This document shows positions 1-64,000 of a stretch of 64,000 nucleotides of DNA, in pieces; position 1 is the stretch's first letter; every line of letters begins with the position of its first letter. The position numbers and the translations under genes are program-made. Origin of the DNA: Bacteroidota bacterium (lineage in GTDB: Bacteria; Bacteroidota; Bacteroidia; Bacteroidales; VadinHA17). The notes below the pieces were generated by a model, which worked only from the letters and a program-made list of their open reading frames with translations, made no database searches and had not been told where the DNA came from. The stretch lies in assembly GCA_018262715.1 (NCBI GenBank), contig JADFDS010000006.1, positions 7,648-71,647 on the forward strand, given 5' to 3'.

Positions 1-1
1 A

Positions 2-331
2 ATTGGCGGAGTCATAATGGGCGGCGGCTTCATAATGGGCGGCTTCTGCCCGGGAACAGGGCTTTGCGCCATGTCAATCGGTAAAATTGACGCCATGGTC
101 TACATACTCGGGGGTCTCACAGGAGCTTTCCTGTTCGCCGAGACCTACCCTATGATTGAGAAGATGGCCACGGCCAATTACCGGGGGCCGGTGAAGATCA
201 ACGAAGCTCTCGGCATGTCAGCCGGCCTCTTTACCCTGATACTTGTGGCCGCTGCCGCGGCAATGTTCTGGTTTGCCGAAAAAGCCGAAAAGAAATTTGC
301 CAGACCTGATATCACCAATGAAATAAAATGA
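2..331 (+). CDS. YeeE/YedE family sulfur-compound transporter, 5'-truncated by window edge
   Basis: Open frame from position 2 (IGGVIMGGGFIMGGFCPGTG) carries the GG..G.G...GG.CPGT motif of YeeE/YedE; hydrophobic; next to rhodanese genes. Confidence 0.85.
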   Translation: MGGVIMGGGFIMGGFCPGTGLCAMSIGKIDAMVYILGGLTGAFLFAETYPMIEKMATANYRGPVKINEALGMSAGLFTLILVAAAAAMFWFAEKAEKKFARPDITNEIK

Positions 332-337
332 CCTGCC

Positions 338-949
338 ATGGAAACCAGGAAACAATTAACAGTACTGCTTCTTCTCCTGAGCCTTATTCTGGCCCTGCTT
401 CCGCTGACGGCAAACCGGTCGTTCAAGGGCCGGCCGGCCGCACTGCTGGAAGGGGTACTGCAGAGCGAAACGTCATTTTCAGCCGACCAGGTGGCCGGAT
501 TCATCGTGAATGAGGCAGGAGATGTTCAGCTCTTCGACCTCAGACCTTCCGTTGAGTACGGGCAGGCATTCATCCCCGGTGCAGTCAGCGTGCCGTATGC
601 CGGCTTCATCCGGACAGATCCGGATACCTGGCTGCGCGACAGGAACAAAAAAATGATCCTGTATTCATCGGATGATACGGAAGCGGCAGCAGCCATGACA
701 TATGCCAGGGGCCTGGGTTATGACAACACCTTTTTTCTCAGGGGAGGAATGGAAGAATGGATTAAAACAGTCTCTTCCACTGAGTTCACCGGCGAAAGGC
801 TCACCGCCAGGGAGAATGCGCTGCTGGAGACACGGCGGAAGGCAGCCGGCATGTACAACGAGCTTCGCAGCCTCCCTGACAGTCTGAAAGCAAAATATCT
901 TGAATCAAAGAAATTTTCAGCACGGAAACTTGACGGCGGTTGCCAGTAA
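338..949 (+). CDS. Membrane-anchored/exported rhodanese-like domain protein with C-terminal GGCQ
   Basis: N-terminal hydrophobic helix; LFDLRP..EY....IPGA and LRGGMEEW rhodanese signatures; active-site loop YSSDDTEA lacks Cys. Confidence 0.8.
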   Translation: METRKQLTVLLLLLSLILALLPLTANRSFKGRPAALLEGVLQSETSFSADQVAGFIVNEAGDVQLFDLRPSVEYGQAFIPGAVSVPYAGFIRTDPDTWLRDRNKKMILYSSDDTEAAAAMTYARGLGYDNTFFLRGGMEEWIKTVSSTEFTGERLTARENALLETRRKAAGMYNELRSLPDSLKAKYLESKKFSARKLDGGCQ

Positions 950-960
950 TTATTAGCATC

Positions 961-1371
961 ATGAAGACACTGAAAAAATACAGATATGTACTGGCTGCGG
1001 TTGTGGTGATTGCAGTGATGGTTTTGATCCGCGCTTTTAATCCCGGCTCCTTCAGGTATGATGCCGCAAAGTGGGCGGAGCCGTCGGTCACAGGCAGGAA
1101 TATAGTCACTCCTGAAAACCTTCCGGAAATCGGTGACAACATTCTTTTTGTTATGCTTGACACTGAATGCCAGGCACCTGACATACCCGGTGCGGACAAA
1201 CTTTCAGTTGATCCCGCTGACCTGCTTTCAGGTGAGATCATTCGTAAGATCAGAAAGAGCAAGGGCCCTGTAGTTCTTTGCTCAGAAGACGTTTCAATAT
1301 CTTCACGTGTCTGGATGGCGCTAAGTGAAATGGGAATCAGGAAGCTCCACATATTAAAAAATCCGGTCTGA
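961..1371 (+). CDS. Small membrane-anchored degenerate rhodanese-like protein
   Basis: ATG at 961 (MKTLKKYRY), TM helix, VVLCSED...RVWMALSEMGIRKLHIL resembles the C-terminal half of a rhodanese domain. Confidence 0.6.
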   Translation: MKTLKKYRYVLAAVVVIAVMVLIRAFNPGSFRYDAAKWAEPSVTGRNIVTPENLPEIGDNILFVMLDTECQAPDIPGADKLSVDPADLLSGEIIRKIRKSKGPVVLCSEDVSISSRVWMALSEMGIRKLHILKNPV

Positions 1372-1386
1372 TTACCTGGCCGGATT
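1360..1386. terminator. Hairpin between convergent genes
   Basis: AATCCGGTC-N9-GGCCGGATT inverted repeat at the junction of convergent ORFs. Confidence 0.4.
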
Positions 1387-1409
1387 AGTATTTCTGAAGT
1401 TCGGAGGAA

Positions 1410-2450
1410 CTATTTTTTCACCACGGGATAATCATTTGATTCCTCCAGCGTGAAAGGAAGCCATGACAAGGTGTTTCTGTCCTTCACCATCCGGTCATAC
1501 ATGAAACTGTTGTTTCCGTATCTGAGGGTACGGGCATCATAGCCGAAGAGTCTCAGGAATGCTGTTGCAAAAGCCGAGTTATGGCCTGTGCCGCAGTAGA
1601 CGACTGTGATTTTGTCGGTGGGTATGGTTGCCATCATATCCGGAAAACCAAGTGTTGCCTCGGGTTTGTACCTTACCGCGCCGGGAATGTGCCCGGCATC
1701 GTATTTGTCCTTGCGTTCCAGGTTTATCACAAAGTACTTCGAAGGATCAGCGTACACTTCATCTGCAGAGATGAGAATATTCCCCGCTCCCTTTTCGAAC
1801 AGTTTCCTGAACCTTGCATCACTGATCTCACTTCCGGTCTGAAGTCCGGTTCCCGGTACAGGCATTCCAACTGCAGCCGGAGTCTCATTGGATGTGGTCT
1901 CCAGCCGGTCCTCGTATGCCGCGGATAACCCCTTCATCCATCCGGCTTCGGCGTACTGCCTGTTCCAGCCTCCCATACCCCATCGCATTGCGAACACATT
2001 ACCATATCCCATCATCCTGAGAAGGGCGGTGGTATAGCTGGAGAGCTGACCGTCTTCGCAGACGAGGATTATCTTGTCATATTCAAAAGGCTTTATGCCC
2101 GCCTCGAGGTATTCCGGGATCCCTGGGAACTGCCTGTTAACAGCCCCTTTTATGTGCCCTGCGGCGAACTGTTCCTCCGGCCGGAGGTCAATGACCAGGT
2201 TGTTTTTATCCAGCTCTTCAAAGACGATCGACGCCTTGATAAGGCTCGGGAAGTACTGGCTGTTGACATAATCGCCGTTCTCCTCGAGGTCCTTCAGCAG
2301 AAGCGTTGTCTCCGGGTCAATTACCGGTGCTGCCTTTTCTGCCGGTGCTGTGCTCTCTTTTTTCTTTTCGGTCCCCTTGCCTGCACATCCTGCAGCCAGG
2401 AGTGCGACAAGCGATACAGCCATAAGCCCGATAAATATCCTGCTTTTCAT
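1410..2450 (-). CDS. Tandem two-domain rhodanese/sulfurtransferase lipoprotein
   Basis: Start MKSRIF at 2450; lipobox LAAGC; two GHI.GA motifs and two Cys loops (CEDGQLS, CGTGHNS). Confidence 0.85.
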   Translation of the reverse strand: MKSRIFIGLMAVSLVALLAAGCAGKGTEKKKESTAPAEKAAPVIDPETTLLLKDLEENGDYVNSQYFPSLIKASIVFEELDKNNLVIDLRPEEQFAAGHIKGAVNRQFPGIPEYLEAGIKPFEYDKIILVCEDGQLSSYTTALLRMMGYGNVFAMRWGMGGWNRQYAEAGWMKGLSAAYEDRLETTSNETPAAVGMPVPGTGLQTGSEISDARFRKLFEKGAGNILISADEVYADPSKYFVINLERKDKYDAGHIPGAVRYKPEATLGFPDMMATIPTDKITVVYCGTGHNSAFATAFLRLFGYDARTLRYGNNSFMYDRMVKDRNTLSWLPFTLEESNDYPVVKK

Positions 2451-2469
2451 ATTTGAAGCGGTATGAGCA

Positions 2470-3534
2470 TTACTGGGCAACTGCCACCCGGTCCCTGTCA
2501 AACCTCAGGGTCTCGGTGCGGTTCCCCTTTTCGTCATATTTGTACTGGGTGATTGCAACACCGTTATCAGGATTGTTGATTATGTTCCTGTCCTTGTCCA
2601 TATTCCTGACCTCGGTCACTGAGCCGTGCCTGTCATAGGTGTACTGGGTGACGGGAATCATTTTGCCGGCGACGTATTCATTGTCCTGGTCAAACATAGC
2701 CGTTTCGAGCACGTAGCCGTTTTCGTCATATGTGCTTGCGCGGCGCGACCAGCCCCAGTACAGGTTAGACATCTGTCCGGTCACGTTGTAGACTGAGAAT
2801 TTAAGCAGGTCGCCGTGTTCATTCGATTCGAACTGGAAGTATGATACTCCAATGTCACCGCAGTTTTCTGCGGTACAGTTGTAGAGTTTATCATCCATGT
2901 AGTTGGCCATCTCGGTGATATAGCCCTTGTCGTTGTAAGTGAACCTGAGCTCATAGAACGGGCAGAATGGGTTCATGACGGTTTCCTCTTTGGCAAGATT
3001 GTAACGTTTCTCCTGCAGTTTGCCGTCAGGTAGGATTCTCCAGATGTAGTTATGGATCTTATTTCTGTTCTCAACCGGGTTTCCGTCTTTATCGAGGAAC
3101 CTGAGTGCCGTCCTGGTTCCCTTTTCATCGAGGGTATACTCATATGTAAAGACTCCTCCTGATTCAACGGGCTGGCCGTTTTCGTCAAAGAAGCGCTTGA
3201 TTTGTTTGTCGCCTGTATATTCATAGGTGATTTTCGCGGCTCCGCCGAGGGATCCATAGCCAAGCGGCTCGTCGCCCCTTACGAATTCTACCGATGCAAG
3301 GCGGCCGGCGTCGTCATAAGTGAATTTGTAGTTGTTGATATCCTTTGCCTGTGCCGGAGTCAGCTCATGCGATCCTCTTTCGGTATCCCACGGTGTCTCG
3401 CTGAAAAGGAGGTTTCTGAAATGAACGGTTCCGGTGTTGGCTTCCTTTTTTGCGGGTGCCTGGTTGCATGCTGTCAAAGCCGTAACTGCCAGTGCCACAA
3501 TGCCAATCTTAAACGATGAGTTTCTTGATTTCAT
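2470..3534 (-). CDS. Lipoprotein with YD/RHS-like beta-hairpin repeats
   Basis: Start MKSRNS at 3534; lipobox LTAC; repeated TYDDAGR, YDENGY, YTYDRHG, YKYDEKGN units. Confidence 0.7.
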   Translation of the reverse strand: MKSRNSSFKIGIVALAVTALTACNQAPAKKEANTGTVHFRNLLFSETPWDTERGSHELTPAQAKDINNYKFTYDDAGRLASVEFVRGDEPLGYGSLGGAAKITYEYTGDKQIKRFFDENGQPVESGGVFTYEYTLDEKGTRTALRFLDKDGNPVENRNKIHNYIWRILPDGKLQEKRYNLAKEETVMNPFCPFYELRFTYNDKGYITEMANYMDDKLYNCTAENCGDIGVSYFQFESNEHGDLLKFSVYNVTGQMSNLYWGWSRRASTYDENGYVLETAMFDQDNEYVAGKMIPVTQYTYDRHGSVTEVRNMDKDRNIINNPDNGVAITQYKYDEKGNRTETLRFDRDRVAVAQ

Positions 3535-3799
3535 ACTTTCTTTTTTGTTTGATACCAATAGAACAATGTCAGGGTAAAAAGGTTTCCGCAATTTATGACT
3601 AAAATCGGAGTGGAGCAAGCAGATAAAGATGCCGGAGAGCACCCGGATCAAATTTTGCCTGATTCCTTCGGATTTTCAGACCTGTTGTTCCCCTGCAGCA
3701 ACTTTTCCTTATTTTTGGATGACCGGGGATGTGTTGCAAATCTCCGTTCCTGCCGAGAGGCAGGGAAGAATTTTTAACAGAACAATTACTTTACAGTCA

Positions 3800-4567
3800 A
3801 TGCTATTTTTACCTGAGTCAGCATCACTGCTTCATAATGAGATAATATCCGCAATTCTGCCGGTTGTGCTGACAATTTTATTCTTCACCATGTACTGGCT
3901 GGTGGCAAGTTCCCGGAGGCTGAAGGCAAAATTGTACGGGGCGTATGAGCCACTCAGGGCAAATAGCCTTCATGTGGTGCTGAAAAGGTCGGCTGGATTC
4001 GTGCTGCTTGGAGTGCTGCCCGTGGCTGTGATGGTTTTGCTCAATGACAATTTTACACTGGCCGGTGCCGGGGTCAGGTTCAATCCGGAGACCACCCGTT
4101 TTACCGTTATCAGCATAATCCTTCTTTCCCTGCTGGTCATTCCGATAGCCTTTTTCAGTGCCCGGAAGCCGGATGTTTATTCAATTTACCCTGAAATTCG
4201 GGCAAAGTGCTGGACGATTGGTCTCCTGTCTGCCGAGTCATTTACATGGGCTGTATATCTCCTGGGCTATGAGACGCTTTTCCGTGGTGTTCTGCTCTTC
4301 GGCCTTGTCGGTACCACAGGTCCTGTTACAGCAACTGTAATCAATGTCATATTGTATTCTGCTGCACACCTGCCGAAAGGTAAGACGGAGACGCTGGCAG
4401 CAATTCCGTTTGGAATTGTCCTATGCATACTGACTCTCCGGTCAGGAACCATCTGGATTGCATTCATCGTGCACCTGGTCAATGCAGTGACTGCAACATT
4501 CACTGCGATCAGCTATAATCCCGAGATGAGATTTGCCCCCGGAAAAGCAAGATTATCGGGGTTTTGA
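3800..4567 (+). CDS. CPBP (CAAX/Abi) family intramembrane metalloprotease
   Basis: YETLFRG, YSAAH and H...N motifs in a multi-TM protein; ATG at 3800 preferred over the upstream extension. Confidence 0.85.
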   Translation: MLFLPESASLLHNEIISAILPVVLTILFFTMYWLVASSRRLKAKLYGAYEPLRANSLHVVLKRSAGFVLLGVLPVAVMVLLNDNFTLAGAGVRFNPETTRFTVISIILLSLLVIPIAFFSARKPDVYSIYPEIRAKCWTIGLLSAESFTWAVYLLGYETLFRGVLLFGLVGTTGPVTATVINVILYSAAHLPKGKTETLAAIPFGIVLCILTLRSGTIWIAFIVHLVNAVTATFTAISYNPEMRFAPGKARLSGF

Positions 4568-4729
4568 CGGGAAGGTAAAGGCAGTCACCGAATCCTGAAA
4601 ATCCTGATATTCCGGGATTAAAGAAAAGTATTCCTGGGGGCATGATTTTTTTGACGAAAAAAGGTGCATTTTTTCATTGAAATTTCTCCATTTTTCGAAC
4701 ATTTATTTTAGTTTCGTAACAAAGCTTTT

Positions 4730-5725
4730 TTGTTGAGGGTTCTTATAGTATATGATATTGATCATACGTGGGATGCGGCCGAGATCAGCGAGACGCGAAG
4801 ATCGAACCGCATTCTCTTTGACGCACTCAGGAAAGAGGGTTTTGAGACCTATCTCGAAGAACTGCGTGACCCTCATCTCGACAGGATACTGGAAAAGCAT
4901 GATCCCCGGCACACAATTGTCTTCAATCTCTGCGAAGCCCTTCCGGGTTCCTCGCATCCCGAAAGGAGAGTGACGGAGATATTTGAGAACCGGGGGTTCA
5001 CCTATACCGGGAACACCCCGGAAGTCATCGACCTGAGTTATGACAAGCAGAAGACAAAGGAGCTTCTCACGACGCTGGGGATTAGGGTTCCTGACGGAGC
5101 GGTTCTGAGCGCTGAAGAGGCACATACCTGGACTCTCTTTCCGGCCATAGTGAAACCCTCGCGTGAGCACTGCAGCCTGACTATTTCAGAGAAATCCGTT
5201 GTTTTTGACACAGCCTCGCTGAAGGAACAGATAAGGCTTGTAAACAGTGAACTGAATCAGCCTGCCCTGGTGGAGGATTTTATTGACGGCCGCGAATTCC
5301 ATGTCTCTGTCTGGAATAATGGTCCGCCTGAGATACTGCCTGTGGCTGAGATGGACTTTTCGGCCTTCAGCGAAGCGAAGGAGAGGCTATGTACGTATGA
5401 TTCAAAATTTCTTCCCGGCTCATGCCACTATGAAAAGATAGAGACGGTAATGCCTGCGCCTCTCGATGACTGGCTGTATAAAAAGCTGGAAAAAAAGACC
5501 ATTGATACCTGGAACGGATTCGGGTGCACGGATTATGCACGGTTTGACTTCCGGCTGCGTAATGACAAGTTTTACCTTCTCGACATCAATCCCAACAATG
5601 ATATAAGCTTTGACACAAGCTTTGCGATGGCAGCGGGGATGATGAATTACTCCTATGGTCAGATGGTAAAAAGAATAGTGATGATGGCAGCCGGGCGGCA
5701 CCCTGTTTTTAGTGACGGATTCTGA
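4730..5725 (+). CDS. D-Ala-D-Ala ligase-like ATP-grasp protein
   Basis: VFNLCE, YTGN, YDKQKTK, FPAIVKP, LVEDFIDGREF, DYARFDFR, LDINPN motifs; TTG start. Confidence 0.85.
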   Translation: MLRVLIVYDIDHTWDAAEISETRRSNRILFDALRKEGFETYLEELRDPHLDRILEKHDPRHTIVFNLCEALPGSSHPERRVTEIFENRGFTYTGNTPEVIDLSYDKQKTKELLTTLGIRVPDGAVLSAEEAHTWTLFPAIVKPSREHCSLTISEKSVVFDTASLKEQIRLVNSELNQPALVEDFIDGREFHVSVWNNGPPEILPVAEMDFSAFSEAKERLCTYDSKFLPGSCHYEKIETVMPAPLDDWLYKKLEKKTIDTWNGFGCTDYARFDFRLRNDKFYLLDINPNNDISFDTSFAMAAGMMNYSYGQMVKRIVMMAAGRHPVFSDGF

Positions 5726-5776
5726 ACCGGCAGGTACAGCTGCCAGGACCGGTTTGCAAAACAGTTGCCCGGTTTC

Positions 5777-6292
5777 CTATCTGGCCAGGCAGTTCACTAT
5801 CTCAGCGATGTAAATTTTGTGAAGTCCGCCTTTGGTGCTGTAATGGGTTTTCAGGGGTTCGTTGTCAAGGAATGCCTCCCTTGTCAGCTGGCTGGCGTAC
5901 AACTTACGGCACTCCAGAACAATTCTTGCTTCGGCAAATGCCGGCAGGCCTGATTTGGTAAAGAATGGCGTCAATCCTGTTTCTGCCACCTTGTCACAAT
6001 CCCTTCCGCTTTTTGTGCCGCAAAGGTTAAGGGCATCCCGGTATCTGTCGTCAAAGAAAGTCAGGGTGAAACCCTCGTGACTCTCCATGAATTCATAGGT
6101 ATACCTTTCCGGCCTTACGAAAACGAAAACCACGTTTTTGTTCCACAGGTAACCCATCCCTCCCCAGTTGGCAGTCATGGTGTTGAATTTGTTCCTGTTG
6201 CCGGCTGTCACCAGCATCCAGTCAGATGCGATGAGCCTGATCAGGTTGTCAGTAAGGTCTGACGGTTTCACTTCCTTCAGCTTCTCTGTCAT
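5777..6292 (-). CDS. Flavin reductase family protein
   Basis: WMLVTAG...FNTMTANWGG...VRPERYT...CGTKSGRD.DK. Confidence 0.9.
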   Translation of the reverse strand: MTEKLKEVKPSDLTDNLIRLIASDWMLVTAGNRNKFNTMTANWGGMGYLWNKNVVFVFVRPERYTYEFMESHEGFTLTFFDDRYRDALNLCGTKSGRDCDKVAETGLTPFFTKSGLPAFAEARIVLECRKLYASQLTREAFLDNEPLKTHYSTKGGLHKIYIAEIVNCLAR

Positions 6293-6437
6293 TAAACGAA
6301 AAATTTCCGGCTAATATAACAATTGTTGATAACCGGTTCATTACTTTCCTCTCATTTAAATGAACGTTACGCCCCTTTGATAAAAAAATTGTTTAGATTT
6401 AGAGCATCAATTAACCTTAATTAAAAATAATTTAGAA

Positions 6438-7880
6438 ATGAAAGTCTCAGTTATGTTTCCAGCCCGATTAGTGGGGATGCTGTGCATAGCAGCAATCCTG
6501 ACCCTGGCTTCGGGATGCCAGAAGGAAACCACGGAACCGGCAGACCTGAAGGGTGACGTTCCGGTTATGCTAAAGAGTGGCCAGGCAAATGAATTCATTG
6601 TAATATCGAAGAGTGAAATCCTTCCTGCCGGCCTTGACAGAAAGCTGTCAGCCTACGGGGAAATTGTGAGCATGACTCCTGAAATCGGGGTAATGGTTGT
6701 CAGGCCGGCTGCTTCGGATTCAAGGGATAAGATTTCAAAACTTCCGGAGGTAAGGGCTGTTGTTCCTGATTACAATGCCAGGTGGATTGAGCCTGCAATG
6801 AATTTATCAGAAGCCACGGCAGAAAGTATCGGCGATAACGAACGATTTTTCAGCTATCAGTGGAATATGAGAGCCATCAGTGCACCCCAGGCATGGGATG
6901 CAGGCTACACAGGAGAAGGAGTAAGAGTATTCATCCTTGATAACGGTATTGATGCTGATAATCCCGATATCCGGCCAAACCTGAATACTCAACTGAGCTA
7001 CTCCTTCGTTCCCGATGAGCCCTGGTATGCCAGTGAAGGTTCATTTTTCAACCACGGTACACATGTGGCCGGGATAGTTGCCGGGGCAGACAACCAGTGG
7101 GGTATTATCGGGGTTGCACCGCATGCTGAGCTAGTGGCTGTCAAAGTGCTCCGCGAATCAACAGGTTCAGGTAATTTCAGCTGGATCTTCAACGGGATTG
7201 TATATTCCGCGCTCAATGGCGCCGATGTAATCAACATGAGCCTTGGTGCATGGATTGACAGGGCCGGATTCTTCCAGGATGAAGAAGGCAACTGGCATCA
7301 TATGCCTGCAGCCGACTATCAGAACCTGATCATCGCCCAGCAGCGTGCAATTGACTATGCATGGAGGAGTGGCGCAGTAGTTATAGCCTCCGCAGGGAAT
7401 GAGGGTATGAATGCAGATGGCAACCGTTCTCTGATAAAAGTTCCCGGTGAACTTAACAACGTCCTTGCGGTATCAGCAACGGCACCTGAGTGCTGGTGGG
7501 GTCAGCAGAATCCTTTCCTGGATTATCCGGCAAGCTATACCGATTACGGACGCTCACTCATAGATATCGCAGCTCCGGGAGGCGATTTTGACTGCGACAC
7601 ATATGACATGATTCTAAGCTCAGCTGCCGGCGGACCGGCCTCATATACATTCTATTTCGGCGCTGGCACCAGCCAGGCTGCTCCCCATGTGGCAGGAGTG
7701 GCTGCCCTGGTGATCGGGAAGTACGACGGAAATATCACCCCGCTTGAAGTAACTAGGATTCTGACCCTGACTGCTGACAAGATTGAAACAAACGGCCAAT
7801 CCCTCTTTTACGGAAAAGGAAGGGTGAATGCCTGGAGGGCAGTTACGGAGACCATCCCGGGAAGAGGTCGCTTCAACTGA
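6438..7880 (+). CDS. S8 (subtilisin-like) serine peptidase, lipoprotein
   Basis: Lipobox LASGC; catalytic motifs ILDNGID, HGTHVAG, GTSQAAPHVAG; oxyanion SAGN. Confidence 0.92.
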   Translation: MKVSVMFPARLVGMLCIAAILTLASGCQKETTEPADLKGDVPVMLKSGQANEFIVISKSEILPAGLDRKLSAYGEIVSMTPEIGVMVVRPAASDSRDKISKLPEVRAVVPDYNARWIEPAMNLSEATAESIGDNERFFSYQWNMRAISAPQAWDAGYTGEGVRVFILDNGIDADNPDIRPNLNTQLSYSFVPDEPWYASEGSFFNHGTHVAGIVAGADNQWGIIGVAPHAELVAVKVLRESTGSGNFSWIFNGIVYSALNGADVINMSLGAWIDRAGFFQDEEGNWHHMPAADYQNLIIAQQRAIDYAWRSGAVVIASAGNEGMNADGNRSLIKVPGELNNVLAVSATAPECWWGQQNPFLDYPASYTDYGRSLIDIAAPGGDFDCDTYDMILSSAAGGPASYTFYFGAGTSQAAPHVAGVAALVIGKYDGNITPLEVTRILTLTADKIETNGQSLFYGKGRVNAWRAVTETIPGRGRFN

Positions 7881-8271
7881 TTGAAGCTGTCACCTCGAAC
7901 TGCGGCGAGTTGTTGATGGTCTTTTTGACCAGACACAACTCTGCCGCATTGATTACGGCTGCACGGTACTTTTCGGGAAAATCCGCGGGAAGCTCGATAT
8001 TCAGCCTGAACCGGGAGGGTACCCTCTTGTCAGGGTCAAACTCAACCGACTGGATTATTCTGATTCCTTCGGCTGCAATTCCCCTCTGGTCACAGAATGA
8101 TTTTACGTAGATTCCCGCACAGGTCCCGATTGATGCAAGGAACAGCTCAAACGGCTCGGGGGCAGTTCCGCCGCCGCCGTTCCTTACAGATTGGTCGGTT
8201 TGAATCGTTTTGCCGTTTATGTGGGCGGTGACCACCTTACCGCCGTCGAGAGTAATTTCAATGTTTGCCAT
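7873..8271 (-). CDS. OsmC family protein
   Basis: GGGG.APEPFELFLASIGTC and second Cys in ELCLVKK. Confidence 0.9.
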   Translation of the reverse strand: MANIEITLDGGKVVTAHINGKTIQTDQSVRNGGGGTAPEPFELFLASIGTCAGIYVKSFCDQRGIAAEGIRIIQSVEFDPDKRVPSRFRLNIELPADFPEKYRAAVINAAELCLVKKTINNSPQFEVTASIS

Positions 8272-8416
8272 ATGATTATAATATTTTTGCCGCTTGATCT
8301 GCTGCTTTTCTCAGCTCCTCAACAGATGAAGCCTTATTTTGTTTGAATATTGCTGAATCAGGTGGAGGAAAGATATGATTTACCGCAGAAATATCCTCCC
8401 CTGTTCCCGGATCATT

Positions 8417-9502
8417 TCAGACGAAATTGTCAACTGCCTGGTGCTGATCATCTTTTTTGGCTTTGGCGGCTTCATAGTTAGCCGAAAGCTTTGCCTCACG
8501 TTTTTCAATCATCCTTGTCTCCAGCACGGAATAAAGAATTGATACTGCCAGGGTTGAAAGGATCACTGTCAAAGATACCCATGAGTGTTTTGCAAAAAAC
8601 AGGCTGACTGATTCGATGCCGCTGAGAAGCATTTTCGCTCCCACGAAGAAAAGGATGAAGCAGATTCCTGTCTTGAGGTGCCTGAACAGTTTCATTATTC
8701 CCTTGAGCGCAAAGAACAGTGAGATCAGACCCATCAGGGCAAATGTATTGGATGAGATTGCCAGAAAGTTGCTTTCATAAAGTGTAAGTGCCTGGTTTCC
8801 CTCACGGATAACCCCTATCACAGCCGGAACGGAATCAACGGCAAACATGACATCAGTTGATCCTATCAGCAGGAATGTCAGGGCGAAGGGGGTAATTGCA
8901 AACTTGCCGTTTAAACGGGAATGGAATCTGGGGTTCTTGTTGTTGACGTCTACCTGGAATACTTTCTTTGCTGCACGTATAAGTGTATTTTTCTCCGGAT
9001 CAATTGTATCTTCCTCATCGCTGCTCTTCATCATTTTGAATGTCATGTAGATAAGGAATGCGCCGAAAAGATAGATCAGCCACTCAAACCGGTTTATGAG
9101 CCCCATTCCCACAAGTATGAAGAGGGTACGGAAGAATATCGAAAGCAATATGCCGTACTTCAGCAGAATAGGTTGTATGTCACCCGGCACCTTCATCATG
9201 GTGAAGATCATGATGAAGACGAATAGGTTGTCTATTGAAAGCATATATTCAGTGAGGTAGGCGGAATAGAATTTCATTCCCATAATGTTCCTCGTGCTGA
9301 TGGCGCTGCCTTCGTTCTGCGGATAGAACAGGAATATGGCCAGTCCGAAAAGGAATGCTACGGTAATCCAGAAACCGGTCCATCTGAGTGCAGTGGCAAC
9401 GCTCTCTTCCGACTTCCTGTTCTTAGCCGCGCGCATATCCACCCAAAATCCTACGATGAAAATCAGAATAAAGGCAAACCAGAAATATAATCCGGGATTC
9501 AT
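8417..9502 (-). CDS. TerC/Alx family metal homeostasis membrane protein
   Basis: YLTEYMLSIDNLFVF and TDVMFAVDSVPA motifs. Confidence 0.9.
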   Translation of the reverse strand: MNPGLYFWFAFILIFIVGFWVDMRAAKNRKSEESVATALRWTGFWITVAFLFGLAIFLFYPQNEGSAISTRNIMGMKFYSAYLTEYMLSIDNLFVFIMIFTMMKVPGDIQPILLKYGILLSIFFRTLFILVGMGLINRFEWLIYLFGAFLIYMTFKMMKSSDEEDTIDPEKNTLIRAAKKVFQVDVNNKNPRFHSRLNGKFAITPFALTFLLIGSTDVMFAVDSVPAVIGVIREGNQALTLYESNFLAISSNTFALMGLISLFFALKGIMKLFRHLKTGICFILFFVGAKMLLSGIESVSLFFAKHSWVSLTVILSTLAVSILYSVLETRMIEKREAKLSANYEAAKAKKDDQHQAVDNFV

Positions 9503-9687
9503 TGTGATGGTTATTTTGATGCGCTAAAGTATGCTGTTGTCATGATAAAACTGAGAACATTTGTCATGGTTAGGGCGTGAAATGCCGCAAAAGTGACTCC
9601 CTTAGCCGGTCAGCGGTTGCTCAGGTAAGGTAACTTGTATATATTTGCATATCGCAATACGTCTGTTTACAGTTTTGTCAGGATTTT

Positions 9688-10365
9688 ATGGAAAGGGAGA
9701 AACCAACAGGTTTGATTGAGATTGGCTTGGCTGCAGCACTCCTGTTTTCAGTGCTGTACGGCATTGGTGTCAGATATCTCGGGGGACCGGATGCCTTCAG
9801 GTATTATGTGAGGGAGGATGGCCCTGCAGAATATGCCACTGCGTTTTTTCTTTTTGCGGGAAGCCTGGTTGCCATCTTCAGGGCTTTCACCTGTTGCAGG
9901 GGGAAACGGCATCTCCCCGTACTGACATGGTCAGTCCTCTCCTTCCTTTTCTTTTTTGCTGCCGGTGATGAGATCAGCTGGGGCCAGCGTATCTTCAACA
10001 TCGAGAGCAGTGAATTCTTTCTGAAGTACAACAAGCAGGCGGAAACCAATATTCACAACCTGGTTGTCGCCGGCAAAAGCATCAATATGATCATCTTTTC
10101 CAGAATGGTCCTGATTGCATTACTCTTTTATTTTATCATTCTTCCGGTGCTTGCAAAGAAACCGGGCCTGATCCGGAGGCTCGTAGAGAAGTTCGGATTG
10201 CCGCTGCCCTCGCTCCGTCATATAATCATTATGGGAGTATCAACGGCACTGATAGCAGTCATCAGGATGGCAAAAGGGAGCGAGCTGAACGAGCTTGCTT
10301 TCTCAGTCATATTCTTCCTTGTATTTCTCAATCCCCGTACTGTGGGCAGGGAACAGTTATCCTGA
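9688..10365 (+). CDS. Conserved hypothetical membrane protein
   Basis: Multi-TM; EDGPAEY and EISWGQR...QAETNIHN motifs of an uncharacterised membrane family. Confidence 0.7.
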   Translation: MEREKPTGLIEIGLAAALLFSVLYGIGVRYLGGPDAFRYYVREDGPAEYATAFFLFAGSLVAIFRAFTCCRGKRHLPVLTWSVLSFLFFFAAGDEISWGQRIFNIESSEFFLKYNKQAETNIHNLVVAGKSINMIIFSRMVLIALLFYFIILPVLAKKPGLIRRLVEKFGLPLPSLRHIIIMGVSTALIAVIRMAKGSELNELAFSVIFFLVFLNPRTVGREQLS

Positions 10366-10461
10366 CCTGCCTGCGGAGCCAAATCATCACTTTTTCGTAT
10401 CATCAATGCGATTATTTGCGAAATTGCATTCCGGGAGGGAGCCTGTTCCTTCCCCGAAACA

Positions 10462-12339
10462 ATGCTGGCCATTATGAGGAAATTTTTTTTATCAATCAGT
10501 CTTTTAAGCATTTTCATCATGTCATATGCACAGTCATTTAACACTTTTCCGGTTACCACCCAGAAGCCGCCGCTGCATGGCCGGCACTGGATGGCCATCA
10601 CCGGCAAACCTCTTGCCGCGACGGCGGGGGCTATGATATTTGATCGCGGAGGTAACGCAGTGGATGCCGCATGCGCGATGCTGGCAGCCTCATGCACAAT
10701 GTGGGACGTACTTAGCTGGGGAGGCGAGACCCAGGCGCTTATCTATAATCCGAAGACCGGGAAGGTGCTGGCAATCAATGCCCTTGGAGTGGCCCCGACA
10801 GGTGCGACAGCGGAATTCTACAAATCGAAGGGTTACAAATACCCGCCTGAATATGGTCCGCTTGCCGCAGTAACTCCGGGTACACCCGGTGGACTGATGG
10901 TGATGCTGGCGGAGTACGGCACCATGAGCCTGAGAGAGGTTTTGGCCCCGGCCATGGAGATGGCAGCAGGCTACCCGATGGAGGCCCAGACAGCCAATTC
11001 CATCGAGCGTGCAAAGAACAGGATAAAGGATTGGCCCTATTCTGCGAGGGTGTTTCTCCCGCATGGCGGGGAAGAACGGGAGGCACCCTCAGCCGGGGAA
11101 GTCTTCGTCCAGAAGGACCTTCTTGCTACCCTGACAAAGCTGGTCGAGGCCGAACAGCAGGCACTGAAGAAGAAGAAATCGAGGCGTGATGCCATCTATG
11201 CTGCCTATGACCGTTTCTATAACGGAGACATTGCAGCCGAGTTTGCACGTGGATGCCAGGAACAGGGCGGACTGATAACAAAGGAAGACCTGGCCGGCTG
11301 GCAGGTTAAGATTGAGGAACCGCTTATGACAGAGTACAAGGGCATTGAAGTGTACAAGCTGCAGCAGTGGACCCAGGGTCCGGTGATGCTCCAGACCCTG
11401 AACATACTTGAAAACTTCAACCTGAAGGAGTTGGGCTACAACTCCACAAGGTACATCCATACACTTTACCAGGCAATGAACCTGGCTTTTGCCGACAGGG
11501 ACTTTTATTACGGTGACCCGTCCTTCCCGCCCGAAGAGCCGATGCAGGGACTTCTCTCCAAAGATTATGCAAGGGAGCGGAGCAAGCTTATCAATCCTGA
11601 CCGCAATGATCCGGCTGTCAGGCCGGGAGATCCCTATCTCTTCGAGGGGAAGGTGAATCCTTTCTCCACATTGCTGGATTCATGGCAGGCAGATGCCCGT
11701 AATATTTATCCATCTTATGATCCGGAGCAGTACAGCAGTTTCATGAGTAAATTTCAGTCGGGTACAACCTCCATCGAGGCCGCTGACGAGGAGGGATGGG
11801 TTGTCTCCGTAACTCCGAGCGGCGGGTGGGTGCCGGCATGCATTGCAGGAAATACCGGCATCGGGATGAGCCAGAGGATGCAGAGTTTCGTCCTTGACGC
11901 GAAGGAGAACCCGTTCAACGTGGTTGAACCCGGCAAGAGACCGCGTGTGACCCTGACTCCCACGCTGGCGATGAAGGACGGGAAGCCGCTGCTATCGTTT
12001 GCCAAGCAGGGCGGCGATGAGCAGGACCAGTTGCTGCTTCAGTTCTTTCTGAATGTGGTGGAGTTTGGCATGACCGTTCAGGAAGCATGCGAGGCGCCGT
12101 CATTCAAGACGCTGCAGATGTATTCCAGCTTCGGCGAGCATGAGAAGGTTCCCGGCGGATTGGTGCTGAACAGCGCCATGCCTTCGTGGGTAAGAAAAGA
12201 ACTGGCAGCCATGGGGTACAGGCTATCGTTCCAGGAGAGAACCTCCGGTCCCGTCAATGCCATCGGATTCGACAGGGCGCACGGAACCTTCTGGGGCGGA
12301 TCCAGCAATCACGGCGAGGACTACGGGATAGGGTGGTAG
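10462..12339 (+). CDS. ggt: Gamma-glutamyltransferase family protein, exported
   Basis: GGNAVDAA, LAFADRD.YYGDP, autoprocessing GTTS, PGKRP motifs; N-terminal signal peptide. Confidence 0.9.
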   Translation: MLAIMRKFFLSISLLSIFIMSYAQSFNTFPVTTQKPPLHGRHWMAITGKPLAATAGAMIFDRGGNAVDAACAMLAASCTMWDVLSWGGETQALIYNPKTGKVLAINALGVAPTGATAEFYKSKGYKYPPEYGPLAAVTPGTPGGLMVMLAEYGTMSLREVLAPAMEMAAGYPMEAQTANSIERAKNRIKDWPYSARVFLPHGGEEREAPSAGEVFVQKDLLATLTKLVEAEQQALKKKKSRRDAIYAAYDRFYNGDIAAEFARGCQEQGGLITKEDLAGWQVKIEEPLMTEYKGIEVYKLQQWTQGPVMLQTLNILENFNLKELGYNSTRYIHTLYQAMNLAFADRDFYYGDPSFPPEEPMQGLLSKDYARERSKLINPDRNDPAVRPGDPYLFEGKVNPFSTLLDSWQADARNIYPSYDPEQYSSFMSKFQSGTTSIEAADEEGWVVSVTPSGGWVPACIAGNTGIGMSQRMQSFVLDAKENPFNVVEPGKRPRVTLTPTLAMKDGKPLLSFAKQGGDEQDQLLLQFFLNVVEFGMTVQEACEAPSFKTLQMYSSFGEHEKVPGGLVLNSAMPSWVRKELAAMGYRLSFQERTSGPVNAIGFDRAHGTFWGGSSNHGEDYGIGW

Positions 12340-12344
12340 ATATA

Positions 12345-12424
12345 GGTCTGAAGGTCTGAAGGTCTGAAGGTCTGAAGGTCTGAAGGTCTGAAGGTCACAA
12401 GGTCTGAAGGTCTGAGGGTCTGAG
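12345..12424 (+). repeat. Octamer tandem array, 10 units of GGTCTGAA consensus
   Basis: 7 exact GGTCTGAA, 1 GGTCACAA, 2 GGTCTGAG, starting 6 nt after the ggt stop. Confidence 0.95.
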
Positions 12425-12444
12425 GGATTTCGAGTTCTGACTTC

Positions 12445-12480
12445 CAATTCGCAATTCGCAAATCACAAATCGCAAATCCA
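12445..12480 (+). repeat. Heptamer tandem repeat, AAATCGC family
   Basis: caattcg caattcg caaatca caaatcg caaatcc. Confidence 0.85.
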
Positions 12481-12564
12481 CTATTGCCGACTGCTGAGTG
12501 CTGACTTTACGAATAGCATTTTCCAACATCATTCTTATCTTTGTGCCTTCGGTCAGATCATCAG

Positions 12565-13443
12565 ATGGCAAAGAACGAAAAAAGGAAGGGCAAGTGGACC
12601 GACAGGTTCCGCTTTGCAATATTCAATGACACAACCTTCGAGGAGCTGTGGCGGATACGCCTGTCAAAGGCCAACGCACTGCTCGCGGGAGCGCTGCTGC
12701 TGGTTATAACCCTCGCCCTGAACACTTCATTGATTGCATTCACCAATCTCAGGGAATTTATCCCGGGTTACCCTGATGTAGAGATGCGGCGTAACATCCT
12801 CATGAATGCCATCATGCTCGACTCCCTGGAACATGAACTCGAGATCAGGGACAAATATTTCCGTGACCTGAATGACGTCATCTCCGGCAGGCAGCCTGCC
12901 AGTTCGGTGACTCTGCGTGACAGCACCCGTGACTACAGCAATATAGAGTTCAGGAAATCCTCTGAAGATTCCCTGTTCAGGGCACGCGTCGAGAAGGAGG
13001 ACAAATACAGCCTGTCTGCTTCGGCCATATCGCCGGGTATCCCTTCAACTGGCCAGGTCACCAGCCTTGCCAACATTCATTTCTTCCCCCCGGCCAAGGG
13101 GATCATCTCAAGTAATTTTGACACACGTACACGGCATTATGCCACTGACATAGTAACCCAGCCAAAGGCGGTTGTCTCATCAACTCTTGACGGAACCGTG
13201 ATAATGACGGGTTGGACCATGGAGACCGGTTTTGTGATCATGGTTCAGCATGCCAACAACCTGGTGTCGGTTTACAAGCATAACGCCAGGCTGCTGAAGG
13301 AGATGGGTGACAGGGTCAGGGCAGGGGAGCCGATATCGATAGTTGGTGATTCCGGTGAGCTTTACACTTCGGGGCCCCATCTTCATTTTGAGCTCTGGCA
13401 TAACGGAGAGGCGCTTGACCCGGCTCAGTATGTGTATTTCTGA
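12565..13443 (+). CDS. M23 family metallopeptidase
   Basis: HYATD and GPHLHFE zinc motifs; N-terminal TM helix; upstream of dxr. Confidence 0.9.
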   Translation: MAKNEKRKGKWTDRFRFAIFNDTTFEELWRIRLSKANALLAGALLLVITLALNTSLIAFTNLREFIPGYPDVEMRRNILMNAIMLDSLEHELEIRDKYFRDLNDVISGRQPASSVTLRDSTRDYSNIEFRKSSEDSLFRARVEKEDKYSLSASAISPGIPSTGQVTSLANIHFFPPAKGIISSNFDTRTRHYATDIVTQPKAVVSSTLDGTVIMTGWTMETGFVIMVQHANNLVSVYKHNARLLKEMGDRVRAGEPISIVGDSGELYTSGPHLHFELWHNGEALDPAQYVYF

Positions 13444-13457
13444 CAGGAGGCTGACGG

Positions 13458-14624
13458 ATGCATAAACGACTGGCAATCATAGGCTCTACCGGATCTATAG
13501 GCACCCAGACCCTGGGAATAGTTGCTCGTTACCCTGATTTGTTCACTGTTAAAGTCCTCACTGCAGGAAGCAATGCCGAGCTTCTGATGGCACAGGCCAG
13601 GCTCTGCCGGCCTGAGAAGGTTGTGATAGGCAACGAGGCATTTTATGAAGTTGTGAAGACCGGTCTGTCAGGCCTGGGTATAGAGGTGATGGCCGGCCAG
13701 AAGGCTGTTGAAGAGGTTGCATCGTCTGACGGCATCGATACCGTGGTTGCAGCCATGGTGGGTTTTGCCGGGCTGCGTCCCACCGCCGCCGCCGTGGCTG
13801 CAGGCAGGGAGGTGGCGCTGGCAAACAAGGAGACTCTGGTTGTTGCCGGAGAGATGATCACACGTACAGCAGCCATTACCGGAACCAGGCTTCTCCCGGT
13901 AGATTCAGAGCACTCAGCCATCATGCAGTGCCTTAACGGTGAGCCGGAGTCATCAGTTGAACGTATTATTTTAACCGCATCAGGCGGTCCGTTCCGCGAC
14001 ACACCTGCAGGGCGGCTGGCAAAAGTCACCCCGCTGGAGGCGCTGCGTCACCCCAACTGGACCATGGGCAGCAAGATCACCATTGATTCGGCCACCCTGA
14101 TGAACAAGGGGCTTGAGGTAATAGAAGCACACTGGCTCTTCGGCACTCCCCCGGACCGTATTGATGTGCTGATTCACCCGCAGTCAATCATACACTCCAT
14201 GGTGCAGTTCACTGACGGATCTCTCAAGGCACAGCTTGGAGTGCCTGACATGCGGCTGCCGATCATCTACGCACTTACCTGGCCGGAAAGAGTGGTTACT
14301 GAGCTCCCCCGTCCTGACCTGGCTGAGACAGGATCACTTACCTTCGGGGAGCCTGATACTGCCAGGTTCAGATGCCTTGCCCTCGCACGGGCGGCCCTGA
14401 AAGAAGGCGGGAACATGCCATGCGCCCTCAATGCCGCCAACGAAGTGGCAGTGGCGGCATTCCTCCGTGAACAGATTGGATTCAATGATATAGCCGGCAC
14501 CGTGGAATTTGTGCTTGCGAAAACATCATTCAACAGCGAGGCTTCTCTCGGCACCTATGCTGAGACCGACAACCTGAGCCGGCGCCTCGCAGATGATTAC
14601 ATAAACAAAGTACTAAAAAAATGA
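13458..14624 (+). CDS. dxr: 1-deoxy-D-xylulose-5-phosphate reductoisomerase
   Basis: GSTGSIGTQ, LANKE, PVDSEHSA, HPNW.MG.KITIDSATLMNKGLE. Confidence 0.98.
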   Translation: MHKRLAIIGSTGSIGTQTLGIVARYPDLFTVKVLTAGSNAELLMAQARLCRPEKVVIGNEAFYEVVKTGLSGLGIEVMAGQKAVEEVASSDGIDTVVAAMVGFAGLRPTAAAVAAGREVALANKETLVVAGEMITRTAAITGTRLLPVDSEHSAIMQCLNGEPESSVERIILTASGGPFRDTPAGRLAKVTPLEALRHPNWTMGSKITIDSATLMNKGLEVIEAHWLFGTPPDRIDVLIHPQSIIHSMVQFTDGSLKAQLGVPDMRLPIIYALTWPERVVTELPRPDLAETGSLTFGEPDTARFRCLALARAALKEGGNMPCALNAANEVAVAAFLREQIGFNDIAGTVEFVLAKTSFNSEASLGTYAETDNLSRRLADDYINKVLKK

Positions 14625-15946
14625 CAGTTCTGATCAAAATACTGCAGCTTCTGCTCTCGCTCTCAATCCTGGTAATTGTCCATGAGTTTGGCCACTTCCT
14701 CTTCGCCCGCATTTTTAAAACGAGGGTGGAGAAGTTCTACCTGTTCTTTGACTGGCCATGGGCGATCTTCAAGAAAAAGTTCGGCGAAACCGAATACGGC
14801 ATCGGTATGATACCTCTTGGCGGGTATGTCAAGATCTCCGGGATGATAGATGAGAGCATGGACCGCGAGCAGATGAAACTGCCTCCCCAGCCATATGAGT
14901 TCAGATCTAAGAAAGCATGGCAGAGACTAATGATCATGCTTGGCGGGGTATTCTTCAATTTCATCTTTGCACTGCTGATCTATGTGGGTGTACTTAGCCT
15001 GTGGGGTGAGACCTATCTCTCCGCAAAGAACGTCAGATACGGTATACTTACCGATTCTACCGGCTATGCAATGGGACTGCGCAACGGTGATAAGATTATT
15101 TCCGTTGACGGGAAAGAGGTTGACAACTTTTATGCAATCATACCTGACATTCTTTTGAATGAGCGCCAGGTACTTACTGTGGACCGCAGCGGCGAAATGG
15201 TTGATATCCCGATCCGCCGTGAGTTCATCCCGATTCTTCTCAAGAATCCGGATATTATTGATGCGAGAATCCCCTTCGGCCCGTTTGTAGTCTCCGGGGT
15301 TGCCGGCGAGTCGCCTGCCGCTGCAGCCGGTCTGGCACCGGGTGATGAGATAGTTGCCATTGACGGGAATCCCTTTATCTGGTATGATGAGTTCCAGACC
15401 TACCTGGCGCAGCATAAGGCCAGACCTGTCACAGTATCAGTAAAAAGGGGAGGGGAGCTAAAGGATATTTCAGTTACACCAACCGGGGCGGGGATCCTCG
15501 GGGTTTTTCGCGAAACAGCCAACATCCTGGAGCTGAGTACAAAACACTACAATTTCTTCGAGGCTGTTCCGGCCGGTATTTCCAAAGGCTGGAAAACGAC
15601 GGGCGATTACCTCAAGCAGTTCAAGCTGATCTTTGCGAAGGATACCAAAGGATACGAGTCGCTCGGTGGATTCATCACCATCGGAAGCATCTTTCCCGGA
15701 AAATGGAACTGGCAGTCGTTCTGGAACCTGACCGCTTTCCTTTCACTGATCCTGGCCGTAATGAACATACTGCCAATCCCTGCCCTTGACGGAGGCCATG
15801 TGATGTTCCTTATCTTCGAGGTGGTCACCGGGAGAAAGCCAAGCGACAAGTTCATGGAATATGCCCAGATCACCGGGATGGTCATACTGCTTGCCCTGCT
15901 TATATTTGCCAACGGTAATGACATCCTGAAACTGATCAGGAAATGA
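14621..15946 (+). CDS. rseP: RIP metalloprotease RseP
   Basis: HEFGH, two PDZ regions, NILPIPALDGG; follows dxr. Confidence 0.95.
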   Translation: MTVLIKILQLLLSLSILVIVHEFGHFLFARIFKTRVEKFYLFFDWPWAIFKKKFGETEYGIGMIPLGGYVKISGMIDESMDREQMKLPPQPYEFRSKKAWQRLMIMLGGVFFNFIFALLIYVGVLSLWGETYLSAKNVRYGILTDSTGYAMGLRNGDKIISVDGKEVDNFYAIIPDILLNERQVLTVDRSGEMVDIPIRREFIPILLKNPDIIDARIPFGPFVVSGVAGESPAAAAGLAPGDEIVAIDGNPFIWYDEFQTYLAQHKARPVTVSVKRGGELKDISVTPTGAGILGVFRETANILELSTKHYNFFEAVPAGISKGWKTTGDYLKQFKLIFAKDTKGYESLGGFITIGSIFPGKWNWQSFWNLTAFLSLILAVMNILPIPALDGGHVMFLIFEVVTGRKPSDKFMEYAQITGMVILLALLIFANGNDILKLIRK

Positions 15947-16014
15947 TAATTACGGTCAGGTGAACAACGGAAGCGAAAGATTTTGTACATTTGCATAAAT
16001 AAATCAACAGAGAA

Positions 16015-16188
16015 ATGGGAAAGATCGGACCTCTTGAAATAATCCTGATACTTCTGGTTGTAGTCCTGATGTTTGGCGGAAGGAAGATCCCTGAGCTGAT
16101 GAAGGGAATAGGGCAGGGACTTAAGGAGTTTAAGAAAGCCAAGGACACCGGTGATGATGCCGATAAGGGCACTGCAAAGGAAAACTAG
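16015..16188 (+). CDS. tatA: Twin-arginine translocase subunit TatA (57 aa, below the ORF-track cutoff)
   Basis: Manual translation [57 protein letters not shown]; FG hinge and amphipathic helix. Confidence 0.93.
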
Positions 16189-16208
16189 GGTAATAAAAGC
16201 TTATATTT

Positions 16209-16239
16209 AAGCCTGCATGAGAGTGCAGGCTTTTTATTT
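16209..16239 (+). terminator. Intrinsic terminator after tatA
   Basis: AAGCCTGCA-TGAGAG-TGCAGGCTT followed by TTTATTT. Confidence 0.75.
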
Positions 16240-16253
16240 CATAATAACCAGAC

Positions 16254-17240
16254 ATGAGCAAAGCTTCAGTTTTCCTGTTTCTGATGGTGGCATTCATAGC
16301 TTCGTGTGGTGATTCGTCGCTTACAAGGACCCTTCCGAACGTGACCGGCACAACCGGGGAGGTTTTAGTGGTTATGGACAAATACATGTGGGACGGCAGC
16401 CCGGGCAGAGCCATCAGGGAGCAGGTCAGCCCGCTGCTTATCGGCCTGCCTCAGCCTGAACCGGCATTTACCATCCTGCCGGTCAATCCTTCGGGCTTCC
16501 GCGACATCTATGTCTCGCACCGGAACATTATACAGGTTACTATTGACCCCGGAATTCAGAAGCCGGTGGTGACATATACCCGCAACAAATGGGCAGAGAC
16601 ACAGCTTGTTGTAAGCATTGCAGCTGCTGATACCGCTTCGCTTGCCGCAGTGGTGAGGGAGAAAGGCGATGCAATACGCCGCAGCATCAATGACGCGGAG
16701 AGAGAGAGGCTGACAGCCTGGCTGACCAACTCTGCGGGGAAGGAAAAAAGCATCCTGAATGCAGGAGAAGCCAGATGGGAGCTGGCTATGCCAGCAGGCT
16801 GGAAGCCGGATTTCAATCGTGAGGGTATCATGATGATATCGCTTGAGACCCCTTCAACAACACAGACGGTGATGGTGTCTGTAGCTGACCGGACAACCGC
16901 GAGGATCGGATGCCTCGAGCTTGCCGATCTGACGCAGAAGCGGATGTCAGACGAGGTGAAGGGCCCTGACGGCGGGTCATTCATGGTGATAGAACAGAAG
17001 ATACCGGTCAGTTGCCGCTCATTCCGGAGGTATGACACTGATTATATAGAAATGAGGGGATTATGGACGCTTGAGGGCGGCTTCATGGGCGGCCCGTTCA
17101 TATCATATGCCTTTATTGATCCGGCTACGACCAGGGCGGTTGTTGTCACCGGGTTTGTATACGCGCCGAAGGAGGAGAAGCGGGAGTTGCTTCGCCAGGT
17201 TGAGGCGCTGATGTATGCGGTAAAAAAGCGGCAGGAATAA
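16254..17240 (+). CDS. DUF4837 family lipoprotein
   Basis: Lipobox IASC; GLPQPEP.F, RGLW...GFMGGPF, GFVYAP...KR motifs. Confidence 0.8.
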   Translation: MSKASVFLFLMVAFIASCGDSSLTRTLPNVTGTTGEVLVVMDKYMWDGSPGRAIREQVSPLLIGLPQPEPAFTILPVNPSGFRDIYVSHRNIIQVTIDPGIQKPVVTYTRNKWAETQLVVSIAAADTASLAAVVREKGDAIRRSINDAERERLTAWLTNSAGKEKSILNAGEARWELAMPAGWKPDFNREGIMMISLETPSTTQTVMVSVADRTTARIGCLELADLTQKRMSDEVKGPDGGSFMVIEQKIPVSCRSFRRYDTDYIEMRGLWTLEGGFMGGPFISYAFIDPATTRAVVVTGFVYAPKEEKRELLRQVEALMYAVKKRQE

Positions 17241-17286
17241 GTAACAGGCTCCCTGCGGGACGGAGACAATGCTTAATGGTCTGCCA

Positions 17287-17378
17287 AAATCACAAATCGC
17301 ACATTGCACATCTACAATGCATTAAGCTCAACGAGCTATATTGACACATTATTGCCAACTGCCTATTGCCTGTTGCCT
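17287..17378 (+). repeat. Short degenerate heptamer repeats (AAATCRC and TTGCCTA types)
   Basis: aaatcac aaatcgc acattgc and ttgccaa ctgccta ttgcctg ttgccta in a convergent intergenic gap. Confidence 0.6.
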
Positions 17379-18468
17379 AATCTACTGGAACATACCGCTG
17401 ATCCCGCCGGACCGGGATGAACCCTGCTTCACGTATTATCTGCTGCATTTCCCCGGGGCTGACGCGGAACGGGTCACCGGCTGCGCTCACCACATTTTCC
17501 TCGATCATCACCGATCCCAGGTCATTGGCGCCGCAGTGAAGTGATATCATGGCTGTCTCCTTGCCCACGGTGAGTATTGATGCCTGAATGTTCGGGATAT
17601 TGTCGAGCATCAGACGGCTGATTGCAATCAGTTTCAGGTATTCCGGTGCTGTCACTGTGCTGTATATGCCATCCTTTTCGGCCAGCCTTGTTCCGCGGTC
17701 CATGAACGGCCAGGGGATAAAGGTTATGAATCCGTCGTGCCCGGCCGGCCTGGCATCCTGAAGTTTACGCAGCATGTCAAGATGTTCGAGTCGCTCCAGT
17801 ACCGTTTCGGCATGGCCGAACATCATGGTTGCGGAGGTCGGCAGGTTGAGCCTGTGCGCCTCTCTCATCACTCCCAGCCATTCGGCGACGGTGGCCTTGA
17901 CGGGTGAAATGAGCTTCCTGACCCTGTCAGAGAGAATCTCGGCGCCGGCACCGGGAAGGGAATCAAGCCCTGCATTACGGAGCGCCACCAGCACATCATG
18001 ATAGCCCATCTTCTCAGCCCGGGCGAGCCATGCCACCTCCGGCGGACCGAGGGCATGAAGCTTCACGCCCGGCCAGCGGCTCTTGAGCCTCCTGAAAAGA
18101 TCAGTGTAAAAGCCGAGTCCCAGCGCCGGGTTCATGCCTCCCTGCAGCAGAAGCTGGTCACCTCCCAGAGCCAGCAACTCCCTTATCTTCCGGTCATACT
18201 CCTCATCCGTGGTCACATAGGCATCCTCGTGCTTTTCCGTACGGCAGAAGTTGCAGAACCGGCATTGTGAGAAGCATATGTTGGTGATGTTTACATTCCG
18301 GTCGATGATCCAACCCACCCTGTTACCCGGATGGAGCCTTTGCCTGGTAAGGTCGGCAACGTACATCAGCTCCTCCGGCGGAGCCTCATTCCAGAGGCTC
18401 AGGGCCTCATCAACGGTAAGGCGGCCACCCCCGGCCAGCCTGTCGTATATCTGTTCTCTGATTCCCAT
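17377..18468 (-). CDS. mqnC: Cyclic dehypoxanthinyl futalosine synthase (CofH/MqnC radical SAM)
   Basis: DRNVNITNICFSQCRFC, LLQGG, PGAGAEIL, GANDLGSVMIEENVVSAAG; start MGIREQ at 18468. Confidence 0.85.
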   Translation of the reverse strand: MGIREQIYDRLAGGGRLTVDEALSLWNEAPPEELMYVADLTRQRLHPGNRVGWIIDRNVNITNICFSQCRFCNFCRTEKHEDAYVTTDEEYDRKIRELLALGGDQLLLQGGMNPALGLGFYTDLFRRLKSRWPGVKLHALGPPEVAWLARAEKMGYHDVLVALRNAGLDSLPGAGAEILSDRVRKLISPVKATVAEWLGVMREAHRLNLPTSATMMFGHAETVLERLEHLDMLRKLQDARPAGHDGFITFIPWPFMDRGTRLAEKDGIYSTVTAPEYLKLIAISRLMLDNIPNIQASILTVGKETAMISLHCGANDLGSVMIEENVVSAAGDPFRVSPGEMQQIIREAGFIPVRRDQRYVPVD

Positions 18469-18595
18469 CCTGTGACCTCCTCCGCATTTTAGCGGATGTC
18501 TGTAAAGGTAATATATTAAAGCAATATCATTCAATATTTTAATTAACTTTACCACCCTGAACAGCCTCTTTGCTGTTCCTCAGACCTGATTTACA

Positions 18596-19702
18596 ATGGA
18601 TAAAAAACCTATAGTTGCAGGGATCACCCAGGGAGACATGAATGGCATCGGCTACGAGATCATAATGAAGGCCCTGTCTGATCCTGAGATTGCCGAACTT
18701 TGCGTGCCGGTAGTGTACGGTTCGCCAAAAGTGGCAGCATATCACCGTAAGGTGCTCAATATCACCAATTTCAACTTCAATAACATCCGTTCCGTCGCTG
18801 AAGCGCATCCGAAGAAGGTGAACCTTTTAAACTGCCTTGGCGATGATGTGCATGTGGAACTTGGAAAATCGACTCCCGAAGGCGGCCAGTCATCACTTGC
18901 TGCCCTGGAGGCAGCGGTCAGCGACCTTACTGCCGGCCGGATCGATGTGCTGGTGACAGCGCCCATTGACAAGAGCAACATCCAGTCAGACAGTTTCAGG
19001 TTCACAGGCCATACTGATTACCTCAAATCAAAGACCGGCTCCCACGATGTGCTGATGCTCATGATCTCCGAGAGCATGAAGATAGGTTTTGTCACCGAGC
19101 ACATGCCCCTGAAGGATGTCCCGGGCGCAATCACCATCGGAAATATCCTGACCAAGCTCAGACTGCTGAACAGGTCGTTGCTGCAGGACTTTGCAATCCG
19201 GGGCCCGAGGATAGGTGTGCTGAGCCTTAACCCGCATGCCGGTGACAACGGTTTGCTTGGCCATGAGGAAAAGGATATAATAGGGCCTGCCATCACCAGG
19301 GCAAATGAAGAAGGGATACTTGCCTTCGGCCCGTATTCCTCTGATGGTTTCTTCGGATCGGGCGCTTTCAAGCGGTTTGATGCGGTACTGGCGATGTACC
19401 ATGACCAGGGAATGGGAGCCTTTAAGGCGCTTGCCTTTGATACAGGAGTAAATTTCACGGCCGGATTGCAGGTTATACGCACCTCACCGGTACACGGGAC
19501 GGCGTTCGACATAACAGGGAAGAATGAGGCATCAGGCTACTCGATGCGCCAGGCCATCTATTCTGCAGTGGACATATTCCGGAACAGGGAGATGTACGAG
19601 GAGATAAAACGCAATCCGCTGCAGCCGCAAAAGATTGAGATTCATCCCGAACACGTCGACGAGCTTCCTCCCGAGACCGAAAACTACGACCAGGCATTAT
19701 GA
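18596..19702 (+). CDS. pdxA: 4-hydroxythreonine-4-phosphate dehydrogenase
   Basis: GD.NGIG.E, TAPIDK, GHTDY, LNPHAG, AMYHDQG, RTSP.HGTAFDI. Confidence 0.95.
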   Translation: MDKKPIVAGITQGDMNGIGYEIIMKALSDPEIAELCVPVVYGSPKVAAYHRKVLNITNFNFNNIRSVAEAHPKKVNLLNCLGDDVHVELGKSTPEGGQSSLAALEAAVSDLTAGRIDVLVTAPIDKSNIQSDSFRFTGHTDYLKSKTGSHDVLMLMISESMKIGFVTEHMPLKDVPGAITIGNILTKLRLLNRSLLQDFAIRGPRIGVLSLNPHAGDNGLLGHEEKDIIGPAITRANEEGILAFGPYSSDGFFGSGAFKRFDAVLAMYHDQGMGAFKALAFDTGVNFTAGLQVIRTSPVHGTAFDITGKNEASGYSMRQAIYSAVDIFRNREMYEEIKRNPLQPQKIEIHPEHVDELPPETENYDQAL

Positions 19703-20280
19703 TCGATTATATTACCGGCACTGTGACCGAGCTCAATCCTGCCTTTGCAGTGGTTGAGTGCAACGGCATAGGCTACGGCATTAATATTTCCCTGAATACT
19801 TTTTCTGCCCTCGAAAAGGATACCTCCTGCAGGATCCTGATCCATGAGGCGATCCGCGAAGATGCCCATCTCCTGTACGGTTTTGCAACGGCAGATGAGC
19901 GTGACCTGTTCAGGCAGCTCATAACCGTCAGCGGAGTAGGAGCGGGGACAGCGAGAATGATGCTTTCGTCGGTGACTCCTTCTGACCTGAGGGAGGCAAT
20001 AATCAGTGGCAATGTGGCCATTCTCAAGGGTGTCAAGGGAATAGGCCTGAAGACCGCACAGAGGATAATTGTTGACCTGAAAGACAAAATCGGAAAACAT
20101 GCTGTTTCGGGCGAAATTCTTGCATTTTCCGACAATACTGCACGCGAAGAAGCGTTATCTGCTTTAGTGATGCTTGGATTTGCCAGGAGCAGCGTCTTGA
20201 AGGTTATTGATAACATCCTCAGGGAAAACAAAAAACTCCAGGTGGAAGAGATAGTCAGGAAGGCGCTGAAACTGTTATAA
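19699..20280 (+). CDS. ruvA: Holliday junction branch migration protein RuvA
   Basis: IRED...LYGF, SGVG, KGIG.KTAQRIIVDLK. Confidence 0.97.
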   Translation: MIDYITGTVTELNPAFAVVECNGIGYGINISLNTFSALEKDTSCRILIHEAIREDAHLLYGFATADERDLFRQLITVSGVGAGTARMMLSSVTPSDLREAIISGNVAILKGVKGIGLKTAQRIIVDLKDKIGKHAVSGEILAFSDNTAREEALSALVMLGFARSSVLKVIDNILRENKKLQVEEIVRKALKLL

Positions 20281-20293
20281 ACAGGGTGCCGGA

Positions 20294-23200
20294 TTGCAGT
20301 TTTCTACACATATTAGAGGTCTTTTGATCAGGGTGGGGCTATTGATTCTCCTCTCCCTTTCTTCGTTTGTCATAAAGGCACAGACCAATCCCGGCGATTC
20401 TCTCCTCAGGCTGAACCGTGATCCGGCATTCCCGTGGGAGGCAAAAAAGTCATCACCGCTCTTCCTCCGCAACCCCTCCAACATCACCACCCGCGTCGAA
20501 TATGACGGCCGAAACAACCAGTACATCATCTACCAGAAGGCAGGCGCCCTCGACTTCCGCAAGCCGGTATACATGTCTGCAGAAGAGTACCGCAGGTTTG
20601 AATTCAACCAGGCTATGCGTGAGTACTGGGATGCCAGCCTGCGGGGCGACGCAACCGGCTACAGGTCGTCTCTCATCCCGCAGATAGAGGTCGGCGGGGA
20701 GACTTTTGACCGCATCTTCGGCAGCAACATCATCAACATCGTCCCGCAGGGATCGGCAGAACTGATATTCGGCATCAACATTTCACATACAGAGAATCCC
20801 ACCCTCTCCGAAAGGCTGAGAACCATTCCGACATTTGACTTCCAGGAAAAGATCCAGATGAATGTCACCGGCACCATTGGCGACAAGATGCAACTGGGGA
20901 TCAATTACAATACGGAAGCAATGTTCGAGTTTGAAAACCGGACCAAGCTTGAATACTCCGGCAAGGAGGATGAGATCATCAAGAAGATCGAAGCGGGTGA
21001 TGTAACCCTTCCGCTCAACGGCACCCTGATCACCGGAAGCTACAGCCTCTTCGGCCTCAAGACCGAGCTGCAGTTTGGAAAGCTGACGATGACCACAGTC
21101 TTTTCACAGCAGAAGGGTGAGTCGTCGGTGGTGGAGGTGAAAGGGGGCTCACAGATAAGCGACTACGAGATTACTGCTGACAATTACGAAGCCAACCGTC
21201 ACTTTTTCCTCTCGCAGGAGTTCAGGGAGAATTTTGACGGGGCGCTTTCCAATCTTCCGATAGTCAGCACCGGCCTTAACATTGAGAAGATCGAGGTCTG
21301 GATAACCAACCAGACCAGCCGTTTTGAGGATGTCAGCAACAGGAACATCATCGCCTTCCTTGACCTTGCAGAGAACCAGGCAAATATCTACAATACAGTC
21401 CCTGCGTTCCAGGGGACTCCCGGTGCACCGGTCAATCCCTCCAACAACACCAACGGTCTCTATGAACAGCTGAACACCACATACGGTAATGTGAGGAACA
21501 TTGACCAGGTTGCTGACGCTTTTGCCGGGTTATACCCCGGATTCCAGATAGGCCGTGACTACGAGAAGATAGAGAACGCACGCAAACTGACGGAACGCGA
21601 ATATACGGTAAACCGGCAGTTGGGTTATATCTCACTTAACGTGGCGCTTAACAATGATGAAGTTCTTGCGGTAGCTTACGAGTACACCCTGAACGGTCAG
21701 GTATTCAAGGTAGGCGAGTTCTCGACAGACGGTATCACTGCGCCTGACGCCCTCATCCTCAAGCTCATAAAAGGCACCGCCCTGAGTCCGCAGATACCCA
21801 CCTGGAGGCTGATGATGAAGAACATCTACAACATCGGCTCAGGGAGGATCGAACCAAAAAATTTCGAGGTTAACATCCTCTACCAGGATGACAAGACGGG
21901 CAATGCCCTGAACTACCTGCCCGGAACCCCGCTGGATGGCCAGGTATTGCTTCAGGCTCTCGGGCTTGACCAGCTCAACTCCCAGCTTGACCGGCAGCCT
22001 GACGGCCTGTTCGACTTTGTTGACGGCATAACGGTGATGGCTGAAAAGGGGAGGATAATCTTTCCCGTGCTTGAGCCGTTCGGCAGGCACCTGCTGAAGT
22101 ATATCACTGATCCGGAACAGATCAGGAAGTATGTCTTCACCGAACTGTATGACTCCACCCAGACGGTAGCAAGACAGATGGCCGAGAAGAACAAGTACGT
22201 CCTCAGCGGCCAGTTCACATCCGCATCGGGCTCAGAAATAAGGCTTAACGTAGCCAATATTCCGGCCGGCTCTGTCAAGGTTACAGCAGGCGGGGTCACG
22301 CTTACTGAAAACGTTGACTACACGGTTGACTACAACATGGGTTCGGTCAAGATCATCAACTCTGCAATCATCGAGTCTCAGACACCGGTCCAGGTATCAC
22401 TTGAAAGCAACCAGTTCTTCGGCCTGCAGACCAAAACGCTTGTCGGGACCCACCTCAATTACCGTCTCTCCGACAGGTTCAATCTTGGCGGAACGGTGCT
22501 GAGGCTCACCGAGAGGCCTTACACACAGAAGGTCACATATGGAGATGACCCGATCTCCAACACCATCTACGGTTTTGACGCATCATACCGGTCTGAGTCA
22601 CAGCTTTTGACCAATGCCATCGACTGGCTCCCGTTCATTGAAACGAACGCTCCCTCATCCATAAACTTCTTTGGTGAGTTTGCGCATCTCATACCAGGGC
22701 ACAGCAGGGCAATCACATCAGAGGGAGCTGTTTACATTGATGACTTTGAGGCAAGCGAGATTTCACTTGACCTCAGGGCATTCAATGCATGGTCACTGGC
22801 CAGCGTACCCCAGGGCCTCGATCATTTCTTCCCTGAAGCAAGGCTGAGCAAGGACATCCGTTCCGGATTCAACAGGGCAAGGATGGCGTGGTATGTCATT
22901 GATCCCCTCTTCCTGCGCAACGGTTCAACCACCCCCGGGCATATCCGCTCTAATCCTGACACCCAGTCGAGCCACTTCGTGAGAGAGATCTACGAGACCG
23001 AGATTTTCCCCTACAAGGAGTCTCCCAGCGGCATTCCCACCAACATCTCGGTGCTGAACGTGGCATTTTATCCGGATGAGCGCGGGCCGTACAACTTCGA
23101 TGTGCTGCCCGGGGCATATTCGGCAGGGCTCAGCTCCGACGGGCTGCTGAACTCACCGCGCACGCGCTGGGGAGGGATGATGCGCGAGCTGCTGACAAAT

Positions 23201-26200
23201 GACTTCGAGTCGGCAAACATCCAGTACATCAAGTTCTGGGTAATGGATCCGTTCGTTGAGAATCCTGACCATGAAGGTGGTGATCTTTACTTCAATCTGG
23301 GTAACATTTCCGAGGATATTCTTCGCGATTCGCGGAAGCAGTTTGAAAACGGGCTTCCCACCTCGCCGCTGGTGCTGAATGTTGACACCACCGTATGGGG
23401 AAGGGTTCCCACTGTTCAGGCCGTGGTGCACGCCTTTGACAACAACATCGAGTCACGCCGCTACCAGGATGTCGGTCTTGACGGACTTGGCAACCAGGAT
23501 GAGATTTCATTCTTTGACAGTTACCTGCAGGCCGTAGGGGCGGTTGTGAGTCCCGAGGTACTGGACAAAATTTTTGAAGATCCGGCAAATGATGACTTTC
23601 ACTATTTCAGGGGATCTGACTATGACCTGCTGCAGCTTGGCATCCTTGAACGGTATAAGAAATTCAACGGCACCGAGAGTAACTCCCCCACATCGGAGAT
23701 GTCAAACGAGTCATATCCCACCAGCGGGTCTACCCTGCCTGACATGGAGGATATCAACCGTGACAACACCCTCAGCGAGACTGAGAGCTACTATCAGTAT
23801 CACGTGAGCCTGAGGCCTGCGGATATGGTTGTGGGCAGGAATTTCATCGTTGATGAGCTTGAATACAATGCCACCTTCGCCAACGGCGAAAAATCACCCG
23901 TCAAATGGTACCAGTTCAAGATCCCGATCACCGACTATGAAAGGATCGTAGGCTCGATACGCGACTTCAAGTCGATCAGGTTCCTCCGGATGTACATGCG
24001 TAATTTCGATGAGCAGGTGATCATGCGGTTTGCACGGCTGGAGCTTGTCAGGTCAGAATGGCGCAAATACAACCTCACATTCTTCGAGGGTGGTGAGCGC
24101 ATCACTGTTCCCGAAGAGGATGACGGTACTTTTGAGATCAGCTCGGTAAGCATTGAGGAGAATGCCGGCAAGGAGCCGGTGAACTATGTCCTGCCTCCCG
24201 GCTTTGACCGTGTCATTGACCCGGCCAATCCTCAGCTGAGGCAGCTTAATGAGCAGTCTATGGTTCTTCGCGTTCGTGAGCTGTCCGACGGTGATGCCAG
24301 GGCAACATATAAGAACGTCACACTGGATATGAGACAGTACCGCAGGCTTAAGATGGAGGTGCATGCCGAGGCGCTCATCGGCGAACCGCTTCACGATGAC
24401 GAGGTGACTGTTTTTGTAAGGCTGGGGTCTGACTACAGGAGCAACTTTTATGAGTACGAAATCCCGGTGAAGCTTACTCCGTATGGCAGATACAACAATG
24501 ACAGTGAGGAGCAGAGGGCGGTGGTCTGGCCCGAGTTGAACAAGATAGACATTGACCTGTCGCAGCTGCTTGATGCCAAACAGTCGCGTGATGCGGCCAT
24601 GCGCGTTCCGGGTTCAGCTGTGAGCGAGGCTGACATCTGGTCAGTGCAGGACGGAAGGGCCCGCATTTCAGTCAGTGGCAGTCCCAACCTCAGTAATGTA
24701 AGGGTTGTGATGGTTGGTGTGAGGAACCCCATCCGCACGCGTCGTCCGCAAACTGATGATGGTGCCCCGAGATCGGCAGAGGTATGGATCAACGAACTTC
24801 GCCTGAGCGATTTCCGCGAAGATGGCGGCTGGGCTGCCAATGCACAGATGCAGGCCAGGCTGGCTGACCTCGGAACAATTAACCTCGTGGGTCAGACAAG
24901 CACACCCGGATGGGGAAGCATTGACAAGAACGTCAACCAGCGAAGCATGGAGCAGGTGATACAGTATGACCTCTCCTCCAACCTTGAGCTTGGCAAGTTC
25001 TTCCCTGAGAAGGCAGGCATCCGCATTCCGGTTTACATGGGCTATTCGGAGAACCGCATCAGACCGCAGTATGACCCGCTCGATCCTGACATATTGCTCA
25101 ATGACGCTCTTGATAACCTCGAGTCGAAGGAAGAGCGTGACAGTGTTCTCAACCTGTCAGAAGAGTATTCGCGTCGCCGCACACTCACCGTCAGCAATGC
25201 AGGTACCACAAAGAGAGGTGAGAAGCCACATGCCTGGGATCCGGCCAACGTCACCGTAAGCTATGCATTCAATGAAGTGTACAACACTGATCCGAGGACT
25301 GAGGTTGACGTGGAGCGAACCTACAGGGGTGGCATTGCTTATGACTTCGAGGCACGACCGAAAAACTTCACCCCGTTCCAGAAATCGAGCCTGTTCAGCT
25401 CTTCGGCCTTCAGGCTCATCAAGGATTTCAACATCTATCTCTTTCCGAAGCACATCACCGTGCGTACGGATCTCTACAGGTACTATAACGAGGTCAAGAC
25501 ACGCAACATAAATAATCCCAATCTGCTCATCGAGCCGGTGTTCACAAAGGATTTTCAGTGGAACCGTTTCTACGATGTCAAGTATGATATCACGAAGCAG
25601 CTAAAGGTCGATTTCACCGCCAGCAGCATAGCCCGCATTGACGAGCCTGCCGGAGGTGTTGACCGAAGGCGTTATCCCGAGCTCTTCGATGCATGGCGTG
25701 ATTCCATAATGACCAACCTGGCCGACTTCGGGCGCACCACCAGTTATTACCATCTGCTGAACCTGAACTACAACATTCCCGTTAACAAGCTGCCGCTGCT
25801 CTCATGGGTGACGTCAAATGCACGTTACAGCGCCAGGTATGACTGGCTGGCCGGCACCATTTTCCCCGATTCCCTGAATATCAATCCGGGCAACACCATC
25901 AAGAACTCCAACAACGGTCAGTTCACATTGCAGGCCAATCTCACCAACCTTTACAGCAAGGTCAAATTCCTGAAGGAGGTGGAGGCTTCCACGCAGCCCG
26001 GCGCCGTACGCCGAATGAGTCTTGGCTACGAGGAGGTGACCCACAGCCGCAGGGGACTCAACTTCAAAGCAGGCAGGCCGCGCATCATTAACCATAACCT
26101 AAAAACGAAGGATGTGACTGTCACCGTCACCGCACCGGATGGCACCGTTGTCAGCGGAAAATTTGATGTTGTCTCAGATGTGCGCATCGACTTCACTGCC

Positions 26201-27700
26201 GACGCTGACGTGACAAATGCCAGTGTTGACATCAAGGGCAGGGTGGAAAAGAAACCCGGAATAGCCAGCGTTGCGGGCAAGTACGTGGTACGGGGGCTGA
26301 TGGCATTGCGGAATGTCTCGGCCACATATACTGTTGAACAGGGCCACATTCTCCCGGGATACCTTCCCGGCACCACTCTTCTCGGGCAGCAGAACTACGG
26401 AGGCATGTCATCTCCGGGCTGGCGGTTCCTGGTGGGCCTGACAGACGAGCGGTTCTTTGATGAGGCAGTTGTCAACGGATGGATCACCACCGACACCCTC
26501 CTCAACAACGCAGCTGCCTTCAGCAAACGCGAACAGATCAACATGAGGGCGAATGTGGAGCCATTTCCGGGTCTTCGGATAGACATCACCGGTGACCGCC
26601 GCTACTCAGAGACTGTGTCATCATATCTCCGGGCAGACCGCAACGGCAATTTCCCTGACAGCACCCGTAACACCCGCATCACCGGCAACTTTACAATCTC
26701 AGTGGTATCATGGGGCACCGCCTTTGAGAAGATTCCCAAGTCAGGCGACTATGTTTCAGGCACCTTCGAGCGGTTCCGCGGGTATACCACCCTAATATCA
26801 CAGAGGAGAGCTGATGAGCGTTTACGGGTCGACAACTCATATGATCCCGGATTCGACCCTGTTACCGGGGAGCCGGTCACAGGTCCGTACGCCAGCGGTT
26901 ACGGTCTCACCTCGGCCGAGGTGCTTGTACCGGCCTTCCTTGCAGCATACACAAAAAGAGACCCTGACAAGATATCATTGTCACCCTTCCCATCCATGCT
27001 GCGCATGATGCCCAACTGGAGAATCAACTTCGAGGGACTCACCAAGTTCGAGGCGGTAAGAAAGGTATTCAACTCTGTCAGTCTTTCACACCAGTACAGG
27101 TCGACATATACCATCGGCTCCTTCAACACCAGCCTTTACTATGACCCTGATGAGACGGGCATCAGCCGGATACGCGACCTGAAGTCGAACTTCATTCCAC
27201 AGTACGAGATAAATACAGTGACCATCAATGAGCAGTTCAGTCCGTTCCTTAACATTGACCTTGGCTGGAAAAACTCGCTGACCACGAGGATCGAGTACCG
27301 CAAGTCGCGCACTGTCACACTGAACCTCACCAGCAACCAGGTTGCCGATATCAGGAATGACGAGATCACGATCGGTGCCGGTTACCGGTTTGACGATGTG
27401 GCCATCACGCTTCGTTCACGCACGGGTCAGCGGGCGCTGGAGAGTGATCTTAACATCAAGCTCGATTTCTCAATCAGGGACAACAAGACCCTTGCCCGCA
27501 AGCTGATTGAGGAGGTGAACCAGCCGGTGGCAGGGCAGAGGGTCTTCACCCTGGGCGCCACGGCTGACTATGTCCTCAGCGACAGGTTCAACCTGCAGAT
27601 TTACGCTGACCACACGATGAATGACCCGTTTGTGGCCAACACCTTCCTGACCTCAAATACGAACTTCGGATTCAGCCTCAGATTCACCCTTGTTCAGTAA
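20294..27700 (+). CDS. sprA: T9SS outer-membrane translocon SprA/Sov
   Basis: ~2460 aa; YEANRHFFL, IEVWITN, YIDDFE, LPDMEDINRDNTL, WINELRL motifs; ruvA-sprA-gcvH order; exact start uncertain. Confidence 0.93.
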   Translation: MQFSTHIRGLLIRVGLLILLSLSSFVIKAQTNPGDSLLRLNRDPAFPWEAKKSSPLFLRNPSNITTRVEYDGRNNQYIIYQKAGALDFRKPVYMSAEEYRRFEFNQAMREYWDASLRGDATGYRSSLIPQIEVGGETFDRIFGSNIINIVPQGSAELIFGINISHTENPTLSERLRTIPTFDFQEKIQMNVTGTIGDKMQLGINYNTEAMFEFENRTKLEYSGKEDEIIKKIEAGDVTLPLNGTLITGSYSLFGLKTELQFGKLTMTTVFSQQKGESSVVEVKGGSQISDYEITADNYEANRHFFLSQEFRENFDGALSNLPIVSTGLNIEKIEVWITNQTSRFEDVSNRNIIAFLDLAENQANIYNTVPAFQGTPGAPVNPSNNTNGLYEQLNTTYGNVRNIDQVADAFAGLYPGFQIGRDYEKIENARKLTEREYTVNRQLGYISLNVALNNDEVLAVAYEYTLNGQVFKVGEFSTDGITAPDALILKLIKGTALSPQIPTWRLMMKNIYNIGSGRIEPKNFEVNILYQDDKTGNALNYLPGTPLDGQVLLQALGLDQLNSQLDRQPDGLFDFVDGITVMAEKGRIIFPVLEPFGRHLLKYITDPEQIRKYVFTELYDSTQTVARQMAEKNKYVLSGQFTSASGSEIRLNVANIPAGSVKVTAGGVTLTENVDYTVDYNMGSVKIINSAIIESQTPVQVSLESNQFFGLQTKTLVGTHLNYRLSDRFNLGGTVLRLTERPYTQKVTYGDDPISNTIYGFDASYRSESQLLTNAIDWLPFIETNAPSSINFFGEFAHLIPGHSRAITSEGAVYIDDFEASEISLDLRAFNAWSLASVPQGLDHFFPEARLSKDIRSGFNRARMAWYVIDPLFLRNGSTTPGHIRSNPDTQSSHFVREIYETEIFPYKESPSGIPTNISVLNVAFYPDERGPYNFDVLPGAYSAGLSSDGLLNSPRTRWGGMMRELLTNDFESANIQYIKFWVMDPFVENPDHEGGDLYFNLGNISEDILRDSRKQFENGLPTSPLVLNVDTTVWGRVPTVQAVVHAFDNNIESRRYQDVGLDGLGNQDEISFFDSYLQAVGAVVSPEVLDKIFEDPANDDFHYFRGSDYDLLQLGILERYKKFNGTESNSPTSEMSNESYPTSGSTLPDMEDINRDNTLSETESYYQYHVSLRPADMVVGRNFIVDELEYNATFANGEKSPVKWYQFKIPITDYERIVGSIRDFKSIRFLRMYMRNFDEQVIMRFARLELVRSEWRKYNLTFFEGGERITVPEEDDGTFEISSVSIEENAGKEPVNYVLPPGFDRVIDPANPQLRQLNEQSMVLRVRELSDGDARATYKNVTLDMRQYRRLKMEVHAEALIGEPLHDDEVTVFVRLGSDYRSNFYEYEIPVKLTPYGRYNNDSEEQRAVVWPELNKIDIDLSQLLDAKQSRDAAMRVPGSAVSEADIWSVQDGRARISVSGSPNLSNVRVVMVGVRNPIRTRRPQTDDGAPRSAEVWINELRLSDFREDGGWAANAQMQARLADLGTINLVGQTSTPGWGSIDKNVNQRSMEQVIQYDLSSNLELGKFFPEKAGIRIPVYMGYSENRIRPQYDPLDPDILLNDALDNLESKEERDSVLNLSEEYSRRRTLTVSNAGTTKRGEKPHAWDPANVTVSYAFNEVYNTDPRTEVDVERTYRGGIAYDFEARPKNFTPFQKSSLFSSSAFRLIKDFNIYLFPKHITVRTDLYRYYNEVKTRNINNPNLLIEPVFTKDFQWNRFYDVKYDITKQLKVDFTASSIARIDEPAGGVDRRRYPELFDAWRDSIMTNLADFGRTTSYYHLLNLNYNIPVNKLPLLSWVTSNARYSARYDWLAGTIFPDSLNINPGNTIKNSNNGQFTLQANLTNLYSKVKFLKEVEASTQPGAVRRMSLGYEEVTHSRRGLNFKAGRPRIINHNLKTKDVTVTVTAPDGTVVSGKFDVVSDVRIDFTADADVTNASVDIKGRVEKKPGIASVAGKYVVRGLMALRNVSATYTVEQGHILPGYLPGTTLLGQQNYGGMSSPGWRFLVGLTDERFFDEAVVNGWITTDTLLNNAAAFSKREQINMRANVEPFPGLRIDITGDRRYSETVSSYLRADRNGNFPDSTRNTRITGNFTISVVSWGTAFEKIPKSGDYVSGTFERFRGYTTLISQRRADERLRVDNSYDPGFDPVTGEPVTGPYASGYGLTSAEVLVPAFLAAYTKRDPDKISLSPFPSMLRMMPNWRINFEGLTKFEAVRKVFNSVSLSHQYRSTYTIGSFNTSLYYDPDETGISRIRDLKSNFIPQYEINTVTINEQFSPFLNIDLGWKNSLTTRIEYRKSRTVTLNLTSNQVADIRNDEITIGAGYRFDDVAITLRSRTGQRALESDLNIKLDFSIRDNKTLARKLIEEVNQPVAGQRVFTLGATADYVLSDRFNLQIYADHTMNDPFVANTFLTSNTNFGFSLRFTLVQ

Positions 27701-27812
27701 CAACCGTGGTGAGACCGAAAAAAAGCCTATATCAGGGTTTTAATATTAAAAAAGATGTATTTTTGACAACCTGATACCTGAAGATCAAAGTCTAACAAAA
27801 AATAATAAAGAA

Positions 27813-28193
27813 ATGAATGTCCCGACAAACCTGAAGTACACCAAGGATCATGAGTGGGTTCTTATAAAAGGAAACGAAGCAACTGTAGGCATTACCGATT
27901 TTGCTCAGCATGAGCTGGGTGATATTGTTTTCATTGAGATTGAGACCGTGGGTGAAGAGCTTGGCCATGGCGAGGTTTTCGGAACGGTTGAGGCAGTCAA
28001 GACCGTGTCAGACCTTTTTATGCCTGTCAGCGGTACCGTAAAGGAGAAGAACGAGGAGCTTGACACAACTGCCGAGCTTGTGAACAGTGATCCTTATGGC
28101 AAGGGATGGATGATCAGGGTAGAACTTTCAGATCCGTCAGAGATTGATGCCCTTCTCGATGCCGAGGCATACAAGAAGCTTATAGGAGCTTAA
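27813..28193 (+). CDS. gcvH: Glycine cleavage system H protein
   Basis: [28 protein letters not shown] lipoyl-Lys, NSDPYG.GW. Confidence 0.97.
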
Positions 28194-28211
28194 ATATCAA
28201 CGCAATAAAAT

Positions 28212-28243
28212 AAAAAAAGCTGCGGTGACGCAGCCTTTTTTTT
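28212..28243. terminator. Bidirectional terminator between gcvH and infB
   Basis: A-run, GCTGCG-GTGA-CGCAGC, T-run. Confidence 0.8.
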
Positions 28244-28272
28244 CGCAAATCGCAAATCGCAAATCGCAAATC
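28243..28272 (+). repeat. (TCGCAAA)x4 heptamer repeat
   Basis: Four exact copies abutting the infB stop codon. Confidence 0.9.
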
Positions 28273-31191
28273 CTAAAGTGTTTTCTTGACCTGTACGGTC
28301 TGGTACCCTTCAATGACGTCACCGACCTTGATGTCATTGAAGTTGTCAATGTTGAGGCCGCACTCGTAGCCCGAGGTCACTTCCCTGACGTCATCCTTGA
28401 ACCGTTTCAGTGACCCGAGGTCGCCGGTATAGATTACAATACCGTCACGAATCACCCTCACCCTGGTGTTGCGGGTAATCTTTCCGTCACGCACGAAGCA
28501 GCCGGCGACAGTTCCCACCTTTCCGATTCTGAAGACCTCGCGCACCTCCACGGTGGCCACGATCTCTTCCTTGATCTCCGGTGAAAGCATCCCCTCCATG
28601 GCGGCTCTGATCTCCTCGATGGCATCGTAGATGATCGAATAGAGGCGGATATCGATTCCCTCCTTCTCGGCAAGCTTCCTTGCGCTGAGCGAAGGCCTCA
28701 CCTGGAAGCCCACAACAACGGCATTCGATGCTGCGGCAAGCAGGATATCCGATTCTGAAATCTGTCCCACGGCCTTGTGGATGATATTGACCTGGATCTC
28801 TTCCGTCGAAAGTTTTATGAGTGAATCGCTGAGAGCTTCCACTGATCCGTCGACGTCGCCCTTGACAATGATATTGAGTTCCTGGAAGTTGCCGATGGCA
28901 ATACGGCGGCCGATCTCGTCGAGGGTGATGTGCTTCTGGGTACGCAGACCCTGTTCCCTCTGCAACTGGGCCCTCTTGGTAGCAATATCCTTTGCTTCCT
29001 TGTCAGACTCCATGACATTGAACTTGTCACCTGCCTGGGGTGCGCCGTTGAGGCCCAGTATCAGTACCGGCATTGAGGGGCCGGCTTCGGTTATCTTCTG
29101 ATTGCGCTCGTTGTACATTGCCTTGACATGCCCGAAGCAGCTTCCGGCTATGACCACGTCACCTACATTCAGGGTGCCTGCCTTGACAAGCATCGTTGCC
29201 ACGAAGCCGCGCCCCTTGTCGAGTGACGACTCCAGCACGGTGCCTATGGCAAGTTTATCAGGATTGGCCTTGAGTTCAAGCATTTCAGCCTGGAGCAGGA
29301 TTTTCTCAAGGAGCAGGTCAATATTGATACCGCTCTTGGCTGAGATCTCCTGTGACTGGTATTTACCGCCCCACTCCTCAACAAGGAAGTTCATGTTGGC
29401 AAGCTCCTCGCGTATCCTGTCGGGGTTGGCTGTGGGCTTGTCTATCTTGTTGATGGCGAAGATTATGGGTACGCCTGCTGCGTGCGCGTGGTTTATTGCC
29501 TCGCGTGTCTGCGGCATCACTCCGTCATCAGCGGCCACAACGATGATAACAATATCAGTAATCTGGGCACCACGGGCACGCATGGCCGTAAATGCCTCGT
29601 GACCGGGGGTGTCAAGGAATGTTATGGTCTTTTCACCCTCAAGAGTGACGGTGTAGGCTCCGATATGCTGTGTTATGCCGCCAGCCTCACCGGCTACCAC
29701 GTTGGTGTTGCGGATATAGTCAAGCAGCTTGGTCTTGCCATGGTCAACGTGTCCCATCACAGTGACAATCGGGGGCCGCGGCTGGAGATTGGTTTCATCA
29801 TCTTCCTCCTCCTTCACTGCCTCCTGAAGCTCGGCGCTGACGAACTCGACTGTGAATCCGAACTCCTCGGCTACCAGCGCCATGGTCTCGGCGTCAAGCC
29901 TCTGGTTTATAGAGACAATAAGTCCGAGGCTCATGCAGGTGGAGATGATATCAACCACCGGAACGTCCATCATTGTTGCCATTTCGTTAACGGAAACGAA
30001 CTCGGTCACTTTGAGAACGCTCTTTTCGAGCTCTTTCTTTTCGGTCTCGTCCTTCATTCTCTGGCTGATGGCATCGCGCTTGTCACGGCGGTACTTGGCC
30101 ACCTTCGACTTGCTCTTGCTCATCAGGAGGTTGACGTCCCTGATATTCTTATCGACATCTTCCCTGTCAACTTCGGGCCTCAGGGCGCGGAACGACTTTT
30201 TCCTGTCGCCGCCGCGGTGGTCCTTCTGCGGTCCCTTCTTGTCTTTCCTGGCTTCCTGCTGGGGAGGAGCAACAGGGGTGTCAAGGGCCACTTTCTCACG
30301 TGGTTTGGGCTTGATCCTTTCCCTTTTCTTGTCATGCCTGTGCTTGTCAGCAGCTGACTGGTCACGGCTCTTCTTGACTTCAGGGACAAGCTCTATCTTG
30401 CCAACCATTTTGGGCCCGGCGAGTTTTTCGTATCCCGGACGGAATATCTCAGTTTCTTTTGGTTCCTGGGTTACCTGGGGTTCGGGCTCCGGCGCAGCCT
30501 TGACGGGCTCCGGTTCGGGCCGGGGTGCCGCAGGCTCCTGCTTCTTCACTTCAGGGGCAGCTTCTGTTTTCTTTCCGGCGGCCTTTTTAGACGGTTTCTC
30601 GGGTTTGACCAGTTTGTCGAGGTCTACCCTGCCCACTACCTTGGGTTGCCTGGGTTCGGCAGGTATTTCGGGCGTTTCGGCTGTGACAGGTGCTTCGGTC
30701 GTTGTTGTGACAGCCGGTTCCGGAGCATGAGCAGCAGCAGCAGGCGCTTTCTCAACAGGAGCTTCGGGCACCTTCTGCACCGGCCTGACGGGAGGAGTGA
30801 GGTCAACCTTGCCTACGGTCCTGATCTCAGGTTTGCGTATCTCGGTCCGGAGGTCAATATGCTTCTTAACCCCGGAAATGTCGGTGATAAGGAAATCCTC
30901 ATCAGGCTCACCGTTGTCGCCTTCCCTGCCTGACTCCATATCTTCAATGGAGAGAGACTTCTTTGGAGTAATCTTTTCCTTAAGAGCCAGTTTCTCGGCA
31001 TCCTTCTTGACACTGAGGTCGCTGCTGTATTCCTTGACTATCAGAGCGTAAGCCTCAGGCGGGATCTTTCCGTTGGGATCATGGGAGATGTCAAATCCCT
31101 TCTTGTGAAGGAACTCGACAATGGTCTGGATCCCGACATTGAACTCGCGGGCTGCCTTGCTTAAACGTATGGCCTTCTTGTCTTCAGTCAT
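28273..31191 (-). CDS. infB: Translation initiation factor IF-2
   Basis: GHVDHGKT, DTPGHEAF, NKID; rimP-nusA-infB order. Confidence 0.98.
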   Translation of the reverse strand: MTEDKKAIRLSKAAREFNVGIQTIVEFLHKKGFDISHDPNGKIPPEAYALIVKEYSSDLSVKKDAEKLALKEKITPKKSLSIEDMESGREGDNGEPDEDFLITDISGVKKHIDLRTEIRKPEIRTVGKVDLTPPVRPVQKVPEAPVEKAPAAAAHAPEPAVTTTTEAPVTAETPEIPAEPRQPKVVGRVDLDKLVKPEKPSKKAAGKKTEAAPEVKKQEPAAPRPEPEPVKAAPEPEPQVTQEPKETEIFRPGYEKLAGPKMVGKIELVPEVKKSRDQSAADKHRHDKKRERIKPKPREKVALDTPVAPPQQEARKDKKGPQKDHRGGDRKKSFRALRPEVDREDVDKNIRDVNLLMSKSKSKVAKYRRDKRDAISQRMKDETEKKELEKSVLKVTEFVSVNEMATMMDVPVVDIISTCMSLGLIVSINQRLDAETMALVAEEFGFTVEFVSAELQEAVKEEEDDETNLQPRPPIVTVMGHVDHGKTKLLDYIRNTNVVAGEAGGITQHIGAYTVTLEGEKTITFLDTPGHEAFTAMRARGAQITDIVIIVVAADDGVMPQTREAINHAHAAGVPIIFAINKIDKPTANPDRIREELANMNFLVEEWGGKYQSQEISAKSGINIDLLLEKILLQAEMLELKANPDKLAIGTVLESSLDKGRGFVATMLVKAGTLNVGDVVIAGSCFGHVKAMYNERNQKITEAGPSMPVLILGLNGAPQAGDKFNVMESDKEAKDIATKRAQLQREQGLRTQKHITLDEIGRRIAIGNFQELNIIVKGDVDGSVEALSDSLIKLSTEEIQVNIIHKAVGQISESDILLAAASNAVVVGFQVRPSLSARKLAEKEGIDIRLYSIIYDAIEEIRAAMEGMLSPEIKEEIVATVEVREVFRIGKVGTVAGCFVRDGKITRNTRVRVIRDGIVIYTGDLGSLKRFKDDVREVTSGYECGLNIDNFNDIKVGDVIEGYQTVQVKKTL

Positions 31192-31249
31192 ATATCCCTT
31201 TATAGTAACCTCTTTTTAAGTTAATATATTGTTGCCCTGAGGTTGCAGG

Positions 31250-32494
31250 CTATTCTTTTTCAAATTCCGATTTGAGGATATTGACAACCTCCTTGATCGT
31301 CTCCTCCTCAAGATCTGTTCTCTTTACCAGGTCATGGACGGTCAGCCTCAGCACGCTTCGTGCCGTGTCACATCCGATGGCTTTAAGCTCATCGATGATC
31401 CATCCTTCGATCTCATCTGCAAATTCGTCGAGGTTGACGTCTTCCTCATCCTCGTTATCCGGTTCGCGGTAAACCTCAATGTCATATCCGGTGAGCTGAC
31501 CGGCAAGCTTGATGTTCAGTCCGCCCTTTCCGATTGCCAGTGACACTTCGCTTGGCTTGAGGTAGATTTCAGCTTTTTTCTCAGACTCAATGAGTTTTAT
31601 TGACGATATTTTGGCCGGGTTGAGGGCCCTGGTGATAAAGAGCTGTATGTTGGATGTGAAATTGATGACATCGATGTTTTCGTTGCGAAGTTCGCGGACG
31701 ATGCCGTGGATCCGTGATCCCTTCATGCCTACGCATGCGCCAACCGGGTCAATGCGCTCGTCATATGATTCAACGGCCACCTTGGCTCTTTCGCCGGGAA
31801 CCCTTACGATCTTCCTGATGGTGATCAGGCCGTCAAATATCTCGGGTACTTCCAGTTCGAAGAGTCTCTCGAGGAAGACGGGAGATGTGCGGCTCAGGAT
31901 AATGTTGGGGGTATTGTTCTTCATCTCCACCCTGATGACGACGGCACGGATGGTGTCACCCTTGCGGAAATGGTCAGAAGGGATCTGTTCCCCCTTGGGC
32001 AGTATCAGTTCGTTGCCATCGTCATCAAGGACGAGGGTTTCGCGCTTCCACACCTGGTAGACCTCGCCGGTGACGATGTCACCAATGCGGTCCTTGTATT
32101 TCAGATAGATATTATTCTTTTCCAGGTCGAGAATGCGTGCCACCAGGTTTTGCCTCAGGGCCAGTATTGCCCTGCGTCCGAAATCAAGGAATTTCACCTC
32201 ATCGGATACCTCTTCACCCACCTCGTAATCCTCATCAATCTTGTGAGCTTCGGAGAGCGGTATCTGGGTGTTCTCATCGGTAAAAGCCTCGTCATCAACC
32301 ACTTCGCGGTTACGCCAGATCTCAAAGTCACCTTTGTCTATGTTGACAATGATGTCAAAATTGTCGGCCGAACCGTATCTTTTGGCAAGCATGCCCCGAA
32401 ATACATCCTCGAGCACACTCATCATGGTGGGCCTGTCAATATTCTTCAGCTCCTTGAACTCCGAAAAAGTATCTATGAGATTTACATTTTCCAT
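31250..32494 (-). CDS. nusA: Transcription termination factor NusA
   Basis: LFELEVPEIFDG, DPVGACVG, SLAIGKGG.N. Confidence 0.98.
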   Translation of the reverse strand: MENVNLIDTFSEFKELKNIDRPTMMSVLEDVFRGMLAKRYGSADNFDIIVNIDKGDFEIWRNREVVDDEAFTDENTQIPLSEAHKIDEDYEVGEEVSDEVKFLDFGRRAILALRQNLVARILDLEKNNIYLKYKDRIGDIVTGEVYQVWKRETLVLDDDGNELILPKGEQIPSDHFRKGDTIRAVVIRVEMKNNTPNIILSRTSPVFLERLFELEVPEIFDGLITIRKIVRVPGERAKVAVESYDERIDPVGACVGMKGSRIHGIVRELRNENIDVINFTSNIQLFITRALNPAKISSIKLIESEKKAEIYLKPSEVSLAIGKGGLNIKLAGQLTGYDIEVYREPDNEDEEDVNLDEFADEIEGWIIDELKAIGCDTARSVLRLTVHDLVKRTDLEEETIKEVVNILKSEFEKE

Positions 32495-32511
32495 TGCTGT
32501 AATCTATACTT

Positions 32512-32961
32512 TTATTTGAATGATATAATTACTTTTACTGACTTAACATCCTCAAAATTAAATGATCTGACTGTCTCTGTGATTTCCTTCCCTGTTTTCT
32601 TTTCTGTCTTCAGGTCAAATCCGCCGGTTGTCACGTTCATCATGGTTCCTTTAAAGCGTTCGCCCTCATTGGTGACCACGTCAACCATTCTCCCCTCGTT
32701 CTTCATGAACTGCTGCAGTACCAGCAGGGGCATATCGAGCCCGGGAGATGAGACGTTCAGCTCATAATCCCCAACTTCCTCGCCGAGGTCATTGCTTATC
32801 TGCCTGCTAAGCATGGCGCAGTCATCAATTGTGACGCCCTCCGTCCTGTCAATGAGAACGGTAATGCGTCCGGTGCTGCTCAGCCTTACATCAACAAGGA
32901 AGATGCCGGTGCCGCTGATGTGCGCTTCCGCAAGTTTCCTGATATGGTCCTTTGTAATCAT
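32512..32961 (-). CDS. rimP: Ribosome maturation factor RimP
   Basis: GVTIDDC..LSR, YELNVSSPG. Confidence 0.95.
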   Translation of the reverse strand: MITKDHIRKLAEAHISGTGIFLVDVRLSSTGRITVLIDRTEGVTIDDCAMLSRQISNDLGEEVGDYELNVSSPGLDMPLLVLQQFMKNEGRMVDVVTNEGERFKGTMMNVTTGGFDLKTEKKTGKEITETVRSFNFEDVKSVKVIISFK

Positions 32962-32983
32962 AGTCTGATTTTTGATAACAAAA

Positions 32984-33038
32984 TAGGGGACTTTTGTCCC
33001 CTAGGCCATTCGTACCCTTCTGTTCGGGTGCAAAGATA
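32984..33038 (-). promoter_or_regulatory. rimP promoter -7 element and leader hairpin
   Basis: Minus-strand TATCTTTG (33031-33038) matches TAnnTTTG; perfect hairpin TAGGGGAC-AAAA-GTCCCCTA at 32984-33003. Confidence 0.65.
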
Positions 33039-33164
33039 AAACCATTTTTTCAATTATCAATGGATAGATTATATGAAAATGTGTCCGGAGAGCTGTATAT
33101 GAAGCTTTTCTTTCCCTTTTCTGGAAACTATTGAATAAATTTGTCGCCATAAAACCCAGGCTGT

Positions 33165-34397
33165 TTGACAAACAGGAGAAAGATTATCAATGACCCGGTA
33201 TACGGATTTATCAGTATACCCAATGACCTTATCTATGACCTCATGGGTCATCAGTGGTTTCAGCGGTTGCGTAACATCAGGCAGCTCGGGCTCTCAAGCC
33301 TTGTCTACCCCGGTGCGGTACACAGCCGTTTTCAGCACAGCCTCGGGGCGATGTACCTGACCGGGCAGGCTGTTCACACACTGAGGAGCAAGGGGACTGA
33401 GATCTCGGCAGAAGAGGAGGAGGGGGTTTTGGCAGCCATACTGCTGCATGACATCGGCCACGGGCCGTTCTCGCATGCTCTCGAGCACTCACTGATTGAG
33501 GACATGCCTCATGAAACCATGTCACTCCTTATCATGGAGGAGCTCAACAGATCCATGGGAGGAAGGCTGACGTCTGCCATTGCCATCTTCCGGGGAGAAT
33601 ACCAGAGGAGGTTTTTCCACGACCTGGTGACAGGGCAGATGGATATGGACAGGATGGATTACCTCAGGCGTGACAGTTTCTTTACCGGCGTGATAGAGGG
33701 TTCTGTAGGATCAGACAGGATTATCCGGATGCTGAACGTCTCCGACGACAGGCTGGTGGTTGATGAAAAGGGAATATACTCCGTTGAGAAGTTTTTGATT
33801 GCCAGGCGTATGATGTACTGGCAGGTCTACAACCACCGCACCGTGGTCTCGGCTGAGAAACTGCTCACCAGCCTTCTCGTCAGGGCAAGGCAGGTGACGG
33901 CAGCGGGACTGAAGCTGTTTGCCACGCCGGCCCTGGCCTATTTCCTGGAGCCACGCCACAACAGGGCTGAAGGGGAGGAGAGGGCATCACTGGTGGGGCA
34001 CTTCACCGCTCTCGACGAGAGTGACATACTCTCGGCAACCAAGGTCTGGATGAGCTGCGGTGACAGGGTGCTGGAAGAACTCTGCAGGAGGTTCGTAAAC
34101 AGGGACCTTCTGGCAATAGAGCTTCAGAGGACTCCGTTTGACCCGGCAAGGGTTAGTGAAACAGGACGCATGGCAAAGGAGGTGCTCGGACTGACGGATG
34201 ACGAGGTGGGGTATTTCGTCAACACCGGCGATGTGTACAACCAGACATACGCTCCCGGCACTCCTGAGGTGCGGATACTGCTGAAGAACGGCACTACACC
34301 CGATATCACCGCGGTGTCTGACCTCTTTGACAAGGAGGCGCTGTCAGATAAAGTAACGAAGTATTACCTGTGCTACCCCAAGGAAATAATTAAATAA
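33165..34397 (+). CDS. HD-domain phosphohydrolase
   Basis: DPVYGFI, HSRFQHSLG, LLHDIGHGPFSH, DMDRMDYL.RD; TTG start; upstream of lpxD. Confidence 0.9.
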   Translation: MTNRRKIINDPVYGFISIPNDLIYDLMGHQWFQRLRNIRQLGLSSLVYPGAVHSRFQHSLGAMYLTGQAVHTLRSKGTEISAEEEEGVLAAILLHDIGHGPFSHALEHSLIEDMPHETMSLLIMEELNRSMGGRLTSAIAIFRGEYQRRFFHDLVTGQMDMDRMDYLRRDSFFTGVIEGSVGSDRIIRMLNVSDDRLVVDEKGIYSVEKFLIARRMMYWQVYNHRTVVSAEKLLTSLLVRARQVTAAGLKLFATPALAYFLEPRHNRAEGEERASLVGHFTALDESDILSATKVWMSCGDRVLEELCRRFVNRDLLAIELQRTPFDPARVSETGRMAKEVLGLTDDEVGYFVNTGDVYNQTYAPGTPEVRILLKNGTTPDITAVSDLFDKEALSDKVTKYYLCYPKEIIK

Positions 34398-34410
34398 AAA
34401 AATAACTCAG

Positions 34411-35448
34411 ATGGAATTTACTGCTGCAATGATAGCCCAAATCCTGAACGGTACAGTTGAGGGCGATCCGGAAACGAAACTCAACACAGTGGCCAGGATA
34501 GAAGAGGGCGGGGCGGGTGCCCTTTCGTTCCTTGCAAACCCGAAGTACGAACCTTACCTGTACACAACAACCTCTTCGGCAGTGCTGGTGAGAAATGATT
34601 TCGCTCCGGCGAAGGAGGTTAAAGCCACCCTTATCCGGGTGGATGATCCATACCAGGCGCTTGCCAGGCTGCTAGCTTTCTATGAACAGGCCAGGCCGGC
34701 AAAGAAAGGAATACATGCCTCGGCAGTAATCGATGAAAAGGCATCGGTGGGGGCGGACGTTTTCATCGGAGCCTGTGCCGTCATCTCCGAAAACGTTGTT
34801 ATAGGTGACGGATGCTCACTTCATCCCCAGGTATTTATCGGGGAAAATGTCAAAATCGGCAGGAACTGCATGCTTCATCCCGGAGTAAAGGTTTATCGTG
34901 ATTGCGTGATCGGGAATGATTGTATAATTCATGCAGGGGCAGTGATTGGCGCTGACGGATTTGGCTTTGCGCCGGTCACCGATGCCAATTTCATGAAGAT
35001 TCCTCAGATAGGCAATGTTATCCTGGAAGATAACGTGGAGATCGGGGCCAACACCTGCGTAGACCGCGCCACCATGGGTTCGACAATTATCAGGAAGGGG
35101 GTAAAGCTCGACAACCTGATACAGGTTGGTCACAACTGCGAGATAGGAGAGAACACCGTCATAGCCGCCCAGTCGGGGCTGGCAGGATCGACCATCGTCG
35201 GAAGGAACTGCATGTTCGCCGGGCAGGTGGGTCTGGCAGGCCATCTGCGGATAGCCGATGGTGTCAAGATCGGGGCACAGTCGGGCATAATGAGCACAAT
35301 CAGTGAAGAGAACGCCACTTACCTCGGATACCCCGCAACTGACAGCAAACAATTTCTGAAAACCACTGTTTATCTTAGGAAACTGCCTGATCTGAGCAAC
35401 AGGGTTGATGCTCTCGCAAAAGCAGTTGAATCTTTAAAAAACAGCTAG
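34411..35448 (+). CDS. lpxD: UDP-3-O-(3-hydroxyacyl)glucosamine N-acyltransferase
   Basis: FLANPKY, hexapeptide repeats, IGADGFGF, KLDNLIQVGHN. Confidence 0.97.
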   Translation: MEFTAAMIAQILNGTVEGDPETKLNTVARIEEGGAGALSFLANPKYEPYLYTTTSSAVLVRNDFAPAKEVKATLIRVDDPYQALARLLAFYEQARPAKKGIHASAVIDEKASVGADVFIGACAVISENVVIGDGCSLHPQVFIGENVKIGRNCMLHPGVKVYRDCVIGNDCIIHAGAVIGADGFGFAPVTDANFMKIPQIGNVILEDNVEIGANTCVDRATMGSTIIRKGVKLDNLIQVGHNCEIGENTVIAAQSGLAGSTIVGRNCMFAGQVGLAGHLRIADGVKIGAQSGIMSTISEENATYLGYPATDSKQFLKTTVYLRKLPDLSNRVDALAKAVESLKNS

Positions 35449-35559
35449 TTCCGAAAGGCGGTCTAAAGGAAATGATTTGATCATCACGCAGATGTAGGGT
35501 TTTTGATTATGCTGTTCGGAAAATTTTCTTTTTCTTTGCCCAATTAAAACTGACCTGAT

Positions 35560-36954
35560 ATGATTGAAAAACAGAGGACGCTGGCTAATGAGGTGAGTCT
35601 CAACGGTAAGGGCCTTCATTCCGGAATTGACGTAATTGTGACCTTCAAGCCTGCTCCTCCGAACCACGGCTATAAGTTTTGTCGTACTGACCTTCCCGGC
35701 GCGCCGTTAATAGATGCGGTTGCTGACCATGTTACCGAGACTTCGAGGGGAACCACGCTGGTACAGGGTGACGCCTCTGTTGCTACAATTGAGCACGTTC
35801 TTGCAGCATTTGCAGGGATGCGCGTTGACAATGCACTGATTGAGATTAACGGACCCGAGGCTCCGATCATGGGGGGCAGTTCCCGAATGTTCGTGGAAGC
35901 CATAACGAAGGCCGGAATCATTGAACAGGAAGAGGAGCGCAACTATTATGTAATAAAGGAGAAGATAGCCTTCTCTGACGAGGAACACGGGGTTGACCTG
36001 ATAATCTACCCTGATGATCATTTCAGCGCACATGTTCTGATAGACTATAACTCGAAGATACTCGGCAACCAGTATGCCATCCTTGATCAGATCAATGACT
36101 TTGAAAAGGATATAGCAGGCAGCCGTACCTTTGTCTTCTTCCATGAACTTGAACCGCTCTTCCGGATGGGACTGATAAAAGGGGGTGATCTTGAGAATGC
36201 CGTGGTGATCCTAGAGCGTGAAGTGGAACAGGAAGAGATTGACCGCATTGCCAAGATGTTCAATAAGCCAGGTATCACTGAACACCATGCCGGCGTACTC
36301 AACAACACCAAGCTCAGGTATCCGAATGAGCCGGCGAGACATAAGCTGCTTGACCTGATAGGCGACCTTGCACTGGTGGGGCAGCCCATCAAGGGCAAGG
36401 TTGTGGCAACCCGCCCGGGGCATTATTCCAATACCAGGCTTGCCAGGCTGATCAGGCAGGAGATAAAGAGACAGACAACAAAAAAGGAGATTCCCCTTCT
36501 TGATACCACCAAGCCGGCGGTGATGGACATACAGCAGATCAAGAAGCTGCTTCCCCACCGGTTCCCTTTCCTCATGGTTGACAGGATTCTTGAGCTCACC
36601 ACCAGCCATGTGATAGGAATGAAGAACACCACTTACAATGAAGCCTTCTTCCAGGGTCATTTTGAGCAGGAGCATGTTTTCCCGGGTGTTCTCCTGGTGG
36701 AGACGATGGCGCAGGTTGGAGGAATACTTGTGCTTCACAACGTGGACGAGCCCGAAAGGTACTCAACCTATTTCCTGAAGATAGACAGGATGAAGTTCAA
36801 GCATAAGGTCATCCCGGGTGATACCATTATCATAAGGGCGGATATGACCGAACCCATCCGGAGGAACATTGTGATCATGTATTGCCAGGCTTTTGTTGGC
36901 GAAAAGCTGGTTGCGGAAGGGGAGATGACGGCACAGGTTATAAAGAACAAGTAA
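35560..36954 (+). CDS. lpxC/fabZ: Bifunctional LpxC-FabZ
   Basis: TIEHVLAA and HKLLDLIGDL (LpxC); LPHRFPFL and FFQGHF (FabZ). Confidence 0.96.
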   Translation: MIEKQRTLANEVSLNGKGLHSGIDVIVTFKPAPPNHGYKFCRTDLPGAPLIDAVADHVTETSRGTTLVQGDASVATIEHVLAAFAGMRVDNALIEINGPEAPIMGGSSRMFVEAITKAGIIEQEEERNYYVIKEKIAFSDEEHGVDLIIYPDDHFSAHVLIDYNSKILGNQYAILDQINDFEKDIAGSRTFVFFHELEPLFRMGLIKGGDLENAVVILEREVEQEEIDRIAKMFNKPGITEHHAGVLNNTKLRYPNEPARHKLLDLIGDLALVGQPIKGKVVATRPGHYSNTRLARLIRQEIKRQTTKKEIPLLDTTKPAVMDIQQIKKLLPHRFPFLMVDRILELTTSHVIGMKNTTYNEAFFQGHFEQEHVFPGVLLVETMAQVGGILVLHNVDEPERYSTYFLKIDRMKFKHKVIPGDTIIIRADMTEPIRRNIVIMYCQAFVGEKLVAEGEMTAQVIKNK

Positions 36955-36960
36955 CAAGAT

Positions 36961-37734
36961 ATGATTTCTTCACTGGCACATATTGACCCGAAGGCTCAGC
37001 TTGGCAAGGGGGTCACTGTTGAGCCGTTTGCCACCATCTATGGTGATGTTGTGATCGGCGACGGTACCTGGATCGGTTCCGGGGCGGTTATCTATGACGG
37101 TGCGAGGATAGGCAGCAACTGCCGTATCTTCAACGGCGCCTCCATCTCGGCCATTCCGCAGGATCTGAAATTCAGCGGGGAGGAGACCACCCTGGAGATT
37201 GGTGACAACACCACTGTCAGGGAGTTTGCCACTCTCAACAGGGGCACGCGTGCAAGAGGCAGGACCATCATCGGAAAGAACTGCCTGCTGATGGCTTATG
37301 TTCATGTGGCGCATGACTGCAGCCTGGGAGACAATGTGATCATGGTTGCCTCATCCGGGATAGCCGGTGAGGTGGAACTGGGGAACTGGGTGACGCTGGG
37401 CGGGGGAACCATAGTACACCAGTTTGTCCGTATCGGTAATCATGCTTTCCTGGGAGGAGGCTCAAAGGTGCGGATGGATGTACCTCCCTTCATCAAGGCT
37501 GACCGTGAGCCGCTGGCCTACATGGGAATAAACAGTGTTGGACTGGAACGGAGGGGTTTCACAAAGGAGAAGATGCATGAGCTTCATGAGATCTACAGGG
37601 CTTATTTCAATATGGGGATGAACGGCACCAAAGCGCTGGAGTACATTGGTGCCAACTTCCCGTCCACGCCGGAGCGCGATTACATTCTGGATTTTATTAG
37701 CAAATCTGCCAGGGGGGTTATCAGGGGGCGTTAA
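36961..37734 (+). CDS. lpxA: Acyl-ACP--UDP-GlcNAc O-acyltransferase
   Basis: Hexapeptide repeats, PQDLKF.GE, REF.T.NRGT, HVAHDC, HQF. Confidence 0.97.
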   Translation: MISSLAHIDPKAQLGKGVTVEPFATIYGDVVIGDGTWIGSGAVIYDGARIGSNCRIFNGASISAIPQDLKFSGEETTLEIGDNTTVREFATLNRGTRARGRTIIGKNCLLMAYVHVAHDCSLGDNVIMVASSGIAGEVELGNWVTLGGGTIVHQFVRIGNHAFLGGGSKVRMDVPPFIKADREPLAYMGINSVGLERRGFTKEKMHELHEIYRAYFNMGMNGTKALEYIGANFPSTPERDYILDFISKSARGVIRGR

Positions 37735-37745
37735 GCCCCTTTTTT
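37724..37745 (+). terminator. Terminator of the lpx operon
   Basis: GGGGC-GTTAA-GCCCC plus T-run overlapping the lpxA stop. Confidence 0.65.
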
Positions 37746-37825
37746 ATTGCCTCACTGCAAGTAAGGGAATCATGCATGACTGATCACCCCTGACCTGTGA
37801 TTCTGTATCTGTGATGAGAGGTGTA

Positions 37826-37869
37826 TAAAACACGAATGGGAACCATACTGTACGTAATAGTTCCCATTC
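37826..37869 (-). terminator. Intrinsic terminator of the candidate ncRNA
   Basis: Minus strand GAAUGGGAACUA...UGGUUCCCAUUC followed by GUGUUUUAU. Confidence 0.7.
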
Positions 37870-38421
37870 CGGCGAGTGACAGCCATGACCGTCATTGCCG
37901 CCATGCTACTGTTATTGCAGCCGGTTCATCTCTCTTACTCCTCCCTTTCCCGGTCTGTCGGGGTCTGCCGTTAAGCTGACTGCTGACCTGTTCCGGTATC
38001 TCTTCTGTTATCCGTAGTGGCCTTGCGGTTTTCCGGGCGCATACTGAGATGCGGAGTCATGAACCCTTGAAGCACGACACCCCCCGAAAGGGCAGCTGCT
38101 GTCATGCCCGGATCATCTCCATCCTATCCTCGCCGGTTCGGTTGGCATGATGACCCTCTCTCTGAACGGACACATCTGCTGCTTTATTAGCTTTCAGCCT
38201 TGCATCTGTGTTGCTTTCCTCTCGCGGCTGTTACACCGTCTGATGATTGCTCCGTCAGGCCGCCAGGATGGGAAGGCTTCTCAGCCTGCACCCGTGACGG
38301 ACGCTTCTGAACCGTAGTTCGTCAGCGTGAGACTCTGAAGTCTGATGTTAATTCAGAGTGATAATTAAACCAATCCAAAGAACCTTCATGCTTCAAAGCG
38401 ACTCTTTATCGCTCACATGGT
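37826..38421 (-). ncRNA. Candidate large (~595 nt) structured non-coding RNA, class unassigned
   Basis: No ORF of 60 aa or more in any frame; own promoter and terminator; long-range helices 38386-38396/38067-38077 and 38059-38065/37923-37929; C(UACG)G, GAGA and GCAA tetraloop hairpins; mismatches resolve as G-U only on the minus strand. Confidence 0.72.
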
Positions 38422-38425
38422 AGAA

Positions 38426-38457
38426 CAAATATAACCCGATATCCCGTAACGGTCAAG
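38426..38457 (-). promoter_or_regulatory. Bacteroidota housekeeping-type promoter
   Basis: Minus strand CTTG-N20-TATATTTG versus consensus TTTG-N19-21-TAnnTTTG. Confidence 0.7.
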
Positions 38458-38548
38458 TTTTTCAGGGCAATAATACGACGAAGAAAGTAACATAAAATAA
38501 ACAGGTTTATCAACAATGATAAATGGCTGTATCATAAGATTTTAATTT

Positions 38549-38587
38549 AAAAAGAACGAGGTTATCAACAGCTGTTGATAACCTCGT
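38549..38587 (-). terminator. Perfect 32-bp palindrome plus U-tract; terminator of the DUF4139 gene
   Basis: ACGAGGTTATCAACAG|CTGTTGATAACCTCGT (38556-38587), followed on the minus strand by TCTTTTT. Confidence 0.7.
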
Positions 38588-38612
38588 CTGTCAGTCGTTT
38601 GACAACTATCTG

Positions 38613-40220
38613 TTATTCAAGTATAACTTTCTTGTTCTTCGGGTACTTCACGCTGTAGGTAAAGACAATTTCTTTGGTTTCGCGGGGTGCAACCGGGAGG
38701 TCCCAGGTAACCTCGCCCGTGGCGCTGTGCTGTTTGCCGCCGCTGAGCTCAACGGCTTCAACGGTGATGTCGCTGTTTTGGGGCAGAGGCAGCTGGTCAC
38801 GCAGTCTCACTGTCACAGCCTTGCTCTTGTTGTTTCTGACGGATATCAGGAACGATAGGGTCTCAACCCTGTTGGCACCGATCATTTTCTGCGAGGTGAA
38901 ATCGGTGCGGCGGTCTCGCTTCACTGTAATGCTGTTGTCAGCACCGAGTGACACCGGCAGGGTATCAGTCAGCTCCGCGGTGTTGATGTATCCCTTGCCG
39001 GTGAAGGTGTTGCTGAAGTAAATGTTTGACTCACCCGGCAGGAGGTTGTATTTATCCCATTCAGTGATGTACCCCATCAGGTATGCCGAAGAGGCAATCT
39101 TGGGCGTTGCGGCATAGCTGTAGGTGGCAGGCACGGTGAGTCTCTGCAGCTCTACTGTCTCCTGCTTGCCGCCTGATGCAATGGTCTTGGGCACATTTAT
39201 ATCGAAACTGAAGCTGATGTTTGACTCTGTTACTGTAACAGGCATCGGGGCGCTTGCCTCCAGATCCATCATCACGGCATCCTCTGCCTTGGCCTGGCGG
39301 GCCGGTCTGCCCTTTGTCCCGTAACCGACGACAACCATTTCATTGAGGGCGTATTCCTGGTAGAAGTCAATGAACCATGGGTCAAGGACGGGCAGATACC
39401 CTGCTGTCATCGGTGCGGCGTTGGAGAGGCTTACTTTCACGTCCTTCCACTCCACTCCGCTGTTCTGCCAGATATTTGCCTTATAGATGATTATGGCCGG
39501 ATCGGTGATGTCATCAACCCTGATATCATATGCCGGCTGCCATCCTGCATTCATAACCACATAAGATATATTAAGCCTGCCTGTTACGGGCTTGCTGCCG
39601 GAAAGGGTCATGACAATCTCGCCGGTTGGCATCTTCGAGCGGTCGATGGTGCCGGCAAGCTGCTGGTCAAGCTTTTCCTTTTCCTCCCTGTATTCCTTCA
39701 AAATCCTGTTTTTTTTGAGAATGGCAGTTTTTACACTCTCCATGCCGGTGCCATAGATATCCATCAGGGCCTTCAGCTGGTCAGGCGTTATGGCCGACTT
39801 CTGGCTTACAACGTCATAGTTGGCCTTGAGGAATCGCTCCTTCTCCAGCAGCACCTCCGTGGCGGTTTCCTCATCCTCGATCCTGATCTGCAGGGCCTTT
39901 ATCTTGTCGCGCAGAGTGCTGATCTCATCTGACTCTGCAGGATTCTCAAGGTAATTGTTGCGGTGAGTCACACCCATTATCATGAAATCGCCCTCACCTC
40001 TCACCTGGATGCTGTTGGGATCTATATATGGCGAAAGACCTCCGGCAACGTACTCCCATGTACCGGGCTGAAGCGTGACGGCTGCATCACCGGAGAGCTG
40101 GGCACCGCGACTGAAAACCGTAACATGACTTACAGGTACCTGTATATACTTTTCCTGCCCCTCAAGAGTGGAAGAAGAAAGCACTATTGCAAAAAACGCA
40201 ACGAAGAGATATTTTTTCAT
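38613..40220 (-). CDS. DUF4140/DUF4139 (MuiA-like) exported protein
   Basis: Signal peptide MKKYLFVAFF; VTVF..GAQ, coiled coil, SYVV.NAGW.P.YDIR, QNSG.EW..V...LS. Confidence 0.85.
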   Translation of the reverse strand: MKKYLFVAFFAIVLSSSTLEGQEKYIQVPVSHVTVFSRGAQLSGDAAVTLQPGTWEYVAGGLSPYIDPNSIQVRGEGDFMIMGVTHRNNYLENPAESDEISTLRDKIKALQIRIEDEETATEVLLEKERFLKANYDVVSQKSAITPDQLKALMDIYGTGMESVKTAILKKNRILKEYREEKEKLDQQLAGTIDRSKMPTGEIVMTLSGSKPVTGRLNISYVVMNAGWQPAYDIRVDDITDPAIIIYKANIWQNSGVEWKDVKVSLSNAAPMTAGYLPVLDPWFIDFYQEYALNEMVVVGYGTKGRPARQAKAEDAVMMDLEASAPMPVTVTESNISFSFDINVPKTIASGGKQETVELQRLTVPATYSYAATPKIASSAYLMGYITEWDKYNLLPGESNIYFSNTFTGKGYINTAELTDTLPVSLGADNSITVKRDRRTDFTSQKMIGANRVETLSFLISVRNNKSKAVTVRLRDQLPLPQNSDITVEAVELSGGKQHSATGEVTWDLPVAPRETKEIVFTYSVKYPKNKKVILE

Positions 40221-40288
40221 GCTGTCGAATTTTTTATAAAGGTATTGAAAAAGAGATTTATGATCAAGGACGACAAAAACCCTGCCGT

Positions 40289-40323
40289 AAAAAAAACTGC
40301 CGGACGATTGCAATCCGGCAGTT
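40289..40323 (-). terminator. Terminator after the ECF sigma gene
   Basis: AACTGCCGGA...TCCGGCAGTT stem with a minus-strand U-run. Confidence 0.75.
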
Positions 40324-40344
40324 CATCTTCACCATCTGTTTAAC

Positions 40345-40851
40345 CTAACCATTGTAATCTTTAAGAACACTCATGAGTTTCTGTCGTGCGAAGAAAATCC
40401 GGCTTTTGACCGTGCCGAGCTTCAGGTTGAGATTCTCAGCTATCTCCTCGTATTTGAAACCGTCAACATGCATGCGGAAGGGGAGACGGTAATCCTCATG
40501 AAGCTCTTCAATAGCCTTCTCAATCTCATTACCTGCATATGACGACTCGGGAGAAATGCTTCCCTTGTCGGAGGGCAGATTGAGGTAGTAAAGCTCCTGC
40601 GTGCCGTCCATCATCGTGTTTTCCCTCATCTTGCGGCGGTAATTGTTGATGAAGGTGTTTTTCATTATTGTGAAGACCCAGGCTTTGAGGTTCGTGGCAT
40701 CCACGAATTTATCCTGGTTCTGTATTGCCTTGAGAAAAGTATCCTGAACGAGATCAAGGGCATTATCACGGTCGAGGGTCAGACTGAGGGCGTACTTCTG
40801 AAGATTGCCCTTCAGATCTATTATGCTTGATGTGAATTCCTGTGCAGTCAT
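40345..40851 (-). CDS. ECF (sigma-70 family) RNA polymerase sigma factor
   Basis: DLVQDTFLKA, NLKAWVFTIMKNTFIN, YEEIAE.L...LGTVKSRIF.AR; start MTAQEF at 40851. Confidence 0.93.
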   Translation of the reverse strand: MTAQEFTSSIIDLKGNLQKYALSLTLDRDNALDLVQDTFLKAIQNQDKFVDATNLKAWVFTIMKNTFINNYRRKMRENTMMDGTQELYYLNLPSDKGSISPESSYAGNEIEKAIEELHEDYRLPFRMHVDGFKYEEIAENLNLKLGTVKSRIFFARQKLMSVLKDYNG

Positions 40852-41210
40852 CTCTCTGATTTTTTTGTTTGTTGACACAAAGTTAAACACTGAAAATCGG
40901 ATATCCAAATCTGAATATCTTAAATTATAGTTAAAGCAGCTTGTGGTCACCTGTTTTCTAAACTCCAATTCAAACAAAATCAGGAATATAAATGTGTGAT
41001 GTCTAAATTAAGATAATAAGGTATTTTTTTAATTTCAACCTGTCCGGGACAGGGCGAGAGGAGTGGGGGCAAGTGGTTAATATGGCATAAAAAGCACATT
41101 AACAGCACGATACGTATTGAAATGAATATGATGACTTTGTTCAATCATCCTCTGCGCGTGAGCCCCTTCCGCTCTTTCCCGGTTTTGATTATCTTTACAA
41201 AAAAGTGGCT

Positions 41211-42023
41211 ATGGAATTGAGAAATTTACCCTCTGGAAAGACTGCTTTTTACCGGTTTGAGGCTGCAGGAGAGCCCCGGTCGGTCATTCTGCTTATCCAT
41301 GGATTGGGAGAGCATACAGGCAGGTATAAGGCATGGGTTGAGCGGTTCAATGAGAGGGGGGTGACTCTTCTGGCGTTTGACCTGCCGGGCCACGGGCATA
41401 CACCCGGCCGGTGGGGTGTGATACCATCGCCTGAGAAGGTTTATGATACGATTGACAGTATACTCAGTGAGGCTGCCCTGAACTTCCCGGGCGTGCCGCT
41501 TTTCATTTATGGCCACAGCCTTGGAGGGGGCATAGTGCTCAACTATCTCATCCGCAGAAAGCCGTCAGTGACCGGTGCAATTGTAACATCACCCTGGGTT
41601 ATCCTTGCTGAAACGTTGCCGCCGCTGAAGGTTTTTCTTGCGAAGGCAGCCGGTACACTGATGCCGGGCATGACCCAGTCATCAGGGCTGAAGACTGAAT
41701 ACCTCTCGCGTGATCCGGAGGTTGTAAAGGCTTACCGTAGTGATCCGCTGGTGCACGGTCAGATCTCTGCCGGGCTTTATCTATGGATGTCATCAGCCGC
41801 TGAAGAGACACTTGCCCGTGCGCAGGAGATCACCGTCCCGCTGCTGCTGGCACACGGACGCAATGACCTGATCACCTCACCGTCAGGGTCAGTACAGGTG
41901 GCAGGCTCGGCTCCCCGGGCTACCCTGAAGCTGTGGGACGAAGGCTACCATGAGCTGCACAATGATCCGCTGAAGCAGGAGCACTTCGATTTCATCACGG
42001 AGTGGATGGATACATTAATCTAA
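41211..42023 (+). CDS. Lysophospholipase-like alpha/beta hydrolase
   Basis: HGLGEH..RY, DLPGHG, GHSLGG, YHELHN. Confidence 0.9.
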   Translation: MELRNLPSGKTAFYRFEAAGEPRSVILLIHGLGEHTGRYKAWVERFNERGVTLLAFDLPGHGHTPGRWGVIPSPEKVYDTIDSILSEAALNFPGVPLFIYGHSLGGGIVLNYLIRRKPSVTGAIVTSPWVILAETLPPLKVFLAKAAGTLMPGMTQSSGLKTEYLSRDPEVVKAYRSDPLVHGQISAGLYLWMSSAAEETLARAQEITVPLLLAHGRNDLITSPSGSVQVAGSAPRATLKLWDEGYHELHNDPLKQEHFDFITEWMDTLI

Positions 42024-42036
42024 TTCTTTTCCGGTT

Positions 42037-43014
42037 ATGGACCTTATTACCGGCGTGCAGATGCCTGCCGCAGCTTCAGAGATCAGTTATGACACTCCGG
42101 TGATGTTCCTTGGCTCATGCTTTGCCAACGAGATTGGCTACCGGATGGCAGCCGGCAAGCTTCCGGTGATGACCAATCCCCACGGCACTCTCTTCAATCC
42201 TTTTTCAGTGGCCGGAGCTGTTGACAGGTTCATCGCCGGGCACACTTACACCGACAAGGACATTTACCTTCACAAGAACAGGTACATGAGCCTTGATCAT
42301 CACACCGCGTTCTCATCATATGAGCGTGATGTACTGATTGAAAGGCTGAACGAGGTGAGCCTCTCTGCTTCTGCATTCACAAGGAAGGCTTCGTTCCTTT
42401 TTGTCACATTTGGCACATCCTATATATATACACTCAGGGAAAGCGGAGCCATTGTAGCCAACTGCCACAAGCTCCCTTCCTCGCTGTTCATCCGCAGGCA
42501 GGCCTCATGGTCCGAAATTGCCACCCGCTGGAAGGAAACACTCGACCGCCTGGCTGAGGCCAGTCCCTCACTGAAGGTATGGTTCACCGTCAGTCCTGTC
42601 CGCCACCTGAGCGACGGCGCTCATTCCAACCAGCTGAGCAAGGCTCAGCTTCTGCTGGCAACAGAGGAACTGCTCTCTCATCCTTCCGTTGAAGGTTACT
42701 TCCCGGCCTACGAGATATTCATGGATGAACTCCGCGATTACCGTTATTATACCTCAGACATGGTTCATCCCTCCGAGACGGGGATCGACTACATATGGGA
42801 AAAATTCAGCAGTATATTTATCTCAGCCCATACCATGAGACTCTGGAGCGAGGCGGCCAGGATCACGCGGGCCATGGCACACCGGATCTCGGGCGGAAAG
42901 CGTGAAACTGCTCCCTTCGCCAACGCCATGCTTGAAAAAATCAATGACCTTAAAAACCGGGCCCCGTTTCTCAGCCTTGACCGGGAGGAAGATTACTTCA
43001 AAAAACTTTTGTAG
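42037..43014 (+). CDS. GSCFA domain protein
   Basis: LGSCFA, VANCHK, TVSPVRH, YFPAYEI..DELRDYRYY..D..HP. Confidence 0.92.
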   Translation: MDLITGVQMPAAASEISYDTPVMFLGSCFANEIGYRMAAGKLPVMTNPHGTLFNPFSVAGAVDRFIAGHTYTDKDIYLHKNRYMSLDHHTAFSSYERDVLIERLNEVSLSASAFTRKASFLFVTFGTSYIYTLRESGAIVANCHKLPSSLFIRRQASWSEIATRWKETLDRLAEASPSLKVWFTVSPVRHLSDGAHSNQLSKAQLLLATEELLSHPSVEGYFPAYEIFMDELRDYRYYTSDMVHPSETGIDYIWEKFSSIFISAHTMRLWSEAARITRAMAHRISGGKRETAPFANAMLEKINDLKNRAPFLSLDREEDYFKKLL

Positions 43015-43083
43015 ATAAAAAATCATAAATAATTAAACAAAATCACTATCCGGTTGTTTTTGTTTCATGAAATCTTAACAGAG

Positions 43084-45474
43084 ATGAAACGTCATACCTT
43101 ATTATTTGTGTTTATGGCCCTGGTTTATTCAGGGATTTACGGCCAGGCAGGCGGAGGCTCGATCCGCGGCCAGGTGGTTGATGCTGCCACGAATGAACCG
43201 GTACCTTTTGCCAGCGTCGTTATCTGGAACACCACAACGGGTGCAATGACGGATTTCGACGGCAACTTCACATTCACCGGGGTGAAGCCCGGTTTTGTGG
43301 AACTGAGGATCTCTTCCGTTGGATACAAACCTTATGTTACAGACGGCGTTATGGTAACCAACAACAACGAAGTAAACCTGGTTATCAAGCTTGAATCCAC
43401 GATCGTTGAGGTGGGTGAGATCATTGTCAAGCCCTCACCATTCCGAAAATCGGTCGAGAGCCCCATCTCGGCAAGGATCATAGGGATTCAGGAGATAGAG
43501 CTCAATCCGGGAGGCAACCGTGACATTTCACGTGTAATCCAGTCATTCCCCGGCGTAGCCTCCACACCTGCATTCAGGAATGACGTGATTGTCAGGGGAG
43601 GCGGGCCCAATGAGAACAGGTTTTTCATTGACAACGTCGAGATACCCTATCTTAATCATTTTTCCACCCAGGGCTCTTCCGGTGGGCCCACAGGCATTAT
43701 CAACGTTGATTTTGTCAGGTCGGTTGATTTCCTTTCCGGGGCATTCCCGGCTTCGCGCGGTAACGCACTGAGTTCAGTGATGGACTTCACGATGATTGAA
43801 GGCAACCGCGAAAAGAGATCACTGAGGGCAACAGTCGGTGCATCTGACCTGGGTCTCACCTTCAACGGCCCGGTTGGCGAAAACAGCTCGCTGATAGTTT
43901 CAGCCCGGAGATCATACCTGCAGTTCCTGTTCGGCGCTATCGGGCTGCCTTTCCTGCCCACCTATACCGATTTTCAGTTCAAATACAAGGTGAAGTTCGA
44001 CCAGAAGAATGAACTGACAGTGCTTGGCATCGGGGCAAAGGACGACTTCAGTCTTAACCTTGAAGCCAATGAGACTGAATACCAGCGCTACATTCTGGGT
44101 TACATTCCCACCCAGGAACAGTACAGCTATACCGTTGGCGCCGTTTACAGGCATTTCCGTTCAAACGGCTCCGATATGCTGGTGCTGAGCCGAAACTATC
44201 TGAACAACACTCAATACAAATATTTAAACAATGATGATTCCAATCCTGCCAATAAAACCTATGACTACCAGAGTGGGGAAGGCGATATCCGGCTGAGGTA
44301 TGAGCGTACGGTGATCTGGCCGGGCTCATTGAGGCTGAGTTACGGGGCCGGCACCGAGATGTCAAGGTACCGCAACGACACCTACAGGCAGTTTTTTGCC
44401 GGCGACGGGCTGCAGACGGAGCTTTACAACTCCAACCTGGTTTTCTTCAAGTACGCCGCTTTCGGGCAGCTGAGCCGTTCGTTCATTGATGAGAGACTGA
44501 AGCTGTCGCTGGGCCTGCGTACAGACGCCAACACATTTTCATCACTGATGGCCAATCCCCTGACCCAGGTTTCACCGCGCCTGTCGGCGACATATGCCCT
44601 TACAGGCGAGCTGAACCTCAATTTCAATGTGGGCCGCTATTACCAGCTGCCGTCATATACTTCACTCGGTCTGCTCGATAATGACGGCAACATCGTCAAC
44701 AAAGACCTGAAATATATTGCCGCTGATCATATTGTGGGCGGTGTTGAACTGGTACCGGATGAGAGGCTGCAGTTCACACTTGAGGGTTTCTATAAGAATT
44801 ATTCAAGGTATCCGTTCTCTGTGTCCGACCAGGTTCCGCTGTCAACCAAGAGCGCCGGTTACGGCGTCTTCGGCAATGAGCCTCTTACTTCAACAGCCGT
44901 GGGCAGGGCATACGGTCTTGAGCTGATGGGACGGGCGAGGGATCTTGAGGGACTCAATATGGTCTTTTCATACACCTTCGTTCGCAGCGAGTTTGAAGGA
45001 ACTGACGGGCAGTACATACCAACTGCCTGGGACAACCGGCATCTTATAAGCGTGACTGCCACGAAGAGCATCGGCAAGAGCTGGAACGCCGGTTTCAGGT
45101 GGCGGTATGTTGGAGGGGCACCCTTTACACCCTTCGACACTGACAAGTCCTCATACATTGACGCCTGGAAAGTGTCAGGTCAGGGCTATCTTGATTACAG
45201 CCGTTTCAACACCGAACGGCTGAAGGGATTTCACCAGCTCGACCTGCGCATAGACAAGCAGTTTTATTTCGACAGGTGGTCGCTGATGCTGTATGTAGAT
45301 GTGCAGAATGTTTACAACTTCAAGGCTGACCAGCCTGACATACTCGTTCTGCAGACCGATCCGGCAGGATCACCGATTGTCAATCCCGTTGACCCGGAGC
45401 GCTACCTGCTGAAATATATTGACTCTGAGGCAGGAACAGTACTTCCCACTATCGGGATTATTATTGAAATCTAA
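43084..45474 (+). CDS. TonB-dependent receptor
   Basis: Signal peptide, CarboxypepD_reg-like N-terminus, plug VRGG...EN...IDN, LDLRIDK, C-terminal beta strand. Confidence 0.9.
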   Translation: MKRHTLLFVFMALVYSGIYGQAGGGSIRGQVVDAATNEPVPFASVVIWNTTTGAMTDFDGNFTFTGVKPGFVELRISSVGYKPYVTDGVMVTNNNEVNLVIKLESTIVEVGEIIVKPSPFRKSVESPISARIIGIQEIELNPGGNRDISRVIQSFPGVASTPAFRNDVIVRGGGPNENRFFIDNVEIPYLNHFSTQGSSGGPTGIINVDFVRSVDFLSGAFPASRGNALSSVMDFTMIEGNREKRSLRATVGASDLGLTFNGPVGENSSLIVSARRSYLQFLFGAIGLPFLPTYTDFQFKYKVKFDQKNELTVLGIGAKDDFSLNLEANETEYQRYILGYIPTQEQYSYTVGAVYRHFRSNGSDMLVLSRNYLNNTQYKYLNNDDSNPANKTYDYQSGEGDIRLRYERTVIWPGSLRLSYGAGTEMSRYRNDTYRQFFAGDGLQTELYNSNLVFFKYAAFGQLSRSFIDERLKLSLGLRTDANTFSSLMANPLTQVSPRLSATYALTGELNLNFNVGRYYQLPSYTSLGLLDNDGNIVNKDLKYIAADHIVGGVELVPDERLQFTLEGFYKNYSRYPFSVSDQVPLSTKSAGYGVFGNEPLTSTAVGRAYGLELMGRARDLEGLNMVFSYTFVRSEFEGTDGQYIPTAWDNRHLISVTATKSIGKSWNAGFRWRYVGGAPFTPFDTDKSSYIDAWKVSGQGYLDYSRFNTERLKGFHQLDLRIDKQFYFDRWSLMLYVDVQNVYNFKADQPDILVLQTDPAGSPIVNPVDPERYLLKYIDSEAGTVLPTIGIIIEI

Positions 45475-45487
45475 AAAACTGGAAGAG

Positions 45488-46231
45488 ATGAAATACTTTA
45501 TAATTCTATTTGCAGCACTATTAGCATCATGTTCATCAAAGCCTTCTGCCACCAACCTGTTACAGAGGCAGACGATGACTGATGTCGTTACCAACACCTC
45601 AGGCCGGGGCGAGGAGATTGAAGTAACGTTTTACGGCGGCCCCTCGCTTTATTACCCGCTCATGGCTGTCTGGATTGAAGACGAAAATGGCAGCTACATC
45701 CAGACTCTGTTTGTCCCGAAGGCTATCGCCACAGGTGTTTTCAAGTACGGATCCAATGCCAGTGGCAAATGGGTTGAGGCGGCAAAGCGTGCACCACAGA
45801 CGCTTCCCTACTGGTCGCACAAGCGTGGTATAAGGTCAGCTGACGGGCTCTTCATGCCCGATCAGTCCAGCCCGGTGGCTGATGCATACAGTGGTGCGAC
45901 GCCCACCACCAGTTTCGTGCTGAAAACCCGGGCAGACAATCCTCTGCCGGCCCGCTTCAGGGTTATGTTCGAGGTAAATCAGAACTGGGACTGGAATGAG
46001 TACTGGACAAATGACAGGTTTCCCGGAGATAAGAACTACCTTTTTAACGCCCAGCCTGCCGTGGTCTATGAGGGTACTGTTGATATGTCACTGCTGAAGG
46101 ACAGGTATCTTCTCAGGCCGGTCGGCCACAGTCATCCCACAGGTGCTACGGGTGAGCTCTTCAGTGACCTTGGCACGATAACAACCGCGCTTCAGATTGC
46201 TGACTCGGTTGTTGTAAGAATAAAGAAGTAA
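45488..46231 (+). CDS. Lipoprotein, DUF2271-like
   Basis: Lipobox LASC; AVWIEDENG.YIQTL and DAYSGATP motifs. Confidence 0.65.
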   Translation: MKYFIILFAALLASCSSKPSATNLLQRQTMTDVVTNTSGRGEEIEVTFYGGPSLYYPLMAVWIEDENGSYIQTLFVPKAIATGVFKYGSNASGKWVEAAKRAPQTLPYWSHKRGIRSADGLFMPDQSSPVADAYSGATPTTSFVLKTRADNPLPARFRVMFEVNQNWDWNEYWTNDRFPGDKNYLFNAQPAVVYEGTVDMSLLKDRYLLRPVGHSHPTGATGELFSDLGTITTALQIADSVVVRIKK

Positions 46232-46246
46232 GAAATAAAATCAGAA

Positions 46247-47137
46247 TCAGAGGCTGTTTGCCCACTCTGCCAGTCCGGCAGGAGAGCAGACAGCTTTCGT
46301 TTTGCCGTTGCTCCATGTTCCGCTGTTGTCATACCTTCCCAGGACGAGAACCTTTTTCAGATCGAGTTCCCGGGCTGTGGCATCGCAGAAGCCCCGGACC
46401 TCATCGTCAGGTTCTGATGCCGGTATGTTCAGTGCCAGAACGGTAAAGGGTCTTACTGTATGAATTCCTTTTATGTCTTCCACTGAAAGAGTCCCTTCGG
46501 TGTATACCACGTTGAAACCCCTCTGTCTCAGAAGGTATTTAAGAAAGACCAGGTTGTTTTCGCTTTCAGTGTCGCCAAGGTTGATTATTGCTGCGTTCTG
46601 GCCGTTTGTGTGTGCTTCGTGTGACATATCGCCGGCAATGAGGATGGTCCTGATAACATGCCTTATGAATTGTTCCTGTGGTTTTGAGATACAATCAGTG
46701 AGCCAAAGCGCCCTTGCCTTCTGCATCAGCGGATGGAACACCTGGAGGTATGCCTGTGCCAGTCCCTTTTCGACCACGAACTGGTTCAGTTTTTCCCTGA
46801 ATTCCTCTTCGCTGAAACGGAGGGCAGACATAATCAGTTCCCCGGGTTTGAATGTGCCGTCGCTGCTCTCATCGCCGGTTCCGGACTTGAGTACCTCCTT
46901 CACCAGCTCACTGTCATTCAGCCGCGCGATCTTTGATATTTTCATCCCGTTGCGGTTCAGGATGGAAACGGTAATGAGCTTCTTAAGCTCATCTTCGGTA
47001 TAATGCCGTATATTGGAATCACTCCTCTCTGGTGTAAGGATCCCGTACCTCTTCTCCCACATTCTGATGGTATGTGCCTTTATACCACAGAAATTCTCCA
47101 GATCCTTGATGGAGTATGTTCTGCTTCCTGCATTCAT
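46247..47137 (-). CDS. MerR family (CarH/LitR-like) transcriptional regulator
   Basis: YSIKDLE...GIKAHTIR.WEKRY...P.R...NIR.Y MerR HTH; degenerate B12-binding-type C-terminal region. Confidence 0.85.
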   Translation of the reverse strand: MNAGSRTYSIKDLENFCGIKAHTIRMWEKRYGILTPERSDSNIRHYTEDELKKLITVSILNRNGMKISKIARLNDSELVKEVLKSGTGDESSDGTFKPGELIMSALRFSEEEFREKLNQFVVEKGLAQAYLQVFHPLMQKARALWLTDCISKPQEQFIRHVIRTILIAGDMSHEAHTNGQNAAIINLGDTESENNLVFLKYLLRQRGFNVVYTEGTLSVEDIKGIHTVRPFTVLALNIPASEPDDEVRGFCDATARELDLKKVLVLGRYDNSGTWSNGKTKAVCSPAGLAEWANSL

Positions 47138-47188
47138 CTCTCTCAATGTTACTTACTCAGTATTATAACAAAGAGAGAGAGTAAAAGT

Positions 47189-47959
47189 TTAGAGTAATTT
47201 TTCCTGCAGCATCTTTGCCGCCCTGTCAAGGTCTTCGGGGGTGTCAATGCCGATGCTCTCCCAGGGGGTGACGGCGCAGCGGATGGAATAGCCGTTTTCT
47301 ATCCATCTCATCTGTTCAAGGCTCTCGGCCTTTTCGAGCGGCGACTGGGGAAGGAGTGTCAGTTCCCTGAGGGTTGAGGCGCGGTAGCCGTAGAGACCGA
47401 TGTGCTTGTAATAGGTGTGCTTCCGGCTCCATTCTGCTGCAGGTGAATCACGGAAGAAGGGGATGACTGACCGGCTGAAGCATATGGCGTCCATGTTCTT
47501 CCTGACAATGACCTTGGGATGGTTGGGATTGAAAAGATCTTCATCCGGTTCAGCCCTGCGGATAAGGGTGGCTATCATCACCTCATTACCGGTGAAGCAA
47601 TCCATCAGAGCCCTGATCTGTTCCGGCCTGATAAATGGTTCATCACCCTGGATGTTGATAATGACTGTGTCTTCGCTTCCGTCGGTGACCACAGCTGCTG
47701 CCTCAGCACAGCGGTCGGTTCCGCTCCGGTGTTCCGATGAGGTCATTACTACCTTCCCGCCGAAGGCGGTTACCGCTTCGCGGATGCGCTCATCGTCAGT
47801 GGCCACCCAGGTCTCCTCCAGCACCAGTGAAGCCTGCCGGTAAACTCTCTCAATCATTGTCATCCCGCCGATGACGGCAAGAGGTTTTCCGGGGAAGCGC
47901 GACGAGGCATATCGTGCGGGTATAATCCCCGTAAACCGCGGTGAATGGCTCTCTTTCAT
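47189..47959 (-). CDS. kdsB: 3-deoxy-manno-octulosonate cytidylyltransferase
   Basis: IPARYASSRFPGKPL, SGTDR, NIQGDEP, ESLEQMR. Confidence 0.97.
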   Translation of the reverse strand: MKESHSPRFTGIIPARYASSRFPGKPLAVIGGMTMIERVYRQASLVLEETWVATDDERIREAVTAFGGKVVMTSSEHRSGTDRCAEAAAVVTDGSEDTVIINIQGDEPFIRPEQIRALMDCFTGNEVMIATLIRRAEPDEDLFNPNHPKVIVRKNMDAICFSRSVIPFFRDSPAAEWSRKHTYYKHIGLYGYRASTLRELTLLPQSPLEKAESLEQMRWIENGYSIRCAVTPWESIGIDTPEDLDRAAKMLQEKLL

Positions 47960-48031
47960 GGTTCCAAATTACTAAAAAACAGCTTTAACATAATGCAAAA
48001 AAGTCGTAAATTCGCAGTTCATTGGATTTTG

Positions 48032-49276
48032 ATGAAGGAATTACAGAGCGTAAAACAGAGGTTTGGAATAATTGGCAATCATGAGGGACTGAACAGGGCA
48101 ATTGACATAGCCGTTCAGGTGGCCCCCACAGATCTCTCTGTACTTATAACAGGTGAAAGCGGAACCGGGAAGGAGGTCTTTCCGCAGGTGATACACTCAT
48201 TCAGCATGCGCAAGCACGGTCCGTACATTGCGGTGAACTGTGGCGCCATACCGGAGGGAACGATTGATTCGGAACTCTTCGGCCACGAGAAGGGCGCTTT
48301 CACCGGGGCAACTGACAGTCGCAAGGGCTACTTCGAGGTCGCAAACGGAGGATCAATATTTCTTGACGAGGTGGCTGAACTGCCCCTCTCGACGCAGGTC
48401 AGGCTGCTCAGGGTGCTGGAGACAGGTGAATTCATAAGGGTTGGTTCATCAAAGGTTCAGAAGACCGATGTCAGGGTCATAACCGCCACCAATGTTGATA
48501 TTGTCCAGGCAGTAGGCTCGGGAAGGTTCCGGGAAGATCTTTTTTACAGGCTGAATACGGTGCCGGTACGGGTGCCGCCCCTTCGCGAAAGAGGTGAAGA
48601 CATCATTTTACTGTTCAGGAAGTTTGCTGTTGATTTCGCGGAACGCTACCGGATGCCGGCCATCAGGCTCGATCACCAGGCGAGGGAGATGCTGATGAAC
48701 TACTACTGGCCGGGCAACGTAAGGCAGCTGAAAAATATCACTGAACAGATATCTGTCATTGAGCAGGAGCGTGATGTGACTGCCGCCATACTTGCGCATT
48801 ATCTTCCGGATATTCAGACCGGACGGTTTCCCGTACCTGTGAGGGCGCATGCCGATGACAAGAGCTTCAGCAGCGAGAGGGAGATTCTTTATAAGGTGCT
48901 GTTCGACATGAAGAGCGACATGCATGATCTGAAGAATCTTGTATATGACCTGCTGACAACAGGTGATGCTGACAACCTGACAGAAAGCGGGGCGAGGGCT
49001 GTGCGCAACCTGTATAACCAGGGTTCGCTTGCCGGGGATCAGTATGAGCCGGCACCACCTGTGAAGGTCAGCTACAGCCCGCCGAAGGAGAGCAGGGTGA
49101 TTGAGGACACCGAGGAGGTGATAGAGGAGTCTCTCTCACTGAGTGACCGTGAAAAGGAACTCATAAAGAAGGCGCTTGACAAAAACAACGGCAAGAGAAA
49201 GCTGGCGGCGGCTGAGCTGGGGATCTCCGAAAGGACTCTCTACAGGAAAATAAAGGAGTACAGGCTTGATGCATAG
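48032..49276 (+). CDS. Sigma54-dependent enhancer-binding protein without an N-terminal sensor domain
   Basis: GESGTGKE, GAFTGA, FLDEV, WPGNVRQL, C-terminal Fis-type HTH; start MKELQS at 48032. Confidence 0.93.
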   Translation: MKELQSVKQRFGIIGNHEGLNRAIDIAVQVAPTDLSVLITGESGTGKEVFPQVIHSFSMRKHGPYIAVNCGAIPEGTIDSELFGHEKGAFTGATDSRKGYFEVANGGSIFLDEVAELPLSTQVRLLRVLETGEFIRVGSSKVQKTDVRVITATNVDIVQAVGSGRFREDLFYRLNTVPVRVPPLRERGEDIILLFRKFAVDFAERYRMPAIRLDHQAREMLMNYYWPGNVRQLKNITEQISVIEQERDVTAAILAHYLPDIQTGRFPVPVRAHADDKSFSSEREILYKVLFDMKSDMHDLKNLVYDLLTTGDADNLTESGARAVRNLYNQGSLAGDQYEPAPPVKVSYSPPKESRVIEDTEEVIEESLSLSDREKELIKKALDKNNGKRKLAAAELGISERTLYRKIKEYRLDA

Positions 49277-49784
49277 GATAGTAAAGATAATGGTGCCGCT
49301 GGTTCTGCTGGCGATGACTGCCGGCTGCGGAGTGAAAATCCAATACAAATTCACCGGCGCTTCCATACCGGTGGAGGCAAATACCATTAGTGTCGCAACC
49401 TTTCAGAACAGGGCAAGCCTGGTAGTACCCGGACTGACACAGACCGTTACCGATGCTCTTATCGATATGTGCAGGGCGCAGACCAATCTTGACATGGTAT
49501 CATCGGGGGGCGACCTGAGTTTCGAGGGAGAGATCACTGACTACAAGACTCAGCCGCTCACTGTCAGCGGCAATGAGCAGGCTGCCATGAACAGGTTCTC
49601 AATCTCCGTGCGGGTCAGGTATGTGAACGCGTTCAATGATGACAACAGCTTTGATCAGACCTTCACCCGTTACCAGGATTACAGCAGCGCGCTTGATCTG
49701 AGTGCTGTTGAAGCCAGCCTGACAGAGGAGATCGTGAAGATGCTTATTGATGATATATTTAACAGGGCGTTTGTCAACTGGTAG
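49266..49784 (+). CDS. LptE family lipoprotein
   Basis: Lipobox TAGC, Y.FTGASI, C-terminal IFNRAFVNW; conserved position before secG. Confidence 0.75.
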   Translation: MMHRIVKIMVPLVLLAMTAGCGVKIQYKFTGASIPVEANTISVATFQNRASLVVPGLTQTVTDALIDMCRAQTNLDMVSSGGDLSFEGEITDYKTQPLTVSGNEQAAMNRFSISVRVRYVNAFNDDNSFDQTFTRYQDYSSALDLSAVEASLTEEIVKMLIDDIFNRAFVNW

Positions 49785-49792
49785 TTCTGCTC

Positions 49793-51247
49793 ATGAACAG
49801 GAATGAATTCAACAGGTTCATTGCAGGCATTGATCTCCCGGGTCCGGGAGACCTGGATGAGTTGAGGGAGCTTACTTCCCTTTTTCCCTGGTTTCATTCC
49901 GCCCATATGCTTCTTCTGCGGGGGCTGAAGGAGAATAATGACATCCGGTTTGATTCGCAGCTCCGGGTATCAGCTCTTTCAGTGGCTGACAGGGAGGTGC
50001 TTTACCACTATTTGTTTCTTTCTCCTGCTGATGTTGCAGGGGCAGAGGTTGTTACCACACCGGCGTTCACTGAAGTGCCGTGTGAAGAGGTTCCCCCGGT
50101 GGTTATCACGGCAACCGGGGAGACTCCGGTAGCTGAGGAGGTCCCGGACACTGAGGAGATTCCTGTTATCTCCGCGGATCAGCCTGCGGAAGGGACCCCG
50201 GTAGCTGAGGAGGTCCCGGGCACCGAAGAGGTGCCTGGCTCAGAGGAAGTCATTGTCACTGAGGAGGTCCCGGTCACCGGGGAGACCCCTGTCATTTTCG
50301 CTGATCAGTCTGAAGAAGAAATCCCTGGTCCCGAGGAAATTTCTGTAGCCGGTGAAGAAAGTGCTGGTAATGTCATTGACGGCGCTGAAGACCGGCAGGC
50401 AGAGGAGCTGACGGAGAAACTACGCACCAGGGAGGAGCTCATTGCTGAGATTGAAGCGCGGCTCAGGGAACTTGAAGAGATTCACAAGACAGCTGCTGAC
50501 CAGGTGGCTCAGCAGGTGCCGGAGCAGCAAATCCCCGTTGCCGGACAAATGCCGGAGGAAATGCCGGCAACCGTACTTCAGCCGGAGGAGCTGCCGGTAA
50601 CAGAGCCTGTCATGGAGGAGGTCCTCATGCCTGAATCCATGCCGGTGGAAATACCGGTGCATGACCTTCCACCAGAGAGGATGCCCGAATCCGAACTTTC
50701 AACTGAGGAAACACCGGTAACTGAATCTGCCCCGGAGGAACTGCCGGCACCGGAACCTGAGCCTGAGGAAATTCCACAGGAATTCCCTGAGCAGTTCCCT
50801 GAGGAATTCCCTGAGCCGGTCACGGAACCACTCCCTGAACCTGTTCCCGGAATTGAGATTGAATGGCAGACAGGTACTCCGGCAGAATCAGAATCCGATG
50901 CCGAACCCCGGCAGGAGGAGCTCCTCGAGCTGATCCCTGATCAGCCGGAGGAAGAGTCTGAGCCTGCCACGCAGCTGACCCCGGCCGATCTGATTGACCG
51001 TTTTATCAGGATCAGTCCTTCAATTGAGAGGCTCACTCCGGGCGATGTTCAGCCGGTAAAGGACCTGTCGGCAGAGAGCACGGATGAACACGGCAAATTC
51101 ATAACGGAAACACTGGCAAAGATTTACATCAACCAGGGCTACTATTCCAGGGCAATAAATATTTATGAAAGACTCTCATTGCAATATCCGGAAAAAAGTG
51201 CTTACTTTGCAAGCCGTATTGAAAAGATCAAAGATTTAATAAAATAG
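49793..51247 (+). CDS. Hypothetical protein with long acidic Glu/Pro-rich linker and C-terminal TPR-like motif
   Basis: N-terminal L...FPWF..AH.L, C-terminal TETLAKIY..QG....AI.IY..L.L.YPEKS.YFA. Confidence 0.8.
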   Translation: MNRNEFNRFIAGIDLPGPGDLDELRELTSLFPWFHSAHMLLLRGLKENNDIRFDSQLRVSALSVADREVLYHYLFLSPADVAGAEVVTTPAFTEVPCEEVPPVVITATGETPVAEEVPDTEEIPVISADQPAEGTPVAEEVPGTEEVPGSEEVIVTEEVPVTGETPVIFADQSEEEIPGPEEISVAGEESAGNVIDGAEDRQAEELTEKLRTREELIAEIEARLRELEEIHKTAADQVAQQVPEQQIPVAGQMPEEMPATVLQPEELPVTEPVMEEVLMPESMPVEIPVHDLPPERMPESELSTEETPVTESAPEELPAPEPEPEEIPQEFPEQFPEEFPEPVTEPLPEPVPGIEIEWQTGTPAESESDAEPRQEELLELIPDQPEEESEPATQLTPADLIDRFIRISPSIERLTPGDVQPVKDLSAESTDEHGKFITETLAKIYINQGYYSRAINIYERLSLQYPEKSAYFASRIEKIKDLIK

Positions 51248-51254
51248 TATAACA

Positions 51255-51605
51255 ATGGGTATTTATATTTTCCTTACGATCCTGGTTATCCTTGCATGTG
51301 TACTCGTAATTATGGTGGTGCTGGTTCAGAACTCCAAAGGAGGCGGTCTCGCATCGAACTTCACCTCAGCCGGCCAGTCGATGGGCGTACGCAAGACAGC
51401 AGACTTTCTTGAGAAATCAACATGGACCCTCGGAGCTGCCATTCTGGTTCTTTGCCTGGCAGCCACTGCCTCAATTCCGAGAGGACAGGGTGCGAAAGAG
51501 TCGGTCATCAAGTCATCAATTGAAAGAGCACAGGATCCCAACGCCATACCGGTGCTTCCTACACAGACACCTGTACAGGAGCAGCCTGAAGGCGGTAACG
51601 AATAA
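51255..51605 (+). CDS. secG: Preprotein translocase subunit SecG
   Basis: VLVQNSKGGGL...F, GVRKT.DFLEK.TW. Confidence 0.95.
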   Translation: MGIYIFLTILVILACVLVIMVVLVQNSKGGGLASNFTSAGQSMGVRKTADFLEKSTWTLGAAILVLCLAATASIPRGQGAKESVIKSSIERAQDPNAIPVLPTQTPVQEQPEGGNE

Positions 51606-51628
51606 TAATGACACCGTGAAGACAGCGG

Positions 51629-51663
51629 AGTGTCAGTTTGTCATGAACTGACACTTTTTTTTT
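51629..51663 (+). terminator. Terminator after secG
   Basis: AGTGTCAGTT-TGTCATG-AACTGACACT plus T-run. Confidence 0.75.
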
Positions 51664-51676
51664 GCCAACTTCCCTT

Positions 51677-51691
51677 TGGCACAGATTATGA
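51677..51691 (+). promoter_or_regulatory. Possible sigma54 -24/-12 promoter of groES
   Basis: TGGCAC-AGATT-ATGA (GG-N10-GA; -12 element imperfect). Confidence 0.4.
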
Positions 51692-51737
51692 AATTCTGAA
51701 GCAGGAAAAATATTGTTTAACTATAAAACTACTAGCA

Positions 51738-52016
51738 ATGGCACAATTAAAAGGAAAAGTGCTGGCAGGCAAGATCCTCGTCAAGCCTCATGAGGCAGAG
51801 GAAAAGACCGCCAGTGGCATTATTATCCCCGACTCAGCAAAGGAAAAACCGCGCGCAGGCACTGTTGTTCTTGTTGGTGCTGCGAAAAAAGATGAAGAGA
51901 TGGAACTTAAAAAGGGAGATGTTGTTCTCTACGGGAAATACTCCGGCCAGGAACTGAATATCGATGGCGCAGACTATCTCCTTCTTTCTCAGTCTGATGT
52001 TCTCTATATTTCGTAA
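51738..52016 (+). CDS. groES: Co-chaperonin GroES
   Basis: EEKTASGIIIPDSAKEKP, GD.VLYGKYSG; start MAQLKG at 51738. Confidence 0.95.
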   Translation: MAQLKGKVLAGKILVKPHEAEEKTASGIIIPDSAKEKPRAGTVVLVGAAKKDEEMELKKGDVVLYGKYSGQELNIDGADYLLLSQSDVLYIS

Positions 52017-52025
52017 CAACCTTAA

Positions 52026-53672
<1,647 letters not shown>

Positions 53673-53700
53673 AAAGAAGAAGCTTATTGATTTAATTGGA

Positions 53701-53732
53701 AAGGCTGCCCCGGATCCCGGGGCAGTTTTTTT
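53701..53732 (+). terminator. groESL terminator
   Basis: GGCTGCCCCGG-ATC-CCGGGGCAGTT plus T-run. Confidence 0.85.
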
Positions 53733-53850
53733 ATTTGCGATTTCAGATTGGCGAATCAAAAATTCGCAAGTCACAAATCCGAAATCGCAAATCCGAAATC
53801 GCAAATCCGAAATCCCAATTCGCAAATCGCAATTCGCAAATCGCAAATCC
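53733..53850 (+). repeat. Longest AAATC(GC/CG/AC) heptamer array, preceded by inverted units
   Basis: About 13 degenerate units (aaatcgc, aaatccg, aattcgc), preceded by atttgcgatttcagatt. Confidence 0.9.
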
Positions 53851-53876
53851 AGCCAATTTTCCCCATCTTTGCATTT

Positions 53877-55280
53877 ATGACTGACCCCAGGCAGGTATAC
53901 GAGCTCGAGCATGAGAAACCGGGGAAACTGATGTGGAAATACTTCCTCCCCGCATTTGCCAGCATGATGGCAAACGCGCTCTACAACGTGGTTGACCGCA
54001 TCTATATCGGTCAGGGGGTTGACGCCCTGGCACTGTCAGGCCTGACGGTGGTGTTCCCGCTGATGATAATCATCATGGCCTTCGGAATGCTTGTCGGCAT
54101 GGGCTCGGCAGTACGCATCTCACTCAGCCTTGGTGAGAAGGACTTCGACCGGGCTAACCGCATCCTGGGAAATGCATTCTTTCTATCGCTCGTTCTGGGC
54201 CTGGTGCTGATGGGAACAGGATTCCTGGTGCGTGACAGGGTATTGCAAATATTCGGAGCAGGTCCTGAAACCATTCAGTACGCCTCAGATTACTTCACCA
54301 TCATCCTCCTGGGCACACCCATGGCAATGATGGGCTTCTCCCTGAACAACGTAATCAGGGCAGAGGGTAATCCGCGGATAGCCATGTATTCCATATTCAT
54401 CAGTGCCGGGCTGAACATCGTTCTTGACCCTATCTTCATCTTCGGGCTTGACATGGGTGTTAAAGGGGCTGCCATTGCCACGGTGATCTCGCATTTCGTG
54501 CTGGCCGTTTGGGTACTGGTACATTTCCGCAGTAAAAGGAGCGTGACCCGTCTCACCGCTGCCACATTCAGGCCAGACTTCTATATCATTAAGTATATAG
54601 TCTCCATTGGATTCGCCCCGTTTGCGATGAACCTGGCCTCAAGCATTGTCTGGGGGGTTATGAACTCAAAGTTCATTAAGTACGGAGGTGACATCTCCGT
54701 CGCAGCCCTTGGAATTGTCAACAGCGCCACAATGATGCTGGTGATCTCGATCATCTCCATAAATATGGCGGTGCAGCCGATTGTCGGATTCAACTATGGC
54801 GCCGGTCTCTTTTGCCGTGTGAAGGAGACCATGATGAAGGCGATCAGGTACGCCACCCTGATTGCTGCCGGTGGATGGCTGATATGTATGCTTGCTCCCG
54901 GGGTAATAGTAAGCATCTTCAATACAGACAGCCCGGAGCTGCGCGAGGCCGGCACACTTGGGCTTCGCATCTACTGCGCCGTGCTGCCTGTTGTCGGATT
55001 CCAGATCATAGCTTCCAATTATTTCCAGGCAATAGGAAAGGCCAGGCTGGCAACCTTCCTCTCATTGCTCAGGCAGATAATCGTCCTTCTTCCGCTGATT
55101 TTCATCCTTCCGCAGTTCTGGGGCGCAACCGGGGTCTGGATAGCCAATCCCATCTCGGATTTCGTGGCAGCGGTTATCTCATTCATTTTCTTCCGCCGCG
55201 AGATCGCGAAGCTTAACTGTGATATGCCCGTTGCCGGGCGAAGAAACCCGGAGATTGCACCTCCGTCAGAAACCTACTGA
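53877..55280 (+). CDS. MATE family efflux transporter
   Basis: ALYNVVDRIYIG, LNIVLDPIFIF...MGVKGAAIAT, QPIVGFNYGA; ATG at 53877. Confidence 0.93.
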   Translation: MTDPRQVYELEHEKPGKLMWKYFLPAFASMMANALYNVVDRIYIGQGVDALALSGLTVVFPLMIIIMAFGMLVGMGSAVRISLSLGEKDFDRANRILGNAFFLSLVLGLVLMGTGFLVRDRVLQIFGAGPETIQYASDYFTIILLGTPMAMMGFSLNNVIRAEGNPRIAMYSIFISAGLNIVLDPIFIFGLDMGVKGAAIATVISHFVLAVWVLVHFRSKRSVTRLTAATFRPDFYIIKYIVSIGFAPFAMNLASSIVWGVMNSKFIKYGGDISVAALGIVNSATMMLVISIISINMAVQPIVGFNYGAGLFCRVKETMMKAIRYATLIAAGGWLICMLAPGVIVSIFNTDSPELREAGTLGLRIYCAVLPVVGFQIIASNYFQAIGKARLATFLSLLRQIIVLLPLIFILPQFWGATGVWIANPISDFVAAVISFIFFRREIAKLNCDMPVAGRRNPEIAPPSETY

Positions 55281-56755
55281 TTCTCCTGCAACCTCTTTTT
55301 TCTCAGTACTGCCAGGAAAAGCGCGAACACCGCGACTGCGGCCGCAATGCCTGCCGGAAGTGACACCTTCATCGGCAGGGCCAGTCCGCCACCCGTGTGC
55401 GGGGCCGCCAGCAGATAGGTTACGCAGACTGCTGTAAGAAACAGTGCCGGGAGTGACATCATAAGGTGACTCTTGCCCCTGAGGCCTAGATACATTGAGA
55501 TGGTCCAGCATGTGATGGCTGCCAGGGCCTGGTTTGAGATGCCTACAAATTTCCAGATCCGGGCAAACTCATCCTTCATGACAAAGGTCAGAATGAAGGC
55601 AAGCGCAAACACTGGCACAACTATCAGTAACCTTGATGATACCTTCTTCTGTGGAATTTTCAGCATATCGGCAATGGTCAGTCTGGCGCTCCTGAAGGCA
55701 GTATCGCCCGAGGTCACAGGGCATGCCACAACACCAATCACGGCTACCACCGCGCCAACCTTGCCAAGCCATGACCTGCATATCTCATTCACGAGCCATG
55801 CCGGGTCGGGCTTGATTGCCGGGTTATCAGCCAGCGGGTGGGTAAAGGCATAATTCAGTCCATGCACGTCACCCATATAATTCATGGCCGCTGTTGCCCA
55901 TATCATTGCAACGATGCCTTCGGCGATCATTGCGCCGTAAAATATATGCCTTCCCTGCTTCTCTGACCTGATGCACCTGGCCATCAGGGGCGACTGTGTA
56001 GCATGGAATCCTGATATTGCGCCGCATGAAACCACTATAAACAGGAACGGGAAGATGTTATTGGTGGCGGCATCAGGCTGGAAGTTGACAAGGCTGGCCG
56101 GGGAAAGCTCCATCAGGGTGATGTTGCCACCGGCCAGGTTGACTATCAGCCCGCCCAAAACTCCGGCAGCCATGAATATCAGAGCTGCGCCAAAGAAGGG
56201 ATAGAGCAGCCCTATTATCTTGTCTATAGGGAGCAGCGTGGCAAGTATATAATAGAAAAAAATCAATCCCAGCCAGAAGGGGAGGCTGAAGCCTGTCATT
56301 GTAAAAAGCAGCTTCGCCGGTCCGCTCACGAAAGCCACTCCGACGAATATCAGCAGGAAAAGGGTGAAGGCCCTGAGGAACATCCTCATGGATTTACCGA
56401 GGTAGGTGCCGACCAGTTCAGGGAGGCTGGCGCCGCCGTGGCGCACTGAGAGCATCCCTCCGAAGTAATCATGTGTGGCACCCATGAAGATGCATCCCAG
56501 CACTATCCAGATATAGACAACCGGCCCGTACATGGCTCCCAGTATCGCTCCAAAGATCGGTCCCAGGCCTGCAATGTTGAGGAACTGGATCATGAAGACC
56601 CGCCATCCCTTCATGGGGATGTAATCAATACCGTCATTTTTCGTGAAGGCGGGAGTGGTCCGCGCCGGGTCCATCCCAAAGAATCTTTCGGCCACTCTTC
56701 CGTAGACAAGATATCCCAGGATAAGCAACGTGACCGACACTGCCAGGGTTATCAT
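55274..56755 (-). CDS. cstA: Carbon starvation protein A family transporter
   Basis: IQFLNIAGLGPIFGA, CGAISGFHATQSP, PVTSGDTAFRSAR. Confidence 0.92.
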   Translation of the reverse strand: MITLAVSVTLLILGYLVYGRVAERFFGMDPARTTPAFTKNDGIDYIPMKGWRVFMIQFLNIAGLGPIFGAILGAMYGPVVYIWIVLGCIFMGATHDYFGGMLSVRHGGASLPELVGTYLGKSMRMFLRAFTLFLLIFVGVAFVSGPAKLLFTMTGFSLPFWLGLIFFYYILATLLPIDKIIGLLYPFFGAALIFMAAGVLGGLIVNLAGGNITLMELSPASLVNFQPDAATNNIFPFLFIVVSCGAISGFHATQSPLMARCIRSEKQGRHIFYGAMIAEGIVAMIWATAAMNYMGDVHGLNYAFTHPLADNPAIKPDPAWLVNEICRSWLGKVGAVVAVIGVVACPVTSGDTAFRSARLTIADMLKIPQKKVSSRLLIVVPVFALAFILTFVMKDEFARIWKFVGISNQALAAITCWTISMYLGLRGKSHLMMSLPALFLTAVCVTYLLAAPHTGGGLALPMKVSLPAGIAAAVAVFALFLAVLRKKRLQENQ

Positions 56756-56879
56756 CCGTTCCTGATTAAGTAATCTGCTAAATTAACAGAAAATGCAGTA
56801 CGGTATCATAATCCCGGGGTCAATTAAGAAAGGGTCAAATTATATATATTTGCACCTGAATTGAACCGCCCGGCGGCTG

Positions 56880-58667
56880 ATGGACAACATACGCAACTTT
56901 TGCATAATAGCGCACATAGACCATGGCAAGAGCACTCTTGCCGACAGGCTTCTTGAGATGACCAGGACCGTTGATGCGCGGGATTTCCAGGACCAGGTCC
57001 TTGACAATATGGATCTTGAGCGTGAGCGTGGAATCACCATCAAGAGCCACGCCATCCAGATGTCTTATCAGTATGAGGGGAAAAACTATTTTCTCAATCT
57101 GATTGACACCCCGGGGCATGTCGATTTTTCATATGAGGTATCGCGTTCCATCGCTGCCTGCGAAGGAGCCCTTCTGGTGGTTGACGCCACCCAGGGGATT
57201 CAGGCTCAGACAATATCCAACCTTTACATGGCCATTGAACACGGGCTGGAGATCATCCCTGTGATGAACAAGATGGATTCACCCAGCGCCATGCCCGAAG
57301 AGGTGAAGGATCAGATTGTTGACCTCATCGGCTGTAAGCGCGAAGAGATAATCGAGGCCAGCGCCCGCACCGGGATGGGCATTGACCGGATCATGTCAGA
57401 GATCATCACAAAGATACCTGCCCCCAAGGGCGATCCGGATGCACCTCTTCAGGCGCTCATCTTTGACTCGGTTTTCAACTCATTCAGGGGGATCATAGCC
57501 TACTTCAAAATAGCCAACGGTACCATCAGGACCCATGAGCTGGTGAAGTTTGTCAACACCGGCAGCGAGTATGATGCCGATGAGATAGGTGTGCTGAAAC
57601 TTAAGCGCGAGCCGCGCGATGTGCTTAGAGCTGGTGACGTGGGCTATATCATTTCCGGCATCAAGGTCTCTGCCGAGGTAAAAGTGGGTGACACAATAAC
57701 CCACGTGGCCAGACCGTGTGACAGGGCCATCTCCGGCTTCGCCGACGTGAAACCGATGGTCTTTGCAGGTATTTACCCCGTTGACGCGGATGACTACGAG
57801 GACCTTCGGGCATCAATTGAAAAGCTGCAGCTCAATGATGCGTCACTGACTTTCGTCCCTGAATCATCCGCTGCCCTGGGATTCGGCTTCAGGTGCGGCT
57901 TCCTCGGGCTGCTGCATATGGAGATAATACAGGAACGGCTCGACCGCGAGTTCGACATGGATGTCATTACCACCGTGCCGAACGTCTCATTCCGTGTGCT
58001 GACAACAAGGGGCGAAATCATTGACGTGCACAACCCCTCAGGCATGCCTCCGTCAACAACCATTGACGAGATTGAAGAACCCTACATTCATGCCCAGGTG
58101 ATTTCGAAGTCGGAGTACCTTGGATCCATCCTCAAGCTCTGCATTGACAAGAGAGGTACGATGAAGAACCAGGTTTACCTTACCAGTGACAGGGTGGAGG
58201 TGACCTTTGACATGCCCCTGTCAGAGATCGTGTTTGACTTCTATGACAAGCTGAAGAGCATCTCGAAGGGTTATGCTTCGTTCGATTATCACATCACCGG
58301 TTACAAGAAAGCTGACCTGGTGAGGCTTGACATACTTCTCAACGGGGAAATGGTTGATGCACTCTCAACCCTTATCTACAGGGGTCATGCATATGATTTC
58401 GGCCGCAGGATGTGCGAAAAGCTGCGCGAACTGATACCGAGACAGCAGTTTGACATTGCCATACAGGCAGCCATCGGAGCCAAGATAATTGCCCGCGAAA
58501 CAGTCAAGGCAGTCCGCAAGGATGTGACCGCAAAATGCTACGGCGGTGACATCACCAGGAAGAGAAAACTGCTTGAGAAACAGAAGAAGGGCAAGAAGAG
58601 AATGCGCCAGATTGGCAACGTGGAGGTGCCGCAACAGGCTTTCCTGGCAGTACTTAAGCTCGACTGA
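56880..58667 (+). CDS. lepA: Translation elongation factor 4
   Basis: [44 protein letters not shown]. Confidence 0.99.
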
Positions 58668-58717
58668 TAAAAAAAATGAAGGGGGTATTGCAAATAAATA
58701 AATTATACTAACTTAGC

Positions 58718-58822
58718 GCTTCGTTGGGCTTTGACGGGAAGAATATTACACAAGTCGAAAGACCCTGAAACTAACCTAGACTCATACCCCGTTCGGATTA
58801 TCCGGGCGGGGTATTTACTTTT
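58718..58822 (+). ncRNA. Candidate small RNA (or structured lepA 3'UTR)
   Basis: Promoter-like ATTG-N18-TAACTTAG (58687-58716); bulged 5' stem GGGCUUUGAC/GUCGAAAGACCC; 14-bp terminator stem 58784-58814 with G-U pairs on the plus strand. Confidence 0.5.
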
Positions 58823-58855
58823 CGGCAGCCCTGCCCGCTTTATGAATGGTCATGC

Positions 58856-59542
58856 TCAGCAGAGCAGTTTGTATCCTTTGCCGTGGATATTCAGTATCTC
58901 CACCGATTCATCCCTGCTCAGGTACTTGCGCAGCTTGGTGATGTAAACGTCCATGCTTCGCGCATTGAAATAGTTGTCATCAATCCAGATTGACTTCAGG
59001 GCGAAATTGCGTTCAAGCACCTCATTCCGGTTGCGGCAGAGCAGCTCCAGGAGCTCAGACTCCTTTGTGGTGAGCTTGCGCGACTGATCATTGTATGTCA
59101 GCAGCTGTTTCGTCACGTCAAAGGTGAATTTCCCGATGGTGTATGATGTTGCCGGAGGATCTGCCTGTTTTCCGGAGGCACGCCGCAGTATGGCCTCAAT
59201 ACGGTACAGCAGCTCTTCCATTGAAAACGGTTTGGTAAGGTAGTCATCAGCGCCCGATTTGAATCCTTCAATCACATCCTCCTTGAGATTCTTTGCGGTA
59301 AGGAAGATGACCGGGATGTGAGGGTCAAGCGCCCTGATCTCTTTCGCCAGCGTGAACCCGTCTAGTTCAGGCATCATCACGTCGAGGAGGCAAAGTTGAT
59401 ATTTGTCTTTCCTGAAGACCTGCAAGGCCTGTGCACCGTCAGTGACCAGTGTTGTATCGTACTCCCTTGCTATGAGGTAGTTCTTCAGCAACTGCCCGAG
59501 GTTGGGATCGTCTTCTGCCAGTAAAATGCTGATTTTCTTCAT
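58856..59542 (-). CDS. rprY: OmpR-family response regulator, RprY-like
   Basis: AEDD, LDVMMP, FLTAK, KPF; IW.DDNYFNARSMDVYITKLRK winged helix. Confidence 0.88.
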   Translation of the reverse strand: MKKISILLAEDDPNLGQLLKNYLIAREYDTTLVTDGAQALQVFRKDKYQLCLLDVMMPELDGFTLAKEIRALDPHIPVIFLTAKNLKEDVIEGFKSGADDYLTKPFSMEELLYRIEAILRRASGKQADPPATSYTIGKFTFDVTKQLLTYNDQSRKLTTKESELLELLCRNRNEVLERNFALKSIWIDDNYFNARSMDVYITKLRKYLSRDESVEILNIHGKGYKLLC

Positions 59543-61077
59543 TTTGGCTGTTCTTTTGGAAGGTGAATGATAATTCTGGTTCCTTTTGCGGTCTGGCTCT
59601 CCACTTTAATGGTGCCGTAATGCTCTTCAACGATCTTTTTCACATAGCTGAGTCCAAGGCCGAATCCTTTGATATTGTGTGTATTTCCCGCGGGAACGCG
59701 GTAAAACTTTTCAAATATATGTTTCAGGTGCTCTCGTGGTATGCCGATTCCGTTGTCTGATACGGTGATGACGATGCCCCTGTGCCATGCTGCAGTGGTT
59801 ACGGTTATTTCAGGTGTGCTCAGGGTGTACTTGAGGGCATTGTCAATGAGGTTGAGCAGTACATTGAAGAAGTTGGCCTCATCAAGTACCACAATCGGGT
59901 CGGAGGCGTCAAGGAAAGTTGAGATGGTTCCGCCGCGTCCGTTGACCTGGAGTTTGAAGGCATCAACTGACCGTATAATGAGGGCATGCAGGTCAACCGG
60001 CTGCTTGTTGAGCTCAAGCCTGGCTTTCTCAAAGATTGCCGTATGCAGCACCCTCTCAACCAGCACCTTCAGCCTGTTGCTCTCTTCCCTGATGACCGTG
60101 GCAAGGCTGCCGGTATTTCTCGAGCTCTCAGGGATGGAGGGATCGGCAAGCATCTGAGATGCCAGTGATATGGTAGCTATCGGCGTTTTAAGCTCATGAG
60201 TCATGTTGTTGATGAAGTCGCTCCGTATCTCTGACAGCCTCTTCTGGCGGAAGATGACGATGAAGGTTCCTGTAGCCAGAAGGGTCAGCAGCAGGACTAT
60301 CAGCATCGATGAGCTGGCCATGAACGCGATCTGGCTGAATTTATATTCCTCCTCCTCGGGAAAATATATCGAAAGTATATTATTTCCGGGCACCGGGTCA
60401 TTTGGGAACAGCTGGCGGAGGTACTTGTTGGCCCCGCTGCTTTCCAGGTAGTCAGGGGTTCTGTAGATTATGTCGCCGTAGGCGCCTCGTACCGAACACT
60501 CATAATCAAGATGGATGCCCACGGCGTCAAGTGATCTCCTTATCAGGCTGTTCAGTTCATCTGCCGTGAAACGGTCACGCAGGGGAGGAGTCTCATGCAG
60601 TATCCTGCTCACAATATTTTCAATGGAGATAACCTTGCTGGTCATCCTGCTGGTAGCTCCGGCCGAGAGGATCTGCTCGTCAGGCTCGGCGCTTTCAAAG
60701 AATGATTCAACTCCCAGGCTGTCGGAATCGAGCAGGTAGGTATAGCCGGCCCTGCTGATAATTATTGATCTGACACCGGGGTCGAAGCCGTATTTTTCGA
60801 GAAGCTTTTCTTCAGCTGATTTCTGCTCAGACTGTTCTGAAGGTTCATCGGTGTCCTGTGGAATCGGTTCGGGATTGATGCCGCTCATTATGCGCTTATA
60901 GGTTTCAGCCTTCTCCAGCTCTGATACCACCTCTTTCAGGGCTTCGTTCACTCCAAACCTGAATTGCTGGTCCTCTGCGCTCACTACATTGTTGATCCAC
61001 CTGACCTGGATTATTACCAGGGCAGATATGGCCAGGAAAAAGAATATGGCCAGGAGGACTATATATGAGCGTTTCAT
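59539..61077 (-). CDS. Sensor histidine kinase, RprX-like
   Basis: Two TM helices; FINNMTHELKTP H-box; NLIDNALKY, DNGIGI, GFGLGL; overlaps the response regulator start. Confidence 0.92.
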   Translation of the reverse strand: MKRSYIVLLAIFFFLAISALVIIQVRWINNVVSAEDQQFRFGVNEALKEVVSELEKAETYKRIMSGINPEPIPQDTDEPSEQSEQKSAEEKLLEKYGFDPGVRSIIISRAGYTYLLDSDSLGVESFFESAEPDEQILSAGATSRMTSKVISIENIVSRILHETPPLRDRFTADELNSLIRRSLDAVGIHLDYECSVRGAYGDIIYRTPDYLESSGANKYLRQLFPNDPVPGNNILSIYFPEEEEYKFSQIAFMASSSMLIVLLLTLLATGTFIVIFRQKRLSEIRSDFINNMTHELKTPIATISLASQMLADPSIPESSRNTGSLATVIREESNRLKVLVERVLHTAIFEKARLELNKQPVDLHALIIRSVDAFKLQVNGRGGTISTFLDASDPIVVLDEANFFNVLLNLIDNALKYTLSTPEITVTTAAWHRGIVITVSDNGIGIPREHLKHIFEKFYRVPAGNTHNIKGFGLGLSYVKKIVEEHYGTIKVESQTAKGTRIIIHLPKEQPK

Positions 61078-61246
61078 ATTTTAACAAAAATAATCTGTTA
61101 AAGCTTTAATACATAGACTTAACGTTCTTTAACAGGTTCAGGGGCAATGTAAAAAAAGCAAAGTATTAAAAAAATGTTAAAAATCAATATATTAACATAT
61201 CCTTAAGAACTTGTCCGGAAAAATATTCTGATATTTGCATCAGTTA

Positions 61247-61261
61247 TGGCACGATAATTGT
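61247..61261 (+). promoter_or_regulatory. Sigma54-like -24/-12 promoter
   Basis: TGGCACG-ATAA-TTGT versus consensus TGGCACG-N4-TTGC; no plus-strand CDS downstream. Confidence 0.6.
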
Positions 61262-61271
61262 GATAACATAA

Positions 61272-61352
61272 ATGGAGTTTTTTTCATAGGTTAGGTTAGT
61301 TTTAGGGTTAACACTGAAGAGGAGGCGAGAAATTGTCTCCTCTTTCTCTTTT
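61272..61352 (+). ncRNA. Candidate ~80-nt small RNA with G/U-rich GGUUAG repeats
   Basis: Lies between the sigma54-like promoter and a 12-bp GAAA-loop terminator (61317-61344, G-U pairs on the plus strand, U-rich tail); both flanking genes are on the minus strand. Confidence 0.6.
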
Positions 61353-61779
61353 ACAGTGTCAGGAGTGAGAGGTTCCGGTCGGTGTTATCGCAGCTGTCAA
61401 AAATGAATACTGCAGTGATTTCGGGGATAAGCCTCAGTGAAGCGGCAAGTTGTTCAGTTTCTTTTCTTTCCTGTACTTCGCCCGGCACAAGCAGGTAATC
61501 GATGTTTTTCAGCTTGCGCAGCAGGACGCTTCCTCCGCTTCGGTTTGATACGAGAGAAAATGCACGGTTTTCTGGTGAGAAACGTGAGAACAGCTGAGTT
61601 CCTGCCGGGCTGGCAATGATTATATCCTCATTGCATCTTCTCAGGTCAGTTCCCAGGTGCCTGTTTATCATCACGGAGAGACGGTAATCGGGTTCTGCTG
61701 ACACCACCCCGAGAAAGGAGAAGGGCTGTGGTTCGCCTGTTCCGATAGTATGCCTGGTGATTTTCTTTTCCCTGCTCAT
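61351..61779 (-). CDS. IPExxxVDY-family-like protein
   Basis: DYRL...IN..L, LVSN, L...KNIDYLL; conserved position downstream of rnc. Confidence 0.65.
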   Translation of the reverse strand: MSREKKITRHTIGTGEPQPFSFLGVVSAEPDYRLSVMINRHLGTDLRRCNEDIIIASPAGTQLFSRFSPENRAFSLVSNRSGGSVLLRKLKNIDYLLVPGEVQERKETEQLAASLRLIPEITAVFIFDSCDNTDRNLSLLTL

Positions 61780-62513
61780 CCCTTTAACAGACCCAGTTTA
61801 CTGAGGGCAGTCATCGATGCAACCTGTTCGGCCTCCTTTTTTGTGGACCCTTCGCCCTGCGATATCACCTCATTGCTGATCTCGAGTGTCACGGTGAAGA
61901 GAGGGTGACCGTTGCTGCCTGATTGCTTCTCCCGTGAGGTGAAGTTAAGCTTTTGTTTGTTCTTCTGGCAATATTCAAGGATGAGGCTTTTATAATCCGT
62001 CTCCGCTGCCAGCAAGGCATCGAGATTGAAATGTTCTTTCAGTCCCCGTTCAATGAAAAATTTCCTGGTGCGGTCATAGCCCCTGTCGATGAACAGCGCC
62101 CCCACGAGGGCTTCCACGGCGTTGCCGTAGAGATTGCGGGGCGAGTCTGAGGGTGCCAGGTTGGAGACTATCAGCCTGTCAAGCCCCATGGAAAGGCCAA
62201 GCTGGTTGAGCGTCTCACGGTTGACGATGCGTGCCCGGGTTTTTGTCAGGGACCCTTCGGAGGCTTCCGGGTACCGGTGGAAAAGATAATCTGAAAGGAT
62301 GCTGTCTATGATTGCATCGCCCAGGTATTCAAGACGTTCATTATTGATCCTGACTCCGTCGGGGAGGGTATAGGTTGCGGAACGGTGTATGAAGGCCATT
62401 TCATACAGCCTGAGGTTAAGAGGGCGGAACCCGAGAAGGTTCTTCAGCTCCGACCGGAATCTGCCACGGTCGTGGATGAGTGTGTTGTTTTTCTTCCTGT
62501 TAAGCAGGAACAC
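61776..62513 (-). CDS. rnc: Ribonuclease III
   Basis: NERLEYLGDA, GNAVEALVGA, dsRBD with KKEAEQ. Confidence 0.97.
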   Translation of the reverse strand: MFLLNRKKNNTLIHDRGRFRSELKNLLGFRPLNLRLYEMAFIHRSATYTLPDGVRINNERLEYLGDAIIDSILSDYLFHRYPEASEGSLTKTRARIVNRETLNQLGLSMGLDRLIVSNLAPSDSPRNLYGNAVEALVGALFIDRGYDRTRKFFIERGLKEHFNLDALLAAETDYKSLILEYCQKNKQKLNFTSREKQSGSNGHPLFTVTLEISNEVISQGEGSTKKEAEQVASMTALSKLGLLKG

Positions 62514-63760
62514 TATTCCTTGAATTTCCGGATCAGAATTGATGCGTTGTGTCCCCCGAAGCCGAAGTTATTGCTGAGAGCCACATTCACGGTTCTCTGC
62601 TGGGCCTTGTTCAGGGTGAGGTTCAGGTTCTGGTCTATTGCAGGATCAGGATTCCTGAAGTTGATTGTTGGCGGAATGATGTCATGGACAACAGCCATTG
62701 TTGTTGCTATGGCTTCGACAACCCCGGCGGCGCCAAGTAGGTGGCCGGTCATCGATTTTGTTGCACTGATGTTCAGCTTGTAAGCATGGTCACCGAAGAG
62801 AGCAAGGATGGCTTTTATCTCTGCGATGTCACCAAGCGGTGTGGCAGTGCCGTGCACATTGATATAGTCAACGTCGGAGGGCTGCAGGCCGGCTTCATTG
62901 ATAGCCTGTTTCATCACGTTGATGGCTCCCATGCCATCAGGATGAGGAGCAGTAATATGATAGGCATCAGCTGTCAGGCCTGAACCGATCACCTCTGCAT
63001 AGATGCGTGCTCCCCTGGCTTTGGCATGACCGAGCTCCTCGAGTATGAGAGCGCCGGCGCCCTCACCGATCACGAAACCGTCACGGGTCACATCAAACGG
63101 GCGGGAGGCGGTGGCATATTCTTCATTGTTGGTGGACATGGCCTGCATAGCGTTGAATCCGCCTATGCCGGGCGGGTTTACAGAGGCTTCTGACCCTCCT
63201 GCAATAAAGAGGTCAGCCTTGCCGAGAAGAATGTAGTAGTAAGCGTCAATTAATGCATTCGTTGAAGAGGCGCATGCCGAGACTGTAGCGAAGTTAGGCC
63301 CGCGAAAACCATACTTTATTGAGAGCATCCCTGCGGCAATATCACTGATCATCCTCGGAATGAAAAAAGGGCTGAAACGGGGAGTGCCATCCCCTGTAAC
63401 AAACCCTTTTACTTCTTCCAGAAAGGTCTCTATTCCACCTATGCCTGAGGCCCAGATGATGCCGGAACGGTCCTTGTCTGTTGCCTCCGGATCAAGACCT
63501 GCATCTTTTACCGCTTCATCAGCTGCAACATGTGCATACTGGGTGTAACGGTCCATCTTGCGCGATTCCTTCCTGTCAAAATAACGGGAAGCATCATAGT
63601 TCTTGATCTCGCAGGCAAACCTGGTTTTGAACTTGGATGTGTCAAAATGGGTTATAAGCCCGGCACCACTGACACCATCCACAAGACTTTTCCAGAAATC
63701 CTGCAGATTGTTCCCGATGGGGGTCAGCGCCCCCATCCCGGTAACTACTACACGCCTCAT
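62513..63760 (-). CDS. fabF: 3-oxoacyl-ACP synthase II
   Basis: SACAS, HGTATPLGD, KSMTGHLLGAAG, FGFGGHN. Confidence 0.97.
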   Translation of the reverse strand: MRRVVVTGMGALTPIGNNLQDFWKSLVDGVSGAGLITHFDTSKFKTRFACEIKNYDASRYFDRKESRKMDRYTQYAHVAADEAVKDAGLDPEATDKDRSGIIWASGIGGIETFLEEVKGFVTGDGTPRFSPFFIPRMISDIAAGMLSIKYGFRGPNFATVSACASSTNALIDAYYYILLGKADLFIAGGSEASVNPPGIGGFNAMQAMSTNNEEYATASRPFDVTRDGFVIGEGAGALILEELGHAKARGARIYAEVIGSGLTADAYHITAPHPDGMGAINVMKQAINEAGLQPSDVDYINVHGTATPLGDIAEIKAILALFGDHAYKLNISATKSMTGHLLGAAGVVEAIATTMAVVHDIIPPTINFRNPDPAIDQNLNLTLNKAQQRTVNVALSNNFGFGGHNASILIRKFKE

Positions 63761-63780
63761 TTATGGGTTATCAGAGATAA

Positions 63781-63999
63781 CTACTTGGCGTTCTCTTCAA
63801 TATACTTAATGGCTTCGCCTACTGTGCTGATGCTTTCTGCCTGATCATCAGGAATTCCGATGTTGAACTCCTTTTCAAATTCCATGATCAGCTCGACTGT
63901 GTCAAGAGAGTCCGCACCAAGGTCATTTGTAAAATGTGCTTCGGGAGTAACCTCTGCTTCATCAACGCCAAGCTTCTCAACGATGATCTTCTTTACTCT
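63781..63999 (-). CDS. acpP: Acyl carrier protein, 5'-truncated by window edge
   Basis: Manual translation [45 protein letters not shown]...IEENAK; DSL phosphopantetheine site. Confidence 0.96.
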
Positions 64000-64000
64000 T

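Follow-up and report, generated by a model that had tools for sequence, protein, structure and literature searches.

A large structured RNA gene between lpxA and a DUF4139 gene represents an RNA family of Bacteroidales and Cytophagales with a conserved terminal module

Introduction

Large structured RNAs are few in bacteria, and each of those described, among them RNase P RNA, tmRNA, 6S RNA, OLE, ROOL, GOLLD and raiA, has opened a field. The ROOL, GOLLD and raiA families belong to Bacillota, Actinomycetota or phages, while the gene neighborhood of OLE includes the oap partner genes. Sponge RNAs of the CsrB/RsmZ type are preceded by a GacA/UvrY palindrome, and in large ribozymes the most conserved nucleotides lie in junction-like loops. 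OLE is described as working within a ribonucleoprotein in Gram-positive carriers, with a precise biochemical function that is still termed mysterious (PMC9723947), and ROOL, GOLLD and OLE are described as forming homo-oligomers (PMC12286853). The raiA motif reportedly equals rRNA and tRNA in abundance in one species and is present in more than 2700 species (PMC12968392). In Bacteroides and Segatella, Bacteroidales-1 RNA is given as the homolog of 6S (10.1101/2024.04.05.588293; PMC7366714).

Here we examine an ORF-free region in a 64,000-nt stretch of Bacteroidota DNA (hereafter the window), which an initial annotation had put forward as a possibly undescribed RNA gene of the size of OLE, ROOL and GOLLD. 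Our results support a minus-strand gene for a structured RNA of several domains, and the RNA is the large (~600-nt) form of a new class found in Bacteroidales and Cytophagales.

Results

The largest gap in the window holds a self-contained transcription unit

The two genes that flank the region, lpxA and a DUF4140/DUF4139 gene, were both confirmed by Pfam (Table 1). The ORF-free interval between them covers positions 37735–38612 and, at 878 bp (the initial annotation gave 880 bp), is the largest in the window, where the next two measure 337 bp, in an interval at the edge of the window, and 307 bp. It had been claimed that the gap contains no ORF of 60 aa or more, and indeed the longest ORF wholly within it is 56 aa. 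We also looked for an ORF conserved in the genus among homologs of the RNA and found none that was kept, the best candidate, of 34 aa, being uninterrupted in 25 of 43, and the variability of alignment columns by codon phase within the genus (0.099, 0.094 and 0.108) gave no period of three.

On the minus strand, a promoter, an RNA of ~596 nt and a hairpin with a U-tract together form the self-contained unit that had been proposed, with ends almost exactly where the initial annotation placed them. The proposed promoter was found as TTG (38456–38454), a 20-nt spacer, TATATTTG (38433–38426) and then 4 nt to A38421, and a sigma-70-type scan also marked TTGACC-17-TATATT at this site. The proposed intrinsic terminator, a 10-bp stem GAAUGGGAAC/GUUCCCAUUC (37869–37834) followed by GUGUUUUA, was present in the fold and invariant in 30/30 sequences; a simple terminator scan missed it, in our view because the scan admits loops of up to 8 and this one has 16 nt. 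The edges of conservation were sharp, rising at ~38434 (so that the −7 box is included) and falling at ~37825. As for the suggestion that terminators of both neighbors insulate the unit, the scan did list one for lpxA, but the hairpin after the DUF4139 gene (38588–38555), which the scan also listed and the initial annotation had read as that gene's terminator, turned out to be a conserved palindrome belonging to the RNA gene unit.

Table 1. Positions of the RNA gene, its structural elements and its surroundings in the window.
Feature	Position	Strand	Remarks
lpxA	36961–37734	+	Pfam
DUF4140/DUF4139 gene	38613–40313	−	Pfam
20-bp perfect palindrome TTATCAACAGCTGTTGATAA	38562–38581		Center 150 nt before RNA start; core of 38588–38555 hairpin
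Degenerate second palindrome copy, then CCTGTTTAT	38497–38523		By eye; weak; near the single-copy position of other genera
−33 element TTG, Bacteroidota-type promoter	38454–38456	−	TTG 18–22 nt before −7 box in 75/82 relatives
−7 element TATATTTG (TAnnTTTG)	38426–38433	−	4–5 nt before first A of RNA in 80/82 relatives
RNA, ~596 nt	37826–38421	−	5′ end predicted from promoter, 3′ end from terminator
P1 5′ strand CCAUGU	38415–38420	−	Pairs with 37901–37906
J5′, internal-loop 5′ strand GAGCGAUAAAG	38404–38414	−	Family consensus GAGMGAUAAARG; invariant or nearly so
P2 5′ strand AGUC	38400–38403	−	Pairs with GGCU 37919–37922
UGAAGC, 5′ strand of helix closing ~320-nt 5′ domain	38390–38395	−	Pairs with 38068–38073
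GCUUCA, 3′ strand of helix closing ~320-nt 5′ domain	38068–38073	−	Pairs with 38390–38395
GGUUCAU, 5′ strand of second-domain closing helix	38059–38065	−	Pairs with 37923–37929
AUGAACC, 3′ strand of second-domain closing helix	37923–37929	−	Pairs with 38059–38065
P2 3′ strand GGCU	37919–37922	−	Pairs with AGUC 38400–38403
J3′, internal-loop 3′ strand GCAAUAACAGUA	37907–37918	−	Family consensus AAYAACNGUA
P1 3′ strand GCAUGG	37901–37906	−	Pairs with 38415–38420
H1, 3′ hairpin after P1 (CGGC/GCCG + AUGACGGU/GCUGUCAC)	37870–37900	−	Covariation, 83 members
Terminator hairpin GAAUGGGAAC...GUUCCCAUUC	37834–37869	−	Invariant 30/30 in genus; family-wide 96.1% paired, 9/11 pairs double-changed
U-rich tail GUGUUUUA	37826–37833	−	Sequence; conserved in genus

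The RNA probably acts in trans and is abundant in metatranscriptomes

The RNA gene is single-copy in its genome, is convergent with lpxA and overlaps neither neighbor; because of this convergence, no same-strand gene lies downstream of it in the window. Flanking genes vary by lineage: the 115 flanking ORFs that we compared fell into 50 clusters, of which UbiD (21), enolase (16), the beta-lactamase family (8) and SRAP (7) recurred, and none of these clusters was found to travel with the RNA. Since the gene converges on lpxA and its flanking genes differ between lineages, the RNA probably acts in trans. We rejected a riboswitch or other cis-acting leader, given that the RNA converges on lpxA, that its terminator is conserved in 83 sequences, and that the downstream genes vary.

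Pieces of the RNA were plentiful in RNA libraries. Four metatranscriptome runs from four studies had 216–8282 contig pieces on the stretch, and single contigs on the RNA reached depths of 5,685, 8,075 and 25,000, compared with 2–143 (982 in one run) for flank contigs. Summed over the body bins (37904–38415), contig depth was 7e3–2.3e6 in the four libraries, against 134–174,216 in the edge bin (37840–37903) and 0–150 (982 in one run) in the flanks; being contig data, these depths cannot show strand, ends or level, and the sums include relatives down to 90% identity. The high-depth libraries came from wastewater and digesters.

These data also bear on whether the element might be a long leader, 3′ UTR or antisense regulator of lpxA or the DUF4139 gene and not an independent gene. 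A 487-nt contig with a depth of 982 bridges the 3′ end of lpxA and the 3′ domain of the RNA, the first base of one RNA-derived contig in public data lies 14 nt ahead of where the RNA is predicted to start, and in many relatives a UbiD gene (21 flanking ORFs) lies downstream on the same strand. On the other hand, the RNA has its own promoter, recognizable in 80/82 relatives, and its own terminator; its neighbors change with lineage and are not overlapped by it, no same-strand gene follows it in the window, and the depth of the flanks is far exceeded by that on the RNA itself. We therefore consider a leader, UTR or antisense role highly improbable.

RNA pieces were also found at the 5′ ends of three distinct RNA-derived ssRNA-phage records, before the maturation gene and as a different fragment in each, which fits chimeric assembly. 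Apart from these records, the idea of a small or decayed protein-coding gene, or of what is left of a mobile element or phage, can draw on ORFs that some homologs contain by chance, of up to 156 aa, but it is set against the absence of a kept ORF and of a period of three, the frequent compensatory changes described below, the single-copy state of the gene, and the lack of any match to the RNA in 72,556 plasmid records or to its 5′ pattern in a viral contig collection. Taken with the chimeric character of the phage records, this leaves such an origin scarcely credible.

Compensatory changes within the genus outline a multi-domain fold

The minus strand folded with an MFE z-score of −4.38, a value that 0/100 shuffles equaled, compared with −1.94 (2/100) for the plus strand. 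The modeled pairs contained 470 G-U cells vs 61 A-C cells, in agreement with the earlier observation that mismatches in the stems are G-U on the minus strand and A-C on the plus strand. Across 30 sequences, 96.4% of the cells at 177 modeled pairs were standard, compared with 35.5–42.9% in slid controls, and 50 pairs had changed on both sides compared with 9–16 in the controls; 0/500 shuffles equaled this, although relatedness inflates the shuffle control. With 44 genus sequences, 55 of 185 pairs showed double changes, compared with 12–19 in controls. Because prediction of the structures and counting of the pairs used the same alignments, the models hold an advantage over the slid controls. The helices of the first ~100 nt, P1 and the terminator do not vary within the genus, and support for them comes only from other lineages.

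The individual helices that had been proposed fared unevenly. For the 11-bp helix said to close a 5′ domain of ~320 nt, the outer 6 bp stood (38395–38390 with 38073–38068, 98.9% paired), with one pair changing from AU to GC in 7/30 sequences and another occurring as CG, UG and UA, whereas its two middle pairs were standard in only 13/30. The GGUUCAU/AUGAACC helix closing the second domain was 99.5% paired and had two double-changed pairs (UA to CG in 5/30 and GC to AU in 1/30), and ACUCC/GGAGU, GAAC/GUUC and AGGCU/AGCCU were each backed by double-sided changes. Four further hairpins did not hold up: UCAUGCC/GGCAUGA was 89.5% paired, lacked double changes and competes with covarying helices, CGCAU/AUGCG was 75.2% paired, GA-GCAA-UC was absent from every consensus, and ACUCUGAA/UUCAGAGU, at 97% paired, never covaried.

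The RNA belongs to a family whose conserved core is its terminal module

The RNA was present in 31/35 other genomes of the genus and in 59/62 of a family sample. Beyond the genus, BLAST matched only its two ends. Relatives of 250–625 nt nevertheless have these same ends (6-bp closing helix, invariant internal loop, 3′ hairpin and terminator), and the 3′ module lay 249–624 nt downstream of the 5′ motif in 63/81. At least 119 such stretches occurred in named Bacteroidales, Rikenellaceae, Prolixibacteraceae and Cyclobacteriaceae records; carriers include isolates of Cytophagales, and the named isolates, by record titles, include Cecembia lonarensis LW9, Cognataquiflexum aquatile Z0201 and Shivajiella indica KCTC 19812.

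For the family as a whole, we collected 83 distinct sequences using patterns for J5′ and J3′, so that these two motifs were the condition of entry and the pairing of P1 was not. P1, which joins the ends of the RNA through 6 bp, had standard pairs throughout in 83/83, with the alternatives CG/UA/UG, AU/GC, GC/AU/UA/GU and GC/GU/AU at its varying positions. Of the motifs that governed entry, AAUAAC.GUA of J3′ was invariant in the 83 sequences, and position 11 of J5′ covaried with the N of AACNGUA, A occurring with U in 10/10 and C occurring with A (62), C (8), G (2) or U (1). H1 showed double-sided changes at 4/5 pairs of its outer helix and 5/5 of its inner helix. Taken together, the 3′ domain of the 83 sequences was 91.7% standard, compared with 27–46% in controls, and 18/21 pairs were double-changed.

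Inside the internal loop, the long-range helix P2 competes in the genus with a local 5′ hairpin, GAGCGAU/GUCGCUU (38414–38396). We prefer P2, because the local hairpin never covaries and cannot form in relatives with GAGAG. At one P2 pair (35:536 in the genus RNAalifold consensus) we counted AU 15, GU 11 and GC 3, and the equivalent helix in a ~500-nt class was 98% paired with 3/4 pairs double-changed. In that class as a whole (40 sequences, mean identity 64%), 90.0% of cells at 125 pairs were standard, compared with 27–45% in controls, and 88 pairs had double changes, compared with 48–62.

The interior of the RNA, by contrast with its ends, is its least conserved part. It ranges by lineage from ~100 to ~450 nt, reaching the lower value in Cyclobacteriaceae, and is made up of covarying lineage-specific helices, many of them with GNRA or UUCG-type loops. 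The conserved core of the family is thus the terminal module and not the large inner domains.

We built a covariance model (R2) from a hand-drawn structure of the 3′ domain that we checked by pair counts on the 83 sequences; it replaced an earlier model (R1) based on the RNAalifold consensus of that domain, in which the terminator was absent and pairs numbered only 8. The window RNA, which has P1, J5′, J3′, H1 and the terminator, scored 91.2 bits with R2. The model found the RNA in 32/151 sampled Bacteroidales genomes, a sample of roughly one genome per family, and in 4/151 of a phylum-wide sample. As 119/151 of the sampled Bacteroidales gave no match, the RNA is not essential to the order.

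A near-unique palindrome precedes the RNA gene

The perfect palindrome upstream of the promoter is the only site within two substitutions in the 3.15-Mb genome. A related palindrome stood upstream of the RNA at fixed distances in 63/75 loci, its center falling in the 85-nt bin in 49 of them and at 150 nt in 12, the size class of the window, and the sites in five other genomes of the family numbered 1, 1, 1, 2 and 3, with the RNA locus always among them. The degenerate second copy that we noticed by eye was not recovered in a search allowing five substitutions. An upstream palindrome so nearly unique suggests a dedicated transcription factor controlling one RNA. The palindrome could instead act as an insulating terminator, and the fact that its half-sites change together does not discriminate between the two, since this would be seen under either reading.

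In one genome of the family (G203), a LacI-family gene and a gene for a TonB-dependent receptor have a second perfect palindrome between them. The genome of the window encodes a LacI-family ortholog 59% identical to the G203 protein, with no palindrome beside its gene. We rejected this protein as the general regulator, because its orthologs (E up to 1e-50) are confined to the family, occurring in 2/151 genomes of the order sample, while the palindrome is kept across many families; within its own family, it may act on the palindrome.

The RNA matches no family in Rfam 15

We found 0 matches at the gathering score in the window among the 4227 families of Rfam 15, and at E up to 10 there were eight chance-level matches, none of them to OLE. 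Scanning the loci of 15 relatives and a short form with Rfam likewise gave 0 matches. As the initial annotation had maintained, the RNA is neither RNase P RNA nor tmRNA, the genome's own copies of which sit elsewhere (contig C39, 237 bits, and contig C10, 121.8 bits, respectively; SRP RNA also lies on C10, at 50.3 bits). The literature searched did not describe the RNA, a statement to be read with the proviso that supplementary tables of screens could list it and that subscription journals are outside the coverage; no description appears in the available portions of 10.64898/2026.10.21.760802, 10.64898/2026.09.22.753630, 10.64898/2026.09.15.751765, PMC11109978, PMC8632094 and PMC8040213. The suggestion that the RNA might be undescribed thus agrees with a family that has no match in Rfam 15 or in the literature searched.

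The likeness to OLE, ROOL and GOLLD holds for size and ornateness, but covariance models contradict membership in any of these families. OLE RNA (RF01071) shares with the new RNA a length of ~600 nt, an ornate fold, conserved nucleotides between covarying helices and a stand-alone gene, and the carriers of both are mostly anaerobes and alkaliphiles or halophiles. However, its model did not match the window RNA, and its carriers are given as Gram-positive (PMC9723947), while those of the new RNA are Bacteroidota by record titles. Unlike OLE, the new RNA ranges from 250 to 625 nt, has the terminal module as its core, and adjoins no conserved partner gene: in place of an OLE-type neighborhood we found lpxA and the DUF4139 gene in the window, and enolase, UbiD, beta-lactamase family and SRAP genes in relatives. 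ROOL, GOLLD and raiA motif RNAs are also large structured bacterial RNAs to which no function has been assigned, but the ROOL (RF03087), GOLLD (RF01998), raiA (RF03072) and HEARO models had no match in the window or in the loci of 16 relatives, and the new RNA was not found in plasmids or, by its 5′ pattern, in viral contigs.

With CsrB/RsmZ RNAs, the new gene shares a preceding palindrome found almost nowhere else in the genome, but the RNA is a single compact fold and not a string of similar hairpins. We rejected a CsrB-like sponge, as the genome has no CsrA (PF02599) and the window RNA contains 14 GGA where 15.1 are expected; enrichment of GGA over dinucleotide shuffles was absent in 6/6 family members tested.

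Comparison with 6S RNA

Like the new RNA, 6S RNA is abundant and trans-acting, is encoded by a stand-alone gene, and has paired 5′ and 3′ ends with a large conserved internal loop between helices. This raises the possibility that the new RNA is a 6S-like global regulator that would bind the RNA polymerase holoenzyme and replace Bacteroidales-1 6S RNA in its carriers. Among the near-universal housekeeping RNAs, only 6S went undetected in the genome of the window, where RNase P RNA, tmRNA and SRP RNA were all detected: RF00013 and RF01693 (Bacteroidales-1) had no match in the window or the whole genome, and neither did RF01685 (6S-Flavo), whose control likewise matched nowhere, which voids this last comparison. 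Across the 151 Bacteroidales genomes, we found the new RNA in 32, an above-cut-off Bacteroidales-1 RNA in 24, and both in 0, the only overlaps (G275 and G304) both falling below the cut-off; of 40 genomes that carry the 5′ motif, two have an above-cut-off Bacteroidales-1 match.

Several observations weigh against this possibility. The consensus fold is multi-branched and three times larger than 6S (RF00013, RF01693), whose models do not match it; where 6S is a rod with a central bubble, we found a closing helix of only 6 bp, and the only likeness is the loop of ~11 by 12 nt adjoining P1. No sequence similarity was detected to six Bacteroidales-1 examples, which are ~180-nt rods. The families behind the genome counts are also not independent. 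Moreover, 95/151 genomes have neither RNA, meaning that detection of 6S is poor and that the exclusivity may be a lineage effect, and RF00013 matches 1/151 in the order, so its failure to find 6S says little. We thus judge a 6S-like role to be quite unlikely.

Discussion

We think it probable that the gap between lpxA and the DUF4139 gene encodes, as an independent unit, a noncoding RNA that is highly structured, very abundant and trans-acting and that belongs to a family new to Rfam 15 and to the literature searched. Our best guess for its role is that of a trans-acting, protein-binding housekeeping or regulatory RNA.

In certain other RNAs, a conserved end module binds protein, and it is on this analogy that we base a tentative proposal, to which we give somewhat less than an even chance. 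The invariant terminal module (P1, the loop, P2 and the 3′ hairpins) would be the working part and would bind a protein partner, in which case the RNA would scaffold or regulate a ribonucleoprotein with a housekeeping role, like the 6S, SRP or OLE RNAs. The expandable interior may supply stability or secondary contacts, and a dimeric DNA-binding protein recognizing the palindrome would set synthesis of the RNA.

The RNA might instead work without a dedicated protein, either as a self-assembling ornate particle of the ROOL, GOLLD and OLE type or as a new ribozyme with the invariant loop as its active center. Its size, its many GNRA and UUCG-type loops and its dense covarying helices would suit such a role, as would the placement of its most conserved nucleotides in a junction-like loop, the lack of an adjoining partner gene among the flanking ORFs, and a conserved hairpin loop, CUUAAYUG, whose UUAA core is self-complementary (noted by eye). 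However, any cage would have to be formed by the interior, which is less conserved than the rest of the RNA and only ~100 nt long in Cyclobacteriaceae, the UUAA loop offers A-U pairs only, and no result points to a substrate or cleavage site. We hold a protein-free function to be unlikely. A bolder version of the 6S comparison is doubtful as well: the RNA might have taken on, independently and at a much larger size, the task of 6S in the global control of RNA polymerase, or, more broadly, might be the RNA subunit of an undiscovered housekeeping ribonucleoprotein; in both cases it would have displaced Bacteroidales-1 in about one-fifth of the sampled genomes and would be switched by a dedicated factor reading the palindrome.

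Returning to the reading of the gap as an independent RNA gene, covariation suffices to draw the structure of the RNA, and the compact conserved core points to its working part. Since the carriers include named isolates, deletion, pull-down and cryo-EM are within reach. The abundance of the RNA also creates a practical problem, in that reference ssRNA-phage genomes have acquired pieces of it at their 5′ ends during assembly. With an Rfam model, an intergenic region that recurs as "empty" would receive an annotation in 32/151 sampled Bacteroidales genomes, and the family raises the question of how RNA polymerase is regulated in Bacteroidales without a recognizable 6S RNA.

A structured RNA between lpxA and a DUF4139 gene

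We found that the ORF-free interval at 37735-38612, in which the ~596-nt RNA is encoded on the minus strand (38421-37826), is the largest in the window at 878 bp (the runners-up being 337 and 307 bp) and that its longest ORF is 56 aa, so that the initial annotation was right both about the size of this gap and about its having no ORF of 60 aa or more. The self-contained minus-strand unit described there, with a promoter (TTG-N20-TATATTTG) at one end and a terminator hairpin at the other, was also recovered, and the features are listed in the table below. Folding of the minus strand gave a z-score of -4.38, which none of 100 shuffles equalled, vs -1.94 for the plus strand, equalled by 2 of 100.

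Features of the RNA locus, with positions in the window
Feature	Position	Strand	Basis or remark
lpxD, lpxC/fabZ fusion and lpxA (lipid A cluster)	34411-37734	+	Pfam
ECF sigma factor gene and, immediately 3′ of it, a DUF4140/DUF4139 gene	38613-40977	-	Pfam
Promoter TTG	38456-38454	-	20-nt spacer to next element
Promoter element TATATTTG	38433-38426	-	4 nt ahead of RNA start
RNA start ACCAUGUGAGCGAUAAAG...	from 38421	-	predicted
P2, AGUC with GGCU	38403-38400 with 37922-37919	-	RNAalifold on genus
10-bp terminator hairpin GAAUGGGAAC/GUUCCCAUUC	37869-37834	-	sequence and fold
3′ tail GUGUUUUA	to 37826	-	after terminator hairpin

Conservation and covariation within the genus

The stretch is single-copy in the genome that contains the window (G000). 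Of the 35 other genus genomes, 31 carry it at 66-92% identity, and the remaining four are 68-79% complete; in a family-level sample it was found in 59 of 62 genus genomes. Conservation climbed at ~38434 and dropped at ~37825, with unalignable flanks on either side. No ORF was kept across the homologs, the best-kept frame, of 34 aa, being unbroken in 25 of 43, and column variability showed no period of three (0.099, 0.094 and 0.108 for the three phases). The stretch is conserved as RNA, not as protein.

RNAalifold on 30 genus sequences predicted 158 pairs, 45 of which were changed on both sides. The 11-bp long-range helix proposed in the initial annotation held in its covarying outer part (38390-38395 with 38068-38073), which was forced into a model of 177 pairs and 36 helices, and which closes a domain of ~320 nt in the window. 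In this model, 96.4% of pairs were standard, vs 35.5-42.9% when partners were slid; double changes occurred at 50 pairs (vs 9-16) and in 181 cells (vs 16-30), and none of 500 shuffles attained any of five measures. For 44 distinct genus sequences, a 185-pair structure was 96.4% standard (vs 35-42%), with 55 double-change pairs (vs 12-19), all such counts being made among related sequences on the same alignments that predicted the structures. Modelled pairs included 470 G-U cells vs 61 A-C cells, an excess that agrees with the minus strand and upholds the earlier argument for that strand from G-U pairs. The first ~100 nt, the 6-bp helix joining the RNA ends (P1) and the terminator did not vary within the genus.

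A conserved terminal module and a variable interior

The conserved core of the RNA is a terminal module. All six pairs of P1 were standard in 83 of 83 distinct sequences, with the alternatives CG/UA/UG, AU/GC, GC/AU/UA/GU and GC/GU/AU, where the patterns used for collecting fixed some P1 letters but left pairs 3-5 free to be complementary or not. In the internal loop adjoining P1, the strands GAGMGAUAAARG and AAYAACNGUA are almost invariant, and one position in each covaries with the other: A at position 11 was accompanied by U at the N of AACNGUA in 10 of 10 sequences, while with C at position 11 the N was A in 62, C in 8, G in 2 and U in 1. The 4-bp helix that closes the loop (P2) was 98% paired in the ~500-nt size class, with three of its four pairs changed on both sides. 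Two 3′ hairpins that follow P1 were 91.7% paired in the 83 sequences, vs 27-46% when slid, with 18 of 21 pairs changed on both sides; no shuffle of 500 attained this.

The interior is structured too, and differs from one size class to another. In the ~500-nt class (40 sequences, mean identity 64%), 125 pairs were 90.0% standard (vs 27-45%), and 88 showed double changes (vs 48-62). The equivalent of the long-range helix domain spans ~100 nt in this class, and the whole interior is ~150 nt in Cyclobacteriaceae.

Distribution of the RNA family

Outside the genus but within the family, BLAST aligned only the first ~40 and last ~50 nt, 420-530 nt apart and on one strand. Twenty fetched stretches, one of which (L082) ends at a contig end, share a single plan: a TAnnTTTG promoter, AYCRRGUGAGCGAUAAAAGG, a variable interior, then ...AAUAACAGUAAYCUGRC, a hairpin (often with a CUUCGG loop) and the GAAUGGGAAC terminator. 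Pattern scanning of one genome per species yielded at least 119 stretches. Among the matches listed, which comprise 80 loci, carriers were Bacteroidales and Rikenellaceae MAGs, Prolixibacteraceae (Sunxiuqinia, Draconibacterium, Mariniphaga and Mangrovibacterium), Cyclobacteriaceae including the isolates Cecembia lonarensis LW9, Cognataquiflexum aquatile and Shivajiella indica, and one Chlorobiota-labelled MAG. The 3′ motif with a T-run lay 249-624 nt downstream of 63 of 81 5′ motifs, with sizes clustering at ~285, 400-425, 490-535 and 595-624 nt.

The exact 5′ pattern occurred in 41 of 401 Bacteroidales genomes, and a reversed control pattern three times. With a covariance model (R2) built on the 3′ module, 32 of 151 Bacteroidales genomes, sampled at roughly one per family, were found to carry the RNA, as were 4 of 151 genomes, G000 included, of a phylum-wide sample mostly of other orders; two of the three distant matches retain P1 and both loop strands in an RNA of ~250 nt. 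The RNA was not found in most other sampled genomes. From these counts we therefore describe a patchy family, common in part of Bacteroidales and Cyclobacteriaceae. The R2 search also returned two copies of the 3′ module in G231, G275, G314 and G324, and a Cytophagales MAG contig (L132) has two 5′ motifs ~2 kb apart. At another locus (L066), inspection by eye showed short tandem repeats ~30-150 nt downstream of the RNA, with units such as GGAGCAAGG or GGGGCATGG followed by CAACTTTAT.

Representation in public sequencing data

Twelve studies of sludge, compost and digesters contributed 24 public runs in which the stretch was found; four of these runs are recorded as metatranscriptomes, with 216, 8282, 274 and 7638 contig pieces on the stretch. 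Single short contigs on the RNA reached depths of 5,685, 25,000 and 8,075 in runs X12, X17 and X18, respectively, vs 2-143 for flank contigs. Summed contig depth was 7e3-2.3e6 in every body bin (37904-38415), 134-174,216 in the edge bin 37840-37903, 0-91 in bin 38416-38479 and 11-148 in bin 37776-37839 (982 in X17), these sums taking in relatives down to 90% identity and contig depths giving no strand, ends or level. This is strong evidence, and not a measurement, that the stretch is present as a very abundant RNA whose limits are close to those predicted. One 487-nt X17 contig of depth 982 (37460-37946) spans the 3′ part of lpxA together with the lpxA terminator and the RNA's 3′ domain, a pattern compatible with read-through of one or other convergent gene.

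Three distinct reference records of ssRNA phages (Leviviricetes), which derive from RNA data on activated sludge, start with pieces of the RNA: NC_073766.1 (1-241), NC_074146.1 (2-186) and BK014139.1 (1-80). These pieces, 80-241 nt long and 5′ of the maturation gene, are 94-95% identical to positions 1-241, 121-305 and 426-505 of a 625-nt query (38435-37811), all in RNA-sense orientation. The records are probably chimeric assemblies driven by the abundance of the RNA, and may alternatively reflect real recombination with a host RNA. One piece begins at 38435, 14 nt before the predicted start, so the 5′ end at 38421 may not be exact.

A palindrome upstream of the RNA

A perfect palindrome, TTATCAACAGCTGTTGATAA (38581-38562), forms the core of the hairpin after the DUF4139 stop codon, and a palindrome related to it (consensus TTATTAACAATTGTTAATAA, with 5 substitutions allowed) precedes the RNA at 63 of 75 loci. 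In 49 of these the palindrome's centre fell in the 85-nt bin ahead of the RNA's first A; the 12 loci that share the window's size class have it at 150 nt. Within 2 substitutions, it has a single site in the 3.15 Mb of G000, and 1, 1, 1, 2 and 3 sites in five other genomes of the family, the RNA locus always among them. Given this fixed position and near-uniqueness, the palindrome is to be assigned to the RNA gene, irrespective of what is found upstream. By analogy, a dimeric DNA-binding protein may use it as its operator, the closest parallel being the GacA/UvrY box before rsmZ and csrB; it may also be an insulating terminator kept with the RNA gene. In G203, a second perfect palindrome (L217:1505-1524) lies between genes for a LacI-family regulator and a TonB-dependent receptor. 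The G000 ortholog of this candidate regulator, which is confined to the family, is 59% identical (G000:C4:51565-52593), with no palindrome beside it.

Relation to known RNAs and possible function

The Rfam covariance search suggested at the outset gave nothing at gathering score in the 64-kb window with Rfam 15 (4227 models). At E up to 10, the interval had eight chance-level matches, the best scoring 22.2 bits against a threshold of 55, and the loci of 16 relatives, covering all size classes, had no Rfam match. RNase P RNA, tmRNA and SRP RNA lie at other sites in G000, in keeping with the reported lack of RNase P and tmRNA signatures here. We rate the RNA as a new class, novel as a family against Rfam 15. 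No description of it was found in the main text of openly accessible literature, or in passages of Bacteroides and Segatella transcriptome papers and recent RNA-discovery screens. In these passages, the housekeeping RNAs that Bacteroides and Segatella papers name are limited to tmRNA, RNase P RNA and 6S RNA, which agrees with the absence of this RNA from most sampled families.

Bacteroidales-1 (RF01693) is the 6S homolog of Bacteroides and Segatella (10.1101/2024.04.05.588293, PMC7366714), and the RNA might be a 6S-like regulator taking its place: among 151 Bacteroidales genomes, 32 carried this RNA and 24 an above-cut-off Bacteroidales-1, with an overlap of 0, and no 6S RNA was found in G000 with RF00013, RF01693 or RF01685, although the control for RF01685 matched nowhere either, which voids that one test. 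However, 95 of the 151 genomes, whose families are not independent, had neither RNA; the fold, unlike that of 6S, is not rod-like; and no likeness to Bacteroidales-1 examples was seen. We consider such a replacement quite unlikely.

The 115 flanking ORFs fell into 50 clusters, of which UbiD (downstream, 21), enolase (upstream, 16), beta-lactamase-family (8) and SRAP (7) recurred, and none contained a gene travelling with the RNA. Lacking a companion gene and, in the window, converging on lpxA, the RNA is therefore trans-acting. A CsrB-like sponge was rejected, since the genome has no CsrA and GGA is not enriched.

It seems unlikely that the RNA acts as a putative RNA-only particle or ribozyme. 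RNAs that are subunits or regulators of ribonucleoproteins, such as 6S, SRP, Y and OLE, would be expected to combine an unvarying terminal module with an interior that can expand, very high abundance and an upstream element of their own, as this RNA does. By analogy with these, we tentatively prefer to see the RNA as a possible subunit or regulator of a ribonucleoprotein.

Follow-up and report, generated by a model that had tools for sequence, protein, structure and literature searches.

Among trans-acting regulators of polysaccharide-utilisation transporters in Bacteroidota, the FopS/GibS-type RNAs are, to our knowledge, the only ones whose mechanism is understood; they have been described from gut Bacteroides, and the protein RbpB is the sole antagonist that we know of. 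In enterobacteria, sponges or decoys are represented by the SroC–GcvB and 3'ETS-leuZ–RyhB/RybB pairs and by the chb mRNA trap of ChiX, in which a target-like site titrates the seed of a trans-acting small RNA (sRNA). The enterobacterial sponges work together with Hfq and RNase E, and most of them arise by processing of other transcripts; Bacteroidota is, as far as we know, a phylum without Hfq-type biology. Sigma54-dependent sRNAs under two-component systems include GlmY with GlrK/GlrR and Qrr with LuxO, whose regulators are NtrC-type sigma54 activators. GlmY is also a decoy for its partner RNA GlmZ, and it titrates a protein, not an RNA. FopS is a paralogous sRNA family of Bacteroides thetaiotaomicron (Rfam RF04319) that is present in 12–15 copies per genome and uses the canonical housekeeping promoter (PMC11697453). 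FopS RNAs have been shown experimentally to pair with the start regions of susC-like mRNAs and to repress them, and the RRM protein RbpB is both a binding partner and an antagonist of these RNAs (PMC11697453). No RNA antagonist of FopS is known to us, and the word "sponge" has 0 occurrences in that paper and in a 2026 review (PMC13750123).

The locus described here belongs to an uncultured sludge Bacteroidales bacterium and lies in a window of 64,000 nucleotides, which is the whole stretch of DNA that was analysed. An rprXY-like operon is bracketed by two conserved small-RNA genes, sRNA1 at 58.7 kb and sRNA2 at 61.3 kb. Upstream of sRNA1 lies lepA (elongation factor 4; 56880..58667, + strand; Pfam GTP_EFTU and LepA_C). 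The operon on the − strand consists of the gene of an rprY-like OmpR-type response regulator (58856..59542; Pfam Response_reg and Trans_reg_C) and the adjoining gene of an rprX-like sensor histidine kinase (59539..61077; Pfam HisKA and HATPase_c), which is syntenic in 16/16 complete loci. The RprY-like protein scores 363.5 bits against the NCBIfam family RespRegRprY, slightly below the cut-off of 370, and the runner-up family scores 183 bits. An IPExxxVDY-family protein gene (61351..61779, − strand; NCBIfam NF033205, 43.5 bits) is convergent with sRNA2 and is followed by rnc and fabF, both assigned by Pfam. The gene order and orientation (lepA, with rprY, rprX and the IPExxxVDY gene on the opposite strand) are constant in all 16 loci that hold the four genes, and in a further genus of the family sRNA2 again lies beside the histidine-kinase gene.

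sRNA1 (∼58720..58823, + strand) is ∼100 nt in length and constitutes a new RNA without an Rfam family (best match 18 bits, cut-off 39). The evidence for it comprises its fold, RNA-library contigs and a covariance model, R2, whose score reaches 82 bits or more in 28 of the 39 genomes of the genus. Two promoter-like boxes, TTG (58688-58690) and TAACTTAG (58709-58716, both + strand), are separated by 18 nt and kept in 14/14 aligned orthologues, and the sequence past the lepA stop varies. These boxes are consistent with the housekeeping-type promoter that an earlier note on this DNA had assigned to the 58.7-kb RNA; the housekeeping promoter of Bacteroides reads TTTG-N19-21-TAnnTTTG (PMC7366714). 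The predicted fold of sRNA1 (−33.8 kcal/mol, z −2.9) begins with stem 1 (GGGCUUUGAC ... GUCGAAAGACCC; 58726..58765, + strand), which is taken from the RNAalifold consensus. In stem 1, eleven sequences have UA at the pair 31-62 and three have GC, and several G-U pairs fit the + strand only. A single-stranded linker (58766-58783) connects stem 1 to a terminator hairpin with a U-run (58784..58823, + strand), which is predicted to end lepA transcripts as well; the terminator scan gives 14 pairs, and compensatory changes are found in 8 pairs. On the strength of the boxes, the covarying stem and the compensatory changes in the terminator, sRNA1 is a genuine conserved element of the + strand. A small peptide encoded in sRNA1 was rejected, since indels of 1–2 nt in the loop among orthologues speak against conservation of a reading frame.

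The distribution of sRNA1 is confined. sRNA1 is missing where the spacer between lepA and rprY measures 2–58 nt, as at 6 of the 17 loci with a measurable spacer, and the covariance model finds no strong copy elsewhere in the genomes with such a spacer. No convincing homologue was found outside the genus when 151 genomes of the order were searched with the sRNA1 model. Matches at E ≤ 0.01 occur in 26 of the 151 genomes, with scores of 27–42 bits outside the own genome, and were not counted as homologues. The six alignments inspected among them are carried mainly by the terminator, and the match in the sister genus sits in the 3' region of an unrelated gene of 484 aa.

sRNA2 (∼61274..61350, + strand) is ∼75 nt in length and is of the FopS/GibS type. 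Its best Rfam match is FopS (RF04319), which extends over 61277-61352 and positions 1-71 of the 71 in the model with a score of 30.5 bits, below the gathering score of 56; the E-value is 0.18 when 8 kb are searched and 0.0034 for a search of 151 nt. The alignment to the family consensus and the predicted fold, with weak 5' pairing and a strong 3' hairpin, reproduce the architecture of FopS, an unstructured 5' seed (R1/R1') and a single terminator hairpin within ∼65–70 nt. The sRNA2 terminator (61316..61352, + strand), located by terminator scan, overlaps the stop codon of the convergent gene and displays compensatory stem changes among relatives. A covariance model for sRNA2, R1, matches in 35/39 genomes of the genus, including 22/22 of those that are at least 90% complete, and the 5' 40 nt are identical in 30 loci of the genus, save for the length of the U-run in 2. 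A 15-codon frame antisense to sRNA2 is interrupted in relatives and was ruled out. By these comparisons of sequence and fold, sRNA2 is a genuine conserved element of the + strand and is distantly related to the FopS sRNAs of Bacteroides. The FopS/GibS-type nature of sRNA2 had not been recognised in the earlier note.

The own genome contains one full copy of sRNA2 and one core-plus-terminator element on contig C13, not the multiple copies of FopS. A second copy is present in some relatives and has a housekeeping promoter in at least three species, of which two belong to the clade without sRNA1. In three other families, the sRNA2 homologues have UUUUUUCAUAGUUAAGGUUUAGGUUAAA, preceded by canonical TAnnTTTG boxes. 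Partners of these homologues and of that in the sister genus were sought with a G-U-tolerant IUPAC pattern that allows one mismatch, and none was found. Exact matches comprise only the antisense of each RNA itself, and the one-mismatch counts of this low-power search are 0–6 per strand versus 1–15 for the reversed-pattern control. A contig scan with ACCCTRAAACTRACCT returns at least 123 loci, mostly chance matches in unrelated phyla; among the matches listed, four contigs contain a + and a − match ∼2.5 kb apart and derive from MAGs titled Bacteroidales or uncultured Rikenella sp.

Both sRNA loci are covered by contigs of four RNA libraries, which carry no strand, ends or levels and may contain DNA carry-over; parts of the window without such cover are uninformative. 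One contig ends at 58823 and one begins matching at 61274, which is a weak hint.

Sigma54 promoters are characterised by GG at −24 and GC at −12 at a fixed spacing, with the consensus TGGCAC-N5-TTGC. A sigma54-type element, TGGCACG-ATAA-TTGT (61247..61261, + strand), precedes sRNA2, and the pattern TGGCACG-N4-TTG[TC] is found in 19/19 loci between varying flanks. A sigma54 promoter is expected to start transcription ∼12 nt after its −12 element, and the start predicted here (61273-61275) falls where the invariant block begins and where the RNA-library contig begins matching. The earlier note had described sRNA2 as driven by sigma54, and the evidence upholds this in part. In its favour, the −24 half is perfect in all 19 loci, rpoN is present as one Sigma54_DBD gene, and five Sigma54_activat genes (220–242 bits) are found, one of which lies inside the window at 48068-48568. 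Against it, the −12 half is GT in 18 loci and GC in 1, the homologue in the sister genus has a degenerate element (TAGCACG-ATAA-ATTA), and a canonical −7-like box, GATATTTG (61230..61237, + strand), lies 9 nt further upstream than the −24/−12-type element. This box is conserved, as TATCTTTG or TATATTTG in relatives, and may act as an alternative promoter for a longer form of sRNA2. Other intergenic TGGCAC-N5-TTGT sites are present in the genome. An upstream element that consists of TGTTAA-N11-TTAACA and TTAAGA (61175..61208, no strand assigned) is located ∼70–100 bp upstream of sRNA2, is conserved over 19 loci and represents a candidate activator site. As judged from these elements, sRNA2 in this genus most likely starts from the sigma54-type promoter.

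Duplex prediction suggests that sRNA2 prefers SusC translation-start regions. The median predicted pairing is −22.2 kcal/mol for SusC start regions and −17.0 kcal/mol for 500 background start regions (Mann-Whitney p = 1.2e-5), and 0/25 shuffled seeds give an equally large SusC shift. Three of the ∼14–15 SusC genes rank within the top 20 of 2369 start regions. Runs of at least 11 bp complementary to the sRNA2 core have a density of 1497 per Mb within 60 nt upstream of predicted starts, as against 1178 in other intergenic sequence and 784 in coding sense sequence. This excess is too small for a general anti-core motif of 5' leaders, and the SusC set alone stands out. Given that sRNA2 is of the FopS/GibS type, the "antagonist" of the earlier note would be an RNA that imitates SusC 5' leaders.

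The two RNAs are complementary in segment 1 (GACCCTGAAACTAACCTAG; 58761-58779, + strand) of sRNA1 and segment 2 (TTAGGTTAGTTTTAGGGTT; 61291-61309, + strand) of sRNA2. Read directly, the segments pair antiparallel and without gaps over 19 bp, with 16 Watson-Crick and 3 G-U pairs, exactly as first reported in the earlier note. Segment 1, the anti-sRNA2 motif, is the best-conserved block of sRNA1. Its first 5 nt belong to the 3' arm of stem 1 and close that stem, and the remainder is single-stranded in the linker. Segment 2 is located within the single-stranded, invariant 5' region of sRNA2. Both segments lie, as had been claimed, inside small transcription units of the + strand with promoter-like boxes at one end and terminators at the other.

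The 16-of-19 inverted repeat that brackets the operon could in principle act as DNA, either in an inversion of the 2.5-kb operon or as a site pair for a DNA-binding protein. This explanation is extremely improbable. All three deviations from Watson-Crick pairing are G-U for the + strand RNAs and A-C on the opposite strand, as also noted earlier, and the conserved blocks extend asymmetrically as RNA features. Moreover, the four genes keep the same order and orientation at every complete locus, no strand-changing joint is observed in the contigs of the four RNA libraries, and no recombinase gene lies beside the repeat.

As a window-wide statistic, the 19-bp match alone is not beyond chance. Counting duplexes without gaps that reach 19 bp or more and include no more than 3 G-U pairs, the + strand of the window contains 11, five of which arise from one repetitive site (∼7 distinct), and the − strand contains 1, compared with ∼1.3 expected per strand by our own arithmetic. 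The predicted transcripts of sRNA1 and sRNA2 co-fold with a net energy of −23.6 kcal/mol, with internal structure paid for. In the comparison with shuffled controls that the earlier note had proposed, this value is reached by 0/300 dinucleotide shuffles of sRNA1 and 0/300 of sRNA2, and it is reached by 0/400 random 101-nt genome windows. The 19-bp pairing is therefore beyond all 1000 controls and has the form expected of a sponge, that is, extended and accessible pairing with the target-recognition region of an sRNA.

Partner sites were ranked genome-wide with a gapless pre-filter followed by RNAduplex. When the 3.1-Mb genome was searched on both strands with the sRNA1 linker, the sRNA2 site ranks second by duplex energy (−31.4 versus −31.6) and is the sole 19-bp gapless run, the next longest being 17. 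In the reverse direction, the 40-nt 5' region of sRNA2 places the sRNA1 site ∼26th by plain duplex energy, with ∼25 genomic sites better, and the 26-nt core of sRNA2 places it at a tied third-longest gapless run when its own antisense is excluded. The pairing with sRNA1 spans the sRNA2 core and leaves the 5' U-run and CAU uncovered; UUUUUUUCAU, which would cover start codons, lies outside the duplex.

Another explanation is that the 58.7-kb element merely serves lepA (and the convergent rprY) as 3' untranslated region and terminator, without a function in trans, and that the match arose by chance. The several + strand duplexes of like quality are compatible with this explanation, as are an RNA-library contig that runs from lepA into the sRNA1 element (58300-58788) and the relatives in which the lepA–rprY spacer holds the hairpin alone or nothing. 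However, the ∼60 nt upstream of the hairpin are conserved and include promoter-like boxes, a stem that covaries and a linker that is almost invariant, which is unexpected for a bare terminator, and none of the shuffled or random controls attains the co-fold energy. The explanation is considered improbable.

The complementarity is conserved, as a regulatory pairing would require in the terms of the earlier note, and the duplex is kept in 28/28 orthologues. The co-fold energy ranges from −15.6 to −32.5 with a median of −24.2 and is better than that of the best shuffle in 26 of the 28. Lineage L067 lengthens the duplex up to ∼24 bp, and three substitution types and two indel types weaken it (L058, L064, L053, L070 and L072). 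Within the 19-nt segment of sRNA1, seven substitution types keep the pairing (purine to purine opposite U) and three break it; all seven pair-keeping changes are transitions, which are also favoured by mutation bias, and the relatives are non-independent. Because sRNA2 never varies, no two-sided compensatory change exists to be scored.

We tentatively propose, at a confidence not far short of even, that sRNA1 is a target-mimic decoy ("sponge") of sRNA2 and that the two are independent sRNA genes flanking the rprXY-like operon. The unstructured 5' region of sRNA2, GAGUUUUUUUCAUAGGUUAGGUUAGUUUUAGGGUUAAC, would base-pair around the start codon and in the 5' leader of mRNAs that encode envelope proteins, among them SusC-type outer-membrane transporters, and would thereby block their translation. 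sRNA1, probably made from a housekeeping-type promoter, would expose the conserved CCCUGAAACUAACCUAGACUC, which lies mostly in the linker between the 5' stem and the terminator and resembles SusC leaders, for pairing with nucleotides ∼18–36 of sRNA2. By occupying part of the target-recognition region, sRNA1 may absorb sRNA2 that is made by leaky expression, so that repression would begin only above a threshold, and cleavage may be triggered by the 19-bp duplex. The sequences, their conservation, the structures and the energetics come from the analysis itself; in this scheme, we infer where transcription starts, that the RNAs pair in the cell, which of them antagonises the other, and any role of RprXY in their control.

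Alternatively, both RNAs may be functional and their complementarity a by-product, with the SusC-leader-like motif of sRNA1 binding a protein that recognises such leaders, for example the single RRM-type RNA-binding protein, or mRNA targets of its own. This alternative is possible, if somewhat doubtful. A FopS-type RNA would have complementarity to any SusC-leader-like motif even if neither RNA regulated the other, and 9 of 14 SusC leaders, compared by eye, contain AACC(C/U)UAAA-like motifs that resemble the sRNA1 linker. None of the pyrimidines in the motif is ever replaced by the one that wobble pairing would tolerate, so that its conservation is stricter than pairing alone requires. In addition, sRNA2 is unchanged in the clade without sRNA1 and is thus independent of it, the genome contains one RRM-type protein gene (RRM_1), and the FopS antagonist reported from B. 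thetaiotaomicron is the protein RbpB, not an RNA (PMC11697453). Nevertheless, the duplex is long, accessible and strong in every orthologue, and a single operon is flanked by both genes; if co-expressed, the two RNAs could hardly escape pairing.

If the decoy proposal is correct, RNA–RNA antagonism would be added to Bacteroidota riboregulation. The locus suggests that the same seed logic operates in a distant uncultured digester lineage, in a single copy that is tied to a two-component system, probably depends on sigma54 and is perhaps countered by an RNA decoy. In its widest form, the proposal is of a first RNA sponge in Bacteroidota, in which a constitutive SusC-leader mimic titrates a sigma54-driven FopS-type RNA across the envelope-sensing RprXY operon, the pair forms a self-contained threshold device that shuts down outer-membrane transporter synthesis, and loss of the sponge in one clade, two species of which have the second, housekeeping-promoter copy of the regulator, amounts to evolutionary rewiring of the device; the whole of this is rather unlikely to hold. 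The sRNA pair is compact and conserved (75 nt, 100 nt and 19 bp) and would lend itself to simple tests, either in vitro or with B. thetaiotaomicron as surrogate.

Among the described systems, FopS is similar to sRNA2 in its length of ∼70 nt, unstructured 5' region and single terminator hairpin. The two RNAs share the 5' words UUUUUCAU, followed by UUAG.UUUA.GGUUAA, and SusC start regions are the experimentally shown targets of FopS and the predicted preference of sRNA2; an RRM-type protein gene like rbpB is also found in the genome of the sRNA2 host. sRNA2 differs from FopS in its sub-threshold Rfam score (30.5 bits versus 56), in having one full copy and one core-only element instead of 12–15 copies, in its sigma54-type element in place of the canonical promoter and in its fixed position beside rprX, and its host belongs to a different Bacteroidales family, from sludge and digesters. 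GibS of B. thetaiotaomicron (RF04182) shares with sRNA2 the R1 seed idea, a single-stranded 5' seed for translation-initiation regions, and has a non-canonical promoter (PMC7366714). However, GibS is 145 nt long with a second seed, and its promoter motif PM2 consists of near-palindromic −10/−30 elements, not −24/−12 (PMC7366714); the Rfam GibS match of sRNA2 is 15.6 bits, against a cut-off of 115. Unlike the enterobacterial sponges, sRNA1 has promoter-like boxes of its own, and its sponge role is a prediction. The locus resembles GlmY and Qrr in that a small-RNA gene with a −24/−12-type element lies beside or under a two-component system, but the RprY-like regulator is of the OmpR type and has no activator domain, and one of the five separate activators would have to serve sRNA2.

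In the window, lepA (56880–58667, plus strand) is followed by minus-strand genes for an OmpR-type response regulator (rprY-like; 58856–59542) and a sensor kinase (rprX-like; 59539–61077), by an IPExxxVDY-family gene (61351–61779, minus strand), and then by rnc and fabF. The name rprXY-like, used for this operon in an earlier note, is fair, given the adjacent kinase and a score of 363.5 bits with the NCBIfam RprY model (cut-off 370). All 16 related loci that have lepA, rprY, rprX and the IPExxxVDY gene show the same gene order and orientation, and a matching arrangement also occurs, among the matches listed, in MAGs of Bacteroidales and of an uncultured Rikenella sp. The closeness of rnc is conserved synteny and no proof of an RNase III role. 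Sequencing runs in which this DNA occurs sampled sludge, wastewater and digesters.

The operon is flanked by two predicted plus-strand small RNAs, sRNA1 in the lepA–rprY spacer (about 58720–58823) and sRNA2 between the kinase and IPExxxVDY genes (about 61274–61350). The 19-bp pairing claimed for them was confirmed by direct reading of the sequence: residues 58761–58779 (GACCCTGAAACTAACCTAG) and 61291–61309 (TTAGGTTAGTTTTAGGGTT) align antiparallel and ungapped, with 16 Watson–Crick and three G–U pairs for plus-strand RNAs. In an exhaustive scan of the 64 kb for same-strand gapless duplexes (19 bp or longer, no more than three G–U pairs), the plus strand yielded 11 and the minus strand one. Five of the 11 share one repetitive site, which leaves ∼7 distinct duplexes, and ∼1.3 per strand are expected by our own arithmetic. 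A 19-bp match anywhere in 64 kb is unremarkable; it is the position of both halves that makes this one notable. Further plus-strand gapless complementarities of 19–22 bp join 34770–34788 to 36921–36939, 38993–39014 to 55359–55380 and 3665–3685 to 12342–12394; one of these others has a single G–U pair, and one lies at a repetitive site.

sRNA1 is the conserved element of the lepA–rprY spacer and is preceded by promoter-like boxes (TTG, 18 nt, TAACTTAG; 58688–58716, plus strand). Its stem (GGGCUUUGAC...GUCGAAAGACCC) contains one fully compensated pair and several G–U pairs that are possible only on the plus strand. A linker connects the stem to a strong terminator, eight pairs of which show compensatory changes. 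The 19-mer consists of the last five stem nucleotides and 14 nucleotides of the single-stranded linker, and is the best-conserved block of sRNA1. Of the first 22 loci, the window's own included, 14 have the element, and 28 of the 39 genomes of the genus reach 82 bits or more with its covariance model. In 6 of the 17 loci with a measurable lepA–rprY spacer, the spacer spans only 2–58 nt and sRNA1 is absent; the covariance model located no strong copy elsewhere in their genomes and no convincing homologue outside the genus. Rfam holds no similar family (best match, 18 bits). An element that lies behind lepA and ends in a terminator could be a mere lepA terminator, but this explanation fits the conservation pattern poorly and is improbable. 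A conserved peptide in sRNA1 was ruled out by 1–2-nt indels in the loop.

sRNA2 combines an invariant 5' region with a 3' hairpin whose substitutions among relatives are compensatory. The stretch GGAGUUUUUUUCAUAGGUUAGGUUAGUUUUAGGGUUAA is invariant in all 19 same-genus loci, save one extra U in one locus, and both of its flanks vary. In 30 fetched sRNA2 loci, the sole difference was the length of a U-run, in two of them. The covariance model built on same-genus loci matches 35 of the 39 genomes of the genus, among them every one of the 22 with a completeness of 90% or more; the four without a match are 61–71% complete. The best Rfam match is the Bacteroides sRNA family FopS (RF04319), which aligns over the whole model but, at 30.5 bits, falls short of the gathering score (56); the related sRNA GibS reaches only 15.6 bits. 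Because sRNA2 stays below the curated FopS score and is not multicopy, it is a distant relative rather than a member. Seven of 151 genomes of the order match the sRNA2 model at E ≤ 0.01, and four matches outside its own genome were accepted after inspection of the alignments. A full homologue, adjoining the kinase orthologue (46% identity) and near the IPExxxVDY orthologue, was found in the single further genus of the family covered by the search. Three other families have shorter homologues (UUUUUUCAUAGUUAAGGUUUAGGUUAAA) behind canonical TAnnTTTG boxes.

Additional sRNA2-like elements were also observed. Three of four fetched loci (L104, L105 and L106, from genomes G009, G015 and G007) contain a second sRNA2 copy (about 590–700 in L104), convergent with a kinase-like gene, in which GAGUUUUUUUCAUAGGUUAGGUUAGUUUAGGGUUAAUUAAA and a terminator follow a clear canonical TAACTTTG box. 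A strong sRNA1 match is absent from all three genomes; the lepA spacer of G009 and of G015 is without sRNA1, and G007 is 72% complete. In locus L011 of another relative (G006), three tandem ∼45-nt units (GGTACCATGGAGGAGG.GTGAGACT.TCTCCTCTT...), each repeating the terminator hairpin, lie downstream of the sRNA2 terminator. Outside the window, the window's own genome has a second element (G000:C13:19680–19740, minus strand) that contains the sRNA2 core UUAGGUUAGUUUUAGGUUAA and ends in a terminator of its own but lacks the 5' U-run/CAU. It directly follows a 157-aa gene divergent from a paralogous kinase–regulator pair (C13:20365–22613), and the association of FopS-type cores with RprXY-type systems may thus not be confined to a single case.

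Transcription of sRNA2 was attributed to sigma54 in the earlier note. A sigma54-type element, TGGCACG-N4-TTG(T/C) (61247–61261, plus strand), occurs in 19 of 19 loci within variable flanks, and the genome encodes rpoN and five sigma54-activator genes as well as further intergenic TGGCAC-N5-TTGT sites. The start predicted from the element (61273–61275) coincides with the first invariant bases of sRNA2 and agrees with position 61274, where one RNA-library contig begins to match. However, 18 of the 19 loci have GT as the −12 dinucleotide, the element is degenerate in the sister-genus homologue, and a canonical −7-like box (61230–61237, plus strand) is also conserved. On balance, a sigma54-type promoter is slightly more likely than not. 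One of the activator genes lies at 48068–48568 (plus strand), 13 kb from sRNA2. The divergent rprX–sRNA2 spacer (61081–61208) is rich in conserved TTAAC words, including TGTTAA-N11-TTAACA (61175–61197) and TTAACG-N5-TTAACA (61119–61134), which are candidate regulator sites. It also holds a perfect −7 box for rprX (61085–61092, minus strand; CAAAAATA on the plus strand).

FopS RNAs pair through their 5' end beside the start codon of susC-like mRNAs, blocking translation, and are counteracted by the protein RbpB, according to passages of the FopS paper (PMC11697453). Duplex energies were calculated between the first 40 nt of sRNA2 and positions −70 to +25 of 14 full-length SusC/RagA genes, with 500 other predicted genes as background. 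The median was −22.2 kcal/mol for the SusC/RagA start regions versus −17.0 kcal/mol for the background (Mann–Whitney p = 1.2e-5), and none of 25 dinucleotide-shuffled seeds gave a shift of that size. The top 20 of 2369 crudely called start regions include three SusC genes, a SusD-like gene, two type-IX-secretion cargo proteins, a secreted protease, a PBP2-type transpeptidase and LpxC-FabZ. By eye, 9 of the 14 SusC leaders contain AACC(C/U)UAAA-like words whose complement lies in the sRNA2 core. The second-best FopS match in the genome (G000:C1:55819–55895, plus strand, locus L002; 23.6 bits) is antisense to a SusC gene (C1:52416–55757, minus strand) at its leader and start codon, and is therefore likely an sRNA2 target site rather than a further sRNA gene. 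On paper, sRNA2 would act like a FopS RNA.

The sRNA1–sRNA2 interaction was evaluated by co-folding the full predicted transcripts, so that the cost of opening internal structure was included. The net energy of −23.6 kcal/mol was reached by none of 300 sRNA1 shuffles (best −17.2), none of 300 sRNA2 shuffles (best −19.5) and none of 400 random genomic windows (best −20.2). When the sRNA1 linker was compared with both genome strands, the sRNA2 site ranked second (−31.4 versus −31.6 for the first) and provided the only 19-bp run in the whole genome. With the 40-nt 5' region of sRNA2 as the query, ∼25 sites outscore the sRNA1 site, which would follow from sRNA2 having many mRNA partners. The complementarity is conserved: 28 sRNA1 orthologues gave net energies of −15.6 to −32.5 kcal/mol with the invariant sRNA2 (median −24.2), better than the best shuffle in 26 cases, and in lineage L067 two further changes extend the duplex. 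A DNA-level inverted repeat formed by the two segments fits this conservation pattern poorly and is very improbable. Across the 28 orthologues, seven substitution types within the 19 nt preserve pairing, all purine-to-purine opposite U, and three substitution types and two indel types disrupt it. This pattern fits a pairing constraint but would also arise from transition bias, and the sequences are from related genomes; genuine compensatory changes cannot be scored, as sRNA2 is invariant. The main rival explanation, that sRNA1 bears a leader-like motif for another reason and the complementarity has no consequence, is a serious if rather doubtful one.

A pairing-based mechanism is a tentative reading, placed somewhat short of even. 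sRNA2 would repress SusC-type and other envelope mRNAs in the manner of FopS, and sRNA1 would display a look-alike of their leaders in its open linker and thereby titrate sRNA2. This decoy scheme is the simplest mechanism that uses all parts; the antagonism could also run in the opposite direction, and the duplex could be an RNase III substrate. The regulatory module proposed in the earlier note is partly supported. Two species without sRNA1 carry UCUAAAACUAACCUAUA directly before a terminator (L108, G009:C6:80187–80294; L109, on G017:C8), in the 3' region of a gene whose product ends in ...GIGVDLHF. The sRNA1 model gives these sites 33 and 30 bits, and 14 nt are perfectly complementary to sRNA2; they could be another decoy or chance.

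Contigs from four metatranscriptome libraries of four studies cover both loci (one 58692–58842, one ending at 58823, one 61186–61437 and one matching from 61274) and are a weak hint of expression, as they give no strand, ends or level and may reflect DNA carry-over. One RNA-library contig (run X15) matches the sRNA2 5' region at 61262–61310 and continues into a different terminator, which places a relative's sRNA2 in the same community sample.

An RNA antagonist of FopS-type RNAs is not mentioned in the main text of PMC11697453 ('sponge', 0 times) or in the 2026 review PMC13750123 ('sponge', 'decoy' and 'RpoN', 0 times). A full-text search of the literature for sponge RNAs among Bacteroides small RNAs yielded no paper on such a pair, judging by title and abstract. 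The sRNA1–sRNA2 pair would be a variation on familiar modes of RNA regulation, and its nearest described counterpart is FopS/GibS with RbpB. The decoy role proposed for sRNA1 has parallels in enterobacterial sponges, and a putatively sigma54-dependent sRNA beside a two-component system is reminiscent of GlmY–GlrKR.
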